Part shown: positions 1 to 64,000 of the stretch, piece by piece
Numbering within the stretch: position 1 is the stretch's first letter
Layout of the letters: each line of letters starts with the position of its first letter
Origin: an uncultured virus (IMG/VR IMGVR_UViG_3300008262_000044)
Taxonomy: Duplodnaviria; Heunggongvirae; Uroviricota; Caudoviricetes
Strand: one strand, 5' to 3'
Virus record (IMG/VR): IMGVR_UViG_3300008262_000044
Length of the DNA stretch: 64,000 nucleotides
Program-made: the position numbers and the translations under genes
Notes under the pieces: generated by a model
The model's input: the letters and a program-made list of their open reading frames with translations, nothing else
Database searches by the model: none
What the model was told of the DNA's origin: nothing

Positions 1-34
1 CAATTGTTGCCAATTCCAAACAATTTGGAAAAAT

Positions 35-69
35 AATTGGTTGACGGACAAATGGTTTGGTAGTATACT
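35..69 (+). promoter_or_regulatory. Early sigma70-type promoter
   Basis: AATTGG-TTGACG(41-46)-17 bp-TATACT(64-69). Confidence 0.8.
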
Positions 70-125
70 CAAAATGCTATCAAATTGGTTGGTAGTTTTT
101 ATTCACACACAGAGAGGTAATTATT

Positions 126-422
126 ATGTCGACTGACAAGCGTTTTAGTGTAGCAGGTGTTTCAACCCTTAACGGCAAGACCAAGCTGCGTTTCGCCAAT
201 GACCAGATGCGTATCAAGATTCTGGCCAAGAACGGACACACTGGTGTTGAGCTGGTTGATCTTGGCAAGCCAATGACCAAAGGTGAGATCGTTCAAGAAC
301 TCGTGGCTCGTGGCTTTGGTGCTGGCAATGCTGCTGTGGAAGCTGCGATCGCCTACACCGCGAAGAAGAACCCTGCCACAGCTACAGCAAGTACTGCTGC
401 TGCGGCAACTGTTGCTGCCTAA
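126..422 (+). CDS. Hypothetical early protein with Ala/Thr-rich C-terminus
   Basis: 98-aa ORF with GAGG RBS, after a promoter and before a terminator. Confidence 0.8.
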   Translation: MSTDKRFSVAGVSTLNGKTKLRFANDQMRIKILAKNGHTGVELVDLGKPMTKGEIVQELVARGFGAGNAAVEAAIAYTAKKNPATATASTAAAATVAA

Positions 423-447
423 CCCGATTCGCTCCCGGGATTGGCAG

Positions 448-478
448 GCCCTGGGCTACGTGCTCAGGGCTTTTTTTT
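448..478 (+). terminator. Rho-independent terminator
   Basis: GCCCTGGGC-TACGT-GCTCAGGGC stem followed by T8. Confidence 0.85.
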
Positions 479-481
479 GGC

Positions 482-510
482 TTGACCAAATGGACGAACG
501 GTGTTAGAAT
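482..510 (+). promoter_or_regulatory. Early sigma70-type promoter
   Basis: TTGACC(482-487)-17 bp-TAGAAT(505-510). Confidence 0.6.
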
Positions 511-573
511 GTCTGCATGATGACGATGAACGAACATGATGAATAACCCTACGGACTGATGGGACATTTGATA

Positions 574-608
574 TTTTGGTTGACATTTTGGTGTGCTGGC
601 CATATACT
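574..608 (+). promoter_or_regulatory. Early sigma70-type promoter
   Basis: TTTTGG-TTGACA(580-585)-17 bp-TATACT(603-608). Confidence 0.85.
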
Positions 609-646
609 AATGATACTGCGATACGCAGGCAACTAAGGAGCAACAA

Positions 647-1126
647 ATGCAAATAGCACAACTAGTAGTTCAGGGCACAGACAACAACACACAACAACTG
701 TTGGACTTGGTGTTGAGCAAGAAGCAACAGCCAGTCAAGTTTGTCACGGAGCGTATGTTGAAGGTACGCAAGGGACAGGACGCTATTGTTAAGCGTTCAG
801 AGTTTACCGCAATCATCGGACAGGTATACGACGAGATTGAGGAAGTGATTGAGAAGCGAGCAACTGGCGAACTGCCAGCAGAGAATGCAGGTTTGCCATG
901 GGGCGAGTGGGCTGTATTCCCCTACATTATCGCACACAAGGGCGAATACTATGTGCGATGCACAATGGACAAGACTGCGGAACGCAAAGCGCCACGCTAC
1001 ACACGCAACGGTGTAGAGATTACTAGGGATGAGGCGCAGGCAGCGGCACTGGCAAGCGAGTTTAGGGCGGGGGACGACAGCATTGTGTTTAACATCAAAC
1101 TAGGCAGCGTGGTAACTGCAGAGTAA
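647..1126 (+). CDS. Hypothetical early protein
   Basis: 159-aa ORF with TAAGGAG RBS. Confidence 0.85.
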   Translation: MQIAQLVVQGTDNNTQQLLDLVLSKKQQPVKFVTERMLKVRKGQDAIVKRSEFTAIIGQVYDEIEEVIEKRATGELPAENAGLPWGEWAVFPYIIAHKGEYYVRCTMDKTAERKAPRYTRNGVEITRDEAQAAALASEFRAGDDSIVFNIKLGSVVTAE

Positions 1127-1181
1127 GGGGAGGGGGGCACACGCCCCCCAACTGACCCGGTTGCTTTTTTAACAACTAATT

Positions 1182-1216
1182 TTTTGGTTGACAGTCCGGC
1201 GTTTTGGTACTATAAT
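1182..1216 (+). promoter_or_regulatory. Early sigma70-type promoter (perfect consensus)
   Basis: TTTTGG-TTGACA(1188-1193)-17 bp-TATAAT(1211-1216). Confidence 0.9.
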
Positions 1217-1256
1217 TTAAACACTGCAAAACGCAGTGCAACTACCGGAGCTAACA

Positions 1257-1532
1257 ATGCAAAAAGTTACTAACGCCGACGTAGCAATTATTGTACAACT
1301 TTTGCAAGCCGACATTGCAAAATACTTACGCACTGTCGACGTCAACGCCGACAACACTGTCTGCGCCGAGCAACACACCGACATTGTTACAATTTACGCA
1401 GCACTTGTACAGTTTATGCAAAATAAAAATGCAGTCCAACTTTGCGACACAATTATGCACATGTACACCGACGCACAAAGCAAGTTTTATAAAACTGTAC
1501 ACTATTGCACCGACAATTACTTGTATGCGTAA
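1257..1532 (+). CDS. Hypothetical early protein (GA/TC/GG-depleted gene)
   Basis: GGAG RBS at 1247-1250 favours ATG 1257 over the track's GTG 1236. Confidence 0.75.
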   Translation: MQKVTNADVAIIVQLLQADIAKYLRTVDVNADNTVCAEQHTDIVTIYAALVQFMQNKNAVQLCDTIMHMYTDAQSKFYKTVHYCTDNYLYA

Positions 1533-1540
1533 CTGTTAGC

Positions 1541-1607
1541 AATAACCCGGCACTGCGCCGGGTTATTGAACATTTTGGTTGACTTTTTGGACAGCTGGTG
1601 CTATTAT
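1541..1607 (+). promoter_or_regulatory. Inverted repeat plus early promoter
   Basis: Perfect 11-bp IR AATAACCCGGC/GCCGGGTTATT (1541-1567), then TTTTGG-TTGACT(1579-1584)-17 bp-TATTAT(1602-1607). Confidence 0.8.
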
Positions 1608-1639
1608 ATACACACTGTTAAACAAAAAGGAGCGCAACA

Positions 1640-1894
1640 ATGCAAACTTACGCTAACGCAATACTTGCACAAAAAGCTTTTGCTAAAATTGTACAAAACA
1701 AAAAGCTAAAAACACTACGCATTTTAGTAAGCTTCTGCAATAACAGTCACATAACACAACGCAGCGCAGTTTACGCTACCGGGGACATTTGCAATATTAC
1801 AGACACTGCACAACAAAAAGCACAAGCAATTAACAAAGCATTACAATCAGCAAAACAGCAACTAGCAACAAATAACATTATAATTGTAAATTAA
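1640..1894 (+). CDS. Hypothetical early protein (GA/TC-depleted; no Glu, Trp or Pro)
   Basis: 84-aa ORF with AAGGAG RBS. Confidence 0.75.
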   Translation: MQTYANAILAQKAFAKIVQNKKLKTLRILVSFCNNSHITQRSAVYATGDICNITDTAQQKAQAINKALQSAKQQLATNNIIIVN

Positions 1895-1900
1895 CTAAGC

Positions 1901-1963
1901 AAAGGCCCTGCACACAGCAGGGTCTTTATTTTGGTTGACAAAGGGCAGGCAAGGTAGTATACT
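1901..1963 (+). promoter_or_regulatory. Hairpin/terminator plus early promoter
   Basis: AAAGGCCCTGC/GCAGGGTCTTT stem (1901-1927), then TTTTGG-TTGACA(1935-1940)-17 bp-TATACT(1958-1963). Confidence 0.85.
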
Positions 1964-1992
1964 GTAAACACTTAGACAACAAGGAGTGAGCG

Positions 1993-2118
1993 ATGAAAAT
2001 CTTGATAGCGTTCGTGGCAGGCATGTTCGTGGCCACAGTTGGTATCTCGGGCGTGGCCTCAGCAATTGACAAGGCCGTGGGCAAGACACAGACCATCATG
2101 AAGGAGACCGCACAATGA
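1993..2118 (+). CDS. Small membrane or secreted peptide (41 aa, not in ORF track)
   Basis: MKILIAFVAGMFVATVGISGVASAIDKAVGKTQTIMKETAQ; AAGGAG RBS; ATGA overlap with next gene. Confidence 0.7.
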   Translation: MKILIAFVAGMFVATVGISGVASAIDKAVGKTQTIMKETAQ

Positions 2119-2459
2119 TCACAGTAACTCCAGAGCAGATCCCTGCAGTGGTTCAAGAGGCACAGACCGCGGCCCATCAGGCAGCAGCCAAGTTCTTCCA
2201 AGAGAGGTTGGGCGGTCAGGATCAGTTTGCCTGTGGCTTCGCCTGGGTTACCATCCACGGCGTCAAGGGAAATACCAAGTTGGGCAAGGCCTTGAAAGAA
2301 TGCGATATCCGCCCAGCCTACTCAGGGGGACTGCAGATGTGGAACCCAAGTAAGTTTGGTTGCCAGAATGTGGACACACTGGAAGCAGGCGCAGAGGCCG
2401 CAGCACAGGTGTTTAAGAAATACGGATTCCAAGCCTACGCTGGTTCTAGGCTGGATTGA
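2115..2459 (+). CDS. Hypothetical early protein
   Basis: 114 aa, AAGGAG RBS, followed by a GC hairpin at 2460-2486. Confidence 0.85.
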   Translation: MITVTPEQIPAVVQEAQTAAHQAAAKFFQERLGGQDQFACGFAWVTIHGVKGNTKLGKALKECDIRPAYSGGLQMWNPSKFGCQNVDTLEAGAEAAAQVFKKYGFQAYAGSRLD

Positions 2460-2520
2460 GGCAGTTGGGGCCCAAGGCCCCGCTGCCCGCACTATACACA
2501 CAAATAGATTAAATAATATT

Positions 2521-2898
2521 ATGGATGATGCAACTCTAACGATTTTGGTCTTGGTCCTGGGCGTAGCAATAGGATGGAGACTACATGCCGCATTTTCTCG
2601 TTTCACCATGTTGTCCATAATGCGAGACATGGGCATCACTGAGCAGCAGCTCAAGGCTCAGATGAAGAAGTATGAACTCGAGACAGAACCCACCCCCGAA
2701 GATGAACTCACAGTCATTGAAGTAACTCTAGAGCAGCACCAAGGTCAGCTCTACGCCTTTCGCAAGGATGATGATTCATTCCTTGGCCAAGGCCGTGATC
2801 GTGACAGCCTTATAGATGATCTCAAGAGCAAGATGAACAATGTGCGTTTGGTCATAGTCGAGGGCAATGAATTAATCAAGGCAACCTCAAATGAATGA
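2521..2898 (+). CDS. Hypothetical protein with N-terminal transmembrane helix
   Basis: Start MDDATLTILVLVLGVAIGW chosen because TAAATA (2510-2515) lies 5 nt upstream. Confidence 0.7.
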   Translation: MDDATLTILVLVLGVAIGWRLHAAFSRFTMLSIMRDMGITEQQLKAQMKKYELETEPTPEDELTVIEVTLEQHQGQLYAFRKDDDSFLGQGRDRDSLIDDLKSKMNNVRLVIVEGNELIKATSNE

Positions 2899-3154
2899 TT
2901 GGCGCAAGATAGGAAGAACTCAGCAGCTGGGACGGCAGTTGACTCAGTGGGTTGAAAGTGAATATCACAGCTTGACACAGGATCAAACCCAAGCTATAAT
3001 TAAGGTACTGCAGGGCGAGCAGGACACTGACACACTCACAGAAGAGGAACTGAAATGGCTAGAGAACAAGGTCAACACGCTGGTAACCAGAAAGCTACTT
3101 TGGGATCATCAGCAGGCAGGTGGTGCGGTACAGCACTCATCCTCTGTGCATTAA
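2891..3154 (+). CDS. Hypothetical protein
   Basis: 87-aa ORF overlapping the end of the upstream gene. Confidence 0.55.
   Translation: MNDWRKIGRTQQLGRQLTQWVESEYHSLTQDQTQAIIKVLQGEQDTDTLTEEELKWLENKVNTLVTRKLLWDHQQAGGAVQHSSSVH
2972..3000 (+). promoter_or_regulatory. Internal sigma70 promoter (perfect consensus)
   Basis: TTGACA(2972-2977)-17 bp-TATAAT(2995-3000) inside ORF 2891-3154. Confidence 0.7.
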
Positions 3155-3342
3155 CAGGCTGTGCAGCCTTAGAAACCATCGTGGCAGAGAATCGTAGAGA
3201 TCCTCGTGACCGCCCGTGGGATCCAAAGCCTGGAGAAAGTTTGATCGCTCAGGTTCCGCACTGGGATCGTGCCGCTGAAAAGATGTGCGCGGGACACCTC
3301 CCTAAAAATCAAAGAAAACCCTACCAGACAAATCGCTGCTGA
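3055..3342 (+). CDS. Putative lipoprotein
   Basis: Hydrophobic stretch and lipobox-like ALILCALTGC; GAGG upstream; start uncertain. Confidence 0.55.
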   Translation: MAREQGQHAGNQKATLGSSAGRWCGTALILCALTGCAALETIVAENRRDPRDRPWDPKPGESLIAQVPHWDRAAEKMCAGHLPKNQRKPYQTNRC

Positions 3343-3377
3343 TTTTGGTTGACAAATTGGACAACCTGCGCTATACT
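3343..3377 (+). promoter_or_regulatory. Early sigma70-type promoter
   Basis: TTTTGG-TTGACA(3349-3354)-17 bp-TATACT(3372-3377). Confidence 0.85.
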
Positions 3378-3421
3378 TTAGACACTGCACAAACGCAGTG
3401 AACTAAACAAAGGAGCCCAAA

Positions 3422-3718
3422 ATGAGCAAAATCCAACAACTGCAACAGTTCGCAATGGACAACTACGAAGCAGGCGGCCACTGGGTTGCCGAGTGCTGGG
3501 ACGCAGCAGATTATAACGATGTGCTGGAACTGTGCGGCGGGGACGTGGAGTTGGCCAAGGCAAAGATTCAGGAAGATTGGGAGTTGACCAACGCACAGGA
3601 ACGTGAGTGCGCCTGGGGTGCTCCGGACGAAAGCATGGACGGAGATTTTGATTCAGCAATGGCCAGCGCAGGCTACGGCACAGACGAAGACTACGGTTAC
3701 GCAGACGAAGTTTATTAA
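3422..3718 (+). CDS. Very acidic hypothetical early protein
   Basis: 98 aa, AAGGAG RBS, D/E-rich C-terminus. Confidence 0.85.
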   Translation: MSKIQQLQQFAMDNYEAGGHWVAECWDAADYNDVLELCGGDVELAKAKIQEDWELTNAQERECAWGAPDESMDGDFDSAMASAGYGTDEDYGYADEVY

Positions 3719-3767
3719 ACAGTTTCGGGGCAGCGACAGCGTAAGTCCCCTTTCAATCAAGGAGCGA

Positions 3768-3902
3768 ATGATGATTTCATACAAGCGGGTAGGCGGACTG
3801 CATTTCGTCAAGATTTTCCGCGTAGGGTTCGCGTTCTATCTGCAGAAGAAACCTCGGGGCCGGGTCCGAGAGATCAATCAGATTAAATTAAATTTTGGTT
3901 GA
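3768..3902 (+). CDS. Small basic protein (44 aa)
   Basis: AAGGAG RBS then MMISYKRVGGLHFVKIFRVGFAFY; 3' part of track ORF 3603-3902. Confidence 0.65.
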   Translation: MMISYKRVGGLHFVKIFRVGFAFYLQKKPRGRVREINQIKLNFG

Positions 3903-3927
3903 CAGGTTGGGCCGGAGAAGCTATACT
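3893..3927 (+). promoter_or_regulatory. Early sigma70-type promoter
   Basis: TTTTGG-TTGACA(3899-3904)-17 bp-TATACT(3922-3927). Confidence 0.85.
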
Positions 3928-3954
3928 GTAAACAGTTAAACAAAGGAGCAGAAC

Positions 3955-4143
3955 ATGTCAGATCGAGTCATAGCATTTTTTGTATTCATGGGTATCATCC
4001 TAGCCGCAGGCGGGGTAGGCGGCATTGAGCAGAGCACTACGGGCCACGCTGATGATACGTCAAAAGGGATATCGTTAAGGTTGCTCCGGGGATTGGATCC
4101 CCTTGCCCGGGTTGAGGGGACTCCCCGGGCTTTTTTATTCTAG
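3955..4143 (+). CDS. Small membrane protein, possibly truncated or chimeric
   Basis: AAGGAG RBS and TM helix; the 3' half reads through hairpins and a terminator-like element. Confidence 0.55.
   Translation: MSDRVIAFFVFMGIILAAGGVGGIEQSTTGHADDTSKGISLRLLRGLDPLARVEGTPRAFLF
4105..4136 (+). terminator. Rho-independent terminator-like hairpin
   Basis: GCCCGGG...CCCGGGC followed by T6. Confidence 0.6.
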
Positions 4144-4155
4144 AAAGAAGCCACT

Positions 4156-4389
4156 ATGAAAGTCAATGAGATCCAGCAGTACAAGAACCTTGGCACCATA
4201 AAGATGATCATAGACGAGGGTAAGAGGTGGTACATCAGCACACACCACTTCTTTAATCATCAGGACGAGGAGCAGACTCTGAAGGCCGCACGTGAGAACC
4301 TAGAGTATCAGGAACTCAGAGCCAGGGAGGTCCGAGCGGCAATCCAGCTGTTGAAACAGCACAAATATCTAGTGTTCAAACCGGAGTAA
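4156..4389 (+). CDS. Hypothetical protein (coiled-coil C-terminus)
   Basis: 77-aa ORF filling the gap before the next promoter. Confidence 0.65.
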   Translation: MKVNEIQQYKNLGTIKMIIDEGKRWYISTHHFFNHQDEEQTLKAARENLEYQELRAREVRAAIQLLKQHKYLVFKPE

Positions 4390-4423
4390 ATTGGTTGACA
4401 TTTTGGGCAGCTGAGGGTATACT
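4389..4423 (+). promoter_or_regulatory. Early sigma70-type promoter
   Basis: AATTGG-TTGACA(4395-4400)-17 bp-TATACT(4418-4423). Confidence 0.85.
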
Positions 4424-4464
4424 ATAAACACTGCAACAACGCAGTGACACCAAGGAGCGATAGA

Positions 4465-4542
4465 ATGCAAAAGCGTATAAGCATTGGTTGGTTGTACTTG
4501 ACAGCAATGGTAATGATAGCCATCGCAGCATACCCCTACTAA
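4465..4542 (+). CDS. 25-aa hydrophobic peptide (not in ORF track)
   Basis: MQKRISIGWLYLTAMVMIAIAAYPY; AAGGAG RBS; stop overlaps the next RBS TAAGGAG. Confidence 0.6.
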   Translation: MQKRISIGWLYLTAMVMIAIAAYPY

Positions 4543-4549
4543 GGAGACG

Positions 4550-4753
4550 ATGATGACTGTACTGAATACACCAGAGCAGATTGCACTGTTCCGCATAGCA
4601 GCACTGAAGGCCGCAGTCAAGTTAGAGCTGATGGGACTGCGCCGCAGCAGCAGGGGCAGGTCAGCAACAGCTATAGCACGTGACGAGCTAGGGCTACGCA
4701 AAAGCGCACCGCGCACAGAGGTCCTAGCTGCGCTAGAGGCAGCACTGAGATAA
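4550..4753 (+). CDS. Small basic hypothetical protein
   Basis: 67 aa, TAAGGAG RBS. Confidence 0.8.
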   Translation: MMTVLNTPEQIALFRIAALKAAVKLELMGLRRSSRGRSATAIARDELGLRKSAPRTEVLAALEAALR

Positions 4754-4770
4754 GGTGGCCTGAACCAGAG

Positions 4771-4799
4771 AATCCTACCCCAGAGGTAGGATTTTTTTT
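4771..4799 (+). terminator. Terminator closing the early cassette array
   Basis: AATCCTACC-CCAGA-GGTAGGATT followed by a T run. Confidence 0.85.
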
Positions 4800-4979
4800 G
4801 ACTTTAGGATTCTGAGGAACTCGAGAGGAATCTAGGGGGGCCGGTGGTGGGGAGGTTCAGTCGAGGGGCATGGGGGGCATAGTGTTGTTTATACGCAACA
4901 TTTTGGAGCTGGGGTAGCAAAATCACCACCCTGAAATGAAAAGTACTCCACCTAAATTTTTTGCGCAGCTGGTTTACAC

Positions 4980-5008
4980 TTGACCTGCAGCCTTTTCTCT
5001 AGTATACT
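4980..5008 (+). promoter_or_regulatory. Sigma70-type promoter
   Basis: TTGACC(4980-4985)-17 bp-TATACT(5003-5008). Confidence 0.6.
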
Positions 5009-5017
5009 AGTCAGCTT

Positions 5018-5125
5018 ATGGACCAGGGTTTTTTCAAGTATTTGTATATCTGTATACAACTGTTTGTAGTCATTTCTGTAGTGGCTCTTTTTTCAGCAGC
5101 AGTATACATGTTATTTGCGGGTTAA
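5018..5125 (+). CDS. 35-aa single-TM peptide (not in ORF track)
   Basis: MDQGFFKYLYICIQLFVVISVVALFSAAVYMLFAG immediately after a promoter. Confidence 0.5.
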   Translation: MDQGFFKYLYICIQLFVVISVVALFSAAVYMLFAG

Positions 5126-5215
5126 AAAGCAGCCAGCTGGGCTACTCAAGTACTCCTCAAAAATTTTTGCGCAGCAGATTTTTTTTGGGCTGTAGCCTTT
5201 TTCAGCTGCAAGACT

Positions 5216-5446
5216 TTAATCTTCTTTGATAATCCACTTGGGTGTAGACCATGTCCAAGTCAGTGCAAACAGTGTATACGCCTGCTCACTGTTCAGCTGT
5301 ATACTAGCTCTATAATAGGTCAGTGTTTTGGTATATGTGCAATGGTAATATTGACTCCACTCTACTAGATGTTGATCCAGTACAGTGTTATAGTATAGAG
5401 CTGATTGTCCACCCGCTCCAGTTGGCAACATGAACTCAATATGCAT
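5216..5446 (-). CDS. Small hypothetical protein (C-terminal FxLxW family)
   Basis: 76 aa; TAAATA 7 nt upstream of ATG. Confidence 0.7.
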   Translation of the reverse strand: MHIEFMLPTGAGGQSALYYNTVLDQHLVEWSQYYHCTYTKTLTYYRASIQLNSEQAYTLFALTWTWSTPKWIIKED

Positions 5447-5480
5447 ATACTAGTATTTAAAATTATCATTAAATATTCAT

Positions 5481-5687
5481 GTGATTGACACCACTTATTA
5501 CTGTTATAGGCTCACAGTATACGAACCCTACGATGATGAAGACGTATGGGAGTTTGTGCAGCGCCATGGTGGTTATATGAGCATACGCAACGATGTCATA
5601 GACTTTTGGATACCTGCTCAGTATCTGTCTTTAATGCTATTAGCCTATCCAGATCTAGTTAGGCAGCATAATCTAGACTACATATAG
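5481..5687 (+). CDS. Small hypothetical protein
   Basis: 68 aa; TAAATA 5 nt upstream of GTG. Confidence 0.65.
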   Translation: MIDTTYYCYRLTVYEPYDDEDVWEFVQRHGGYMSIRNDVIDFWIPAQYLSLMLLAYPDLVRQHNLDYI

Positions 5688-5864
5688 AATTTCGCCTAGT
5701 GTGGACTCTACGCTGGATTGACGATCACGGCGTAGAATAAACTACTCTGATAACTCCCAGTTAAAAAACCTTTTACCGATCTTGCGCTACCGCTGTCGCT
5801 TCGCTCTAGAAAAAAATCTAGCGGCGCTTCGCGCTCTTTTTTAGACTTCTGCGTAAATATTTTT

Positions 5865-6083
5865 ATGTTAGTTGTCTATACACAACAATTAGCTGTACCA
5901 CAACAAGAGCTGTTGATTTCCTGGCAGTCTTGGGTGGACTATTGGCCCAGAAGTGTCAGCATGAGGGGTATGGAATCAGCTACTGCTTTAGATTGGTATC
6001 TGCTGTTTCACAATCAGTTTTGCGGTCTGCAGTGGATCATGCAGTGGCCCGAACACAGTCTAGTTATTTGTAAAGATAGTTAA
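5865..6083 (+). CDS. Small hypothetical protein
   Basis: 72 aa; TAAATA 5 nt upstream of ATG. Confidence 0.6.
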   Translation: MLVVYTQQLAVPQQELLISWQSWVDYWPRSVSMRGMESATALDWYLLFHNQFCGLQWIMQWPEHSLVICKDS

Positions 6084-6501
6084 CTGAGTCAGCATTTTCT
6101 CTGTAGGTAGTGGCACCGTTTTTGTGGTGGAATTTGCGGGCCATTTCTGTTTTGGGGCTTAGGGTCACAAAGGTAGTTACTTCGGGATTGTGCTGTTTGA
6201 TTTCTGCTTGAGCTTGTTCTATCAATGTTCGTCCGGCACCCTGTGCATATGACCAAATGGTATAGAACACTGCGGTAGAACTGCCATTCATGGTGTTCAA
6301 CAGTTCATCAACTGATTCGGGGATTTTGGGTAAAAATTTCACACATACCACAGCACTGGCCTTACCGGTACCGTCGTCTTTTAACACGTAGATTTTACTC
6401 TGTTGATTGATGCGCTGCTCTAGAGGAATTTCCGGACGAACTGGATCGTCCTTGATCAGTTCCTGTATTTCTTCTGTGATTTGTGTAATGATGCTTAACA
6501 T
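6064..6501 (-). CDS. GNAT-fold protein resembling the malonyl-CoA decarboxylase catalytic domain
   Basis: Motifs TAVFYTIWS, TFVTLSP and ARKFHHKNGA match MCD AVFYSIS, TFxTLSP and ARFHLxNGA. Confidence 0.65.
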   Translation of the reverse strand: MLSIITQITEEIQELIKDDPVRPEIPLEQRINQQSKIYVLKDDGTGKASAVVCVKFLPKIPESVDELLNTMNGSSTAVFYTIWSYAQGAGRTLIEQAQAEIKQHNPEVTTFVTLSPKTEMARKFHHKNGATTYRENADSVNYLYK

Positions 6502-6562
6502 GATGTTACCTTTGGTTATATGCGTATTTAATAATTTTACAAGAAAATTGCCTGATCTGCAA

Positions 6563-6591
6563 TTGACAACTATAAATATTTCTGCTAAACT
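6563..6591 (+). promoter_or_regulatory. Sigma70-type promoter for the YccA-like gene
   Basis: TTGACA(6563-6568)-17 bp-TAAACT(6586-6591); a TAAATA lies within the spacer. Confidence 0.55.
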
Positions 6592-6621
6592 ATACTTACA
6601 TTAACTTCAAGGAGTCTTTTT

Positions 6622-7308
6622 ATGTTTGACGCTACACTAGGTACGGGAATCTACCGTTCCGCTAGAGAAATCAATTCAGCCATGGGTCGAGTCTATGGTC
6701 ACATGGGATTGGCTGTGTTGACCAGTATGATTGTCAGTGCTCTGGTAGCTGGCAGTCCTGCATTGATGGCTCTGCTGTTTGGCACACCCTTAAAATGGCT
6801 AGTGATGTTTGCTCCGCTGGTAGCTATTTTGGCCGCAGGCTTTGCCTACGAGCGTATGAGCAAAAGTACCCTACAGATTTTCCTACATGGTTTTGCTGCC
6901 ATCATGGGTCTGAGTTTTGCCACGATCTTTGTGGTCTATAACATGGGGTCAATTGTGTCAGCATTCATGGCCGCAGCAGTGTTGTTTGGTGTTATGAGTG
7001 GTTATGGTTATTTTACCAAACGTGATTTGACCAGTATGGGTCAGTTTATGTTTGTGGGTTTGATTGCCATTGTCATTGCCAGCATTATTAACATTTTTAT
7101 TGGCAGCTCGGTAATGCAGATGGTGATTTCGGCAATTGCCATTGTGATCTTTCTAGGACTAACTGCCTACGACACACAGAACATTCGCCAGATGATCAGC
7201 TATGAAAATGACGGTAAGATGGAAGTATGGGGCGCACTAAGTCTGTACTTGAACTTTATCAATATCTTTCTTAGCCTTCTACAGCTATTTGGTCAACGTA
7301 ACGACTAA
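6622..7308 (+). CDS. Bax inhibitor-1/YccA family membrane protein
   Basis: About 7 TM helices; LTAYDTQNI and ALSLYLNFINIF motifs; AAGGAG RBS. Confidence 0.9.
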   Translation: MFDATLGTGIYRSAREINSAMGRVYGHMGLAVLTSMIVSALVAGSPALMALLFGTPLKWLVMFAPLVAILAAGFAYERMSKSTLQIFLHGFAAIMGLSFATIFVVYNMGSIVSAFMAAAVLFGVMSGYGYFTKRDLTSMGQFMFVGLIAIVIASIINIFIGSSVMQMVISAIAIVIFLGLTAYDTQNIRQMISYENDGKMEVWGALSLYLNFINIFLSLLQLFGQRND

Positions 7309-7559
7309 AGTCTACGCCAAGCGGGCAAATCAGCTCGCCACAAAAGTGCAAACTGGGTCAACATCGACCCAGTTTCAAATTCTACAGTAATAATATTATC
7401 CTTGCGTATAGTTTTAAATTTGATCGCCGGATGACACCTTTGAATTCCTCTTAGTGCATTTCTTATACGTCTAATACGACTCCAACGTCTAAAAGGCAAC
7501 ACCAAGTCAGGTGTCAAACGATCAAATACTATTGATACTGAATCCAATATTGTATCCAA
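7305..7559 (-). CDS. Small hypothetical protein (C-terminal FxLxW family)
   Basis: Ends VEFETGSMLTQFALLW; start uncertain. Confidence 0.55.
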   Translation of the reverse strand: MDTILDSVSIVFDRLTPDLVLPFRRWSRIRRIRNALRGIQRCHPAIKFKTIRKDNIITVEFETGSMLTQFALLWRADLPAWRRL

Positions 7560-7729
7560 AAATACATGCCAATAACAATTGCAGCAAATTCAATACGTTC
7601 ACGATAATACCCCGCAGGCTTAGGTTCTTTTTTAGGTTTTTCTACAGGCAGGATCACTGGGACCTTGCCCGTAGTCGACTTAGGTTTGGCGTACTGCCAC
7701 GGAGGCCTAGGCTTGTCTGGAAATATCAT
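7529..7729 (-). CDS. Small protein with C-terminal TM helix
   Basis: 66 aa, ATGA-coupled to the upstream gene. Confidence 0.6.
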   Translation of the reverse strand: MIFPDKPRPPWQYAKPKSTTGKVPVILPVEKPKKEPKPAGYYRERIEFAAIVIGMYFWIQYWIQYQ

Positions 7730-8589
7730 TTTGAAGGTGCAATACGATTAGCGATACGTTTTTGTGTACCGTCAACTTTTTCACGCAAGTTAATAACTTC
7801 ATCACGTAGTTCATTACCGTGATCCTGACATTCTTGTAGGTGTTCACCTAAACTATCAGCCAATCCTGCTAGAGCACGAATTTCTAAACGGTTTAGTTCT
7901 GCTGCTTTTAGAAGGATATCAGTTTCTGTTTCTGATAATTCTACACGCTGACTGTTACCATCTTGTGTGGCTGACTGCATCATGTTCTGTAATTCACCAT
8001 CAAACCATAATGCATTTTCATCGCTGACTTCGTCACAGTGCTCAACCATATATTCATTGATAGCATAGAACCGCTCTGACACATCCCCAATTGCACGAAT
8101 AGCTGCGGCCATTTCTTGAATAATAGTAACCATTTCTTGATTAACATGATTACGATGATGCAGATATTCTAGCTTAGTTTTGGTAATCATTGAATCTTGG
8201 AATAACGCCTGCATAGGTGTTGCAGGTTGTAATTGTGTCAACATCATCATACGATTGCGATAAACATCGTCTGTAGTACGCATGATCAGTTCACGATTAC
8301 CGCCTGCATTAATAGTGTAACTTTGCATGGCATCTGTAACGTTTTCTTCAACAATACTACGAGCTACTTGAACTTGAGCCACATTGAACTGCACTAGAGC
8401 TTCTGAGTCCCAGGCTCTACGAGTATTCTTAGCAATAAGATCTTGTTGTTTAGCCACCTGCTCTGGATCAGCAGATTTGGCTGTACGCTGTTCTCTTAGA
8501 AAGCGTAGTTCATCCTGCAACTCTTTAATCATGTCCATTTCGGACTTTTCAGGGGTTGCTGCCTGTTCTTGCTTTTTGCCTCTGGCCAT
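7726..8589 (-). CDS. Helical coiled-coil hypothetical protein
   Basis: 287 aa; AGGAGA RBS; TAAATA at 8645-8650. Confidence 0.8.
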   Translation of the reverse strand: MARGKKQEQAATPEKSEMDMIKELQDELRFLREQRTAKSADPEQVAKQQDLIAKNTRRAWDSEALVQFNVAQVQVARSIVEENVTDAMQSYTINAGGNRELIMRTTDDVYRNRMMMLTQLQPATPMQALFQDSMITKTKLEYLHHRNHVNQEMVTIIQEMAAAIRAIGDVSERFYAINEYMVEHCDEVSDENALWFDGELQNMMQSATQDGNSQRVELSETETDILLKAAELNRLEIRALAGLADSLGEHLQECQDHGNELRDEVINLREKVDGTQKRIANRIAPSK

Positions 8590-8647
8590 CTAAATCTCCT
8601 TAAAGTTGATTTAGGCCTAGCTCAGATCGCCTCACACGCAGAAATAT

Positions 8648-9361
8648 TTAGTTTAGAATATTTGTTTGTTGTTCCAGGCTGAGTTCTTGATCTTCTAGTT
8701 CACGAATCTTTTCTGTGATTTGATCAATAAGGCCTAGATTACGTAGAATTTTAAATACCAAGTTTTCCACTGACCATTCGCCAGCACGTTCAAGTCCTGC
8801 TTTACGCATCTTGGTAATTTTCTCTTTAACTATACGTAGCTTGTTGAGATCTTTGCTTAACATAGCTGTTTCGATATCATGCATGACTGCATCTTTTTTG
8901 GCCTCAACAGCAGCATCATCTACTTTTGGTTTGACTTTCTTTGGCTCAACCAACCATTGATTTTGAGCAATGCTATACACGCCTGTGCTGTGATGAGGTT
9001 CGTCTTGGCCCTGTACGTAGCATTCTACAGGTAACCCTTTTATTGTGATGTTGTGTTGCTCGCCCCAAAGAGCTTTCTTAGCATTGAAAAGTTCACGTTG
9101 TTCTTCCGAGGGCGTACCCGGAATGATAAGATGTAGGTCCAAATCACTGTATTCAGTCCAAGTATAATTGGCATTAGATCCTGTAATAGTATAATCAATT
9201 ACATCAAGATCAATACCAATAAATTCTTCAAATGCACGAGCAATTTCTAATAGCTTTTTAGTTACTTCAGAATTAAGTTCACTATCATTCCAAATTTTAG
9301 GATTTAATCGTTTGTTAACAGTAACAATTTTATTAGAAGAATCAAACTCACGTAACCACAT
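8648..9361 (-). CDS. Pol-beta superfamily nucleotidyltransferase
   Basis: hG[GS]...DxD signature ITGSNANYTWTEYSDLDLHL; distal acidic strand VECYVQ. Confidence 0.75.
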   Translation of the reverse strand: MWLREFDSSNKIVTVNKRLNPKIWNDSELNSEVTKKLLEIARAFEEFIGIDLDVIDYTITGSNANYTWTEYSDLDLHLIIPGTPSEEQRELFNAKKALWGEQHNITIKGLPVECYVQGQDEPHHSTGVYSIAQNQWLVEPKKVKPKVDDAAVEAKKDAVMHDIETAMLSKDLNKLRIVKEKITKMRKAGLERAGEWSVENLVFKILRNLGLIDQITEKIRELEDQELSLEQQTNILN

Positions 9362-9362
9362 A

Positions 9363-9707
9363 TTAAACTCCGTATTTGTTACGTTTTAGTTTAGATACCG
9401 GACTTACGTTGTTGGTATCTGTTGGTTCGTGACTTCCACGATCCGCAGCTAGATTTCCTTTATGTCCGGTAGTTTTTTCAGCACCTTTGATAATCTCATC
9501 GTCACCATCGGTATAAGCAACAATAACAGCATGATTACCAGTAGGTCCTTCTTTATTGGCCATAGTATGATTTGCCATAGCCATACCAAATCTATAAATT
9601 CTATAGGCATCGGCACTGGGCATAGAAGGATACTCGTAAGTAGTACTTAGAGTAGCACTTTTTCTTTTAGAAAATTCTCTTTCAAAAATAAACTCTTTTG
9701 CTCGCAT
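9363..9707 (-). CDS. Hypothetical late protein, possible internal head protein
   Basis: N-terminus MRAKEFIFE; TAAATA 4 nt upstream. Confidence 0.7.
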   Translation of the reverse strand: MRAKEFIFEREFSKRKSATLSTTYEYPSMPSADAYRIYRFGMAMANHTMANKEGPTGNHAVIVAYTDGDDEIIKGAEKTTGHKGNLAADRGSHEPTDTNNVSPVSKLKRNKYGV

Positions 9708-9710
9708 CCA

Positions 9711-9956
9711 TTATTTAGCCCAAGTTAAATGGTAAAGCACTAATGTAGCATCATCGTAAAATTCAGCTACTAAGGATATATTTTCGTTGAGTTTATCAAC
9801 TACTAATTGACATTTAGTTTGCGGTTGATCTAACAACCAATCTACTTTAGGCGATCCTATTAGTTGTCTTATTCTAACCCAATTTAAATCAACAGTATCG
9901 ATACTACGACTTTGGGTCCAATCACAAAGTTTTACTCTTCTATTCTTCATTACCAA
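9711..9956 (-). CDS. Small hypothetical protein (C-terminal FxLxW family)
   Basis: Ends AEFYDDATLVLYHLTWAK. Confidence 0.65.
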   Translation of the reverse strand: MVMKNRRVKLCDWTQSRSIDTVDLNWVRIRQLIGSPKVDWLLDQPQTKCQLVVDKLNENISLVAEFYDDATLVLYHLTWAK

Positions 9957-11364
9957 TATTGTTCAGCAGATCCCGCAGTTTCGTGCTCTCAACATTGGCT
10001 CTTACTTTAGGTACAGCAGCACCTTGGAATGGATTTGGTTCAGAGTCCTCTTGATGGGCCTTTACTGTGGCTTTGCGTTTTATGTCATCTAATATTCCAG
10101 AAGTAGGACGCATACCTCCACTGGATTCTTGTTCATCTTCGGGTAGATCGCTGATCCTTAGACTTTCTAAATTAAATTCTAGATCTACTTTCATTCCTAC
10201 ACCGCTTGATGATCTAGTTTTCATTAATTGTAATTGATAACGTCCTCGCTCTCTCATAGCACGTGATGTAAAAATACCAAACACATTATCTGCAGTTTGA
10301 ATCTTACTAAGTCCTCCTGAGATATGACTGTGATCATATTCTACTTCTTCTACAGCACCTCGATTCAACTGTGCGGCTGTGACTAGAATAGCTTTACGTT
10401 CAACTGCAAAGTTACGCAGTTCTTCAGAAACATATTTGTCTTTGATGAACAAATCTGCAGGACTAATCTTTCTGCTGATTGGCATTAGTAAGTCTAAGTA
10501 GTCAACTAAGATAACATCAACCTTACGTTCTGTTTTAATTTCAAATTCTTTAATATACGCTCTTAGATCGTTAACATTTTTACCACTTGGTACATATTTG
10601 ATCTGATATGCACCTGCCTTCTTTCCAATCAGTTTAACTTTGGTTTCAACGTTTTCAATATCTTTAAAAATTTCTTTTGTTGGAATTCCTGTTAGCATAC
10701 TGTCAATACGCATACTAACTAATGCTTCACTAAGTTCTAATGTTACATAGACAACATTTAATCCAGCCATTGCCCAATTAAGACCAAGGTTTGCAAGAAA
10801 TAATGATTTACCTGCACCACTACCACCAGCAAAAATATTAAGCTCGCCACGATTCATACCGCCAAACAATCTATTATCAAGATTTTTCCAGCCAGTAGAT
10901 ATTTGTCCGTTTTTATCTTTTAATCCCATTAATCGTGATTTAGGATCTGCAAAGTAGTCAGTGCCCATATCTTTAGCAAGACCAATCTGTACTGCTTCTT
11001 TAATCATAGTTTCAACAGATCCATAATCGCCTTTGTCTAATAGATCTGCAGAATTAATGATTGCACGTTCAATACTTTTGTGTCTTACAAATTTTTCAAA
11101 ACTATCCAATAGCCAATCTACATGGCCTTCTTTAACGCTGTCTGGCTTTTTAAAATCTGTGTTACAGGCAGCATTGACCATGTTATATTCTGGCATTGCT
11201 CGATATTGATCAACGTATACTTTAATAAATTCGGCAGATTCTTGATAACGTCGATCAAATAGACTGTGATCAAAGATGCTTTGACATCTGAAATAAGATT
11301 CAGCATCAGCCATCATCATTTCTAAGAATATTTTTTGTGTTTCGGGACTGTAATTGTCAATCAT
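9940..11364 (-). CDS. Replicative DNA helicase (DnaB / T4 gp41-like)
   Basis: Walker A GGSGAGKS, VTLELSE, ILVDYLDL, AAQLNR, MKTR motifs. Confidence 0.95.
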   Translation of the reverse strand: MIDNYSPETQKIFLEMMMADAESYFRCQSIFDHSLFDRRYQESAEFIKVYVDQYRAMPEYNMVNAACNTDFKKPDSVKEGHVDWLLDSFEKFVRHKSIERAIINSADLLDKGDYGSVETMIKEAVQIGLAKDMGTDYFADPKSRLMGLKDKNGQISTGWKNLDNRLFGGMNRGELNIFAGGSGAGKSLFLANLGLNWAMAGLNVVYVTLELSEALVSMRIDSMLTGIPTKEIFKDIENVETKVKLIGKKAGAYQIKYVPSGKNVNDLRAYIKEFEIKTERKVDVILVDYLDLLMPISRKISPADLFIKDKYVSEELRNFAVERKAILVTAAQLNRGAVEEVEYDHSHISGGLSKIQTADNVFGIFTSRAMRERGRYQLQLMKTRSSSGVGMKVDLEFNLESLRISDLPEDEQESSGGMRPTSGILDDIKRKATVKAHQEDSEPNPFQGAAVPKVRANVESTKLRDLLNNIGNEE

Positions 11365-11371
11365 AGTTATT

Positions 11372-11400
11372 ATTATACATTCTAATTAAAAACAGGTAAA
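11372..11400 (-). promoter_or_regulatory. Sigma70-type promoter giving a leaderless helicase mRNA
   Basis: TTTACC-17 bp-TATAAT(11377-11372); ATG 7 nt downstream. Confidence 0.6.
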
Positions 11401-12851
11401 CCATAGGTACTGGCCCAAGTCATTGAATCTGCTAGGTCGTTTACTATAGGTTCGCCTTTTATATTCAAACTGGTATTCAACAACATAGGGCATCCTGTTT
11501 TAGCATACCACATTTCTAACAGTTCTCTAAATTTAGGATTATCATTAGGACCAACTGTTTGAACTCTACTGGTTCCGTCTTTGTGAACAATAGAAGGAAA
11601 TAAATTTGGTTGTAGACAATATGCAGTGTATTGCATATATGGACTTTTCTTTGTAGGCATTACAAAATACCTGTTGGCATGTTCTTCTAATATAGCAGGC
11701 GCAAATGGTCTAAATGTTTCTCTTTTCTTTATTTCGTTTACACGATCTTTTATACTAGGATCCCTGGGATCTGCCAGTAAGCTCCTATTGCCCAATGCAC
11801 GTGGACCAAATTCTGCAGGGCCTCTAGCTACTCCACATATTTTGTTTATCTGTAAGTATTCAACAATTTCTCTGTTTAATTTTCGTGGACTAATATCGTA
11901 ACCTAAATACGGTCCTGTCCATTTAATACGTGTTCCTTTGTGTGCTAACACTGCACCAATGGCTGATCCGCTATCCCCTGGTGCAGGCATGATCCATGCA
12001 TCATTAAAGTAATCAAAGATTTTTGAATTAGCTGAGCAATTTAAAGCACAGCCTCCCATTAACACTAAATTTTCACTTTCAACAAGTTGTTGTGCGAACT
12101 GTAAAATTCTAACAAAACAAATTTCATACATCTTCTGTGTTGCGGCTGCAATATCAAATAACTGCTTAGGAGATTGTAGTTCAGGTTTCCACCAGTTGCA
12201 TCCTCTATGTAAATTTTGTTTAAACAACACAGGATGTTTATAATCAGTTGGAAAATGTATAAAATCTTTTGTTACGTCTCTCAATAACACTGAATAGTCA
12301 CCATATGCGGCCATGCCCATAAGAATGTACTCTTCTTCATTGGGTTTTAAACCACATCGTTGTGTCATTGCAGAGTAAAATAAACCAATGCTGTCAGGAT
12401 AAGAAAGTGAATATACTTTTGTTAAATTCTTACCTTGACCTTTCCAAATTGATAAAGTTTCAAATTCTCCAATTGCATCAATAACAATAACACATGCATC
12501 TTTAAATGTACTGGTATAATAACCTGCTGCTGCATGACTGTGATGATGTCTAAATGTTTTTATAGGGGCATTAATGCTGTACCTAGACAAATATTTTTTA
12601 ACACTATTGTATTCAAAATCTTGTCCTGCAAATATTTGACGCATGGTTTTCAGCCACGGCTTTTCATACCAACATACTAGATCAGGTTCGCCCGCAATAG
12701 TTTTTGCGTAGTCAATTAAATCGTGATGTAGATGCGGATCATTTTTAATTTTGCTAAATCTTTCCGATTCACTGGCAAATATTAAATGATCTTCATCAAA
12801 TACTGCAAGTGCAGCATTGTGACTGTTAGCCGAAATCCCCCAAGTAATCAT
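11382..12851 (-). CDS. Carbamoyltransferase (NodU/CmcH/TobZ family)
   Basis: ESERFSKIKND, HHHSHAAAGY, GGCALNC, PGDSGSAIG, EFGPRALGNRS, RPFAP, LLNTSLN motifs. Confidence 0.95.
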   Translation of the reverse strand: MITWGISANSHNAALAVFDEDHLIFASESERFSKIKNDPHLHHDLIDYAKTIAGEPDLVCWYEKPWLKTMRQIFAGQDFEYNSVKKYLSRYSINAPIKTFRHHHSHAAAGYYTSTFKDACVIVIDAIGEFETLSIWKGQGKNLTKVYSLSYPDSIGLFYSAMTQRCGLKPNEEEYILMGMAAYGDYSVLLRDVTKDFIHFPTDYKHPVLFKQNLHRGCNWWKPELQSPKQLFDIAAATQKMYEICFVRILQFAQQLVESENLVLMGGCALNCSANSKIFDYFNDAWIMPAPGDSGSAIGAVLAHKGTRIKWTGPYLGYDISPRKLNREIVEYLQINKICGVARGPAEFGPRALGNRSLLADPRDPSIKDRVNEIKKRETFRPFAPAILEEHANRYFVMPTKKSPYMQYTAYCLQPNLFPSIVHKDGTSRVQTVGPNDNPKFRELLEMWYAKTGCPMLLNTSLNIKGEPIVNDLADSMTWASTYGLPVFN

Positions 12852-12940
12852 TTATAGATAAACGGATCTCTTTTACGTAGTTCTTTTAATCTACGTTTTC
12901 TTTTAATGTATTCTTTTATTTTTTCAATTAGTCTGAACAT
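12848..12940 (-). CDS. 30-aa basic peptide (not in ORF track)
   Basis: MFRLIEKIKEYIKRKRRLKELRKRDPFIYK; overlaps the primase end and is ATGA-coupled to the carbamoyltransferase. Confidence 0.65.
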   Translation of the reverse strand: MFRLIEKIKEYIKRKRRLKELRKRDPFIYK

Positions 12941-13940
12941 TTTTAATCCTTTTAATCATTTGATTTTTCATCAAATTAATTTTTATATTACCACTAACTG
13001 ATGTCTTTATAATATCAACAATAGTAAACATTTTTCCGTATTCTTTCACTGCATCGGCACAATCTTTGATACTGCTATTCCAATTAGGGAATGCTACGCT
13101 CCAACCCAATTCTCTAGCTTTATCGATACCTGCTATACCTGCTTTATCTTGATCTGGAACGAAAATAACTTGACGGGATAGACTATTAATTATCCTAGCA
13201 TGTTGTTCAGAAATTTCGTTTGTGAGAAGTGCAACACCGCCAATTGCCAGTGCATCAAATGGACCTTCGCAGACAATTACATATTTTCTATCATTAGCCT
13301 GTGCATCCATATTGAATACAAAGTTTGGATGCTGATCTGAAAGATACTTTGGCTTTCCAGGTGTAATGCGTCTTGCAGTACTACCTACAGTTTGACCATG
13401 ATACAAAAACGGAATTATAACTCTATTGTCATAACCCGCTAACGGTGACCAATAAAAGTTTTCTGCCAACGGATTAAATCCACGATCAATAAGATATTGT
13501 ATCACTAACAATATTTTTTGTTCAGTTTCTACATCTAATTTTTCCTGCATCCATTCTATTAACGGCAAACTACCTTCTGGTAATTCTTTTTTGGTAAATT
13601 CAACTGGAGGGGTGTAATGTTGATTTACATAATCTGGTCGTTCGGTTTTTAAAGCTTCAAATATTAATCGTTTTATAGTATCATCTGACGCACCCAACCA
13701 ACTACATAATTCTCGTAATTTAAAAGATATTGGACGACCTGGTTGCCAACCTGTAGAAAATCCACAGTTAAAACAGTGATATACAAAACCTTCATTAAAT
13801 GTGACTCCGCCTCTTAGTCTATCATCTGATTTGTGACCACGATGATGACAACAGGGAGCATTAAAGCTAATCCAACCACTTGGTGTTTGCTTTCTTTTAT
13901 ATGGCAGTAATGTACGTAGGGTATCTAAGACCAGAGTCAT
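12924..13940 (-). CDS. DNA primase (T4 gp61-like)
   Basis: N-terminal Zn finger (PCC...YHCFNCG); TOPRIM VCEGPFDA and PDQDKAG. Confidence 0.9.
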   Translation of the reverse strand: MTLVLDTLRTLLPYKRKQTPSGWISFNAPCCHHRGHKSDDRLRGGVTFNEGFVYHCFNCGFSTGWQPGRPISFKLRELCSWLGASDDTIKRLIFEALKTERPDYVNQHYTPPVEFTKKELPEGSLPLIEWMQEKLDVETEQKILLVIQYLIDRGFNPLAENFYWSPLAGYDNRVIIPFLYHGQTVGSTARRITPGKPKYLSDQHPNFVFNMDAQANDRKYVIVCEGPFDALAIGGVALLTNEISEQHARIINSLSRQVIFVPDQDKAGIAGIDKARELGWSVAFPNWNSSIKDCADAVKEYGKMFTIVDIIKTSVSGNIKINLMKNQMIKRIKNVQTN

Positions 13941-13946
13941 AGATAC

Positions 13947-13975
13947 ATTTTAATATCTATACAATACTTTGTCAA
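13947..13975 (-). promoter_or_regulatory. Sigma70 promoter giving a leaderless primase mRNA
   Basis: TTGACA(13975-13970)-17 bp-TAAAAT(13952-13947); ATG 6 nt downstream. Confidence 0.7.
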
Positions 13976-14705
13976 GTGTTCCAGCAGTTTGAGTATGCTT
14001 GATTCTAAACCAACTCCAAACGCCTTCTATATTTTTATATGATATTGAAGAATTGGTTAATGGAATTGTTGCTAGATCAATCCAATTTCCAGTAGTGGTA
14101 TTTTCGTCCATGCTTGCTTGAATTACTACACTACCACTATATGCAGTTCCATAGAACGCAAAAGTATGCAGTGCAGAATTATTATTCAAATGCGGTTTGG
14201 CATCAATGATGCTGCTGACTTTATACGTACTTTCTGTATTAAAAGTTGTTATGATATCTGTAGGTATAACATTACCATACACGTTACCAATTAATTCTAA
14301 TCTACCCAGTGCGCCAAATTGGCTGTCTCCGTACAATGGTTTTTTAATACCATTGGATAGAGTATATAAAGAAAATGTATAAAATCCAGGAGTTAGCGTT
14401 AATGCTTCTCCTTCACTGATAGTTACAGATACTTTACCTTTAACAGCATCTACAACTGTACAATCTCTGGACATAATAAGTTCTTGCGACTCATAAGCAA
14501 AAAGATTAAATACCACAGTTTGTCCAGCAATGGATTGGGGTTTTTGATCAGAGTTGCGAACTTGAAAATCTATAGGATTATCGACTCCGCGATAAATTTT
14601 TAGGGTGCGTTGATACACTTTGCGATACCTCTCAGTTTGCCAGGAGCCAAGATCGCTGAAAACGTCCACTTTGTTTGCGTATAAATAACTTGGATTAAAT
14701 TGCAT
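13950..14705 (-). CDS. Putative virion structural protein (beta-rich)
   Basis: 251 aa, beta-sandwich-like composition; TAAATA at 14727-14732. Confidence 0.6.
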   Translation of the reverse strand: MQFNPSYLYANKVDVFSDLGSWQTERYRKVYQRTLKIYRGVDNPIDFQVRNSDQKPQSIAGQTVVFNLFAYESQELIMSRDCTVVDAVKGKVSVTISEGEALTLTPGFYTFSLYTLSNGIKKPLYGDSQFGALGRLELIGNVYGNVIPTDIITTFNTESTYKVSSIIDAKPHLNNNSALHTFAFYGTAYSGSVVIQASMDENTTTGNWIDLATIPLTNSSISYKNIEGVWSWFRIKHTQTAGTLDKVLYRY

Positions 14706-14735
14706 TATTGGTCCTTTGATTAATAATATTTACCT

Positions 14736-15107
14736 ATGAGAATAACAGAAAACTTACAACAAAACTTCCCATTTATAAGTGTTATAAACTACGTTGACAA
14801 AGAATATGTGGGCATTATTATTAATCAAGACTCTAGTATCACTAGCATGTATGATTACACTTCTTTAAAAAGCGAAGAAGAAAAAACTAGATTTTTAGAA
14901 CTAGGGGAAGCTTGGTGGTGGGAATCAAATAGACAAATTCCTATTAGTATTTTTCTAGCTAAAGAAATACAACCTTTTAGATACGCTATTAGAAATTTCA
15001 GTACCAAAGATGTTAAATTAATGCTTGGGCCTTGCGTAAGTCTAAATCAAATTATCACCAAAAGAATTAAACGTAGAAGCATAGTATTAATTAGAAAAGC
15101 TGGTTAA
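14736..15107 (+). CDS. Hypothetical protein
   Basis: 123-aa ORF, convergent with the mini-DnaE. Confidence 0.75.
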   Translation: MRITENLQQNFPFISVINYVDKEYVGIIINQDSSITSMYDYTSLKSEEEKTRFLELGEAWWWESNRQIPISIFLAKEIQPFRYAIRNFSTKDVKLMLGPCVSLNQIITKRIKRRSIVLIRKAG

Positions 15108-15682
15108 CTATAACCGTAACTAATACTTTCACAAATTTGATTCATTTGAACTATAATTGAAAGAGCATACGCAGTAGCATGACTCTTTTTAAAGTAGTAT
15201 TCGTCATTCTCTGGTTTCGTCCAGATCTCGTTCATCACCGTAGTCCATGGCTTCCCAATCAGATAACGTTTCGCGGGTCTTATCATTGCCAGTACTGCTG
15301 CCAATTCTTCTATAGATTTTGGTTCCATCTCTCTTAGAATAGACCCATGCCCATTCACATGGAACAATAAGTTCACGAAGTCGTCCTGTAACAGTAAATC
15401 CCATAGTGGTTCAGTCTCCATTAAAGTCTTAAGATGATTTTCATCTTTGATATTTTTATAGATTCCTACATTGAGAAAATCAATTTTAAAAAATCCTTGT
15501 TCTTCTGCTTGATCATATGGTATTGACGAAAGATTAGTTCTTGCATCAATTGGCACAGGATGAAAATAAACACCTGTGTTATGAACTACTAATTTGTTAT
15601 CTTCTACTCTGCTGGCTCTGTGATGTTTGAACAAAGCCAATGCTTTTGTTCTATCTGCAAAGTCAATATCAATATCTGGCAT
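15104..15682 (-). CDS. Minimal DNA polymerase III alpha (DnaE) catalytic-core-like protein
   Basis: PDIDIDF, HNTGVY, KIDFL, PKSIEELAAVLAMIRP and FKKSHATAYA motifs in 192 aa. Confidence 0.85.
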   Translation of the reverse strand: MPDIDIDFADRTKALALFKHHRASRVEDNKLVVHNTGVYFHPVPIDARTNLSSIPYDQAEEQGFFKIDFLNVGIYKNIKDENHLKTLMETEPLWDLLLQDDFVNLLFHVNGHGSILREMEPKSIEELAAVLAMIRPAKRYLIGKPWTTVMNEIWTKPENDEYYFKKSHATAYALSIIVQMNQICESISYGYS

Positions 15683-15909
15683 TACTGTAACCTTGTTGAC
15701 TCAAATAACAATAGTGGTAAAGTTTCTGCAAGAAACTCTGCATATTCTTCAGCATCTTCAATGTCCTCAAAGCCGCTGAACTTTACATATACAACAGGTT
15801 CCTCGCTACCAACAGCAACTTCGATATCTAAATCATCTCTAGAAAGAGGTTCTTCGTTTTCTGCTAGATCTTGTTCTACTACTTCCGGTTCTTGTTTTTT
15901 CTTAGGCAT
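15682..15909 (-). CDS. Small acidic protein
   Basis: 75 aa, coupled to both neighbours. Confidence 0.7.
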   Translation of the reverse strand: MPKKKQEPEVVEQDLAENEEPLSRDDLDIEVAVGSEEPVVYVKFSGFEDIEDAEEYAEFLAETLPLLLFESTRLQ

Positions 15910-16580
15910 TATAATATTTTCGCTTCTTTGATAACATCTTTAATTAGTTCAACATCTGCAGGATAGTTTTTAAATTTACGTTTCCAAAATTGTGGATCAA
16001 TTATAGTACTGATAATTTCCAACTGTTCATCATTCATTTTTTGCAGTGCGTCTTTTCCTGATTGAATATTTAACAACATCCACGGACTGATTAATCCTTC
16101 TTTTATATCATGTGTTAGTCTGTTTAAATTCACATACAAAAAATAGTGTTCCCAAGTTGAGTTATTTTTATCAGCCCAGTCCATCATTGTTTGTATAGTT
16201 CTTTGTATAGAACCATCTGCTGGTTCTTGTTTGATTAACTCAGCAATGTATATGTCATATAAATTATCACTACACCACGCATCTAATTTTGTATTACTGC
16301 GTATTACAAATTCTATAAATCGTTCTGGATAAATTGGATTTGTGTTAACGAAAAAACTGCCAAACTTTACAAATGCTGTGTAGTAAGGGCTTTCTACAAA
16401 GTCTTCAAAAGTTTTTTTAGTATTTTTTTGTGCTACCTCATAGAACTTGGTATAGGCCATAAACCCAGCCTGTACATGTTTTTCTCCTTTGTTCAAGTGT
16501 CTACGCTTCTGTTCACATACATGAACAAACAGAGTCTTTTCTTTGACAAATTCTTTTTTACAGTATTCACAAACAAACAT
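15909..16580 (-). CDS. Hypothetical protein with N-terminal Zn finger
   Basis: CEYC-x12-HVC motif. Confidence 0.75.
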   Translation of the reverse strand: MFVCEYCKKEFVKEKTLFVHVCEQKRRHLNKGEKHVQAGFMAYTKFYEVAQKNTKKTFEDFVESPYYTAFVKFGSFFVNTNPIYPERFIEFVIRSNTKLDAWCSDNLYDIYIAELIKQEPADGSIQRTIQTMMDWADKNNSTWEHYFLYVNLNRLTHDIKEGLISPWMLLNIQSGKDALQKMNDEQLEIISTIIDPQFWKRKFKNYPADVELIKDVIKEAKIL

Positions 16581-17056
16581 TATAGAAGTTCTTTGATTTG
16601 TTTATTATCAAGTCCCATGTCTTTGGCAATTTGTTTAACTTCGTCGTCAGTTAAAATTTTAGCCAATAGTTCAACGTCATCTAACTTGGCGCTAGGATAT
16701 CTATCTAATAAAAATTTATGTTTTTTACTAGAACCTTCTGCCTTTCTAGATAACTTTATATATTCTCTTCTAACAACTTTTCCTTTAGGATTAGCACACA
16801 TAGTTAACAGTAACCATAACAGTTTAGGATGGTTATAAAACTTATAATAATTTTTATTATAATATTCGTTAACAGTTAAAATATAGTGAGCTTGAACATC
16901 CGGATCACTAGAGACTGGGCTGCTGATCCAGCGTCCAAGAACAAACAAAAGTTTTTTTAATTCTTTCTGTTGATCCTCTTCTAAAGCGTCCCAAAGATCT
17001 TTAATGCCAGAATCAACAGCTGGAATGATATCTTTGAATAGGTCTAATTTACTCAT
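16580..17056 (-). CDS. Hypothetical protein, possibly clamp-loader small subunit (gp62)-like
   Basis: Size, helical pattern and replication context only. Confidence 0.45.
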   Translation of the reverse strand: MSKLDLFKDIIPAVDSGIKDLWDALEEDQQKELKKLLFVLGRWISSPVSSDPDVQAHYILTVNEYYNKNYYKFYNHPKLLWLLLTMCANPKGKVVRREYIKLSRKAEGSSKKHKFLLDRYPSAKLDDVELLAKILTDDEVKQIAKDMGLDNKQIKELL

Positions 17057-17303
17057 CTTTTTTACCTAAGTGATACAATAGTTTAACACGTTCTACAGCT
17101 TCTTTCAAGACAGGATCATTCTTTGCAGCCATGTGAATTTTTTTGAACAGTTCAACTTCGCTGTTTAGTTCTTCTTTAAGAACTGCTTTGTAACTTTTGC
17201 CAATAAGACGGCGCTCTGTACTACCCATTTCTCTAGCATAGACAGTTTCTCCCCCATCCGGTGATTCATAAACATAAGTTGCTCCAGGTTTAAGTTGTCC
17301 CAT
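17049..17303 (-). CDS. Hypothetical protein
   Basis: 84 aa in an overlapping operon. Confidence 0.7.
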   Translation of the reverse strand: MGQLKPGATYVYESPDGGETVYAREMGSTERRLIGKSYKAVLKEELNSEVELFKKIHMAAKNDPVLKEAVERVKLLYHLGKKDE

Positions 17304-17646
17304 GATTTTTGTATCCTATAGTTTCTCTTTCGATATCATCATGATCAAATTCTGCCCAATATAATTCAAAAGCTACGGTGTCTTCTACAGCTTCAAATTG
17401 ATGATATTCACCGGGAGCAACCTTAGTATATTGCCCTGCCTCTAGTAGTGTCTCATCAATTAAGTCGTAGTTGTTTTTCCACACTCGGATGATCATTTTG
17501 CCTTTTTCAACAAAGAAACCATTCCATTTATATTTGTGCTTGTGCTTCGAACACACCCCACCGGCGTTAGCTTCAATGCGATGAAATTCTAATACACCGT
17601 TAGCTTCGAGTAATTTTGTTACTCCCCATATTTTACCTGCTTTCAT
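17290..17646 (-). CDS. Cupin-domain protein
   Basis: SKHKH...FFVEKG...VAPGEYHQF cupin motifs. Confidence 0.85.
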   Translation of the reverse strand: MKAGKIWGVTKLLEANGVLEFHRIEANAGGVCSKHKHKYKWNGFFVEKGKMIIRVWKNNYDLIDETLLEAGQYTKVAPGEYHQFEAVEDTVAFELYWAEFDHDDIERETIGYKNHGTT

Positions 17647-17870
17647 ATTGTTCCTTTAATCTTTAAAAAAAGATACTCTTTTCGTTCGCACCATCTATCT
17701 TCAAATACAGGTTCTCCGGGACCACAGATCATTCCAACACCGTGATAGGCCATTGTAAACCATAATATTTTATTTGTATAATGACAGCGTCGTGGCCATA
17801 AACTGTACTTTAATTTCCAACCAATACATCTACGTTTAAAGTTTTCGTTGTCCATAAACGGTATAGGCAT
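17643..17870 (-). CDS. Hypothetical protein
   Basis: 75 aa, coupled to neighbours. Confidence 0.65.
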   Translation of the reverse strand: MPIPFMDNENFKRRCIGWKLKYSLWPRRCHYTNKILWFTMAYHGVGMICGPGEPVFEDRWCERKEYLFLKIKGTI

Positions 17871-18376
17871 TATAAAATTTTATCTAATTGAATAATTTCG
17901 CTTTGACGACTGACTTCTTTGACAAAAAATGCGCAAGGTGGATTATGATCATCACTAATTGGTACTGTTAGTAATTGTCCATTTTTCATTTTAGGAAAAT
18001 ACCATCTAACATCTTGAAAGATATTAACAATTTCAATGGGCTTGTATTCAATTTTAAATCCTTTAATAGGATTAAAGATTAATGCATCAAATCCTCGTTC
18101 ATTAATACTGGTCAGTGGTAATACTTCTGGGTCTTGCCCACAGTCTTTATCTCCAACTACCATGCACCAATCTAATGGCATTTGTATTTCGTGCTCTCCT
18201 ATGCGTAATAGAATTGCTGGACTGTTAAACGACTCTAAGAAAATAAGAGGCATAAAATAAAAATCTGGTTCATAAGGATTGCTATTATCTAGTACGCTAA
18301 ATCTAGCATCGTCTTCTACTTCTTCCGGCAGATCATTTAAATCAAAGGCCGTGTTGTTTAATGTTAAAATTCTCAT
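17870..18376 (-). CDS. Hypothetical beta-rich protein
   Basis: Start MRILTLNN (ATG 18376) overlaps the helicase stop; the track's longer start is unlikely. Confidence 0.75.
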   Translation of the reverse strand: MRILTLNNTAFDLNDLPEEVEDDARFSVLDNSNPYEPDFYFMPLIFLESFNSPAILLRIGEHEIQMPLDWCMVVGDKDCGQDPEVLPLTSINERGFDALIFNPIKGFKIEYKPIEIVNIFQDVRWYFPKMKNGQLLTVPISDDHNPPCAFFVKEVSRQSEIIQLDKIL

Positions 18377-19827
18377 AATGTTACCTTGGTTAATGTAAAG
18401 GGGTATTTGGCCTCTTTGTAATATTTCTTCCTTTCCGTAAGATGCCGCTTGGCGTACTTGCAGGTGCTCGTGATGTCCCAAATTTGGACAAAGTCTTTGT
18501 CTTCCGCTCTTCTAATGCCTCGCCCAATACTTTGTATAACGCGGACAAAGCTCTTTCCGGGCTCAATAAGAACCAAATTAAAAATCCTTGGAATATTAAT
18601 ACCCACAGCGGCCACACCATAAGTCGCCACAATAATCTTGTTATCAGCTGTCTTAATCTCATCATATTCTTCTTTCCTGTCGTTTAGTTTCATACCGCCA
18701 CTGACAAAGACCGCTTCGGGTATTCTTTCAATTAGTTGATTGCCTGTGTCAATCCTATTAATTAATACCAGCGTATTACCTGTTAGTGCTAATTCTTTAA
18801 TTTTATTTGCCATCCACGTTAGTCTAGTTGCATCAGTAACTAAAAAGCTATATTCTTCTTGAAAACTTCTAAATACTTGAACATCGGTTGTTTGTAAAAC
18901 ATTAATTTGCAAATTTGCCAACACACCCTTTTCTTGCAAATCGTGTGCCGACACTTGATTAATTACTGGCCCGATGCTGGCTAAGATGCCTTGGAACTCC
19001 CATGCTTCTTTAGGAATAGTTCCAGTTAGTCCCCATCTAATAGCACAGTTTTTAAAATTTTGTGTTAATAGTTTAGTTAATACGTCTGCTTTGGCTTGAT
19101 GAACTTCGTCGACAATAATTGCTGCTACTCCTTCAGTAAATTCCGCTAAAGAAAGAACGTCTTCATCATAACTATTTTTGTCTAATACATTTAAACTTTG
19201 CCATGTACAGATAGTATGAGTCTTTCCTAATTCTTTACGATCACCAAAGTACACACCAACATCAAGTCCTAGATTTTTATAATCTTCTTCAGTCTGAACA
19301 ACTAACGACTTGTTAGGAACAATGACCATTGTACGACCATAGGGCTCACAAAGATGACTGAGTGTAGCAGTGGTAATAGTCTTACCTGCACCAGTTGCTA
19401 CTTCCTGTAATGCCTGAGGATTTTCTAAAAATTTATTAACAACATCGTATTGATAATCACGTAATACAATAGGTTGACCCGCAGATGGATGACCTTTGGG
19501 CCAGGTCTTGCCTTTGTCAGCCCAGTAATTTTTGTTGACTCTTTCAAAAGAAATTTGTTTATGTAATCGTAAGTCGTCTACTTCAATCTCGTAGCCGCTT
19601 TCTTCAATAATAGGAAGAATAACATCTAGGTGTGCAAGATACCCATTGCCGCCTATGCCAAAGTAAGTTTTTGTTCCGTCCCACCGCCCTAATTTATAAG
19701 CAGGCATGTGACGAGCGTAGGGAAGATCAAATTTTAATTTGTTGACAATCTTTCTACGAGTTTCAACAGCAAGTCCTTCTATTTTTATGTTGACTTCGTC
19801 TTTTATTATTAACTTACAAGTTGACAA
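18373..19827 (-). CDS. uvsW: SF2 DNA helicase (UvsW-like)
   Basis: LRDYQ, ATGAGKT, VDEVH, GLTGT, QSIGRGIR motifs. Confidence 0.9.
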   Translation of the reverse strand: MSTCKLIIKDEVNIKIEGLAVETRRKIVNKLKFDLPYARHMPAYKLGRWDGTKTYFGIGGNGYLAHLDVILPIIEESGYEIEVDDLRLHKQISFERVNKNYWADKGKTWPKGHPSAGQPIVLRDYQYDVVNKFLENPQALQEVATGAGKTITTATLSHLCEPYGRTMVIVPNKSLVVQTEEDYKNLGLDVGVYFGDRKELGKTHTICTWQSLNVLDKNSYDEDVLSLAEFTEGVAAIIVDEVHQAKADVLTKLLTQNFKNCAIRWGLTGTIPKEAWEFQGILASIGPVINQVSAHDLQEKGVLANLQINVLQTTDVQVFRSFQEEYSFLVTDATRLTWMANKIKELALTGNTLVLINRIDTGNQLIERIPEAVFVSGGMKLNDRKEEYDEIKTADNKIIVATYGVAAVGINIPRIFNLVLIEPGKSFVRVIQSIGRGIRRAEDKDFVQIWDITSTCKYAKRHLTERKKYYKEAKYPFTLTKVTL

Positions 19828-21013
19828 TCTTTTTTTCCTTAGTTGACAATGCTCTCATTGCAGGTTTTTGTTCTCCAACAAAAATCACACACGGGTGTGA
19901 GTCCATCCAATGACTAATGCTCATATTAGTGTTTGTAAATAAACTGTTTGTAACTATAATTTTAACATTTTCTTTTCCTGCAAACAACCACTTTGCGGGC
20001 TTATGACGAAAAATATAAATTCTTCCAGAGTCCACAGGACCATTCATTTGATTTTCTTTGATCCATTGATTAAATTTTAAATCTTTATCCTCTTCGGCAC
20101 TTAGCCTAAAACATACACGAATATTGTTTTTTGGAAAATTTGTATTTTCTGCAAAATTTACAAAATTTTTAACAAAGTTTAGAGTCTCGGAGGTACGATC
20201 AACAAGCACTGCTACTTTTGCAGTTGGTAATGATTTTAAAATTTCAAACACATTTTTAATGTCGTTGGTATAAAAGTAATTGTCGTGAGCAGTGGCAATT
20301 TTTTGAATTAACGTTGGATTTTTTTCTTCCAATTTTAGGCAAAAATTCATGCTCTTTGCTAGGAACATGTTTTCTTCTAAACTGTCTGTTTTATTGATTT
20401 CAAAATATTCTTTTGCATCTTCATTAGCATTAATCAATGTTACAAACTTATTTTTGACAACAGAGTGTGGAAGAAAATTTTCTTCTTGATTCCAGATTTC
20501 TTCCACTGAATCGCACAAATCGACGAAACTTTGATCTAACACAAATTCGTATTTTTCACAGAATTCTCTAATGGCAATTACGTTAGCATCTTTTAGTTTA
20601 ATAACTCTAGACATTAACGTAGAATCCCACATTGATTTTAAATTAGGTAATTCCTTTTCAAATGGTTCTTTAATTTGATATGGAAATTTCATCAAAATTT
20701 GTAAACCACCATCTTCGTCCTGCTCTACAGATACACTTCGACTGTTGTCAATAACTCTAAACGGATGGCGCCATGTGGGATTGTCAATTGAGTCGTGGTA
20801 GTCAATACCGACCATCTTTGAGCCAATTTTGTATTTGGTTAAAATTTTCAACACAAACGAAGATTGCGCTCTAGTTAACGGTTTGCCTGTGAGAATTACA
20901 TTCTGAAAACTATTAATGGCTGGTATGTCCTGGGGCTGAACAGAAACTTGCCGCAGGTCAACTGCATGAGCAAATTCAATGAATACGTCTTCAACATATC
21001 TGATGATGGTCAT
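19814..21013 (-). CDS. Hypothetical protein
   Basis: ATG 21013 lies 6 nt after TTGATT-17 bp-TATTAT(21025-21020). Confidence 0.75.
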   Translation of the reverse strand: MTIIRYVEDVFIEFAHAVDLRQVSVQPQDIPAINSFQNVILTGKPLTRAQSSFVLKILTKYKIGSKMVGIDYHDSIDNPTWRHPFRVIDNSRSVSVEQDEDGGLQILMKFPYQIKEPFEKELPNLKSMWDSTLMSRVIKLKDANVIAIREFCEKYEFVLDQSFVDLCDSVEEIWNQEENFLPHSVVKNKFVTLINANEDAKEYFEINKTDSLEENMFLAKSMNFCLKLEEKNPTLIQKIATAHDNYFYTNDIKNVFEILKSLPTAKVAVLVDRTSETLNFVKNFVNFAENTNFPKNNIRVCFRLSAEEDKDLKFNQWIKENQMNGPVDSGRIYIFRHKPAKWLFAGKENVKIIVTNSLFTNTNMSISHWMDSHPCVIFVGEQKPAMRALSTKEKKIVNL

Positions 21014-21030
21014 GCTAAAATAATAGCATC

Positions 21031-21864
21031 TCACATCGATGAAATCAACCTTTCTTGTGGAGTTCCCTGGATGAATTCGTCCAACAACCATTCTGTATGA
21101 AGAATGTATTCAAACCACTGTGTTCTATCTTTGAGGTATGGCGTCTCTATTTCGTTAAGTTGACAGGATACCGGATGTGCTAATGCACTAGGATCACAAA
21201 TTAATGGAACTCCATTAATTGCTGCCTGTACTGTGGTACCACTATTATGATTTATTACGCAGTGATGAGAAAAATTAATATCAAATTCAGAATATGTGTT
21301 AGGTATTGGATTTGTTGTTTCGATAACAACATTTGGTATTGAAAAATAATTAATACGACAACGTGGATGTGGTCTTACTACAATTGTACGATCGGTAAAT
21401 TTTCTAATTTCTGAAATTTTTTGAAAAATCCAGTCACTAACTGATGGCAGTCCTTCCCATTGGAGGCTGCGATCATGTTGACCCAATAATAGGATTGAGG
21501 GTTTTCTGTTTGTTTGAAAATCTTTTAACTCAACACCTAAAACTTTTTGTCTATTTTTTTGTAAATGATTTTCTTGATTAAATTTTCCGTCACCGTTGAT
21601 ATTTTCCAATGAAAGTTTCCATGAAATTCCCCTTTTCAGTGAACCGACTTCGACTATCATTACCGGTTTATTTTTATTTTTAAAAAAATTGTAAATTTGT
21701 TGATTGGGCTGCATACGGCCAAACCAAAGTACACTCCATATCACCGGAATGTCCTCGTTGCTGTCAACAATTTGATGTCCAAGACGTTTAAAACCTTGTT
21801 CTAAAGCGTCAAAAACCACGTTACTGCCAAGAGCACCATTTTCACGATATAATTTTATGCGCAT
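21031..21864 (-). CDS. Putative GT-B glycosyltransferase (capsule-synthesis KpsS/KpsC-like), paralog 1
   Basis: VRPHP and VINHNSGTTVQAAINGVP motifs. Confidence 0.65.
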   Translation of the reverse strand: MRIKLYRENGALGSNVVFDALEQGFKRLGHQIVDSNEDIPVIWSVLWFGRMQPNQQIYNFFKNKNKPVMIVEVGSLKRGISWKLSLENINGDGKFNQENHLQKNRQKVLGVELKDFQTNRKPSILLLGQHDRSLQWEGLPSVSDWIFQKISEIRKFTDRTIVVRPHPRCRINYFSIPNVVIETTNPIPNTYSEFDINFSHHCVINHNSGTTVQAAINGVPLICDPSALAHPVSCQLNEIETPYLKDRTQWFEYILHTEWLLDEFIQGTPQERLISSM

Positions 21865-21874
21865 TTTTTAAAAA

Positions 21875-21892
21875 TAAATAACAGAGTATTTA
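21875..21892. promoter_or_regulatory. Pair of TAAATA late-type promoters serving divergent genes
   Basis: TAAATA at 21875-21880 (+) and 21887-21892 (-). Confidence 0.55.
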
Positions 21893-21904
21893 ATTCTTGT
21901 CGTA

Positions 21905-22303
21905 ATGAGTAAATTTTTAAAACGTATAGAACCAATTATTACAAAACGTGATACCGCTGTGGTATTAGGTAGTAATTTTATTAATATTCCAGATCTTCTT
22001 GAAGGATTCAACACGGTGTTTGTCTATGACACTCAACGACCAGAGATTAAAAGTAAAAATTTAATACCAAGACTAAACTTTACTGATATAAAAACATTAC
22101 CAGAATTTAATTTACTAGTAGTGGATGAGCCATGTCTATGGGAGATTGGTAATTTCACACCAGTTGCCAGCCTTAATAGAGCAGGAATCATTTTAATACA
22201 TGGTGAACCGGTGGGTAAAAAGATCTTAAAACATCTTTGGCAATATAATTATGAAAGTTTGGGTAATCATAAAAGTATAAATTTTTGGAAAAAGGCAAAC
22301 TAA
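21905..22303 (+). CDS. Hypothetical protein
   Basis: 132 aa, first gene of the + strand glycan operon. Confidence 0.7.
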   Translation: MSKFLKRIEPIITKRDTAVVLGSNFINIPDLLEGFNTVFVYDTQRPEIKSKNLIPRLNFTDIKTLPEFNLLVVDEPCLWEIGNFTPVASLNRAGIILIHGEPVGKKILKHLWQYNYESLGNHKSINFWKKAN

Positions 22304-23112
22304 TGAAATATGCAGTAGTTACAACATTTAATGAAGATGGTTATAAGTCTTATGCTAAAAAAATGATCGAATCTTTTTTGATCAATTGGCCAAAAGAAGT
22401 AAAGTTATACCTGTATCCCGAAAGAGTTAACCCATATGTACCGCAAGGCGCTAATGTTGAATTAATTGATCTCGATACCGGTGTTCCTGAACTCACAGCC
22501 TTCAAAGAACGTTGGAAAAATGTTCCCCATGCCAGTGGAGACATCTCAAGTTTTCCAAGATTGGCTGCTAGAAAAGACAGTCATAAACCTTTCAAATGGG
22601 ATGCAATAAGATTTGCTCATAAAGTTTATACTATCTTCCATTGTGCTAAAAATTGTGATGCAGATGTGTTAATATGGATGGACGCAGATATGGTTTGTCA
22701 TAGTCCGATTAGTCTAAGTGAGATACAGCGTCTAATACCAATCGATAAAGATCTGTGTTACCTAGGTAGAGACAACAAATTTTCAGAATGTGGTTTATAT
22801 TCTCTTAATTTACGTTCTGAAATGACTAGAAATTTTTTAAATCAATTTCAATGGATGTATGACAAAGCCGAAGCGGGAATCTTTAACTTAGATGAATGGC
22901 ATGACAGTTATGTATTTGATGATGTACGTAAAAGATTTCCTTTTTTAATACAGCACAACTGGAGTCAAGGTGTTATTACAGGAGAAGGTCACCCGTTAAT
23001 AAACTGCGAATGGGGTGGATACTTAGATCACCTCAAAGGCGAAAGAAAACAGTATGGCCGCAGTCATCAAAAAGATCTAAGAATTAAAAGAAAAGAGGAT
23101 TATTGGAAATGA
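22303..23112 (+). CDS. GT-A glycosyltransferase
   Basis: YAVVTTF N-terminus; DxD motif LIWMDAD; EWHDSYVFD. Confidence 0.75.
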   Translation: MKYAVVTTFNEDGYKSYAKKMIESFLINWPKEVKLYLYPERVNPYVPQGANVELIDLDTGVPELTAFKERWKNVPHASGDISSFPRLAARKDSHKPFKWDAIRFAHKVYTIFHCAKNCDADVLIWMDADMVCHSPISLSEIQRLIPIDKDLCYLGRDNKFSECGLYSLNLRSEMTRNFLNQFQWMYDKAEAGIFNLDEWHDSYVFDDVRKRFPFLIQHNWSQGVITGEGHPLINCEWGGYLDHLKGERKQYGRSHQKDLRIKRKEDYWK

Positions 23113-23789
23113 AAAGTTTTATCATTTGTCTTTCTAAAATACAATCATCTTTTGAAACAGCACTAACCCTACAAAAACAATTAGAAGAATACAATATGCC
23201 TGTTGAGTTGTTTGAAGGAACATATGGCACCGATGCTGTGAAAATGATGGAACTTGAACATAGAACTTGGCATCCGTTTGGCATTAAAGGTCCAGATATT
23301 GAAATTGATCCCGATGCTGTTCCTAATTTAAAAGGAAGTTCCCCTGGTGTTAAAGGATGCTTTTATAGTCATTATAGACTATGGCAAAAATGTGTAGAAT
23401 TAAATGAACCAATTATTATATGGGAAGATGATATTGTTTTAAGAAGACCATTTATTCCAATTGATTGGACAGACGTACTAGTTTTAGCATTAGGGCATCC
23501 AACTAAGACTGAAAAGTATCGGCAGTATCTTGAAGATCCACAAGGAGATCCAAAAGCAGAACCATATTTTCAAAGTTCAATGCCGGGATGTTGTGGATAT
23601 GCATTAAAGCCACATGCAGCAAAAAAACTTGTGGATACATATAAAAATACCTATCTTCCAGCAGACAATGCTATAAATCAACATCATGTAATTATTGAAA
23701 TTCATAGTCATGTTATGGGAATTGCATTGATTAAAAAAGATGGAAAAAAGAGTTTAACAAGAACAACATTTTGGGATAACTATCAATGA
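23109..23789 (+). CDS. Glycosyltransferase family 25-like
   Basis: GCFYSHYRLW, IIWEDD, GYALKPHAAKKL, PAD motifs. Confidence 0.85.
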   Translation: MKSFIICLSKIQSSFETALTLQKQLEEYNMPVELFEGTYGTDAVKMMELEHRTWHPFGIKGPDIEIDPDAVPNLKGSSPGVKGCFYSHYRLWQKCVELNEPIIIWEDDIVLRRPFIPIDWTDVLVLALGHPTKTEKYRQYLEDPQGDPKAEPYFQSSMPGCCGYALKPHAAKKLVDTYKNTYLPADNAINQHHVIIEIHSHVMGIALIKKDGKKSLTRTTFWDNYQ

Positions 23790-24454
23790 AAGATTATAAC
23801 TGTTATGTAATATCTAACAAACCTTGGATATATCCAGAAATACAGACCGGCGCAGCCCCAGAAGAAATTAATTATTTTGATGGTACAGGGTATCCTTCGT
23901 TTTCAAAATTAGTTAATAGTTGTATATCTCAATGTCCATCTGAAATAGTAATTGTGCTTAGTGATAAGGTTCGTCCAACTCAAGAACAAATACAAAAAAT
24001 TGTAGAACTTATTAAGCAAGGGTACGGGCTAGTTGCACTTTATCGCTTTGGATTTTTTGGATTTAAAAAAGAATTATTTCGTAGAGTTGGTATGTTAGAT
24101 GAAAGATATGTCGGTGGCGGTTATGAAGATGATGATTTTTATATAAGAATGAAGGAAGCAAATATATCGATGTATATTACCGAAGAAGCAGTATATAACA
24201 AGTCTCATTCGAGTTGGAATTACGATCTATCAAGACCACATTTTTGGGCAAAATGGGTAGATCAATCTCATCCAGAATGGCATCCGCAAGCAAAACGATC
24301 AGCATCATTTATTAAAAGAAAAATTGCAGAAGAAAATTATTCTCATTTATATGATTTGGGTACAGTTACCAATGACACATTTTTAGATTTTTCTCATTCT
24401 GTTATACAACCATCTAAGGCTAGAGGTTGGATCCAAACTAAAGGAGCAAAATAG
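23786..24454 (+). CDS. GT2/GT7-like glycosyltransferase
   Basis: GMLDERYVGGGYEDDDFYIR motif. Confidence 0.7.
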   Translation: MKDYNCYVISNKPWIYPEIQTGAAPEEINYFDGTGYPSFSKLVNSCISQCPSEIVIVLSDKVRPTQEQIQKIVELIKQGYGLVALYRFGFFGFKKELFRRVGMLDERYVGGGYEDDDFYIRMKEANISMYITEEAVYNKSHSSWNYDLSRPHFWAKWVDQSHPEWHPQAKRSASFIKRKIAEENYSHLYDLGTVTNDTFLDFSHSVIQPSKARGWIQTKGAK

Positions 24455-25014
24455 TGTCTTGTTCAATAATTAATAACATTCCAGAAATAGAAAAATATAC
24501 CTATTTAGAGCTTGGTGTTTTTAGAAATGAAAACTTTCGATCTATAAACTGTAAAGAAAAATTTTCAGTTGATATTAACGGCAATGCATTGTTTACCGGT
24601 ACAACTGATGAATATTTTTCTAGTATAGATAATTCAAAAAAGTTTGATATTATTTTTATTGATGCAAATCATGATTACGAATATGTTCTCAAAGATTTTA
24701 ATAATTCAGTTAACCATGCTAATAAATGGGTTATTATGCATGACATGGTTCCTCCATCGCTAAAACATACCTCGTCAAAATTTTGTTCTGATTCTTTTAG
24801 ATTACTAATGTATTTTATAAAAGAAACTAATTTTGAAATATACACTATGAATAACAATTTCGGTCTTACATTTATTCGTATACCGGCGGCTAAAATAAAT
24901 CCCCCACTCGAATATCAAAATATATCATATTACGAATTTAAAGAATTTATTAATACTATAAAACTATACAATGACAGCGAAATGATTGAAATTTTAAGGA
25001 ACAATAATGTTTAA
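24454..25014 (+). CDS. Class I SAM-dependent methyltransferase
   Basis: YLELGV, FDIIFIDANHDYE, IMHD motifs. Confidence 0.8.
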   Translation: MSCSIINNIPEIEKYTYLELGVFRNENFRSINCKEKFSVDINGNALFTGTTDEYFSSIDNSKKFDIIFIDANHDYEYVLKDFNNSVNHANKWVIMHDMVPPSLKHTSSKFCSDSFRLLMYFIKETNFEIYTMNNNFGLTFIRIPAAKINPPLEYQNISYYEFKEFINTIKLYNDSEMIEILRNNNV

Positions 25015-25987
25015 CGGAACTAGAATTTTTGTTAGTGGGGCAACAGGATCGTGGGGGCAGACTTTAATCAGTTTACTTCTTAAAAAGTACGAAGTTGCAG
25101 AAATTATTTGTTTTTCTCGTGGAGAATTACAACAAGTATTGATGAAAAGAAAATTTAACAATCCTAAGTTAAAATTTGTAATAGGAGATGTTAGAGACTA
25201 TGATACAGTAAGACAAGCAACTAAAGGAGTTGATTACATTTTCCATCTTGCTGCATTAAAACATGTGCCCGTGTGTGAAGAAAATGTTCAGGAAACAATT
25301 AAAACAAATATCAACGGTACTACTAATATAGTCAATGCTGCCATTGAAAATCGTGTAAAGAAAGTAATTGATGTAAGTTCAGATAAAGCAGTCGAACCTA
25401 TTAATCTTTACGGAATGACAAAAGCTGTTGGCGAAAAAATTATAATCCAAGCAAATGATCTTAACGATTATACAAAATTTGTTTGTATTAGAGGCGGTAA
25501 CGTAATGGGATCCAGCGGATCGGTTATTCCTTATTTTATTGAACAAATAAAATCTGGTGGGCCGTTAACAATAACAGACATGAAAATGACTAGATTCTTT
25601 TTAACATTAGAAGAGGCTATATTTTTATTGTTTAAAGCATCTATTGATAGCATAGGTGGTGAAACATTCGTTATGAATATGCCATCTTGTTATATTAAAG
25701 ATCTTGCAGAAGTATTAATGGATGTATATGGAAAAGTTCAGGTAATTGAAACTGGAATGAGACCTGGCGAAAAATTAGACGAAATGTTAATATCACATCA
25801 CGAATCTCAATTAACATACTGTTATGATGAACATTACTTTGTTACACTACCTGCAGGTTATAATCAAGCATTAGCAACTAGATACCAAGATCATAAAAAT
25901 TTTCCATATCCTGAATTTTCTTCTAAAACAAAGATAATGGACAAAGATCAAATAAAAGATATGCTTGAGAAAGGTAAATTTATATGA
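25007..25987 (+). CDS. UDP-GlcNAc 4,6-dehydratase (FnlA/WbjB/PseB, CapD-like SDR)
   Basis: GATGSWG, HLAALKHVP, SSDKAVEPINLYGMTK, RGGNVMGSSGSV, RPGEKL. Confidence 0.9.
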   Translation: MFNGTRIFVSGATGSWGQTLISLLLKKYEVAEIICFSRGELQQVLMKRKFNNPKLKFVIGDVRDYDTVRQATKGVDYIFHLAALKHVPVCEENVQETIKTNINGTTNIVNAAIENRVKKVIDVSSDKAVEPINLYGMTKAVGEKIIIQANDLNDYTKFVCIRGGNVMGSSGSVIPYFIEQIKSGGPLTITDMKMTRFFLTLEEAIFLLFKASIDSIGGETFVMNMPSCYIKDLAEVLMDVYGKVQVIETGMRPGEKLDEMLISHHESQLTYCYDEHYFVTLPAGYNQALATRYQDHKNFPYPEFSSKTKIMDKDQIKDMLEKGKFI

Positions 25988-26808
25988 AAGTTTTAATAGT
26001 TGGCTCTAATGGCATGGCGGGTCATGTTATTAAAAAATATCTTACATCTCAAGGATATACTGTTCAAACTTTAGCTAGAAATAATGCCGATTATGGACTA
26101 GATATTGAAAACACTGTAATTACTAAATCTTTTTTTAATGAATCCAAAAACGATTTTGATTTCATAATTAACTGCATAGGACTGTTAGTCAAGGATAGCA
26201 TTGATCGTCCGGATAGAGCAGCAATTATTAATTCCTGGCTTCCCCATTGCATTGAAAACGAAATTAAAGATTCTAAAACAAAATTAATTCATTTGTCAAC
26301 TGATTGCGTGTTTGACGGCAAACAAGGAAACTACATAGAGACAGATTTACATACAGAAACCAATTCATATGGTAAATCAAAATCCTTTGGTGAAATTAAC
26401 AATTCTAAAGATATTACATTTAGAATGAGTATAATTGGTCCTGAATTAAAAAAGAACGGTACAGGATTGTTTAATTTTATCTACAACAATATTAATGAAG
26501 AATTACAAGGATGGGATAATGCTTGGTGGAATGGTATTACTACTCTTCAATTAGCAAAATGTATTGATCAGTATATTCAAAATCCGACAATAACGGGAAT
26601 ATACCATTTAGTTGATAACAATGTTAAAATTAACAAATATGATTTATTATGTAAAATAAACTCGGTCTTTAATTTAAATAAAACAATAATTAGAACCCAG
26701 GGACCTAAACCAGTTAATAAAATTTTAATTAATACTAGATCTGATTTTAGTTTTAATGTTAATAATTATGATATTCAATTAGCTGAGTTAAAAGAATTTA
26801 TGAAATAA
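25984..26808 (+). CDS. NDP-4-keto-6-deoxysugar reductase (RmlD-like)
   Basis: GSNGMAG, HLSTDCVFDG, YGKSK motifs. Confidence 0.88.
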   Translation: MKVLIVGSNGMAGHVIKKYLTSQGYTVQTLARNNADYGLDIENTVITKSFFNESKNDFDFIINCIGLLVKDSIDRPDRAAIINSWLPHCIENEIKDSKTKLIHLSTDCVFDGKQGNYIETDLHTETNSYGKSKSFGEINNSKDITFRMSIIGPELKKNGTGLFNFIYNNINEELQGWDNAWWNGITTLQLAKCIDQYIQNPTITGIYHLVDNNVKINKYDLLCKINSVFNLNKTIIRTQGPKPVNKILINTRSDFSFNVNNYDIQLAELKEFMK

Positions 26809-27730
26809 ATTTTCTCATATGCGACCAGCATTCACCAGATCTTAATTCGTTAAAATTCCAATGAAACATTGATAATCTTTCAACCCACTTTTGCCTATCT
26901 GGTAACATTGGGTTTTCAATTTGTGATAAATCTCTATTAGCAATTTCCGCACTTTGACTTCTAATAGGATCAGTTACAAAAATTGGAATTCCTTCAATTG
27001 CTGCACCGACTGCTGGACTTGAATTATAATTTACAGCAGCCCAACAATTTACTAAATCATCAGTTAGTCTAGTATTATTACTTAATCTTACACGTTTAGA
27101 AAATTTAATTCTGCAATGCGGACTGTCTGGATTAAGATAAGTTCTAGCTGCTTTATCTCCAGGGTGTGCTCTAATTACTATGGGTCTATCTGTAAAAGAT
27201 CGTATAGTATCAATAACAGATATAGCCCAATCTTGTACATCATATCCAGACATACTCCAACCACCGTTGCGTTGTAATAGTATTAAAATATGATCGCCGT
27301 ATGCTCTATATGGTTTAAGATGTATATTAAGATTTTGTGAGATTTTAATCCATCTTATAGGATCTATTTCTGTATCACAATATATTCCTTGATTAGGAAA
27401 AACGTCATTAAAACTATATCTTAGATAATGCAATGGATTATCTGTATTAGCATAAAGAAATAAATTACTATCAGCACATACAACAAATCTATTAAGAAAT
27501 TTTTGTTGAGTTATTACATTATTTCTTAATATGGTGTGTTGCGCATCTGGTTTTCCAGATATCCATCCTTGTATTACTCCAACATCGGCCGCAACTACAC
27601 TATAGTGATCTACATCAAGTACAGTATCACCTGCTGCACGAACTCCTTGAGAAAAATTTTGTAAAAGTTGTATCTTCTCTAAATTTTTTCCGTTAGGAAC
27701 TGATTTATGATATATCGCTACTGTTTTCAC
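26798..27730 (-). CDS. Putative GT-B glycosyltransferase, paralog 2
   Basis: IRAHPG and AVNYNSSPAVGAAIEGIP motifs. Confidence 0.65.
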   Translation of the reverse strand: MKTVAIYHKSVPNGKNLEKIQLLQNFSQGVRAAGDTVLDVDHYSVVAADVGVIQGWISGKPDAQHTILRNNVITQQKFLNRFVVCADSNLFLYANTDNPLHYLRYSFNDVFPNQGIYCDTEIDPIRWIKISQNLNIHLKPYRAYGDHILILLQRNGGWSMSGYDVQDWAISVIDTIRSFTDRPIVIRAHPGDKAARTYLNPDSPHCRIKFSKRVRLSNNTRLTDDLVNCWAAVNYNSSPAVGAAIEGIPIFVTDPIRSQSAEIANRDLSQIENPMLPDRQKWVERLSMFHWNFNELRSGECWSHMRKFIS

Positions 27731-28409
27731 TTGGTTGTGTTGTTTTTAGATCTTGCAACAGTTTTTTATTATCTTTATTAATCCAATGTTTAAAAAATTT
27801 ACTAAATCTAGAATTAGATAACGCATCAATATTTTTACAAGGTTGATTACATAAATTTAAAAAGGTTCTCTCTTCTGCAACATAACCTAATACGTGTGCA
27901 TCATATGGTCTAAATAAACCAAATAATTGTTCCTCATCACGCCATACTTTTTCATATAAACGAGTCGCAACATTTAATTTGCCGTATTGTTGATTAAAAA
28001 TTACTAAACCAGTTTCCCAACAATCTTCGTTATCACCAGAATTCATCATTGCAAATGGTTCTGAAAAATTAAAATTAAAATCTTCCTCTCCAACATCTGC
28101 AATTTGTTCAACATCTGAATCAATCCAGATTATTCTTTCATCTACGCCCCTATTTCTGATTGCATCTATTTGCGCCCACGACTTGCCCCAAAATTTTCTT
28201 ACCTTAGATCTACCTACTTCTTTGTTTGATAATTCTGGAACACTTAGTAATTCTTTGTGAAAGGGAACTTCAACTATCCAATCTAAATCTCCGTCGTGTT
28301 GATCGATGTATATGGTTGTCTTACCCGGTAATTTCCAAGTTGGAATGCAATATCTTGCAGTATCGTTCCAGTACGTTTTTGATATACTTGTAATAAAATG
28401 TAATTTCAT
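27705..28409 (-). CDS. GT-A glycosyltransferase-like
   Basis: IIWIDSD and ETGLVIFN; similar to 22303-23112. Confidence 0.65.
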   Translation of the reverse strand: MKLHFITSISKTYWNDTARYCIPTWKLPGKTTIYIDQHDGDLDWIVEVPFHKELLSVPELSNKEVGRSKVRKFWGKSWAQIDAIRNRGVDERIIWIDSDVEQIADVGEEDFNFNFSEPFAMMNSGDNEDCWETGLVIFNQQYGKLNVATRLYEKVWRDEEQLFGLFRPYDAHVLGYVAEERTFLNLCNQPCKNIDALSNSRFSKFFKHWINKDNKKLLQDLKTTQPSENSSDIS

Positions 28410-29206
28410 GTTTCTTCCAAAATTCTTTTAGCAGTACCGTTTCTTAATTCATCAGTATGAAATTGACCATAAGCCATGTGGCATACCCATGAATATAATT
28501 TATCCTTATCAGGGTAATACGGGGTTTCTATCTTGGTTAAGTCTTGTAAACTTACAGGACTTGCAGCATTAGCAGGTGCTAATGTAAATGCCGGAATCCC
28601 GTTTAAAATTGCTTCTGTTGCTGCAACACTATTGAATGTTATCAATGCAAATGCATCATTTTCTAACTCTTGAGTTAATGGAATATTTTGTTTTCGATCT
28701 ATTCTATCTGCAGGTCGTTGTCTAATAACAATAGGTCTATCGGTATATTGTTTTAACATACTAATAACATTTTCTAACCATTGATCTAGATTTATTCCAT
28801 AAAACTTGCAAGGTTTCTCGTCAGGAGCAGCTATAATTATTCTTTTACCAGGAGTCTTCCAGGGTTTTATTTCTTTCCCTAATCGACGCCAACGATCATC
28901 GGGCCTGGAAATAATTTCACTGTGTTGTAAATTATTTTTTACTATTCTATGCCAAAATTTATAACCACTTGGGTTTTTATTATATACGTCATTACCAATA
29001 TACCCAGTATCGAAATAATAAAACGTGCGTTGATCTTCCCAGCAACGTTTAATTAATTTATCTTTAAGTATACCGCGAATTACTAACGGGTTAGTATTGT
29101 TTTCGTATACAAAATCTTCATAGGAAGTTACTTCACTGCCGCAACCTTTAGCAAAGATTTCTATATATTGAGATTTTTTAGTGTTGTTTAAAAAAATCCA
29201 ACTCAT
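28406..29206 (-). CDS. Putative GT-B glycosyltransferase, paralog 3
   Basis: TDRPIVIR and LITFNSVAATEAILNGIP motifs. Confidence 0.65.
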   Translation of the reverse strand: MSWIFLNNTKKSQYIEIFAKGCGSEVTSYEDFVYENNTNPLVIRGILKDKLIKRCWEDQRTFYYFDTGYIGNDVYNKNPSGYKFWHRIVKNNLQHSEIISRPDDRWRRLGKEIKPWKTPGKRIIIAAPDEKPCKFYGINLDQWLENVISMLKQYTDRPIVIRQRPADRIDRKQNIPLTQELENDAFALITFNSVAATEAILNGIPAFTLAPANAASPVSLQDLTKIETPYYPDKDKLYSWVCHMAYGQFHTDELRNGTAKRILEET

Positions 29207-29889
29207 ATATCTCTTTGTTGGCAGTATTCAGTTAGAATTCGTTCTTTATGCCATTCATTGCCCATTGGCGTACCAGCAAACTCATGAAAGCAGGGTGTTC
29301 CTAACGTATAATGCAATAACTTTGCATCTGGATTTGGACCGTATTCGTCAGGTAACCAATTCCACTCTTTAGGTAATTCTCCTATACGTTCGTCATCTAA
29401 CCACGAGAAGCGGTGGAGGAAACTGCCGGTGGATTGTTGGACAAACTCGGGAGTAAGTTTCCGGTTAGGAAAAGAATTACAATTCCACAGAATAACACTA
29501 GACCAATTTTTTCGAGGATAGTCTTCATTTTTTGCTCCTAAATATTTTACAGGCATTTTTGTTTTGTAATCGTGTTTAACAACCATTACATCGTAGGACA
29601 TTTGTCTCATTTCCCATAATTCGGCAATGTCACCACGTACAATCATGTCACCATCGATGAATATTGCATGGCCAGCCCAACCCATTAACCAGGGAACTAA
29701 AAATCTAGTATAGATAAAATGATTACTACCATCAGTATGTGTTTCAGAATAATCTTTAAATAAATTTAATGCCACCGGAACAATACTTACAGGCTTTGAC
29801 GAATTACGAATAATACTATTAACACATGTATGATATGCGATTGCTTCTCTTGGATCGTAACCAATAAAAACTGGAATTATATCTTTCAT
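29203..29889 (-). CDS. GT-A (GT8-like) glycosyltransferase
   Basis: FIGYDPRE, TRFLVP, FIDGDM, KNWSSV, EWNWL, LHYTLG motifs. Confidence 0.8.
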   Translation of the reverse strand: MKDIIPVFIGYDPREAIAYHTCVNSIIRNSSKPVSIVPVALNLFKDYSETHTDGSNHFIYTRFLVPWLMGWAGHAIFIDGDMIVRGDIAELWEMRQMSYDVMVVKHDYKTKMPVKYLGAKNEDYPRKNWSSVILWNCNSFPNRKLTPEFVQQSTGSFLHRFSWLDDERIGELPKEWNWLPDEYGPNPDAKLLHYTLGTPCFHEFAGTPMGNEWHKERILTEYCQQRDI

Positions 29890-30656
29890 TTTCTTTCTAT
29901 ATCACTTTCGTTACAGTCCGTGCCATACTGAATTTCTATAATTCGTAACGGATTATTACTTGGATTGCATAATTGATGCCATTCGTCTTTTTTAATATGT
30001 AAACTTTGATGTTTATGAAAAATTCCAACTAATTCTTGATCTGTGCTTCTATTAATTGTGTAGATTTCTGCAGTACCTTCTGCAATGAACCAATGTTCTG
30101 CTCTGTTTTGATGACGTTGCATACTAAGGCATTGTCCTGGTTCCACAGTTAATTCTTTAACTTTAACTTCCTTGCCATTTTCGTGTAGTACACGATAATA
30201 ACCCCAAGGGCGTTCAGTTTTGGGAGCTTTCCATTCTTGTAAAATCCAACTGCTAGAATTTTTTTTATCTACTCCACCGACACCAAATACAAATTCTAGG
30301 TGTAACATTTCTTTAAGTAGATCCATTTCTGGAATATTTTCTTTGGTTCGATCTCCGCCGTTGGCGAAGATAATATTAGCATTAGGATGTATTGCTCTAA
30401 CTTTTCGGATAGCATCTTTAGCACTATTATCGCTATCGTCAAAATTTATCACTCGACTAACACTGTATAAGTTAGCTACAATGCTTGCACGTTCTTCCCA
30501 AGGCATAAACTTCTGCCCTTTCTTTCGACGTAGCCATTCGTCAGAATTAACTCCAACAATTAACGAATCGCCGAGCTCTCTTGCCGCGTTGATATATGAT
30601 ATGTGTCCGGAGTGTATTGGATCAAAACCACCAGTAATTAAAACAATGTTTTTCAT
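29886..30656 (-). CDS. Cytidylyltransferase (HxGH) fused to a mannose-6-P-isomerase-type cupin
   Basis: TGGFDPIHSGH and NSDEWL, then RPWGYY, LSMQRH, RAEHW, EIQYG. Confidence 0.88.
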   Translation of the reverse strand: MKNIVLITGGFDPIHSGHISYINAARELGDSLIVGVNSDEWLRRKKGQKFMPWEERASIVANLYSVSRVINFDDSDNSAKDAIRKVRAIHPNANIIFANGGDRTKENIPEMDLLKEMLHLEFVFGVGGVDKKNSSSWILQEWKAPKTERPWGYYRVLHENGKEVKVKELTVEPGQCLSMQRHQNRAEHWFIAEGTAEIYTINRSTDQELVGIFHKHQSLHIKKDEWHQLCNPSNNPLRIIEIQYGTDCNESDIERK

Positions 30657-30706
30657 GCTGATATTTATCAGAGCAGTTAATGGTAAATATTAAAGAGCGG
30701 ACAAAA

Positions 30707-31570
30707 ATGGCATTAAAATATCAAATACTCGTTAATGAATTTGACGAACCTTTTATTAAAGGTTGGGAACGTTTTACCGGCAGATTAATTCATATACATG
30801 ATATAACAACTGCTGATCCAGGAATACCATTAATAGTGCCCGCTAATCCTATAGGATTTATTGGGCCATGGATGACGGCAAAAAATCCCTATATAGCAAT
30901 TAATCGTCCTTATCTTGGATCTTGGGTTTCAAAACATAGAGTAGCAGCCAGGGTGAGTATAAATTCTTTTGCACCAACTAAATTAAAATCAATTCCCTAT
31001 TCTCGATGGAACACTACTAGATTAGAAAAACAGCCTTGGAAAGTTAAAGAAATTAAAAACGTATTGATCGCTCCAAGTAAAAAAAGTCAAGGAATTTTCA
31101 CAGGATTTGATATTACACAATGGTCTGAAAAATTAAAAACATTTTTTGAATCACGGGGTGCAAATGTAAAAATTAGATACAAGGTTGGTAAAAAGGGAGT
31201 ACAACATTACGGAAATCCTAGTGTTGGATTTAAAGGCGTGTTTGGAATCGACGGCGATTTTGAATGGGCAGATTTAGTTGTCAGTTATAGTTCTGCAATT
31301 ACTGCTGAAGCATTTTGGTACGGAAAAAAAGTTATTAGTCTAGGCCCGTGTCCAACTTGGATAGCATGTGAAAGAACATTAGACAATTGGAGAGATCCGT
31401 TAGAACCAGTTAACAGAGATGTGTGGCATGAACACATTGCATGGTGTCAATATAATTTAGACGAATGGTACGACGGTAGTGCTCAAGAAAAAGCCCTGTT
31501 TTATCAGGGCCATCCATACGAAGTTCCACATGATGAATTGTTTAACAATTCACAAGGTGGCATCCTCTAA
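30707..31570 (+). CDS. Putative GT-B glycosyltransferase, paralog 4
   Basis: QPWK..KNVLIAP and VVSYSSAITAEAFWYG; start MALKYQ after TAAATA at 30684-30689. Confidence 0.6.
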   Translation: MALKYQILVNEFDEPFIKGWERFTGRLIHIHDITTADPGIPLIVPANPIGFIGPWMTAKNPYIAINRPYLGSWVSKHRVAARVSINSFAPTKLKSIPYSRWNTTRLEKQPWKVKEIKNVLIAPSKKSQGIFTGFDITQWSEKLKTFFESRGANVKIRYKVGKKGVQHYGNPSVGFKGVFGIDGDFEWADLVVSYSSAITAEAFWYGKKVISLGPCPTWIACERTLDNWRDPLEPVNRDVWHEHIAWCQYNLDEWYDGSAQEKALFYQGHPYEVPHDELFNNSQGGIL

Positions 31571-32005
31571 CCCAGCTACACGCAACTTAATAATATTAGT
31601 CAAGTGCCACTGCTTTTGATCAAGTGCTTTAATAATACCAAGCCATTTGTTACGTAACAATGCAAAATCGTTAATAATTTTTTCAAAGTCTACAACGTCT
31701 GCCTCACCGTCTACAAACTTTTCACAGTCTCTACTGCTCAACGATCGTTGATAGCTTTCAAGATATTTACGAAAGTGTTGACTTTTTAGTCGTCTTAATT
31801 CAATATTAAGATATTCGAGGATACCTTCAATTTCCTGTAATTGATTAAAACGATTCTCTACCACACCGGGCATTGCAGCACTATTTTTTTCTATATTGCC
31901 AAAGATTTTACATTCCAGTTTTGCATCTAACAATTCTTTTTCAAAAAATGCCACTGCATCCGGAATATTACTGATATCTTTAGAAACTGCTTCGTACCAG
32001 TTCAT
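31550..32005 (-). CDS. uvsY: Recombination mediator UvsY-like
   Basis: Helical 151 aa ending KALDQKQWHLTNIIKLR; two genes downstream of UvsX. Confidence 0.75.
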   Translation of the reverse strand: MNWYEAVSKDISNIPDAVAFFEKELLDAKLECKIFGNIEKNSAAMPGVVENRFNQLQEIEGILEYLNIELRRLKSQHFRKYLESYQRSLSSRDCEKFVDGEADVVDFEKIINDFALLRNKWLGIIKALDQKQWHLTNIIKLRVAGLEDATL

Positions 32006-32244
32006 TAATCCTCATCTTCGTAATAATCTTCTTCTTCAGAATCCTCAATTTCTTCACCGTCAATTGCATATTCAATTGCTTGATCAAGATGGGGATCTAC
32101 TCCTAATAAAGATTCAATAGTACTATCCTTAATACCATAATCTAATAAAGTATTAACAAAATCTGTTGCAACAATACTTTTAGATTTTTCTGGTAAGTGC
32201 TCAACAATCACATTCCATAGATCGGCAATTAGGTCTTCTTTCAT
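32005..32244 (-). CDS. Small acidic protein
   Basis: 79 aa, coupled to neighbours. Confidence 0.75.
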   Translation of the reverse strand: MKEDLIADLWNVIVEHLPEKSKSIVATDFVNTLLDYGIKDSTIESLLGVDPHLDQAIEYAIDGEEIEDSEEEDYYEDED

Positions 32245-33320
32245 TGAGATGTCTCCGTTTCTAATTCAACATTATTAATTATCTCAGATGAGACATTTTC
32301 GCCGTTTTTAGAAACGTCTGCCATGATTTTATCAAGACCATTGTTTTCGTTGCGTTCCCACGCTTTGCGGAATTGTTTGATAATTTCACCGTCGCTAGTT
32401 ACATATACAAGACTGTTACCTTCTTTCTTTAGAAGACCTTTTTCTTCTGCCAGGTCTACCATTCCACTATAGGGATTCATACCTGTTTCATAAGGAATTT
32501 TCACTTGTACTGATTCAAAAGGCTTTGCGTAACGTGTTTTCATTACTTTGCAGGCAGCACGAATTCCACGAACTTCCGAAATCTTGTTGCCGTCATCATC
32601 TTCTTTAAGTTTCAATTTACGCATTGCTACTACAATTGAACTTGCATAGATAAAACCCTGACCACCAGAAATTTTATCATCTGGATCAAACATATCTTGA
32701 CTTGCGTATGTGTGATTAGTTGCTACAAGGCCAATGTTTAATGAACCAAACATATTGACACAGTTACGAACAAGTGCTGTTAGTGCTTTAGGCTTACGAC
32801 CCATGTCACCTTTAAGGTCACCTGCTTCAAACTGATTTACATCAGTGGGAGTTAGCAACATACCAAGTGAATCAAGCACAAACAAAACTTTAGGACGAGT
32901 TTCTTCTGGCATTGCTTTATACTCTGCAACAAATTCTGTAATAGTCTTTGCTACATCATCGATCATTGCCATATTGAGTTTAAGAAGTTTATCTTCTGAA
33001 GTATCCACGCCAAGTGCTTTTAGCCAATCTTCATCAAGAGCATTTTCTGAATCAATTAAGATTGGATAGATGCCTTGTGCTTGTGCTGCCTTGATAAGAT
33101 TGCCCGAACAAATATAAGATTTGCCAGCGCCACTTTCACCTGCAAATACTGTAACTTTACCTAACGGAACACCTTTATGAAAATCTCCGCTGATTAGATA
33201 ATTTAAAGCATAATTACCTGTTGAGATCCAATCTGTGGGATCATTAAAACCAATACTAAGCCCTTCAATTGATTTAGTAATTGATTTTCTAAATTTTGAA
33301 ATATCAAATGCTTTTGCCAT
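32241..33320 (-). CDS. uvsX: RecA/UvsX recombinase
   Basis: AGESGAGKS, IDSENAL, VLDSLG, TNHTY, SGGQG motifs. Confidence 0.93.
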   Translation of the reverse strand: MAKAFDISKFRKSITKSIEGLSIGFNDPTDWISTGNYALNYLISGDFHKGVPLGKVTVFAGESGAGKSYICSGNLIKAAQAQGIYPILIDSENALDEDWLKALGVDTSEDKLLKLNMAMIDDVAKTITEFVAEYKAMPEETRPKVLFVLDSLGMLLTPTDVNQFEAGDLKGDMGRKPKALTALVRNCVNMFGSLNIGLVATNHTYASQDMFDPDDKISGGQGFIYASSIVVAMRKLKLKEDDDGNKISEVRGIRAACKVMKTRYAKPFESVQVKIPYETGMNPYSGMVDLAEEKGLLKKEGNSLVYVTSDGEIIKQFRKAWERNENNGLDKIMADVSKNGENVSSEIINNVELETETSQ

Positions 33321-33508
33321 TATTGATCTAACTCCAAGCTGTTTATTTCTTTAATTAGTGCCAATAACTCGTCCTCTGTATTACACAAAATCTTTTGAGT
33401 TTTCCACTCTTCTTTTTTGTTACGGCCACTGATTTCAATCATAAAACCGTTATCGTAGCGATAGAATGTGATACTTTCGCCAACTTTAGATAAATTTATT
33501 TTTGCCAT
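33320..33508 (-). CDS. Small hypothetical protein
   Basis: 62 aa with AGGA RBS, coupled to UvsX. Confidence 0.7.
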   Translation of the reverse strand: MAKINLSKVGESITFYRYDNGFMIEISGRNKKEEWKTQKILCNTEDELLALIKEINSLELDQ

Positions 33509-33531
33509 TATTGTTTTCCTGTAATCAAAGA

Positions 33532-33555
33532 GAGTATGGGCGTGAACCCATACTC
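33532..33555 (-). terminator. Hairpin after the ssDNA-binding protein gene
   Basis: GAGTATGGG/CCCATACTC stem. Confidence 0.55.
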
Positions 33556-33567
33556 GTTATTTTATTA

Positions 33568-34551
33568 TTATTGCTTTTGACGGTTACGAATCATGGCAAG
33601 AATATCTTGCGCACGACTGTTACCTTCTGCTGAAGAATTTGCAGCATCAGCTACGTTAACACCCTTAACTGGTGCTACTGGTGCTGGTTCTTCTTCGTAG
33701 CTTTCTTCTGTTGAAGCAGGTTTGACTGCTTTAGCCACTGGATCTCCAGTAGCACTGCCAATGCCAGCTGGCTTGTAATATTGACTCCAACGAGTTGGAT
33801 CATATGCTTCGCCGTTAACACTTGCTTCAAACATTTCTTTGATTACTTTGAGTTCGACCTCACCTGGCTTCTTAGGTAAGAAGCTCTTAAGATCAAACAA
33901 TCCATATTGATCAATTGCTGCTTTTTCTGCATCGCTAAGAGCACGTTCTCTACGGCTATACTTACTAGTAGAATAATCAGCAAAGCCGCCTTTACTGGTT
34001 TTAGCAATACGGAAATCTAACCCACGTAGATAATCTGTAGGTGTTTCATTGATTTCTGGATCAATCAAGCCGTTGCGGATGATTTGATAAATTTGAGGAC
34101 CAATAATAAATCTACGGATTGGATTTTCTGGTACACTATCTTCTTTAAGTGGATCTTCAACAACGAAGCCTTGGAAAATGTATGAACGTTTTTTCCAGTA
34201 CTTACGACCCATTTCTTCTAGACTCTTGTCCTTAAACCAGCCACGTACTTCTGAAAGAATTGGGCATGTTTCATTTGGACCGTACATCTCCACGCAAGGT
34301 ACTTGTACTTGAATTTTCTTATTATCAGTTTCGCCTTTGATACCAGCGAACTCTAATTTGATCATAGCACGTTCAACCCAAAAGAAAGTATTTGAGCTGT
34401 CGCCGTCTGGAAGTAAGCGAACTACTGCTTCCTTGCCTTCTTGCATGTTCCAATGTGGATAAATTGCGTTGTCGCCACCGCCGGTGGAGTTTCCTGAAGA
34501 TTTGTTTTGTGCTTCTTGAAGTTTTGCACGAATTTCTGCTAATGATGCCAT
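33568..34551 (-). CDS. Single-stranded DNA-binding protein (T4 gp32-like)
   Basis: VRLLPD, CPIL, YWKKRSY, DYSTSKY; start MASLAE with AGGAGG RBS; TTGACA-17 bp-CATAAT promoter at 34635-34607. Confidence 0.85.
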   Translation of the reverse strand: MASLAEIRAKLQEAQNKSSGNSTGGGDNAIYPHWNMQEGKEAVVRLLPDGDSSNTFFWVERAMIKLEFAGIKGETDNKKIQVQVPCVEMYGPNETCPILSEVRGWFKDKSLEEMGRKYWKKRSYIFQGFVVEDPLKEDSVPENPIRRFIIGPQIYQIIRNGLIDPEINETPTDYLRGLDFRIAKTSKGGFADYSTSKYSRRERALSDAEKAAIDQYGLFDLKSFLPKKPGEVELKVIKEMFEASVNGEAYDPTRWSQYYKPAGIGSATGDPVAKAVKPASTEESYEEEPAPVAPVKGVNVADAANSSAEGNSRAQDILAMIRNRQKQ

Positions 34552-34672
34552 TTTAATTTGCCTCCTATTATTTTGCCTTAAAATGTATGCCTTACGCACA
34601 ATATATATTATGCGTTTTTTATTTAGCAATGTCAATAAAAAACAACGTTTTTTTGATTAATTTTGCCAAAAG

Positions 34673-34694
34673 AAAAGGACTCCGGAGAGTCCTT
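34673..34694 (-). terminator. Rho-independent terminator
   Basis: AAGGACTC-CGGA-GAGTCCTT with T-tract on the minus strand. Confidence 0.7.
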
Positions 34695-34712
34695 AACTAG
34701 GCGGAAATGATA

Positions 34713-37205
34713 TTATCGCATGCCTGCTAATCTTTTGATACTTTCTAATTCAGGAGTAGCATTTTCGATCGATTCTTGTTCGTTCGGAGATTGGGCTGCT
34801 TGTTTGACTGCATCTAAAAGATCTTGCATCTTTAACTTAGGGTTAACTAAAGCTTCAGGAACAATAGTTTGATCAATATATACTAAATCAGCATCGTCAA
34901 AATATACAGGTGCATTTTTATCTAACCCTGCTTCTTTACGCAACCACTTGGTAAGTTTTAGCTGGTCGCCAGTTTTTGCATACCATTTAGCGACGTTCCA
35001 GCCATGTACACTTCCTTCGACAACTGCCGCTTCTTGTTGGTGCATTCCTGATAATTCTTTAATTCGATCTAAATCTGGATTTACCGATGACTGTTGCTGC
35101 GGTGCTAATTTTTCTACTAAACGTCTTGCTAGACTTTCTGCTTGCTCACCAAACTTCTTGCCTACCATAGTACAGACGCCTTCTGGGCCTTTAGGGAATG
35201 TGCCTGACTCTTTGTCATAAAATGAATAAATGAATTGTGCTAATTCGTTTACATTTGATTGTTTTTCTTCTAGTCCTTTTGATGTTTCAACGGATTCGTA
35301 GCGATCGTAATCATCATAGTCGCCGTCATCGGAACCATTTTCTGAAGCTTCTTCTTCAGCTTTTTCTTGTAGATAATTTTGATTATCGCCATCAAGATCA
35401 TTAAAATCAATCTTTATTGATTTGCCATTACCAAACGCTGTGATTTCATTAATTTCAACTTCTGGATATTCTGCAGGAGATCCGCCATGATATCCCCAAG
35501 TAGCAGGTAGATATTCACCGTGAACACTATAATCAATATCAACATTGATATATTCGATACCTTCTACTGGACTTTCTTCACCGTCTTCAATATAATCTGC
35601 GGTTTCTTCTGGAGAAGTAATTGCAGTAATATCTGTATCTCCTAACATAATTTTAGAAATTACAGCCTTACCGTTTTCATCTCTTTCAAAGAAAACTTGT
35701 GTTTTTACTTCTAATTCGTAATCTCCCGAACTAGATGCTTCGGCAGTAATATCTTCACGTTGTCCATATGCTACAGCATCTGCATCTGCTGCATCGTTAG
35801 CATATTGCATTGGATCTTCTACGTCCTCTTCGTCTTGAAAATCGCCAAAGTCTAATTCTTCTAGTATATCTGGAGCATTTTCTTCTAACCAATTTTTAAC
35901 AAGACCCCTGACACAAGTATCGGGGTCTTGTTCTGCTGCCTCTTTAATTTGTGCAAATAGTCTTGGATCTTCGATTATGCCTTCTAAACTTTTAATTGCA
36001 TTTAACCCCTTTTCGCCTGCAGGAAAATGTTGTGTTGTTAGTTCGTTAAGTTCATTGATTGCAATTTTTTTCTCATCTGGATCTTGACTTAAGATTCCAC
36101 TGTCTTCACCAAGATACGCTACCCAACTTTCAAACTTGGCAAACGGATCAAGTAGATTCGAATCAAAATCTTCTTCTATTTCTAGTTCTTCATTACCTGT
36201 CATAGCAACTATGTCGTCATAGCCTATTTTGGACTCTTCCTTCATAAGTCTGTATAAAATTGGAAACACAGACTTAATGTCCTCTTTGAAATTTTTGACA
36301 GTGAATTTTTCTGTAAAATCTTCTATAACATCCTGCGGCACTTCTAATGAATCTTGTAATTGAAAATTTGTTTTAAATTGTTCGTAAAATGCTTGCTTTG
36401 ATAATTTTGAAAGTTCTTCGCGTAGCCTGTTTAATGCATCTGAGCTTTTTTCGTAAATTGAATTTGTATCAGAATTTAAAAGATCGTTTCTTACTACATA
36501 GTTTCCAAAGCCTTTAAGTTGAGCAATTTGCTCACTCATTCCTACAATATGCTTGCCAATTTCATCGTACGGCACTCCGCCGTTAGCCACATGACGTTGC
36601 ATAGCACGAGCACCTGCTAAATGGATGAACGGATATTTAAATCTTTCACCGTCTTGATTTTCAACAAATAATGCTGAAATGTTTCTTGCTCTCGAACCAA
36701 CTTGCTCATCTTGAATAGGTTTACTATGTTTAATGATTAACTTTGTATCCATTAAGTTTTGATAGCTAATTGTTCTCGAGCCATACAGGCTGCTTTCACT
36801 CATAATTGATTCTCCGACGGTCTTTGTTTGATTGTATTGACTTAAAAATGCAAAATCTCTTTGATCTAGATTGTCTTTAGCAACGTCTCTAGTATCAAAG
36901 GTTAGTAATCTACGCTTTGCAAATTGTCTTAATTCTCTTAAAAAATCGTACCATTTTTCTTTTTGTACGATATCCATATTTTCTGTAATACCATTGCTAA
37001 AGTATACTTTCATTGATCTTGGTTCAGCTAAACTAATGCTGACATGACCTAATGCCTGTTCATCAACAATGTAATCAAAATCAAAAAACACAGCTTCTTC
37101 GGGATTAATTGTAATGGCGCCCATACTTTCGCCAAGTTTTAAACCCGTAAAACGGCTGCGAATTTTATAAAATAAATCTGTAGCAATGCTTTTCATTGAG
37201 TCCAT
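34713..37205 (-). CDS. Large acidic late protein, putative virion/head protein
   Basis: 830 aa; TAAATA 4 nt upstream; repeated RIKELSG/IKRLAG motif. Confidence 0.75.
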   Translation of the reverse strand: MDSMKSIATDLFYKIRSRFTGLKLGESMGAITINPEEAVFFDFDYIVDEQALGHVSISLAEPRSMKVYFSNGITENMDIVQKEKWYDFLRELRQFAKRRLLTFDTRDVAKDNLDQRDFAFLSQYNQTKTVGESIMSESSLYGSRTISYQNLMDTKLIIKHSKPIQDEQVGSRARNISALFVENQDGERFKYPFIHLAGARAMQRHVANGGVPYDEIGKHIVGMSEQIAQLKGFGNYVVRNDLLNSDTNSIYEKSSDALNRLREELSKLSKQAFYEQFKTNFQLQDSLEVPQDVIEDFTEKFTVKNFKEDIKSVFPILYRLMKEESKIGYDDIVAMTGNEELEIEEDFDSNLLDPFAKFESWVAYLGEDSGILSQDPDEKKIAINELNELTTQHFPAGEKGLNAIKSLEGIIEDPRLFAQIKEAAEQDPDTCVRGLVKNWLEENAPDILEELDFGDFQDEEDVEDPMQYANDAADADAVAYGQREDITAEASSSGDYELEVKTQVFFERDENGKAVISKIMLGDTDITAITSPEETADYIEDGEESPVEGIEYINVDIDYSVHGEYLPATWGYHGGSPAEYPEVEINEITAFGNGKSIKIDFNDLDGDNQNYLQEKAEEEASENGSDDGDYDDYDRYESVETSKGLEEKQSNVNELAQFIYSFYDKESGTFPKGPEGVCTMVGKKFGEQAESLARRLVEKLAPQQQSSVNPDLDRIKELSGMHQQEAAVVEGSVHGWNVAKWYAKTGDQLKLTKWLRKEAGLDKNAPVYFDDADLVYIDQTIVPEALVNPKLKMQDLLDAVKQAAQSPNEQESIENATPELESIKRLAGMR

Positions 37206-37221
37206 ATTATATTTAGTTAAT

Positions 37222-38811
37222 TTAGAATATGCCCGTGCTCATATAAAATGGCATGGGCATTTGTTCTTCCGAAATTTTTTCAGTCATTTTTTCGTAAATT
37301 TGTGGATCCCAGTCAGCTAAAACTCCGGCCATACGCACACATAATAAAGTTGAAGATACTAAATCGTCGTGTTCTCCGGTTTTAGCGCCAAACCCTACAC
37401 CGTGTGCAACAAACGTTTTTAACTCTGAAATTAGAGGTTTAGAATTTAACTTCATTTGCTGTGTTTCAATCATGTGTTTAAGTTGACTACACGCTGTAAT
37501 TTTTGTTTTGTGTGTGGTATTAAATCCCTTGCGAAACTTGCGTACATGTCCTTTACGCATAGGTTCTGATAAAAACAATCCATGAAAGTTTTCTTCACCA
37601 ATATCTCTAATAACTATTAGAGCAGCTTCGCCCAATGTATTGTTTTCAACACTAAAGTATAGCTGCGGAACTCCGCCTTTTTCCTCACCACGATCGTGAA
37701 TATATTTGCAAATTTCTCTAAGGTGTTTAACCTGTTGCTGAATAGGAGTTAAATTATGGCGCCATTCTGCTACCTGTTCCATGCTGGGCATTTCAAATAC
37801 CTGTATAGCACCATAGTCACCACCAGTTCCTAGGCTAGGATCAAGAGCAACTAGATAGGTAGCATTTGGATTAATATCTTTATACCAACGTGTTTGACCC
37901 ATTGTCATAATAGGATCAACACCTTTCATTTCTGCAAGACGTACTGCGTTGATTAATGTTTCGTCAAAGATTAAGAATTCGCAATCAAATTCTCTACGAA
38001 AACGTTCGTCACCAATTTTTGCACGTTCTACTCTTGCCCAATCGTCATCGCGATCCGGGTGTTCGTTCCAGTGTGCAAAGTAGCTGTAAAAACCATTAGT
38101 TCCTAGCTTTTGTTCATTTCCAAATTCGTCAAACTTTTTGTTAGCTTCTGTCCAAATTAACGCAAACTGATCTTCGTCTGAGTTTGGTGTTGATGTAATA
38201 ATACACTTACCGCCTGTTGACAATGTTGGCGATAGTGCAGTCCAAAACTCTTTAGCTTTTTCAGGAGGTTGTACAAACGCAAACTCATCACAGTAAATTA
38301 ACGAAAGAGATTTACCACGGCCGGTATTTTCTGTAGTTGTTGTTGCTTGTATACGAGCACCGTTATCATATTCAATTGTATTTCTATTATATGAATACAC
38401 ACCAGCACGGATAAAGTCTGGCAAGTTTTCGTAACCATAACGATAACGGTTCATAATGTCCTGCGCACCTTCGTACTTGTGAGCAGCGATCAGTACCTGT
38501 GCTTCTGGGACAAACATTGTATACCATAATAAGTAACCTGTGGCACAGGTTGTTTTACCCATCTGGCGGGGTAGCATAGCAATACACTGCTTGTTATTAT
38601 GATATGCGTCTATTAATCTTTCTTGATATTCGTAGGGTACAAAATCAATAGCACCACGAACAGGATGTTGAATTTTTAAGAAGGTTTTACAGAAGTATAA
38701 TGGACCAGTTATAGGATCCATACATGCTTCTAGATGTTTAATTTCTTCTAGAGTGTAACGCTGAGGTTTGTGGGCCTTTTTGATTAAGACCCCGTCGAGA
38801 CTTTTGCTCAT
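37222..38811 (-). CDS. terL: Terminase large subunit (T4 gp17-like)
   Basis: PRQMGKT, LIYCDEFAF, TSTPN, ALDPSLG, HDDLV motifs. Confidence 0.96.
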   Translation of the reverse strand: MSKSLDGVLIKKAHKPQRYTLEEIKHLEACMDPITGPLYFCKTFLKIQHPVRGAIDFVPYEYQERLIDAYHNNKQCIAMLPRQMGKTTCATGYLLWYTMFVPEAQVLIAAHKYEGAQDIMNRYRYGYENLPDFIRAGVYSYNRNTIEYDNGARIQATTTTENTGRGKSLSLIYCDEFAFVQPPEKAKEFWTALSPTLSTGGKCIITSTPNSDEDQFALIWTEANKKFDEFGNEQKLGTNGFYSYFAHWNEHPDRDDDWARVERAKIGDERFRREFDCEFLIFDETLINAVRLAEMKGVDPIMTMGQTRWYKDINPNATYLVALDPSLGTGGDYGAIQVFEMPSMEQVAEWRHNLTPIQQQVKHLREICKYIHDRGEEKGGVPQLYFSVENNTLGEAALIVIRDIGEENFHGLFLSEPMRKGHVRKFRKGFNTTHKTKITACSQLKHMIETQQMKLNSKPLISELKTFVAHGVGFGAKTGEHDDLVSSTLLCVRMAGVLADWDPQIYEKMTEKISEEQMPMPFYMSTGIF

Positions 38812-38825
38812 GGGGTCAATCCTTA

Positions 38826-39521
38826 TTACTGATTCTTATATTCTTGTAAACGAGCACGTAGATCATTTTTAATAGCTGCTAAAGGATCTTCGCTCTCTGG
38901 CATAGCCATTGGATTATCGCCTTGTTTGTAACTGTGCTTAACCATTGTTTTTTCTTTGTTCATACCACCTGCTAGATGTTTAATGATTCTTAAATGATCA
39001 TCATATTTTTCATCTGGCTCGTTTTCGTATGCTTCATTTTCGTAAGGTGATGGATCTTTTACACGTAGATCTTTTGGATGTTTTGGACCATTCATTCCGC
39101 CACCTGCATTAACTGTAATGTCGTCTATGTCTGCATATTGTTCATTAGGTTGGTTACTATAAGCTTCGCCCTTCTTAAGAGCAATGTCTGGCTGACTATC
39201 ACCGTCGACATCAATATCTAATTTGTTATCATCGGTATCAATGTCATCTAACTCTGCATTATTCATTGCATCCGGTTTATTAATTTGTAGAGGAGCAACC
39301 ATAGCATCTACTTTTGGTCCAGCTACATCTGGATTGACCTTAGAAATTAATTTCATTAGATTTGAAATATTATCCATTCCCTGAGCATTTAAATTTACGC
39401 TCATACTAGGAGGTGGTTCGTTTGCCGGAGGTGTACTTGGCATTGCTGATGGCATTCCGCACTCCTCGCCAACCGGTTTATCTAAATCTGCAATTTTTCT
39501 ATATAATTCATTAAAGTTCAT
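38826..39521 (-). CDS. Low-complexity acidic late protein (scaffold/internal-like)
   Basis: Start MNFNELY with GGGAG RBS; internal duplication. Confidence 0.7.
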   Translation of the reverse strand: MNFNELYRKIADLDKPVGEECGMPSAMPSTPPANEPPPSMSVNLNAQGMDNISNLMKLISKVNPDVAGPKVDAMVAPLQINKPDAMNNAELDDIDTDDNKLDIDVDGDSQPDIALKKGEAYSNQPNEQYADIDDITVNAGGGMNGPKHPKDLRVKDPSPYENEAYENEPDEKYDDHLRIIKHLAGGMNKEKTMVKHSYKQGDNPMAMPESEDPLAAIKNDLRARLQEYKNQ

Positions 39522-39522
39522 A

Positions 39523-40098
39523 TTAACTCCCCACGGCGCTTTTAGCACCGGCTTTATCTTCTTTAGCTTTGGGAGCTGATCCTAGAACATCAGGTTTACC
39601 TTTGTCATGTCCCAATTCTTTTTTACGTGCTTTAGCTGTTTTCTCTAAATCTTTTAAGAATGATTTATTAAAATCATCACCAAAATAATCTTTATGTTTA
39701 ATCTTAGCAACTTCGCTATATGACGGGTCTGTTAACAAAGATTTACCAGATTCATCGCCAGCAACTGTTTGTTCCAATTCTTCAGTAGTGTATCTCACCA
39801 ACACATATTCTTCTTTGATCAAATCACATGATTTAATAATGCTTGCAATTTCTGGAGGTGTAACAGGATATGCTGTTTCAACTTCAAACATCGAAACTTC
39901 TATGTTTTCCAATTGCGGAAAATCAATAGCATTTTTCTGTATTGGAGTTTGAGCTGTTTTATCAAATCGTGTGCATCCAAATTTTTGGAGACGATCTTTA
40001 ACTGTTGACTGAAAGCCCTCGGGCAGCTCACCCGCAACTTTGATCCTAAAGGACCACATTTTTTTGCTTTCAGCTAGATATTCTTTAAAAGTTTTCAT
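39523..40098 (-). CDS. Putative internal head protein
   Basis: N-terminus MKTFKEYLAE resembles the T4 internal-protein capsid-targeting sequence; TAAATA upstream. Confidence 0.7.
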   Translation of the reverse strand: MKTFKEYLAESKKMWSFRIKVAGELPEGFQSTVKDRLQKFGCTRFDKTAQTPIQKNAIDFPQLENIEVSMFEVETAYPVTPPEIASIIKSCDLIKEEYVLVRYTTEELEQTVAGDESGKSLLTDPSYSEVAKIKHKDYFGDDFNKSFLKDLEKTAKARKKELGHDKGKPDVLGSAPKAKEDKAGAKSAVGS

Positions 40099-40106
40099 AC
40101 GTATAT

Positions 40107-40583
40107 TTATTCCTTTTGGCTGAGTTTTTTCATCAGCTCATTTCTATCTGTAATAATAAATCCTTGTCCATTTAATACATCGTTTTCTGAACTTGGCGTA
40201 TCTTTGTCTATTTTGTACTTTTTAAGCTGTAAATCAATAGCTTTTAATTTCTTTTCAACTTTATTAGATTTAGCAGTAATTGCGTGTCCTAACATACTAC
40301 TAGCAACTTCAAAAATTCTACTAGCATATCGCACTTCTACATTCATGCCCAAATCCATTAAATCATCATATGCTTGTTCAGCTTTTTGAGCTAGATCGTC
40401 TAATTCTTTTTCATCAAGATTTTCTAATTCTTTAATTTCAGGTAATGATTTGGTTATTTCTTCAACTTCTTTATAGCTACGATCTAAATCTTTTACCTGC
40501 TCGTGTTCGGCAGGTACTGATGAAACATATTTTTCATCTTTTTTTTCAGGTAAGTTAAAAAGGTCTTCAAGTTTTTTAGTCAT
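40107..40583 (-). CDS. Putative terminase small subunit (T4 gp16-like)
   Basis: Helical; RIFEVASSML...TDRNELMKKL pattern; near TerL. Confidence 0.55.
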   Translation of the reverse strand: MTKKLEDLFNLPEKKDEKYVSSVPAEHEQVKDLDRSYKEVEEITKSLPEIKELENLDEKELDDLAQKAEQAYDDLMDLGMNVEVRYASRIFEVASSMLGHAITAKSNKVEKKLKAIDLQLKKYKIDKDTPSSENDVLNGQGFIITDRNELMKKLSQKE

Positions 40584-40591
40584 ATCAATAC

Positions 40592-41035
40592 TTATCTACG
40601 TTTTTTACCCTGATGGAAAATATCGCCTTCGTTTACTACTCTAAACTTGATACCTTTTTGTTTACACCAAGCAACGGCAGCTTCCCACTTGGCTAAGTTT
40701 TTAACATATTGCGCTTGATTATATTGACTCTTACCAGTGTGTTCTCTTAGTGTTTGACTCTGGGGTTTTACTTCTACCACTTCTGCATGTTTTTTTCCAC
40801 TTTTATCAGTATACTGAACAAAAAAATCCGGAACATATATTGTATATTTTCCAGTTAATGGATCTCTATAAGGTATTTGTATACTTTCACTAGCCCAATG
40901 TTCAACTCCGGGATGTTCATCTAACATTTTCATAAAAACAAATTCCCAACTACTACGAGCTAGCGGAGTTTTCTTCCCGATGTATTTGTCGGGATTTTTC
41001 ATTTCAAATTTACCTTGAGCAAATCTTGACGACAT
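40592..41035 (-). CDS. Head completion nuclease (T4 gp4-like, TnsA-type)
   Basis: KYIG, RSSWE, WASE, IPY, YVPDF, EVKP motifs. Confidence 0.88.
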   Translation of the reverse strand: MSSRFAQGKFEMKNPDKYIGKKTPLARSSWEFVFMKMLDEHPGVEHWASESIQIPYRDPLTGKYTIYVPDFFVQYTDKSGKKHAEVVEVKPQSQTLREHTGKSQYNQAQYVKNLAKWEAAVAWCKQKGIKFRVVNEGDIFHQGKKRR

Positions 41036-41036
41036 A

Positions 41037-41405
41037 TTATGGTATTATATTTCTATTAACAGAGTCGTTAGTTACTTTTACTGCTCTATAACCTAGAGTG
41101 GATGTTGCTGGTCTATTATTATTAATAATTTCTGCAACAATTGAACTTAACTGAAGATTGTTCAATCCTTTTAATGTATCTAATATTTCAAATACATTTA
41201 CATTATCAATCTTAGCCTGTTTTAAAAGAACAGCCGATGTTAACGCGGCGGCATCGATATCAAATCCTTTTTCTTCAAAAAATGCCTGCGCTGCTCCAAC
41301 TTCGTTGGCATTGAATTCTAAAGGTGCTCTTCCATAACTATCAAAAAATAATTTTGTTGCTTGACCAGTATCTGTATATTGTCTTGGTGGTAAATTAGTT
41401 GGCAT
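41037..41405 (-). CDS. Hypothetical structural-module protein
   Basis: 122 aa in the tail/head operon. Confidence 0.7.
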   Translation of the reverse strand: MPTNLPPRQYTDTGQATKLFFDSYGRAPLEFNANEVGAAQAFFEEKGFDIDAAALTSAVLLKQAKIDNVNVFEILDTLKGLNNLQLSSIVAEIINNNRPATSTLGYRAVKVTNDSVNRNIIP

Positions 41406-41406
41406 A

Positions 41407-42534
41407 TTATTCTCCTGATGGTGATGTCACAGGAGCTCCGGTAAATGCAGCAGTTGCAATGGTTCTTGGCGATGCTACTCCGTCGTTATTTGATGGACTG
41501 GTTCCGGCATTTTTAGGAAATACTGTTCCAACAATACCTCCTACGGTATTAACGGCAGCATCAAATCCTCCGGGTGATGATAAAATATTTGCAAATTCTG
41601 CTGCTAAACCTTCTTTAGTCAAATTACTTAGATTTTTTGCAGTATTAATTGCGGCAATAGCGGTATTTAAAAATCCGCCTTTTTTAGTAAAAATATTGCC
41701 TTTTGATACATCTCCAAATACTGATTCCATTCCTGATAAAACTCCGCCATCGCCAAACAAATTACTGACGCCACCGCCAGCAACACTTAACGGACTAGGT
41801 ACCAAGTCATAGTATGCACCTTTGGCAAAACCATCTGGAACATCTTGAAATACTTGACCAGAACTATATTGAACAGCTTCATATGAAAGAGTCATTTGAC
41901 TTTCTGCAGTTCCACTTTCTGCATAGGAAAGATTGCCGTGCGACCAATTTGTAATTCTTGGATTAATTAATGTATATCCGTTGTATCTTCGACGACTCAT
42001 TGTATAAATTGAAATACTATTAAAAAAGGGAGAAAAATATCGATTATCCATTCCATAATTATAATTCTCCATGTCTTGAGCAGCAGGACGATAATGATCA
42101 GTGGTATATGCAGCAGTCGGTGCTAATCTATCAGCAATATGGGTTCCGTAATATAATGCCCACATAGCATTAACAACACCAGTATTATCATCGTGAAGAG
42201 TAATAGTTATAGGTTCATAGTTAATTTGTTTATATAAAATCTTTTTTCTATTATATTGATTTTTAATAACTTGATCAAAAGCATATTTTGGTAAATCTGC
42301 AGTTTTTACTAATAGACCTACTTCTCCGCTGTGTCTTTCATTAAATGAGGTCGCGCCAACTGCTTCATTACTAATATTAAATTGCACAAAGAACATGAAT
42401 TTTGTTCTTGGCGCCAATGCATAGTTATTATCAACAAAGATTCGAGTAGCATGCCTCCAGTTGGCCATGTTGCCTTTTGGATTTGTTGCTCCGTTAACAA
42501 TACCATTTAAGAAACGTGTGAATTTATTTGCCAT
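41407..42534 (-). CDS. Tail-tube-like / baseplate-tube junction protein
   Basis: Tube-fold pattern DLPKY...YEPITITLHDD...MTLSYE; adjacent to the tube gene. Confidence 0.65.
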   Translation of the reverse strand: MANKFTRFLNGIVNGATNPKGNMANWRHATRIFVDNNYALAPRTKFMFFVQFNISNEAVGATSFNERHSGEVGLLVKTADLPKYAFDQVIKNQYNRKKILYKQINYEPITITLHDDNTGVVNAMWALYYGTHIADRLAPTAAYTTDHYRPAAQDMENYNYGMDNRYFSPFFNSISIYTMSRRRYNGYTLINPRITNWSHGNLSYAESGTAESQMTLSYEAVQYSSGQVFQDVPDGFAKGAYYDLVPSPLSVAGGGVSNLFGDGGVLSGMESVFGDVSKGNIFTKKGGFLNTAIAAINTAKNLSNLTKEGLAAEFANILSSPGGFDAAVNTVGGIVGTVFPKNAGTSPSNNDGVASPRTIATAAFTGAPVTSPSGE

Positions 42535-42551
42535 ACATTTATTTATTGAAT

Positions 42552-42582
42552 AAAAAAGCCCAGAAGTTGCTCTGGGCTTTTT
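42552..42582 (-). terminator. Rho-independent terminator (bidirectional) after tail tube
   Basis: AAAAAAGCCCAGA-AGTTGC-TCTGGGCTTTTT. Confidence 0.85.
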
Positions 42583-42601
42583 ATTATTGCTACAGTCTTA
42601 A

Positions 42602-43255
42602 TTAACCAACTGTTGCTGAACCACCGCCAGTACTTCCAGCGCCAGCAGCAACACGCTGACCAATTGCACGACCAATACCGTCGATCTGACCGCCTTTGTA
42701 TTGTACGGCATTATCAAATCTAATAGTTAATGCTACTGTTGCAGGTTCGTTAGTTCCGTAATTCATCTCGCCGTAATCTGCGTTTTGAATAAAGCAACCG
42801 TATACTTCAAAAGTTTCTAAAGTAGTTGGAGCACTTGCACCATTGCCGCCATCTAAGATTTCAATCTTAGTTGTAAACTTATAGTCAATACCAGAACGTG
42901 CTGCGGCTTGCTCCATAAAGTCAAATTGTTTCTGAATTTGCTCGCCAACTAGACGTTGAACGTTGCCACTAGCATCATCTCTTAAAGTTAATGTCATTGT
43001 TTCCCAAGTATACTTTCCTGCTAGATAAACTTTAGAATTGTATACAGGAATTTCCATTTCTTCAAAACTAACTTTTGGTCTGGTAATGTCCATTACCTGC
43101 TTGGTCAGTTCTGTTGAAATAGAACCAGTTGCACCAAATCCTTGTAGTATCACTCTAAAGCGATACTTGAGTTTTGGCATTAACAGACCTTGCGTAGAGC
43201 TAGATTGATTACTAGCTAACGGTACTGTGTATTTGTTTAATGAGGTAATTGCCAT
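42602..43255 (-). CDS. Tail tube protein
   Basis: RFRV, LAGKYTWETMTLTLRDD, YGCF, LTIRFD; follows the sheath gene. Confidence 0.88.
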   Translation of the reverse strand: MAITSLNKYTVPLASNQSSSTQGLLMPKLKYRFRVILQGFGATGSISTELTKQVMDITRPKVSFEEMEIPVYNSKVYLAGKYTWETMTLTLRDDASGNVQRLVGEQIQKQFDFMEQAAARSGIDYKFTTKIEILDGGNGASAPTTLETFEVYGCFIQNADYGEMNYGTNEPATVALTIRFDNAVQYKGGQIDGIGRAIGQRVAAGAGSTGGGSATVG

Positions 43256-43258
43256 TTA

Positions 43259-46200
43259 TTAAATCTCCCCTGTATTTTTGATACGTAATGGAATGTAGAT
43301 AAACTCAATGGCCTTCACTGGTTCGATTGCAATATCTACATAAAGCTCATTTCTATCAATTCTAGTTGGAGTGTTATTAGATTCATCACACACAACTGCG
43401 AAGTCATAGATTGCTCTTAAACCTACTAGTTCAAGTAATAGACTGTCACATGCTTGTTTGATTTCATCACGAGTAATTTTATCGTTTGGTTCAAACACGT
43501 ACGGGCGAGCCAATTTACTTAATTGACTACGTAGGTAAACTACTAAACGTGCTACATTAATTCTATCTAATGCACTTGCATTTCTTGCACGAGTTTTTTG
43601 ACCATATGCAACATGCCCAACGCCGTTAAAGAACGCGATTGGATTTACTTTAATATCATATAATGTATCTCGCTGTCCTTCGTTTAATGCTACTTGTTGG
43701 AATTCTCCAGTTGATCTATCAATATAACCAACTGCTGTTGCATTTGTAATACCGCCACGTCTTGTACCAGCTGGTGCAAACCATGGATAACTTACTTGAT
43801 CACTTAAAGCAATTGTACGTAACATCATGTGACTTGCTGGTACCACTGCGTTCACACCGCTTAGATCTGTAGTGAATCCGTTTGGATACCAAACTGCACT
43901 GTATTCATCGTAGCTTACTAGTCCCTTATCACCGTTGTCTAATGCACCGTTAGCATTAGTTCCCCAGTTGGTTAAACTAGTTGAATCTGCTGTTAGTCTT
44001 AGTGGACTATCCCCAAGAACAAATGATGTTACACCGCGATCAAGATTTAAATTAACTAGATTGCTTAATAGCTCAGGATACCCCGGACAAGCAATTAAAT
44101 TAAAGTTACGACGCTCTTCGTCGCGAATTTCTTGACTTGTATCGACAGCAGCTTTAAGTGCCTGTACAACTACTTGACGCTGAGCAATGCGTCCAAAAGT
44201 TCCACTACCGTCTTCTTGATTACCACTTGCAGTTACCCAACGATCAGTTGCGTAAGCAGCCATAGATTGACCTAGATAACGTGTGTTGTCTTTAGTTGTA
44301 TCGATATAATTATTTCTGTATTTTTTAACGTTGCCACTGCTACGTCTTGTGTTGTATAACAAAATACTTCTTGGATAGTTTGCTGGATCTGGAGCATCTG
44401 GATCAACAAAATCATTTGTTAACAATGTCACAATACTTGCTGCTACGTTTCCTGTAGCACCGCTTGAACCGTAACGTGCATCAGCAAACACAACACCCTC
44501 TTCTGATTGATCATCAGTTTTATCTACTAATACCCATTCCTTAGTATTATTATTATATCTGTAGATAGTTGGGAAGTTTTCAGCATCTGCTGTACTAATC
44601 CATAAATCATTGTCTACTAATGCAGTGCCGTCACTTTGTGTTGTTGGTTTTGAAGCTGCAACAATTGGACCTGCTGGGTCAGTATTTGGAAATACTGTTT
44701 TGTAACCTTTCCATGATGTACCGTTATGTGTCATAATGTCTACATCGCTGAAACTAGGATTAAACCATAGTTGTCCGTCAGCTGGCTCGTTTAACGGCGC
44801 AGATCTCTTAGATTTAAAATCATTCGATGCGTTAAACAATGGTAACCAGTTACTTGCTAAGAAAGTACCACCGGTACCAATACCAACTAAAGAATATAAA
44901 TTAGCTGTACCTGTTAATGCCGATTGGTTAAATGCTGTAAAGATTTTACCCAATGGAACATTCGTTCCGTCGGTGAATCTAATATCTCCACCTGTTTTGT
45001 GGACAATTACAACTTCATTTGCACTGGTTACACTTGCTTCAACCTGTGTTAATCCTAAAGCATTAATTGCAGTAGCGATTCTGTCAGAATCAGAAGCACC
45101 CGCGGTTGCTGTAAATGTTACAGTTTTTGCTGTGTCAAGAGCTAACTGACCTTTTACCATTTCTCGAATAGTAAAAGTATTTGTTCCAGCTATAAATGTA
45201 TTTGCTGCAACAGGAGCAGATACTACTCTAGTTTGTCCAGCAACTTTTCTTTTCCATACACGGAAAGTTGCTGTCTGTGGAGTGTTATCGTATCCAAAAT
45301 CTTCTGTTGAATTATATTGAATAAATGCTGTATCGACCGGAATATTTGTGCCACCGCCTGTTCTATCTAAATTAAAAATAGCTGCATGTGTTGTTGCATA
45401 TAATGGAGATTCTTTAGCAGTCCATAGACTTGTACCGCTGCTCCATTGTTTTAATCTCCAACGAGATCCAATATTTGGTTCTGTTGTTTTGATCCATACA
45501 CTACCGCTTGGTCGTGGATTTGTGTCGTCTGATCTAAATTCAGGAACCTGTGTATGTGGACTCATTTGTAACTGTGGACCGTAGTAGGTACCAGCAGTAA
45601 GTCCAACGTCTGTTAAGATTGTTCCAGAATTTCCGCCGCCACTGGCAATAATAATTGCATTTGATCTAGCAGAATCGCCAACATTATCGTCGTTAGTAGC
45701 ATCTGTGTATAGATATACTCTATCAAAGCTTTTTGCTGCGGTTACGCCGTTGATGTTAAGTGCATTAATTGCTGTTACTAAAGATGTTGCATCAGTGCCA
45801 GTAGCTGTTACAGTTACACCGTTAATTAAAAATGTTTGTCCAGCTGTAATTGATGGGCTTGTTACTGTACTTTTTACTGTAGCATGACTAGCAGCCCATG
45901 CAGTAGAACCAACTAGTACCCAAGCATCGCCACCTAATAAAGTGGTATCTCTCTTATAAAAAATCTTTACAGATTCTTTATCAACAGTGTAGGTCTCATT
46001 CATTTCTGCAACTACAGCATAGTCGCCCGGAACTCCAACACTTGATTTTGGAGCACGACCATATGAACCACTATTTTCAAGATTAACGTTATCATCTGAT
46101 GTTAACACAATTGGAGTCTTTGATGCAAATTTCTGACCGCCTGTTGTGCTGGCTGCGTTTCCATTCCATTCAAAAATACCCCATGCGGTGTTGGCAGTAT

Positions 46201-46615
46201 CTAACCACCAGTCACCATTGTCAGGGTTCGCTCCCGGGGCTGTTGTGCTTCCAGCAAGCTGAGTTAAATCAATGTCTGCTCTTACAATAAAAGCAGCATT
46301 GGATACACCTAATAAGCTGTACGCTGATAAAAGACCGTATTCGTTTCTTTCAGATCCATGTACTGGTGTTCCACTTACTGTTTTTTCAAAGAAAGGAACC
46401 CCATAGTTATCAACTAAGTCTCTTTGACTGGTAATTTTAAATGCTTTACCTGCATTTGCTTTTGTGGTCGCTACGGCTGTGCCTGTGCCTGCGCCATTTG
46501 TTTTATTCTGTCCGGTAGCCACTACTATTAGTGGAACTGTACCTGGCTCTGCTGGCGTATAGAAACTTTCGTCAATGACGGTTACTGATGCGCCTGGTGA
46601 ATTTAATGTTGCCAT
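43259..46615 (-). CDS. Tail sheath protein (T4 gp18-like, enlarged)
   Basis: N-terminal SPGASVTVIDES; C-terminal PWFAPAGTRRG, DRINVARL, FEPND, CDESNNTP, IEPVKAIEFI. Confidence 0.95.
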   Translation of the reverse strand: MATLNSPGASVTVIDESFYTPAEPGTVPLIVVATGQNKTNGAGTGTAVATTKANAGKAFKITSQRDLVDNYGVPFFEKTVSGTPVHGSERNEYGLLSAYSLLGVSNAAFIVRADIDLTQLAGSTTAPGANPDNGDWWLDTANTAWGIFEWNGNAASTTGGQKFASKTPIVLTSDDNVNLENSGSYGRAPKSSVGVPGDYAVVAEMNETYTVDKESVKIFYKRDTTLLGGDAWVLVGSTAWAASHATVKSTVTSPSITAGQTFLINGVTVTATGTDATSLVTAINALNINGVTAAKSFDRVYLYTDATNDDNVGDSARSNAIIIASGGGNSGTILTDVGLTAGTYYGPQLQMSPHTQVPEFRSDDTNPRPSGSVWIKTTEPNIGSRWRLKQWSSGTSLWTAKESPLYATTHAAIFNLDRTGGGTNIPVDTAFIQYNSTEDFGYDNTPQTATFRVWKRKVAGQTRVVSAPVAANTFIAGTNTFTIREMVKGQLALDTAKTVTFTATAGASDSDRIATAINALGLTQVEASVTSANEVVIVHKTGGDIRFTDGTNVPLGKIFTAFNQSALTGTANLYSLVGIGTGGTFLASNWLPLFNASNDFKSKRSAPLNEPADGQLWFNPSFSDVDIMTHNGTSWKGYKTVFPNTDPAGPIVAASKPTTQSDGTALVDNDLWISTADAENFPTIYRYNNNTKEWVLVDKTDDQSEEGVVFADARYGSSGATGNVAASIVTLLTNDFVDPDAPDPANYPRSILLYNTRRSSGNVKKYRNNYIDTTKDNTRYLGQSMAAYATDRWVTASGNQEDGSGTFGRIAQRQVVVQALKAAVDTSQEIRDEERRNFNLIACPGYPELLSNLVNLNLDRGVTSFVLGDSPLRLTADSTSLTNWGTNANGALDNGDKGLVSYDEYSAVWYPNGFTTDLSGVNAVVPASHMMLRTIALSDQVSYPWFAPAGTRRGGITNATAVGYIDRSTGEFQQVALNEGQRDTLYDIKVNPIAFFNGVGHVAYGQKTRARNASALDRINVARLVVYLRSQLSKLARPYVFEPNDKITRDEIKQACDSLLLELVGLRAIYDFAVVCDESNNTPTRIDRNELYVDIAIEPVKAIEFIYIPLRIKNTGEI

Positions 46616-46720
46616 CTGATAAATCTCCCGGTATTAAATACTCTAATATATTTATTGCCATTTTGAAAAAACGGTAGCTTACAACCAGAAGAAAAGGGGC
46701 CAAAAAGGGTAAATATTTTT

Positions 46721-47053
46721 ATGAGACCCTTATGTAAGTGTGGTTTACGGCCCGCAGCAGTTAATTACCATAAAAATGGTAAAACTTACTATAGAAGTAA
46801 GTGTGAAACCTGTCTTTACGGCAATGATGATGTTATACCAAAATGGTATAGAGCGGGATATAAAAAATTATCCAAGTGTGATAAATGTGGTTACACCAGT
46901 AAACATCCAGAACAGTTTGATGTTTATCATATAGACGAAAATTTAAACAATTGTCGGCCAAATAATCTTAAGACTGTATGTGCAAACTGTCAGAGAGTCC
47001 TACATAAAGAGGGCGTTCGTTGGCGTCAGGGGGATCTTGTACCAGATTTCTAA
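46721..47053 (+). CDS. HNH-type Zn-binding protein
   Basis: CDKCG...HIDENLNN...NLKTVCANC; TAAATA 5 nt upstream. Confidence 0.7.
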   Translation: MRPLCKCGLRPAAVNYHKNGKTYYRSKCETCLYGNDDVIPKWYRAGYKKLSKCDKCGYTSKHPEQFDVYHIDENLNNCRPNNLKTVCANCQRVLHKEGVRWRQGDLVPDF

Positions 47054-47666
47054 TTTTACTATATAATTCATCAATAGTAGAATCATTATCCAATTCGTGA
47101 TCAAACTTAGTACCGACCCAAGCAGTTTCACTAGCATGAATTCTCGCTTTTTCTAAATTATGCTTGCTGGTTGCCCAAGACATATTACCTGTCTCGCCCC
47201 GATTTGCATTCAATGCCCATTCGTACCATTCAGGTAATGCGCCACGTTTTACCCATACAATAATACCACCGGCATCTCGTATAGATTTAATTTCATTAGG
47301 AAAACGACAATCTGAAATTACCACCGAATCTTTAGAGTTTCTAAGTTTATTTTCTAAACTTGCAATCCAAATATCATCGTGGAAGCCTTTACGGCATACT
47401 TCTGTGCCCCAATACTGTAGTACCCAGCGAGGAGTGAGTGTGGGTATGTTAAGGCGTTCTGACCACCAAGGATCTACCTGTTCTCGCCATTCACGAGCGG
47501 CTTTTGTACGCCCTTCCAATAACGTACGGTCCCAGCCGAATACCGAGGATACTGCGTCTTTTAGTGTAGATGCAAAACTTTCTCGTCTAAAGCCATGAAA
47601 GTTTACTAGATAGTCTGCAACAGTATCTTTACCGCTGCCAATAAAACCGCAGATTCCTATAATCAT
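46968..47666 (-). CDS. Deoxynucleoside monophosphate kinase (T4 gp1-like)
   Basis: GFIGSGKDT, TPRWVLQYWGTE, ISDCRFPNE, HASE; AGGAGA RBS; TTGATT-17 bp-TATAAT promoter. Confidence 0.9.
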   Translation of the reverse strand: MIIGICGFIGSGKDTVADYLVNFHGFRRESFASTLKDAVSSVFGWDRTLLEGRTKAAREWREQVDPWWSERLNIPTLTPRWVLQYWGTEVCRKGFHDDIWIASLENKLRNSKDSVVISDCRFPNEIKSIRDAGGIIVWVKRGALPEWYEWALNANRGETGNMSWATSKHNLEKARIHASETAWVGTKFDHELDNDSTIDELYSKIRNLVQDPPDANERPLYVGLSDSLHIQS

Positions 47667-47711
47667 AATATCTCCTAGACTAGAGTATTATAATTTATCT
47701 AGAGTAAAAAA

Positions 47712-48470
47712 TCAACCAATAATAAATGTATAGCCGTGACCGCCAGGAACTAATTTCATCAAATCATCAACTAGTTTATCCATTTCAGTCTGAGCTTCTG
47801 TTTTTAATGTAGTGCCATTAAGACTAGTTCCGCCAGCTGGGCCGGCAATTTGTGCAAATTTTTCTCTGGCTTGACCTAGTATCATTTTACAGTTAGCCAA
47901 ACTATAATCTTTAATCCACTGACTAGCATAGGTATCGTTGATTATTGAACTATCGGGCCTAGTATTATAACACCAAAGCATAAGCTCTTCGTTATTTCTA
48001 GGTCGTTGTTGTAATACTAGTTTTCTACTTTGAGGAATCCAATGAAAGTTCATAAATGCACCAAACATTCTTCCGACCATTTCTTGATACCCAGCAAACA
48101 GTTCATAGGTAGCTAGTCCGCCCATATTAGTAGATGATAACAAGTATGTATTTGTATAGGCTAAATTGAACGGTTCAAATACAGTGCCACCCCCGCCGCC
48201 ACCCGATCTAGAACCAACCGATCGTCTAAATATTTGACGAACTTGTTGTATTTCTTTGGGTAATATATATTCGTTTTGATCAATTTCTGTAGTTAAAAAT
48301 ATCATACTTTCTTCTACAGCATTGTCGCTACGTTGGCGAAAAGTTGCTAGGGCTCTGTTTAATGCTGTTTCGTAATGTATAGGATCTAGTTCTACGTCGA
48401 TCATGCCATCGCCCAGCATGGCTTTGCAGTAGTCGTAAACAGCTTGTCTTTCAGGATTAATTTGGCTCAT
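47712..48470 (-). CDS. Neck/head-tail adaptor protein (T4 gp13-like)
   Basis: LGDGMIDVEL...WIKDYSLA...KFAQIAGPAGGTSLNG. Confidence 0.8.
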   Translation of the reverse strand: MSQINPERQAVYDYCKAMLGDGMIDVELDPIHYETALNRALATFRQRSDNAVEESMIFLTTEIDQNEYILPKEIQQVRQIFRRSVGSRSGGGGGGTVFEPFNLAYTNTYLLSSTNMGGLATYELFAGYQEMVGRMFGAFMNFHWIPQSRKLVLQQRPRNNEELMLWCYNTRPDSSIINDTYASQWIKDYSLANCKMILGQAREKFAQIAGPAGGTSLNGTTLKTEAQTEMDKLVDDLMKLVPGGHGYTFIIG

Positions 48471-48503
48471 ACAGTATTTATCGGTAGCGGTAAATATAGT
48501 ACT

Positions 48504-49706
48504 ATGCCAAGACTTTCACTTTATCGTCCTGAAAAAGGCAACGATTACAAATTTATAGATAAAAATATTTGGGAAATGTTCCAGGTGGGCGGTACTGACG
48601 TTTTAATACACAAATACGTAGGACCAAAATCAACATCTGCGCTGGAAAATACTCCTACCACCCCAGAATATCAGGGAAGTCCAGCCGAAACACAAATACA
48701 AGATCTGCTATTTTTAGAAAATAGAGATCGCAAATATGATCCAGATGTTTATATTTTACGTGGTGTTTATAACATACAGGATTTAGATTTTAATCTAAGT
48801 CAATTTGGATTGTTTTTACAAAATGATACAATTTTTATAACTTTTCATATAAATGATACTGTTGAAAAAATTGGTAGAAAATTAATCAGTGGGGATGTTA
48901 TAGAACTTCCTCATTTAAAAGATGATTTTGCATTAAACGATTTAAATTTTGCATTGAAAAGATTTTACGTTATAGAAGATGTTACTCGTGCAGCAGAAGG
49001 GTTTAGTGCAACATGGTATCCGCATTTATATCGTGCTAAGTGCAAACCTCTAGTCGATAGTCAAGAATTTAAAGATATTTTAGATGGCGTTGCGGGCGAA
49101 GGTACAAATCAAACACTGCGAGATGTTATGAGTACCTACGAACGAGAAATGCAAATTACTCAGGCAGTATTAGATCAAGCAGAAGCTGATGCGCCGCTGA
49201 GTGGTTACAATACCAGTGCATTTTATACTGTTCAAGTAAACGAAGAAGGTAAACCAGAATTAGTAACTGTTGATACCGCTCAGGTTGCGGCTTCAAACAG
49301 TCAAATTGATATCAGTATGGTATTACAGACTGCTGATAGATTAGGATATGACGGTTATCTATTAGGTCAGGATTCCGCGCCCAACGGTTCCCCATTTACC
49401 AGCGGTTTAGCATTTCCAGTTAATGCACAAGAGGGTCAATATCATCTTAGAACAGATTACACTCCTAAGAGATTATTTAGATATAATGGAAAATATTGGG
49501 TGAGAGTTGAAGACGTGGCTAGAACAACAATGAGCAATATTGGACCTACAGATACACAATCCGGAGATCGTTTTGAAGGTTATAATGTTAGAAATACACA
49601 AAAAGCCAGTTTTATTAATAATACAAACACTGATAATATCAATGGAAAAACCGTTGATGAAAAACAAAGCTTAAGTAAAGCACTACGACCAAAGGCAGAT
49701 AACTAA
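48504..49706 (+). CDS. Neck protein (T4 gp14-like) with C-terminal extension
   Basis: LSQFGLF..ND...GDVIELPH; start MPRLSL 7 nt after TAAATA. Confidence 0.7.
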   Translation: MPRLSLYRPEKGNDYKFIDKNIWEMFQVGGTDVLIHKYVGPKSTSALENTPTTPEYQGSPAETQIQDLLFLENRDRKYDPDVYILRGVYNIQDLDFNLSQFGLFLQNDTIFITFHINDTVEKIGRKLISGDVIELPHLKDDFALNDLNFALKRFYVIEDVTRAAEGFSATWYPHLYRAKCKPLVDSQEFKDILDGVAGEGTNQTLRDVMSTYEREMQITQAVLDQAEADAPLSGYNTSAFYTVQVNEEGKPELVTVDTAQVAASNSQIDISMVLQTADRLGYDGYLLGQDSAPNGSPFTSGLAFPVNAQEGQYHLRTDYTPKRLFRYNGKYWVRVEDVARTTMSNIGPTDTQSGDRFEGYNVRNTQKASFINNTNTDNINGKTVDEKQSLSKALRPKADN

Positions 49707-51151
49707 TGGATTTTTTCTATGATGGACAAATAAGAAGATACGTAACACAGTTTATGCGAATCTTCATCGGTTTTAAATATCAAGCCGGCGACGGTGATCT
49801 TCGCCATGTTCCTGTGATGTACGGTGATTTATCAAGATCAGTAGCTGCTATTATTAAAGAAAATAGTGAAAATAAATTACCAACAGTTCCTAGAATTAGT
49901 TGCTATATCAGTGGTTTAGAATTAGACACCACTAGAATATCAGATGCTAGTTTTGTTAGTAAACTAAACATTAGAGAACGCACCTATAATCAATTTGATA
50001 ATTTTGGTGAACCTATCTATCAAGGTGGGCAAGGTGGTGGCTATACTGTTGAAAGACTAATGCCTACTCCTTTCAAACTTACAATGAAGGCTGATATTTG
50101 GACCAGTAATACTGATCAAAAATTGCAATTAATAGAACAGATATTGGTTCTGTTTAACCCTAGTTTAGAAATTCAAACTACAGATAACTATATTGATTGG
50201 ACTAGTTTAAGTGTTGTTGATTTAAAAAATTTAACATTTAGTTCAAGAACAATTCCTCAGGGTACGGAATCAGAAATTGATGTATGTACGATAGAATGCG
50301 AAATGCCCATTTATATTACTCCACCGGCTAAGGTCAAGCGTCTTGGAGTTGTTAAGAATATCATTATGAATATTTTTAATACCCAAGGCGATGTAGGAAA
50401 TATCAATGATCTTGTTTATAACGGAACTCCACCATTAAAATATGTAAACACTCCGGGTAATTTTGGTGTGTTATTACTAAAAAGCAATAACGGTCAAGCT
50501 AACGATTATAATTTAAGTGTACTAAGTCCAGGAGAAGCTGTTCAAACATTAGAAAACGGTTCTCCAACAAAACTAGGCAAACGAATAGATTGGAATACTA
50601 TTCTTGAACAATATGAAGGATATCGTCCTGGTATTAGTCAAATATATTTCTTACAACCTAACGGATTTGAAATTAGAGGATCTTTTGTAGTCAACGAAGT
50701 TGATTCGACATATCTATTAATTACAATTGATGAAAAACCCTCAAATACTATTATTAGCGGACGAACAACAATTGATGCTATTATTGATCCAATTAAGTTT
50801 AATCCTAAAGCCAATACAGTTGCGGCTGGAAACAGATATCTAATACTAGATGATATAACTACAGAAAATAAAACATATGACGGTGAACAAGACAACAATC
50901 CGACAACTGGTCAAATAAAAACAGGCGTATTTGCATGGGAACAATTCCAAGCAGGTGCTAATGATATTATTGAATACACCGGTACAGGATGGCAAATAGT
51001 GTTTGATGCTAGCAATGTAAACAATACGTTACCAGTTTATACTCAAAATTTAAAAACTGGTATTCAATATCGCTGGGACGGAACTCAATGGCTCAAAAGT
51101 TTTGAGGGAGAATATCGTTCAGGTTACTGGCGTTTTAGAATGGATCTCTAA
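49706..51151 (+). CDS. Tail terminator / sheath stabiliser (T4 gp15-like)
   Basis: FFYDGQIRRY, VPVMYG, PRIS, PTPF, QLIEQILVLFNP motifs. Confidence 0.82.
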   Translation: MDFFYDGQIRRYVTQFMRIFIGFKYQAGDGDLRHVPVMYGDLSRSVAAIIKENSENKLPTVPRISCYISGLELDTTRISDASFVSKLNIRERTYNQFDNFGEPIYQGGQGGGYTVERLMPTPFKLTMKADIWTSNTDQKLQLIEQILVLFNPSLEIQTTDNYIDWTSLSVVDLKNLTFSSRTIPQGTESEIDVCTIECEMPIYITPPAKVKRLGVVKNIIMNIFNTQGDVGNINDLVYNGTPPLKYVNTPGNFGVLLLKSNNGQANDYNLSVLSPGEAVQTLENGSPTKLGKRIDWNTILEQYEGYRPGISQIYFLQPNGFEIRGSFVVNEVDSTYLLITIDEKPSNTIISGRTTIDAIIDPIKFNPKANTVAAGNRYLILDDITTENKTYDGEQDNNPTTGQIKTGVFAWEQFQAGANDIIEYTGTGWQIVFDASNVNNTLPVYTQNLKTGIQYRWDGTQWLKSFEGEYRSGYWRFRMDL

Positions 51152-51161
51152 TAAGTACTTG

Positions 51162-51563
51162 ATGCAAAAACGTGCAGGTATTTTATTTCTTTGTACATCA
51201 ACTAAAAGATTTTTATTAATCCATGAAAATTTAAAATGGACTGTACCTACTTTTGAAAAAAGTAAAAATATTTTTGAAAGTGGTCAAGAATTAATAGAAC
51301 GATATAAAAAATCGCAAGGAAAACTATTACCAATCGAACTGTATCTCAGTGAAGATAAAGGATTTGAATACGGAACTTACATATGTTTAGTTGAAGAAGA
51401 ATTTTTGACTACAGAGGTTCAAACAATGTGCTGGTCTAGTTTAGAAGATATTCCAAAAAATTTACACACGGGTTTAAAATTAACTATTACTAATCCTTTA
51501 ATTAGAACAAAAATAGATACAGTATTAATTATGAGTCAAGACTATGAGTTTAAAAATCAGTGA
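51162..51563 (+). CDS. Degenerate Nudix-fold-like protein
   Basis: RAGILF...RFLLI...W pattern without an intact Nudix box; TAAGTA 4 nt upstream. Confidence 0.45.
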   Translation: MQKRAGILFLCTSTKRFLLIHENLKWTVPTFEKSKNIFESGQELIERYKKSQGKLLPIELYLSEDKGFEYGTYICLVEEEFLTTEVQTMCWSSLEDIPKNLHTGLKLTITNPLIRTKIDTVLIMSQDYEFKNQ

Positions 51564-51804
51564 ATTACATTCGTATCATGCTGATATTATTAGATATCAA
51601 ACATATATTGATAATATTATCGACGCACAAGAGCGTGTTATTGCACAATCTCTTTTAAGAGATTACAAAAACCTTGTGAACAGAATTGATACTAAGATTG
51701 AAAATATTGTGTTTGATGACATAAAAAAAGTCCTGTCATCTCAACGACAGGACTCTTCTAAATTACACGAACTTAGACAACAGCTAGAGCGCCTTGCTTC
51801 TTAA
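51544..51804 (+). CDS. Small coiled-coil protein
   Basis: 86 aa. Confidence 0.6.
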   Translation: MSLKISELHSYHADIIRYQTYIDNIIDAQERVIAQSLLRDYKNLVNRIDTKIENIVFDDIKKVLSSQRQDSSKLHELRQQLERLAS

Positions 51805-54800
51805 GCTTGCGCTTCACCCCAACGTAAAATTAAGTTAGCAGTAACAGCAGCAGTACCAGTTGAATAAATGTTAATTGCCAATACGTCTGGGCCGTTAGGG
51901 AATGTACCTCTTCCGCCAATTGCAGTAGAAGTCAATTCTTTTAGTTCACTAAGATCTAACACTTCGCGAACGCCCTGTGGAGAAGCAAACGCAAATACCT
52001 GTTCACCCGGTTGTGCGTATGTTGGTGAAGTAAATGTTACACTTCCAGACACAGCCGCAGTGACGTCTTTGGAAATTGTAATTGTAGTTTGGCCAGCTCC
52101 TGGAGAATCTGTTTGGATTCTTTCTACCACAGTACCAGACTGAACACCGCCAGTTGCAGAAACTACAAATCCTAATCTTACATCGGCTACTTGACTACTA
52201 GTAAAAATAGCTGATCTTAATCTAGCTTTAGGAGTGGTATTAAAACCAGTAGTCGGAGTTGCTGCCACTGGAGCAAATCCAGCAAACGTAATTGACGAAC
52301 CATTGGCAATTTGTGCAAATGATGGTTGACCGCCTTGCGCTGTTGAAGTTAGACCAAACCATGTAATATCAGCTGCCAATGACGGATAGTTTAATGGATT
52401 TAACACACCCTCAATAATAAAAGAATCCGATGATGCTGGATTACCACCAACAACTTCTAGAGAGTTAAGTAATAATTGTGCTCTGTTTAATAACTCGCGT
52501 TCTCCTAAATCTCCTGTGATAGCATTTGATACACTGGGTGCAAGTCTAATTGCAAACGCTGTGGTTTTTAAATTTGTAACTGCAAGATTTGTGATCTGAT
52601 AGTTAAAGATATATCCGCGATCTGTATCAAAACGACCGTCCATGATATACGCACTACCCCAGTGACTAATTAAAGGACTAGCTGTTGACGAAACTAATAC
52701 TACACCGACATTGGCATCATGACCTGCTGCTGCCCCGGCAGTAAATGTACGCTGAGCACCGGCTGAAAAGTTTACATAAGATGTTCCTCTAGTCAACCCT
52801 CCCAATACATTTCCAGACTTAGAAGTATAGCTGATCAGTTCATTTTCACAATATACTGTGCCAACCTCGGGAAAAAATTGTGCATCTTTTAGTGTAAGGT
52901 TTGTGCTAGATGATGTTATTGTAGCTGCTAATTTAGATCTACCGCCCTCATTTAACACCTCATATCGTACAGGTAAGTTACCAGTTCTCATGTAAGCTTC
53001 GGTATTTAGGTTATTTCCTTTTAATCTGTGTGCAAATACATAATCACCGTTAGGTCCCCTAAACATCCAGTCGATAAATCCAGCACCGTACCACGAGTAC
53101 TGCATACCGATCATCTGCATTTTAGTTACATCGAGGATATAACCACTTGGACCTGAACCGTCACACTTATCAAGGTTCCATTCTGATTGCGGAATTCTAT
53201 AATCTTGAATTAAACACACTTTAGCATTTGTTACGTTAACAACTCCTCTGAAGTCAGGGTTAACAGTCATCGAAGTTTGACTTATTACATCACTAACTAA
53301 GTGTGTCATTCCTCTAATAATAATCCTATCGCCTTCTTGTAGTTGATCCCTAAATCTTGTGTTACTTCCGGTAACTAAATTTGAATCAACATTCATTGAT
53401 ACAGTACCTGCTAATTGAAAAGTACTAGATCTTTTAACCAAAGCCATTTCATCGCCATTAAATTCAAAGAAAATACCATTTTGATCATCAAAAGCGCCAG
53501 CTCTTACATAGGCTCCGTGCCAACCCGTATGAGCCATTTGACACTGAGCACCAATTTCAGCAACTACATTACCTAATTGAGTTTGTGCTCTTACTCTAAA
53601 TACTCGTTCGTCAAGGATTTCAACAACCTCGTAGTCACCGTTATATCCAACAGTTATGGCACCACTAATTCTTACATCGGATTTAATTTGTAATCCGTGA
53701 TCGTTATCATCGATGGTGATTGTTATTAAACTGTTTACGGCAGTTCCGTCTGCAACAATTCCTCTAATATCGTAGCTAGGTGCAAAAAGAGCACCTGTAG
53801 TATACATTGCACCTTTACCAGACTGGTAACGAATATATTTTTTACTCATACGTACTGCTTGAGCACCATGACTTGGGGTGCCTGTGCTTAATAACACACC
53901 TCCATCGAATGGTCTATGTAGGAAGAATGCATCAGTTCTTGGATAGATCAATCCAGTTATACCCGGCGATGTACCAATAAGTCCTGCAGATCTTACGGTA
54001 TATCTTAAAGTATTTTTAGTCGGAACATCTTCAACAAAGAAAGGTCCCGAAGCCAGTGCATGATTAGAACCGCCGGAACCAATAGCTACCGATATTGATG
54101 ATCCGGGAGTTAATCCATGCCCGCTTGGAAATGTTACCAATATTTTTGCAATAGCACTATATGTTGTTGTAGTTCCATTTAATAATGGACCGGATAGCCC
54201 GTCACTTATATCAATACTAGACAAGAATTGAACAGGGTCGCCAGTTGATCTTGCAGTTCCAGAGATAGTCGAAACTGATATAATACCGCCACCTGCAGCA
54301 ATTTGAGTCACTGATAAGATTAAATTTCTACTTTGGTTTCCTTCCCCGTCTAACAAATTCTCCGGAATTCTTATTAAATTTCCTACCAAATATCCTGTCC
54401 CAGATTGGCTAAGTGTTATTCCTGTGTATGAACCAGAAACTCTATTCACGTTAAATGAAGCACCATTACCTATAGGCGTTTGTACAACTGCCGTTCCTCT
54501 AGCAATAAATCCTGTCGAGAACGATTGTCCAGCCGGTAGTGTACCGGTAATATTACTGGCACTTAAAATTCCGCCACCAGATGTAATTGTAGCTACTCTA
54601 AATGTTATATCATTAGCAGGAGTAGCTCCTACAGCATCTGCTGGAAACGGATTCGACGTCGGAGTAAATGGGTCAGAATAAGTTGACACATTTCTTAATC
54701 TAGTTTCGTCAAAAAATGCATTAATTCCGCTAGTGCTACTAATATCAAATGTACCACCTAATGTCAATTGAGTATTTCCTTGATAGTTTGTAGTATCATT

Positions 54801-57557
54801 TGCTGTAGGACCTTCTTGTACCCCATTAAGCCATAGTTTTATTTCGTCACTTAATCTATTAACTGCAATGTGGATCCATTGGTTTAATAACGTTCTTACA
54901 TCGGTTGTGCCTGTTATTGTAATACTGTTAAGACTATTGCCAAAAACTAAATTGCCAGTGGTGCCATCAACATAGATCCACCAAGTATTGTCAGTAGAAG
55001 TGTTTCTACGATCAACAATATAATTTGCGCCTGAGCCGCTAATAGTTTGGATATAAATGAATGTTTCAAAACTAAAATTCCCAAACGTATTATAATCATT
55101 ACTGGCAGCGTATTGTATCATACCGCCAACAATCCTTGCTGTTTGAGCTGATGTTCTACCAAATTTTTTCTGACTGTAAGATAGGCCTACACCACTTGTA
55201 GATGGAGTAGTTCCATTATATAAGTTTTCAAAATCTATAGAATCTTGAGCTGTCCTACCTTCTGGAATATTAAATCTAGACAAAAATCTTGTGCTAGCGT
55301 AAACTTCTAGGGTATCTCCACTAATTTTGCACAAATCATTTTGTACATAATTTTCGCCTTCGTAAATGGCTGTTGCAAATTCGTATTGATTTTGTGCATT
55401 AACTGTAAATCTTGAAATTGCGCCGGCGCCATCGCTGGCTATAGAAGTTCCTGCTAAATTCGTATAACTTGCATCAGATCCAACTAATCTTGTAGTTCTT
55501 CCTGAAAGAAAACTTACAGTGTTCCCGCCCACTGAGCTAACTTCCATCGCTCTATTTGAACCATTATTGATAAGATGTCCTGGCAAAACTCCATTAGCAT
55601 CTAATAATGTAAAAGAGGTAGCTCCAACTTCAACGTTTTGTGTAGCAAACGCAGTCACAACTACTCCGCCAGATCCTCTTATCGCAGATACCTGCGTACC
55701 TACATTATAAGCAGATGCGTTAACTAGGGTACTTATAACAAGGCTTGTGGATACACTGGTAGTATAAGCGCCAATACCGCCTGGGGTATAAAATGACACT
55801 GTTGTATTGATATTACCTGTTAACGCTTTACTAAGAGTAATTGTTGTGCCAGCAATATTGTTTACAAAAGTACCTGGTTGAAGTCCAGCAATAGTTGTAT
55901 TGTTGCCAGATATTAATTGTCCTATAACAATTTGAGCAGCAGAGTTAACTACAATTGTGCTCTGGCCACTGGTACCGGTTGCAGTTCTTTGAACTACAAA
56001 ATCATTATTTCCGCCATACTGTTGTTCAGTAATTCTAGTTCCAACAGGCAATGAACCGCCAGTTAATCTTTGTCCAACTGCTATTCTTCCACTTACTAGA
56101 GAAGACGCAAATATTGTTGTTGCGCTTGATGTTGCTTGAAATTGAGCTGAGTTGCTAGTTAACGGATCACCGACTTGTGGGGCTGTCCCAGTGAAGGCAA
56201 GAGTATTTTCTCCTGCAACATAATCTAAATTTGTAATAAAACTACCGCTATTACCTTGAGAAGCTACAGAGAATGTCGGGCCACCAATATTTGCTCCAGT
56301 ATAAAATCCAGAAACACGCAACTGTGTATAGGATGTAGATAATACTTCTCCAGAGATTGAGCCAACTCTTGATTTACTAAAATAGGTAAAGGATGTTGCT
56401 GTTGGAGTAGTATTAACTAAAAAGGTTCCTTCAGCACGACTAAATCCAGTTACCGAGCTAGCTAACGCTTTAATACTAATTGGTGTTCCTGCTGTTAAAA
56501 AATGAGGACTAACACAATTTACTGTAATTATACTAGGGCCAATACTATTTGTAGTAGATGATGCATCAGTTGTTACTGAAACAACTAGAATATCACTACC
56601 CGGAATTTCGTATGTCGATGGATATCCTCTAGTTGTCGAAATGGCTTGCCATTTAGTAGGCTGCAATCCGTATTCAAAGTCAGCATCAAGCATGGCCTGC
56701 GGAGCAGCCATTCTTTGTCGCTCCATTGCATCAGTACCAAATTGATACGGTCTAGTTCTTAATTCGTTTTCATCAACAAAAATTTGAATAGAATCTGTAG
56801 ATGCATGTGTACTGGTATTGTAATATAAAGTTAATTGTGTATAACCCTGTGCCCATTCTAACAATCTCGGAAATATGTCAGTTTCGTCTCGAATAAATTC
56901 TCTTACAGCACCTGCAGTAGGGTCACTAAAATCATATATAATTTCGTTTTTAGTTGTATTGGTAATTAAAAGAATTTGATTTTGTTCATATTTTTTAGGA
57001 AATTTAAGTCTACCAACTCCGGTAACTTCTGTTGGCAAGGCACCTAATCCATTTTCAATTACATTGGTTAAAATTCCAACAAGCTCGGTTACTCTCGCGG
57101 TAGTTCCATTCTCAGTTATTTTTCCGGGAATAATAGCCTGCGATACCACTGCCTGATACGATGGTGCTGCGGTATTAGTAAGAATATATGTGTTAATTAT
57201 ACCTCTTAAAAATATATGTGTTTGAATTTCTACCTGTCTATCGCCGTCAATTTGCGGAACATCATTTACCCAATATTTAGAAGATACACGACGAGTTTCT
57301 TCATTTCCGCCATATCTTAAATCAAACAAATATGCATCGATGATATATCCTACATCCCTTTCACATTTTTCAGAATTAAAAACATACCCAACAAATGGAG
57401 CAATGTTTGCAGTAACCTGTGCATTGATGTATGCCGTTGCTTCCTTTTTTAAATAAGTTTTATTTGCAAGAAGCAAATCATATGCATTTGGTCTTGCATT
57501 ACTAAGATACGAAAGACCTGGTTTAAAACTGTATTCTCTAAGTTGAATTTTTGCCAT
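51801..57557 (-). CDS. Giant virion structural / fibre protein with LamG-like domain
   Basis: 1918 aa, G/T/S-rich; LamG pattern (FSFETFIY, WIHIAVNR, LWLNG, FDETRL); C-terminal region paralogous to the 58711 gene. Confidence 0.8.
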   Translation of the reverse strand: MAKIQLREYSFKPGLSYLSNARPNAYDLLLANKTYLKKEATAYINAQVTANIAPFVGYVFNSEKCERDVGYIIDAYLFDLRYGGNEETRRVSSKYWVNDVPQIDGDRQVEIQTHIFLRGIINTYILTNTAAPSYQAVVSQAIIPGKITENGTTARVTELVGILTNVIENGLGALPTEVTGVGRLKFPKKYEQNQILLITNTTKNEIIYDFSDPTAGAVREFIRDETDIFPRLLEWAQGYTQLTLYYNTSTHASTDSIQIFVDENELRTRPYQFGTDAMERQRMAAPQAMLDADFEYGLQPTKWQAISTTRGYPSTYEIPGSDILVVSVTTDASSTTNSIGPSIITVNCVSPHFLTAGTPISIKALASSVTGFSRAEGTFLVNTTPTATSFTYFSKSRVGSISGEVLSTSYTQLRVSGFYTGANIGGPTFSVASQGNSGSFITNLDYVAGENTLAFTGTAPQVGDPLTSNSAQFQATSSATTIFASSLVSGRIAVGQRLTGGSLPVGTRITEQQYGGNNDFVVQRTATGTSGQSTIVVNSAAQIVIGQLISGNNTTIAGLQPGTFVNNIAGTTITLSKALTGNINTTVSFYTPGGIGAYTTSVSTSLVISTLVNASAYNVGTQVSAIRGSGGVVVTAFATQNVEVGATSFTLLDANGVLPGHLINNGSNRAMEVSSVGGNTVSFLSGRTTRLVGSDASYTNLAGTSIASDGAGAISRFTVNAQNQYEFATAIYEGENYVQNDLCKISGDTLEVYASTRFLSRFNIPEGRTAQDSIDFENLYNGTTPSTSGVGLSYSQKKFGRTSAQTARIVGGMIQYAASNDYNTFGNFSFETFIYIQTISGSGANYIVDRRNTSTDNTWWIYVDGTTGNLVFGNSLNSITITGTTDVRTLLNQWIHIAVNRLSDEIKLWLNGVQEGPTANDTTNYQGNTQLTLGGTFDISSTSGINAFFDETRLRNVSTYSDPFTPTSNPFPADAVGATPANDITFRVATITSGGGILSASNITGTLPAGQSFSTGFIARGTAVVQTPIGNGASFNVNRVSGSYTGITLSQSGTGYLVGNLIRIPENLLDGEGNQSRNLILSVTQIAAGGGIISVSTISGTARSTGDPVQFLSSIDISDGLSGPLLNGTTTTYSAIAKILVTFPSGHGLTPGSSISVAIGSGGSNHALASGPFFVEDVPTKNTLRYTVRSAGLIGTSPGITGLIYPRTDAFFLHRPFDGGVLLSTGTPSHGAQAVRMSKKYIRYQSGKGAMYTTGALFAPSYDIRGIVADGTAVNSLITITIDDNDHGLQIKSDVRISGAITVGYNGDYEVVEILDERVFRVRAQTQLGNVVAEIGAQCQMAHTGWHGAYVRAGAFDDQNGIFFEFNGDEMALVKRSSTFQLAGTVSMNVDSNLVTGSNTRFRDQLQEGDRIIIRGMTHLVSDVISQTSMTVNPDFRGVVNVTNAKVCLIQDYRIPQSEWNLDKCDGSGPSGYILDVTKMQMIGMQYSWYGAGFIDWMFRGPNGDYVFAHRLKGNNLNTEAYMRTGNLPVRYEVLNEGGRSKLAATITSSSTNLTLKDAQFFPEVGTVYCENELISYTSKSGNVLGGLTRGTSYVNFSAGAQRTFTAGAAAGHDANVGVVLVSSTASPLISHWGSAYIMDGRFDTDRGYIFNYQITNLAVTNLKTTAFAIRLAPSVSNAITGDLGERELLNRAQLLLNSLEVVGGNPASSDSFIIEGVLNPLNYPSLAADITWFGLTSTAQGGQPSFAQIANGSSITFAGFAPVAATPTTGFNTTPKARLRSAIFTSSQVADVRLGFVVSATGGVQSGTVVERIQTDSPGAGQTTITISKDVTAAVSGSVTFTSPTYAQPGEQVFAFASPQGVREVLDLSELKELTSTAIGGRGTFPNGPDVLAINIYSTGTAAVTANLILRWGEAQA

Positions 57558-57568
57558 ATTTTTTCTCT

Positions 57569-58636
57569 TTAACCACCTAATGCAATTGCTAATGCAGTTG
57601 CTTTTCTATTTGCATAAACTTTTGTTGCCACTAGCGTATTAGTTTCTGGTGCAGTTGTTTGTGTTGTACCATCATTAAATACAATTTCTGATACATAACC
57701 AGCCTTAAATCTATAACTTGGATTACCTAACGCATATTGATTATTTACTGCCGGTACTAACACATATCTTCTATCATTATCTAATACATTTGTGGTTGTT
57801 AAAACTAATTGACCTGCTCCTTTAGCAAATGCATCAGTTGAAATGACTAAAGAAGTTTGTCCAGTTACTGAGGTTCCATTATAACCAGATTGTCTCATGT
57901 TAATTCCGCCGCTGGCATCAAATGCAACATCAGTTTCAAAACCAGCAGATGGTTTAATTTTTCCACTAGATGTCTTTGTTAAAATATTAGTTTCAATGTC
58001 AACACCGCCACTACCTATCCATATTTTATTAAATCTGTTAGTATTAGAACCAATTTGTAGTGTGTTGTTTGTAAAAGATAAAATATTACCTTTATTTGTT
58101 TGATCGTAATTTAATCTAATAGGACTGTTTATTTCTAATGTTGTAGAATCTGATGCGCCAATTTGATTATTTTGAAAATAAAATCCTTCAATGCTAACTC
58201 GTTGATCGGCGTTAATAACAATCGATCCAGATTCTGTTATTTGTACAAGTCCACTACCTGATGAATTTTGAAGTTTAATTGATGTAGCATTAACTGTACT
58301 ATGTAATAAAAAGTCGGTGCCGTCAAAACTTAAACTACCTGCATTTTGACTACTTGAATTTTTAAATTCAATTTTTTCGTTGCTTCTTACATCTAAATTT
58401 CCAACCAACGACGTAACTGCCGTAATTGTACCCAAGGTTACATTAGTTGTTGCACCACCAAGATTTGAAAGATCTGACCGTAATAACTCAAAACCTCCAC
58501 GAGTTTCGCCGTCGTATAATCTTAAAGTTTTTGAATCATAGTCATAGGTAATTTCGCCGCGAAATCCTTCCCTAAAAGTTTTTAAACTAACAGGAAGTAA
58601 TCTTAATCGAGCAGCAAGTATCTCACGTGTTGGCAT
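57569..58636 (-). CDS. Tail-fibre-associated protein (Mtd N-terminal-like motif)
   Basis: GEITYDYDSKTLRLYDG...GG; repeated (L/I)G...RF motifs; FNDGTTQTTA. Confidence 0.6.
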   Translation of the reverse strand: MPTREILAARLRLLPVSLKTFREGFRGEITYDYDSKTLRLYDGETRGGFELLRSDLSNLGGATTNVTLGTITAVTSLVGNLDVRSNEKIEFKNSSSQNAGSLSFDGTDFLLHSTVNATSIKLQNSSGSGLVQITESGSIVINADQRVSIEGFYFQNNQIGASDSTTLEINSPIRLNYDQTNKGNILSFTNNTLQIGSNTNRFNKIWIGSGGVDIETNILTKTSSGKIKPSAGFETDVAFDASGGINMRQSGYNGTSVTGQTSLVISTDAFAKGAGQLVLTTTNVLDNDRRYVLVPAVNNQYALGNPSYRFKAGYVSEIVFNDGTTQTTAPETNTLVATKVYANRKATALAIALGG

Positions 58637-58678
58637 GTTATCCCACCTTTTTATTATTTATCATAATCAAAAGGTAAC

Positions 58679-58705
58679 AAAAAACCCCACCTAAGTGGGG
58701 TTTTT
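58679..58705 (-). terminator. Rho-independent terminator
   Basis: AAAAAACCCCAC-CTAA-GTGGGGTTTTT. Confidence 0.85.
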
Positions 58706-58710
58706 GTTGA

Positions 58711-61700
58711 TTAGGCCTGTGATTCTTTCCAAGTAATTCGCGCAGTAACTGATGTAACTGCCGAAGTATCTGTTGGAACCATACAAACACTTAACACATC
58801 AGGACCGTTCGGGAATACATAGTCACCACCAAGTACAGAATTTCCTAGATCAACTAGTTCATTCAAATCTTGAACTGTGACGTTTCCAGCAGTTGATGCA
58901 GTTGCACGGAATTCATAAATTGTAACTCCGCCCACAATACTATCAGTTGCTTGTCCAGTATGTTTAATCACTTGAGTTAATGACGGTGTACCAAAGTTAG
59001 CAAAATATGCCTGTTGTGATAATGCACCGTTTAGAATCAATCTTACTGAAGCAGGTCTACTATTGGTATTTTGTACAACAATACCTACCTGTTGTAATGT
59101 AATACTCATACGGTTGATAATATCTCGATCACCCAATGCGCCTACAATACTGCTGTCAACACTTGGTGCTAGACGTAGACTTAAAATTGGAGTAATAGTT
59201 GTACCACTAGTGTTTGCAGGAATGCTAATAGTATCGCTACCACCAGAACCTGTTGCAAGAGTAAACAAGTATGCCTTATCATCTTCAAATGTTCCATCCA
59301 TAATTACCGAAGCACCCCAGTGATATAAGCTTGGTGCGTAAGTTGGTGCAGCACCATTCTTAATCTCGTAACGAGCAGGTAAATTACCAGATCTCATATA
59401 TGCTTCTACTTCTCTATTATTATGAATAAACTCATGAACATAAATTACTTTTCCGTCCGGACCTTTAAATCCAAAACGTACTTTACCTGCACCGTACCAT
59501 GAATAATCAATGTAGGCCATTTGCATACGATTAACGTCAAGTACAAAACCGCTAGGTCCAGTACCATCGCATTTATCAAGACTCCAACTACTTTGATTAA
59601 CCTTGGTATCAACAACTTTGGTAATAACTGCTCCAGATACTGTCACTCCTCTGTATCTTGGTGTAACATGTAATTCAGTGTTACTGACTACAACTACTAC
59701 TTTCATAGTCTGTCCTCTAATTACAATAACATCACCGGCTGCTAACTGCTTAGTGAAATTAGTATCGGAACCTGTGACTAATCTACCTCTATTATTAATT
59801 GCAGCAGTTCCTCCAAGTTGTCCAGTTGCACTTCTACGTACACAACCTAACGCTTGTCCGTTATATTCGTAGAATAGACCGTTCTGATCATCAAACATAC
59901 CAGCACGAACTAGAGCATCCGACCATTCAGTTACAAACAGATTTGGAAATCCGCCCGGTGTAAGATCACCAGGAACACCGTTTGTAGCATAACGGAAAGT
60001 GAAATCATCAACTACATCAAATACTGTAAAATATCCAAGTCCGCCTGCTGGAGTTGTATACGGAGTTGCTGATCCAGAACCAACAACAACCTGTTCAATT
60101 TTGATTCTATTAGTTGCAACTAATTTATGCGGTCTACGTGTTTTAACTGTTGCATAAGTTGTACCGTCGTGTGTGATACGATTTACGTCAATACTTGGAC
60201 TAAAGTTAACACCTGTAGAATATTGTAGCCCTTTACCAGATTGATAGCGGAAATACTTGCGTGTCTGACGTACAATACTTACGTTTGGACTAGTTGATGC
60301 ATTAATCTCAACACCGCCATCAAATGGTCTATGTACATTAGTACAATCTGGACGTACATATAATTCAGTTTCCTGAATAATTGGTAATGCTAATAACACA
60401 CCGTTTCTAACGTTACTTCCCTGTTGACCAGTAAAGAATATCGTACCTGTTGGTGCATTAGTTGTCAGTGCACCAGTATTGTCATATCTAATATAGCTAG
60501 AACCTAGTACTGTTGATGCAATCAAGTAATGTTGGAAACCAGTACCACGAGTTGTAATATCAACTGGTATCATTCTCAATGCATTATCTTCGTTGGTTGC
60601 TAATTGAATGATATCCTTGGTTTTTCTAATTACATAATAGGAAGTACCATCAGTTAATCCAGCCATTACAGTACCACTGTTAGGTAAACCAAAGGTATAA
60701 ACCACTTTTGTACCAGTATATAAATTATGGTCTGGTAGATAAATTTCATCAGTGTCAAGATTAACAACATCAATTTGCAAGCTAGCCACACCAACAAAAC
60801 TGCCCTGTGGATTAAATTGAATTTGTCTAGCAGTAAACGGATCAGTTACAATCATTTCTTGATCGTTTACTACAGACAATACATTCATTTCATAGGTTAC
60901 GTTTTCAATAACTGCAAATCTATGAGCAGCGTTACCTGTTGGAGCTACTGCTGTAATATTTACTGCTGTTTGTGTAGCAACTGCGCCACCACCACTACCG
61001 CCTTCGATAGCTTCAGCGTAGGTGTTGTGCAGAGTAATATTATTAGCGTCTTGTCTGTTAACATAGTAAATTCTATTAGCTACTAATCCGCCAATTGGTG
61101 TTTGATACGAAGTAGCGCCAGCAGTGTTAATTACTTGACTTTGAGTACCAACAGCTGGAGTTGTTCCTGCATGATTTCCGCCAATTGCATCAATTTCATA
61201 ACGCACTGCGTCACCTGTTAATAATCTGTGAGCGGTGATTGTAATTGTATCATTGGCAACACTTGGTGCAGTGTTTGCGTTAAAATAAATTGTACGTTTT
61301 GGAATTTGATTACTTACCTTAACAGTATTGCCGCCTCTATAACTTACTAGGAATCTAGTACTGTATGATGGTAATGTAGGCACTCTTAACCAACTTAAAT
61401 TATCCAAGTTAGTGGTTAGTGATACAGGAACTTGGCTGGCGCCAGTGTTGGCACTAGTCAAACTCATAAAGTATGTGTTGTTATATAAAACAACGTCACC
61501 GTATACATAAGTATCACTGGCGTTCCACTCGCCTCTATAAATTGTTCCTCTTAGAGTCGGATTCGATACTTTAAACTGGTGAACAGTTCCCAATCCTACA
61601 CCAACAAGATCAACTAAGTCTGTATTGGTATACGCACCAACCCAAGTGTTGTGTAGAGAGAAGTTGTTGGCCGCTGATGCGCCACCACCGCCCCTAGGTG

Positions 61701-64000
61701 CACCAGATGCAGTATTATTAACAAAATACTGGCGTCCATCAACCAGACCGTTAATTACACGACCACCGGCCCATACTCTATAAATTACTCTGTCACCAGT
61801 TACTAAACCGTGTGAAGTAAAATTAATACGATCCGATGAAGCTAACACTGTAGCTGCTGAGCTACCGTTAACAATTAAATCTCTGGCTACAATTGTTGCT
61901 AGTCCACCCGATAAGCTTTCGCCAAATACCTGATCTGTAGTAAATGTATGGGCTCCGGCACTTCCTAAACTTGCAAATCTAGTAATAGCAATTCCTGCCA
62001 ATGCATTTGCTTTGGTAGTTGCTAATTGGAAACTGTCTAAACCGGTTCTAATTACATAATATGCAGTATTATTGATTAGACTATTATAAGTGTTGTTACC
62101 TGTTGGAGGAACTGTACCTTCACCAATAGCGTTGGCTAATGCTCCTTTTGAGTAGGTTACTTTGGTACCAGTATTAAATCCATGATTTGTAATTTGGAAT
62201 TCACCGGTTTCCATTTGTAGATAATCTGCAGGTTCAAAGTAGAATATTCTATTTGAAACTGTAGTACCTATCGGTAAAGCAATAGTATTATTTCCAACGC
62301 TGGTAGCAGTATAACCGCCATCTAAAGTTCCAGTAGACGATACATCTTCAAAAGTATGGTCAATAGCACTGCTGGCTAAACCTTGGATAGGAACAGCATT
62401 ATAGAAATGTATAAATGTCCAGTTAGTACCTGCAGTTGTAATATCAATTGGGAATCCTGCATAAGCCAATGCCGGTGTCAATGCTAATCCAAATGTATTC
62501 GCATTAAAGATAATTGCAAAATAAACTACACCGTTACCTGCGCTAACACCTGTAGCAACACCGCCTGTGGTTGCAGCAACAGTTACAGTTTCACCTGCTT
62601 TTAAGTTATGAGTAGTAACAGTCCACCAATCGTTGGTAGCATCACCGGCACCGGCTGTAAGTTGTCTACTACGTCCAGCTTCTGTTTCAAATAGTTGGAA
62701 ACTTCCGTATAGTTTTTCAACTAATGCTCCTTCTACAATAGCAGCAGCAGTTGTTGCTCGTTGTGCTCTGGTAACTGTTAGTGTAGTACCTGAAATGTTA
62801 GTAATTAAAATAAACTCGGTACCTACTTTAATAGTGTCACCTATTGCTAATCCAGTGTTGGTAGTAATTGTCAAACTAGTTGCAACAGCAGTTGCAGCAC
62901 TTAATGTTCCAGATATATTCCATAGAATAGTATTATTAACATTTCTAACAATATATTGTGTGTTGTTAACAAGACCAGGGTATCCAGACAGGCCGCTACC
63001 TAAATCAAGTCCGCCGTTATTTTTATAACGAATAACAGCACCATCAACAAACACCTGATCTTGAATAGGTACTACAAATCTGTTGGCGTAAATGTTTTGA
63101 ACAAATGGTGCAGTAAATGCCATTGGTGTACAAGCATTAGTTGTTTGAACAATTCCGCTTAACTGTACTGTTGGGTTACCTGTTGGTAACGCAGCCGATA
63201 ACAGATGAACCTTAAAGATATCATTGGTGATTGGAACCATGTAGTACTGACTACCGCTGGTCAATCCAGGAATAACCTGTGTAGGCTGTGTTAGATATGT
63301 ACGAATTCTTGGCCAGTTAGCACCAGTTGCATCAGTTACTGTGTCAAATAGTGGACCAGGATAATCTGGGCCAGTAGGATATACACCCTGTGATGCAATT
63401 CCTGTAACTAAATCAGTGGATCCTGAAAGATTTCCAACACGTTGATTTGTCTGTACTCCGCCGTGATTTGCTAGGAAGAAGCTGTTGCTAAATGGATTTT
63501 CATCAATTGCGCAGCAGAAAAATCTTCCGCCACCCGTAACACCTGTGCCACCGACACCAGAGGTAATTGTACCGCCACTAAAGTCAACTGGTGAGCCTGT
63601 AGGAGTTAAGCTAATAGAAAATTCTACAACACCGTCACCAGTCCATACATTTCTTACATAGTAATATTGAAAAGCACCAAAAGTATTGGCACTGGTAGTC
63701 ACACCAGTTGGCGCAGATGAACCAGTACCTAATTTTAGAATAATTTTTTGTCCTTCGTAGATATTTGCTGGCACAGTTTGATATTGAGAGATAACACGAT
63801 CACGTGCTGCTCCGCTTCCACCTGTTGCTGTTGCAGTAAATGTGTTTACAGTAAATCCTGGCTGAATACACATAAAACCGCCTGCAATTGTGGTCAATGC
63901 ACTAAAGTCAAGTTTACTACCAGAAGTTGCACTGGCGTAAGGTCCTGTTGCTACTGAAACGTTTTCACCCCAAAATAGTTCAAATGAGTCAGCGTCTACT
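58711..64000 (-). CDS. Giant repetitive virion structural protein, 5'-truncated by the window edge
   Basis: Frame stays open upstream of 63897 to the window end (VDADSFELFWGEN...); repeated H(G/N)xxTGxxVxY...YYV...FQLA modules. Confidence 0.85.
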   Translation of the reverse strand, partial: VDADSFELFWGENVSVATGPYASATSGSKLDFSALTTIAGGFMCIQPGFTVNTFTATATGGSGAARDRVISQYQTVPANIYEGQKIILKLGTGSSAPTGVTTSANTFGAFQYYYVRNVWTGDGVVEFSISLTPTGSPVDFSGGTITSGVGGTGVTGGGRFFCCAIDENPFSNSFFLANHGGVQTNQRVGNLSGSTDLVTGIASQGVYPTGPDYPGPLFDTVTDATGANWPRIRTYLTQPTQVIPGLTSGSQYYMVPITNDIFKVHLLSAALPTGNPTVQLSGIVQTTNACTPMAFTAPFVQNIYANRFVVPIQDQVFVDGAVIRYKNNGGLDLGSGLSGYPGLVNNTQYIVRNVNNTILWNISGTLSAATAVATSLTITTNTGLAIGDTIKVGTEFILITNISGTTLTVTRAQRATTAAAIVEGALVEKLYGSFQLFETEAGRSRQLTAGAGDATNDWWTVTTHNLKAGETVTVAATTGGVATGVSAGNGVVYFAIIFNANTFGLALTPALAYAGFPIDITTAGTNWTFIHFYNAVPIQGLASSAIDHTFEDVSSTGTLDGGYTATSVGNNTIALPIGTTVSNRIFYFEPADYLQMETGEFQITNHGFNTGTKVTYSKGALANAIGEGTVPPTGNNTYNSLINNTAYYVIRTGLDSFQLATTKANALAGIAITRFASLGSAGAHTFTTDQVFGESLSGGLATIVARDLIVNGSSAATVLASSDRINFTSHGLVTGDRVIYRVWAGGRVINGLVDGRQYFVNNTASGAPRGGGGASAANNFSLHNTWVGAYTNTDLVDLVGVGLGTVHQFKVSNPTLRGTIYRGEWNASDTYVYGDVVLYNNTYFMSLTSANTGASQVPVSLTTNLDNLSWLRVPTLPSYSTRFLVSYRGGNTVKVSNQIPKRTIYFNANTAPSVANDTITITAHRLLTGDAVRYEIDAIGGNHAGTTPAVGTQSQVINTAGATSYQTPIGGLVANRIYYVNRQDANNITLHNTYAEAIEGGSGGGAVATQTAVNITAVAPTGNAAHRFAVIENVTYEMNVLSVVNDQEMIVTDPFTARQIQFNPQGSFVGVASLQIDVVNLDTDEIYLPDHNLYTGTKVVYTFGLPNSGTVMAGLTDGTSYYVIRKTKDIIQLATNEDNALRMIPVDITTRGTGFQHYLIASTVLGSSYIRYDNTGALTTNAPTGTIFFTGQQGSNVRNGVLLALPIIQETELYVRPDCTNVHRPFDGGVEINASTSPNVSIVRQTRKYFRYQSGKGLQYSTGVNFSPSIDVNRITHDGTTYATVKTRRPHKLVATNRIKIEQVVVGSGSATPYTTPAGGLGYFTVFDVVDDFTFRYATNGVPGDLTPGGFPNLFVTEWSDALVRAGMFDDQNGLFYEYNGQALGCVRRSATGQLGGTAAINNRGRLVTGSDTNFTKQLAAGDVIVIRGQTMKVVVVVSNTELHVTPRYRGVTVSGAVITKVVDTKVNQSSWSLDKCDGTGPSGFVLDVNRMQMAYIDYSWYGAGKVRFGFKGPDGKVIYVHEFIHNNREVEAYMRSGNLPARYEIKNGAAPTYAPSLYHWGASVIMDGTFEDDKAYLFTLATGSGGSDTISIPANTSGTTITPILSLRLAPSVDSSIVGALGDRDIINRMSITLQQVGIVVQNTNSRPASVRLILNGALSQQAYFANFGTPSLTQVIKHTGQATDSIVGGVTIYEFRATASTAGNVTVQDLNELVDLGNSVLGGDYVFPNGPDVLSVCMVPTDTSAVTSVTARITWKESQA

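Follow-up and report, generated by a model that had tools for sequence, protein, structure and literature searches.

Two early phage genes purged of GA, GG, TC and CC and their possible avoidance of a guanine-modification motif

Two consecutive early genes of an uncultured virus, a giant lake phage (Caudoviricetes; IMG/VR record IMGVR_UViG_3300008262_000044) have lost nearly all of their GA and GG dinucleotides together with the complementary TC and CC. The data support selection acting at the nucleotide level and on specific motifs, strong enough to override the choice of codons and even of amino acids. The best reading, which we put forward tentatively, is that the purged units avoid 5'-GR-3' on one or both strands, the modified-guanine motif reported for phage PA5oct. 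Its main rivals are escape from the transcription terminator Rho or from another RNA-targeting enzyme, while CmdT alone, avoidance of restriction or CRISPR PAMs, and mutational scars fit poorly. The window, meaning the whole 64,000-nucleotide stretch of DNA that was analysed, carries the relevant features near its start, all on the plus strand:

647..1126, plus strand, neighbouring early gene with TC/CC depletion on the coding strand only
1188..1216, plus strand, predicted promoter of gene 1 (TTGACA, 17 nt, TATAAT)
1222..1238, plus strand, predicted hairpin in the 5' leader (CACTGC-AAAAC-GCAGTG), read from the sequence
1247..1250, plus strand, Shine-Dalgarno GGAG of gene 1, among the few spots in the unit that keep GG and GA
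1257..1532, plus strand, gene 1 (276 nt, 91 aa, predicted helical bundle)
1546..1562, plus strand, predicted G+C hairpin 3' of gene 1 (CCCGGC-ACTGC-GCCGGG)
1579..1607, plus strand, predicted promoter of gene 2 (TTGACT, 17 nt, TATTAT, with TG ahead)
1629..1632, plus strand, Shine-Dalgarno GGAG of gene 2
1640..1894, plus strand, gene 2 (255 nt, 84 aa)
1901..1927, plus strand, predicted intrinsic terminator that closes the purged domain, its stem containing GG and CC

All dinucleotide counts given for both genes in the earlier note on this DNA were reproduced. Gene 1 contains 9 GA, 0 GG, 4 TC and 8 CC, and gene 2 contains 2 GA, 3 GG, 3 TC and 1 CC. Every GA in gene 1 occupies codon position 1 (8 GAC, 1 GAG) and is preceded by C, seven of the eight CC lie inside CCGA, and all four TC lie inside GTC codons. 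The claim that GA occurs in gene 1 only as Asp or Glu codons after C-ending codons was borne out. When synonymous codons were permuted 20,000 times inside the gene, C never stood before all nine. Alanine is encoded by GCA six times, GCC four times and GCG once, and threonine by ACT four times, ACC three times and ACA twice; as read from the sequence, each GCC (4/4) and each ACC (3/3) stands directly 5' of GAC or GAG. C is the most frequent base at the third codon position of gene 1, from which GG, GAA, GAT, TTC and ATC are absent. Neither gene contains GATC, GAAC/GTTC or GAA; gene 1 also lacks TTC and GG, of which gene 2 has one and three copies. AA and TT are raised in the two genes, CT and AG are not, and in gene 2 C is well above G. 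The gene 2 protein contains no Glu, Trp or Pro, and Glu, Gly, Pro and Trp together account for 2 of the 175 residues of the two proteins versus 18.9% in other early proteins (binomial p ~1e-13). The longest stretch of the window without any of the four steps, 104 nt at 1631-1734, consists mostly of gene 2. Region 2115-3342, described previously as using the motifs freely, indeed holds 11 GATC, 31 GAA and 22 GGA.

Genome-wide comparisons were made with the nearest virus record (209,836 bp, 60% complete). In 250-nt windows of this record, the combined share of GA, GG, TC and CC averaged 0.177 (sd 0.032), and the global minimum of 0.044 was located at window coordinates 1166-1716. Codons were then resampled from the other 40 early ORFs with amino acids fixed (1,000 draws). 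For gene 2, TC+CC (4 versus 18.3 +/- 3.8 expected) and GA+GG (5 versus 15.4 +/- 2.6) were both below the minimum of all 1,000 draws. For gene 1, GA+GG (9 versus 17.4 +/- 2.3) was at the lowest possible value; TC+CC (12 versus 15.4 +/- 3.6) was not significant by this resampling from early ORFs but fell below every one of 1,000 permutations of the gene's own codons (mean 16.1). With the exception of TC+CC in gene 1, resampling expects about 2 to 4 times more of these steps.

The depletion is present in every homologue whose DNA was available, down to 48% identity for gene 1 and 29% for gene 2, a comparison that the earlier note had proposed. The rule that GA appears only as CGA holds for gene 1 in two lineages (dS 0.40), with 0 of 20,000 permutations reaching it in each. 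Both genes have dN/dS of 0.16-0.24 and dS of 0.4-0.5 with the ban kept, and from their sequences we judge them to be genuine protein-coding genes. Megablast of positions 1-6000 against cultured phages gave no match, and a scan of viral contigs with the gene 1 alignment found no relative.

Neighbouring early operons of the clade are cleared in a strand-specific manner. The gene at 647..1126 has a TC+CC count of 17 versus 36.8 expected (z -4.1), and its GA+GG count of 74 versus 63.6 is not depleted. In other operons TC and CC (UC and CC in the RNA) fall to zero on the coding strand over 840-1,445 nt, with GA and GG kept and abundant. Ten of 80 related early-region loci carry TC/CC-free runs of 326-1,445 nt on the promoter strand, and GA/GG-free runs reach no more than 146 nt anywhere in this set of 80. 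The TC/CC-free stretches also lack proline; T, TT and CT are not raised in these genes, and A and AC rise instead. The purge tracks promoter-to-terminator transcription units, not protein families: one family has TC/CC-free members as well as members purged of the whole set of four steps, and another ranges from a TC+CC count of 0 versus about 16 expected up to 25 versus 23. The gene 2 family (59 clusters) heads a TC/CC-free operon in six related loci. Among 235 ORFs, z <= -3 is reached only in the early region, which has host-type promoters and is placed like the early genes of PA5oct. Most early units with near-identical promoters are unpurged, as are other early units of similar length. The sites that are left over sit in Shine-Dalgarno sequences and terminator stems, and the sole GGAG of each unit is its true ribosome site. 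No good promoter was found on the minus strand of 1100-2000, and antisense transcription is not supported.

These strand and conservation data bear on two kinds of explanation raised in the earlier note, local avoidance of host DNA defences (restriction, phosphorothioate modification, CRISPR PAMs) and a scar left by a deaminase, taken here as one of TC/CC context, or by UV, which taken together are highly improbable. In their favour are the absence of GATC, GAAC/GTTC and GAA from both genes, that of TTC and GG from gene 1, and the raised AA and TT. In phage T5, a 6-bp restriction site is missing throughout the first-step-transfer segment. Both cases show a motif locally missing from the early region of a phage whose terminal repeats are long, but here the banned motifs are dinucleotides and the ban is confined to single units, with the flanking early genes retaining them. 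The ends of PA5oct-type phages are fixed, and their 39-kb terminal repeat carries the early genes (PMC7318152), so that a first-entering segment is conceivable. However, adjacent early genes bear the motifs, including the 11 GATC in 2115-3342, which would leave the genome open to cutting or targeting; two genes cannot shield a motif-bearing genome, and readers of double-stranded DNA do not explain a strand-specific ban next door. A mutational scar is contradicted by purifying selection alongside synonymous turnover with the ban kept, by CT and AG that are not raised, by T, TT and CT that do not increase in the TC/CC-free genes, where A and AC do, and by C as the most frequent third-position base of gene 1.

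The modification reading accommodates both strands. Genes 1 and 2 would be early genes read by host RNA polymerase from sigma-70-type promoters, and selection would have nearly eliminated 5'-G-purine-3' from both of their DNA strands, TC and CC being GA and GG of the opposite strand. The G of GA and GG would be the target of a 7-deazaguanine-type hypermodification belonging to the clade itself, so that units without the motif would remain unmodified in virion DNA. Clearing is restricted to the template strand in neighbouring early operons and takes in both strands in genes 1 and 2, and the gain would be that host polymerase reads the first-needed units at once and unhindered. The reading presumes that this phage modifies G at GA and GG and that modified G hinders host polymerase during elongation. 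The banned set is exactly GA and GG plus their complement, and one strand rule fits both kinds of purged unit. A total ban with its amino acid cost (no Pro; 2 of 175 residues being Glu, Gly, Pro or Trp) suggests that each site is costly.

Gene content and relatives point the same way in part. The terminase of PA5oct is the closest cultured match (54% identity), and the nearest cultured relatives by terminase similarity infect Proteobacteria. In a preprint, the modified G of PA5oct was read at a GA and/or GG motif from its restriction-resistance pattern, and the authors named gp162 as QueE and gp230 as PTPS (PMC12191111). The QueE-like gene of PA5oct is shared here, and FolE is present. FolE in the nearest record has E 2.5e-50 and 171 bits, under the 202-bit equivalog cut-off, and the top five matches of a QueE-like radical-SAM protein in that record are all QueE models (E 1.8e-15 to 1.7e-9), each under its curated cut-off. 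The latter protein is 31% identical to PA5oct gp162 (E 7.6e-27), and its gene lies a gene or two upstream of an exonuclease gene here, as in PA5oct. Motif-specific deazaguanine is reported for phages CAjan, with two motifs, and iggy, whose motif is strictly GA; the banned steps here equal the motif reported for PA5oct plus its complement. The present case differs in that we know of no paper reporting motif-free regions and in that a six-frame Pfam search of the 60%-complete nearest record gave no TGT/DpdA transglycosylase (PF01702), QueC or QueD (PTPS). The complete PA5oct genome, reported as carrying modified G, has no Pfam TGT match either, so the absence of TGT here says little either way. 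Five related partial records, at 14-56% completeness, yielded neither TGT nor FolE.

Some observations count against the modification reading or limit it. In one study, bulky 7-substituted 7-deazaguanines in the template nearly abolished transcription by the E. coli and B. subtilis enzymes in vitro, which favours the reading (PMC4838386). Against it, the inhibition in that study acted chiefly at the promoter, and truncated transcripts were not seen. The -35 boxes (TTGACA) and the Shine-Dalgarno sites keep GA and GG, and purging is absent from most early units whose promoters are nearly identical; both observations go against this reading. In PA5oct, TC and CC are only weakly depleted on the coding strand of some early genes, with a TC/CC-poor cluster at 39.4-42 kb, and GA and GG are not purged, so modified G is no absolute block to its host polymerase. 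The strand-specific operons would look the same under Rho, which reads 5'-YC on RNA, and do not discriminate between the two. A separate candidate, that an anti-defence gene is kept motif-free, was rejected: PA5oct gp052, a reported END-nuclease inhibitor, is undepleted (TC+CC 16 versus 16.1 expected; GA+GG 19 versus 19.0).

Escape from Rho, by which units without YC would dodge premature termination while ribosomes are scarce early in infection, is unlikely. Each primary binding cleft of Rho takes one YC (UC or CC), and removal of a single YC lowers termination (PMC5314796; PMC12360218), a recognition that matches the steps missing from the neighbouring operons. The clearing of those operons on the coding strand only, its adherence to transcription units and its restriction to the early region (z <= -3 nowhere else) agree with such escape, and gene 2, in which C clearly exceeds G and whose mRNA folds weakly, would otherwise suit Rho. 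Left unexplained is the purge of GA and GG, steps that Rho does not read and whose loss defines genes 1 and 2. Gene 1 retains 12 YC and even adds CC ahead of its Asp and Glu codons, the antisense strand of both genes is depleted too, unlike the opposite bias expected of a Rho-avoidance code, and early units of similar length are unpurged. According to a recent study (Nat Microbiol 2026, PMC13323073), Rho avoidance shapes bacterial coding-strand composition and codon use and affects foreign genes. Selection on coding-strand pyrimidines that constrains codon use is common to both cases, but the avoidance described there is a genome-wide, modest purine bias (54% versus 46%), whereas here a total ban in single transcription units extends over 1.4 kb and removes proline.

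It is quite unlikely that the purged units are stealth transcripts, in which messages needed by the phage would be kept free of sites that an enzyme of a defence or of phage host shutoff cuts or modifies in single-stranded RNA; a CmdT-like ADP-ribosyltransferase acting at GA or a YC-specific nuclease would be examples. The idea goes back to the earlier note. CmdT modifies the A of GA in single-stranded RNA and acts faintly on other purine pairs, and its authors suggest GA in the ribosome-binding site as a possible site of translation block (PMC11618068). A cost attached to every site would fit a total ban, transcripts set the bounds of the purge, with leftover sites in Shine-Dalgarno sequences and terminator stems, and the CGA-only rule of gene 1 applies to the coding strand only, in two lineages. 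ACA-less mRNAs reported to resist MazF are a precedent: whole messages without a short motif stay functional under a motif-specific RNA enzyme. The present case differs in that no GA/GG or TC/CC enzyme is tied to this phage. GA is nevertheless kept in both Shine-Dalgarno sites (1247-1250, 1629-1632), the TC/CC-free operons are rich in GA, and two separate readers would be required. We know of no YC-specific RNA enzyme, and a literature search returned neither such an enzyme nor an anti-phage cytidine deaminase acting on RNA. A report on cytidine ADP-ribosylation was judged irrelevant. A scan of 166 ORFs of the nearest record gave a dCMP-deaminase-type protein but no other member of a nuclease, ADP-ribosyltransferase or nucleic-acid deaminase family.

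CmdT itself, which the earlier note had named as a possible pressure, fits poorly. The likeness is that GA is at or near the protein-permitted minimum in genes 1 and 2, but a CmdT-resistant transcript would lack GA in its single-stranded parts, including its ribosome-binding site, and gene 1 keeps nine. In addition, the TC/CC purge goes unexplained, the TC/CC-free operons are GA-rich, and nothing ties this phage to a CmdTAC host.

Translation optimisation, by which internal Shine-Dalgarno-like (GA/GG) and anti-Shine-Dalgarno-like (TC/CC) stretches and structure would be avoided for fast ribosomes, is very unlikely. Predicted mRNA structure is weak in gene 2 (-0.118 kcal/mol per nt, z +4.2 versus amino-acid-preserving recodings) and in gene 1 (z +2.1), and the perfect consensus promoter of gene 1 and the restriction of GGAG to true ribosome sites are in keeping with this idea. 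However, low G may alone account for the weak structure, one unpurged control gene also reached z +2.2, and the TC/CC-free gene tested folds like its recodings (z 0.6), such genes being full of GA and GG. The amino acid cost also seems too high for the benefit. An explanation through phage tRNAs was rejected, as only tRNA-Leu(UAA) and tRNA-Met were found in the nearest record.

Extending the modification reading to the clade, giant lake phages of the PA5oct kind possibly, though doubtfully, write their first-needed units without their own guanine-modification motif on the template or both strands. Hypermodified DNA would then be partly unreadable to host polymerase, with "clear lanes" kept for immediate expression. 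On a bolder reading, an enzyme in the infected cell may read 5'-YC/GR on single-stranded nucleic acid, and the gene 2 family may be part of such a system. If the ban does mark the phage's modification motif, DNA hypermodification would have a transcriptional cost that reshapes proteins, leaving them without Pro, Glu, Gly or Trp; plain sequence would reveal guanine-hypermodifying phages, their motif and their first-read genes, and the latter may be the earliest take-over genes. If Rho or another RNA reader is responsible instead, this would be the most extreme natural transcript-level motif avoidance in a phage known to us, and early phage gene expression would then face a strong barrier that has gone unrecognised. 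On both views, the signature is simple and testable, and the marked genes, including the gene 2 family, are worth testing. Our literature search found no report of dinucleotide-depleted phage early genes. The earlier note had noticed neither the strand-specific clearing of TC and CC from adjacent operons nor the agreement with the PA5oct motif.

Of the interpretation offered there, nucleotide-level, motif-specific selection stands; the proposed anti-defence role gains no support, as neither gene has a Pfam or PHROG family or a fold match above background. In tblastn against cultured phages, gene 1 had no match at E <= 1 and gene 2 only one at E 0.9. Foldseek against the PDB returned nothing at E <= 0.001 for either gene, a PDB profile search nothing below E 0.025, and the protein Atlas no usable match for either. 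With VIA-align, gene 1 reached a best Z of 8.5, to a helical bundle and inside the background range, and gene 2 one of 5.6. A Pfam search with 16 proteins of purged genes, from the TC/CC-free operons and related loci, gave three weak matches, all below cut-off, of which two are domains of unknown function.

Low-depth metatranscriptome contigs from three freshwater runs of one study were found at 56-438, 1426-1793, 4189-4364 and 4734-4912; they establish no more than occurrence in RNA libraries and are silent on expression, strand and level, and gaps between them carry no meaning. One contig runs across the G+C hairpin at 1546..1562 (1426-1619). This hairpin has no good T run and would be at best a weak terminator; it is missing from the predicted terminator list, and its loop differs from the nearest record at 1552, 1554 and 1556. 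Positions 1-6000 contain two 12/12 consensus promoter matches, that of gene 1 and one at 2972-3000 inside a coding region. The leader hairpin at 1222..1238 contains none of the four banned steps, and hairpins resembling it were seen by eye in other leaders.

In this uncultured giant myovirus, nucleotides 1 to ~5,700 of the window fall within the early region, where small cassettes are arrayed on the plus strand, each with a near-identical sigma-70-type promoter (TTTTGGTTGAC ... TATAnT) and many also with a Shine-Dalgarno site and a terminator. The promoter 11-mer occurs in 6 exact copies in the window, compared with 2.2 matches expected at ≤1 mismatch. G+C content is 45-51% in the early region versus 30-40% across most of the remaining window, which is mostly minus-strand. 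The terminase most closely resembles that of Pseudomonas phage PA5oct and related phages (54% identity), and PA5oct early genes are reported to sit within a 39-kb terminal repeat (PMC7318152); genes of the window are termed early by analogy with PA5oct and from their promoters. As a reference we used the nearest virus record, G001 (209,836 bp, completeness estimated at 60%), which is nearly identical to the window, has 12 copies of the 11-mer, and carries the early region 15.7 kb further upstream (negative window coordinates below).

Two early genes are nearly devoid of the dinucleotides GA, GG, TC, and CC (here, the four steps), and every count given for them in the earlier note was reproduced.

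Early genes purged of the four steps
1257-1532, plus strand: gene 1, 91 amino acids (GA 9, GG 0, TC 4, CC 8)
1640-1894, plus strand: gene 2, 84 amino acids (GA 2, GG 3, TC 3, CC 1)

The four-step share averages 0.177 ± 0.032 over all of G001 in 250-nt windows, and its global minimum, 0.044, falls at window coordinates 1166-1716. Gene 2 holds the window's longest stretch without any of the four steps (104 nt, 1631-1734; maximum of 20 G001 shuffles, 91), as well as its longest TC/CC-free (176 nt) and GA/GG-free (151 nt) runs. Codons were then resampled from the other 40 early open reading frames (ORFs) with the amino acid sequence held fixed (1,000 draws). Gene 2 fell below all draws for both TC+CC (4 versus 18.3 ± 3.8 expected) and GA+GG (5 versus 15.4 ± 2.6), and GA+GG in gene 1 was at the lowest value possible (9 versus 17.4 ± 2.3). 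Codon choice is thus forced beyond what the proteins require, as had been proposed, except for TC+CC of gene 1, which was not significant by this resampling (12 versus 15.4) and yet lay below all 1,000 within-gene codon permutations (mean, 16.1).

The purge extends to protein composition: Glu, Gly, Pro, and Trp account for 2 of the 175 residues of the two genes, compared with 18.9% in other early proteins (p ~1e-13). All five leftover GA/GG steps of gene 2 lie within or beside the codons of Gly48, Asp49, and Asp55; the first two residues are invariant throughout the gene-2 family, and Asp55 only in its seven closest members. In gene 1, C precedes all nine GA steps, a result matched by none of 20,000 permutations and found also in its 89%-identical homologue. 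Each Asp or Glu codon of gene 1 is preceded by C, and positions 1275-1515 contain CCGAC six times and CCGA seven times, versus 0 and 1 in 2115-3342 (1,228 nt). The pattern could be a context that the reader of the motif exempts, or a binding site that recurs.

Substitution patterns mark genes 1 and 2 as genuine genes, and their relatives share the purge. Gene 1 had a dN/dS of 0.16 against its 89%-identical homologue and gene 2 one of 0.24 against its 80%-identical homologue, with dS of 0.40-0.50; synonymous turnover therefore occurred while the ban persisted. Two distant gene-1 homologues gave a dN/dS of 0.19. The depletion was kept in all relatives examined, including gene-1 relatives at 48% identity (GA+GG 10-11 versus ~20 expected; TC+CC 13-14 versus ~26). 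Among related early regions, both pairs were depleted in 3/3 distinct further gene-1 family members and 7/7 gene-2 family members (TC+CC z, −2.1 to −5.3; GA+GG z, −2.5 to −4.3). At E ≤ 1e-3, a search of 1.84 billion representatives places 59 clusters in the gene-2 family, whose Glu, Gly, Pro, and Trp content averages 7.2%. The AlphaFold model of gene 1 is a helical bundle (pLDDT 80), and that of gene 2 a beta-sheet plus helix fold (pLDDT 76, one of five models confident); family and fold searches gave no match above background for either.

The strongest anomaly of the genome lies just beyond the window edge. At window coordinates −3013 to −2174 (G001 contig L001, minus strand, ~6276-7115), 840 nt contain no coding-strand TC or CC, compared with a longest run of 197 nt in 20 shuffles. 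Two whole genes inside the run have no TC+CC (19.1 and 11.9 expected) and abundant GA/GG; the run includes internal promoters and leaders and extends into genes on both sides, and no terminator was seen between its genes. Among 235 G001 ORFs, TC+CC z scores of ≤ −3 were restricted to this early cluster. Retrieval by a 16-nt promoter word yielded 80 related loci from viral contigs, of which 10 go without TC or CC on the promoter strand for 326 to 1,445 nt; GA/GG-free runs reach at most 146 nt in the 80 loci. In the 55 loci with at least 4 promoter-like sites, 25 of 621 distinct ORFs lacked TC and CC altogether. A gene-2 family member was the first gene of the operon, or directly 5' of the run, in six loci.

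TC/CC-free operons led by a gene-2 family member
L086, 2447-3891
L026, 4187-5513 (same run in L056 and L058)
L028 (reversed), 1353-2640

These operons span 1.3-1.4 kb and encode several small acidic proteins without proline; in L026 and L028, the two loci examined in detail, the run is one promoter-to-terminator operon. The ban has two forms, one covering coding-strand TC/CC only and one covering all four steps, as in genes 1 and 2. Members of a family marked by the motif NWYKQ.YY lack TC/CC in two phages; in a third phage the member is purged of all four steps and shares a unit with the gene-1 homologue, 37 nt 3' of it. In a nine-member family, TC+CC ranges from 0 of ~16 expected up to 9 of 23, and a further homologue is undepleted (25 versus 23). 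The ban is therefore a property of transcription units rather than of protein families. In PA5oct (NC_071039.1), an early-gene cluster at 39,400-42,000, just beyond the terminal repeat of 39,080 bp, contains little coding-strand TC/CC (for example, 2 versus 13.1 expected at 40166-40357), and its TC/CC-free runs reach 187 nt. It resembles the operons described here in weaker form.

The TC/CC-free operons are predicted by Rho avoidance, in which units without UC/CC escape Rho on nascent RNA, as well as by the guanine-modification reading given below. Rho is described as taking up to six UC/CC steps, removal of single steps as weakening termination (PMC5314796, PMC12360218, PMC13323073), and coding strands as shaped by Rho avoidance (PMC13323073). 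That known effect, however, is a modest bias and falls short of a total ban. Rho avoidance also leaves unpredicted the loss of GA/GG from genes 1 and 2 and the CC placed by gene 1 ahead of each Asp/Glu codon. Optimization of translation or structure would fit gene 2, which folds very weakly (z, +4.2), and would not account for the TC/CC-free gene that was tested (z, 0.6).

The earlier note had offered several pressures. A mutational scar was rejected: AC, CA, and A take the place of the lost steps in TC/CC-free genes, and T, TT, and CT do not (z for T, −1.9 and −1.5); C is the most frequent third-position base in gene 1; and AA and TT, not AG and CT, are raised in genes 1 and 2. Together with dN/dS, these patterns point to selection. 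Local avoidance of restriction sites or CRISPR PAMs fails as well, since motifs in neighboring genes leave the genome unprotected. A dinucleotide-specific RNA enzyme remains compatible with a per-site cost and with the coding-strand-only CGA rule, although CmdT alone fails, given the GA retained in ribosome sites and the abundance of GA in the TC/CC-free operons.

A 5'-YC-3' step reads as 5'-GR-3' on the complementary strand, so the first form of the ban is equivalent to a template strand without GA/GG, and the second to the absence of GA/GG from both strands. For PA5oct, guanine modification within a GA and/or GG motif has been inferred, and QueE (gp162) and PTPS (gp230) were named (PMC12191111). 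G001 encodes FolE as well as a radical-SAM protein with QueE models as its five best matches, each below the cutoff of the model; this protein shares 31% identity with gp162 (E 7.6e-27), and in both phages the gene lies one or two genes 5' of an exonuclease gene. Bulky 7-substituted 7-deazaguanines in templates are reported to nearly abolish transcription by bacterial polymerase in vitro, chiefly at the promoter, with stalled products not seen (PMC4838386). On the strength of the PA5oct motif, the FolE gene and shared QueE-like gene, and the polymerase data, we tentatively favor, as the likeliest single reading, that the purged units are kept clear of the phage's own guanine-modification motif, which would allow host polymerase to read them from virion DNA. 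Against this reading, the PA5oct coding-strand depletion is mild, confined to some early genes, and unaccompanied by a GA/GG purge; here, −35 boxes and ribosome sites retain GA/GG and the majority of early units are unpurged. No TGT/DpdA, QueC, or QueD was found in the estimated 60% of the genome that G001 represents, and a Pfam TGT match is absent from the complete PA5oct genome too. Our search of open-licence papers and preprints found no report of early phage operons without these dinucleotides.

The QueE-like gene belongs to a cluster (G001 contig L005, 3181-7349) of FolE, purine phosphoribosyltransferase-like, HIT, and dCMP-deaminase-type proteins that adjoins a 5'-3' exonuclease, in partial synteny with PA5oct gp162-gp159. 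A carbamoyltransferase lies among replication genes (window 11382-12851), followed further along by a block of sugar-nucleotide enzymes and glycosyltransferases (~22285-31570; epimerases, RmlD-like, GT8, GT25, cytidylyltransferase); they could serve in glycan synthesis or in base hypermodification. Where the early region gives way to the minus-strand genes, the window encodes a membrane protein of the Bax-inhibitor-1 family (6622-7308; Pfam E 1.4e-55). Upstream early genes of G001 include a MoxR-type AAA ATPase adjoining a DUF2201 metallopeptidase/VWA protein (L001, 10349-12739), and a WYL_2 protein and a winged-helix protein are also among its early genes.

Many, but not all, early cassettes carry a conserved leader hairpin (CACTGC, 4-5 nt, GCAGTG) just 3' of the −10 box, as at window 1222-1238, 611-626, and 3382-3400 and in several upstream G001 leaders. 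By eye it is apparently commoner on TC/CC-poor cassettes, and it could serve in RNA 5'-end stabilization or protein binding. The hairpin after gene 1 differs from G001 by loop substitutions at 1552, 1554, and 1556, and a metatranscriptome contig has the G001 variant of this loop.
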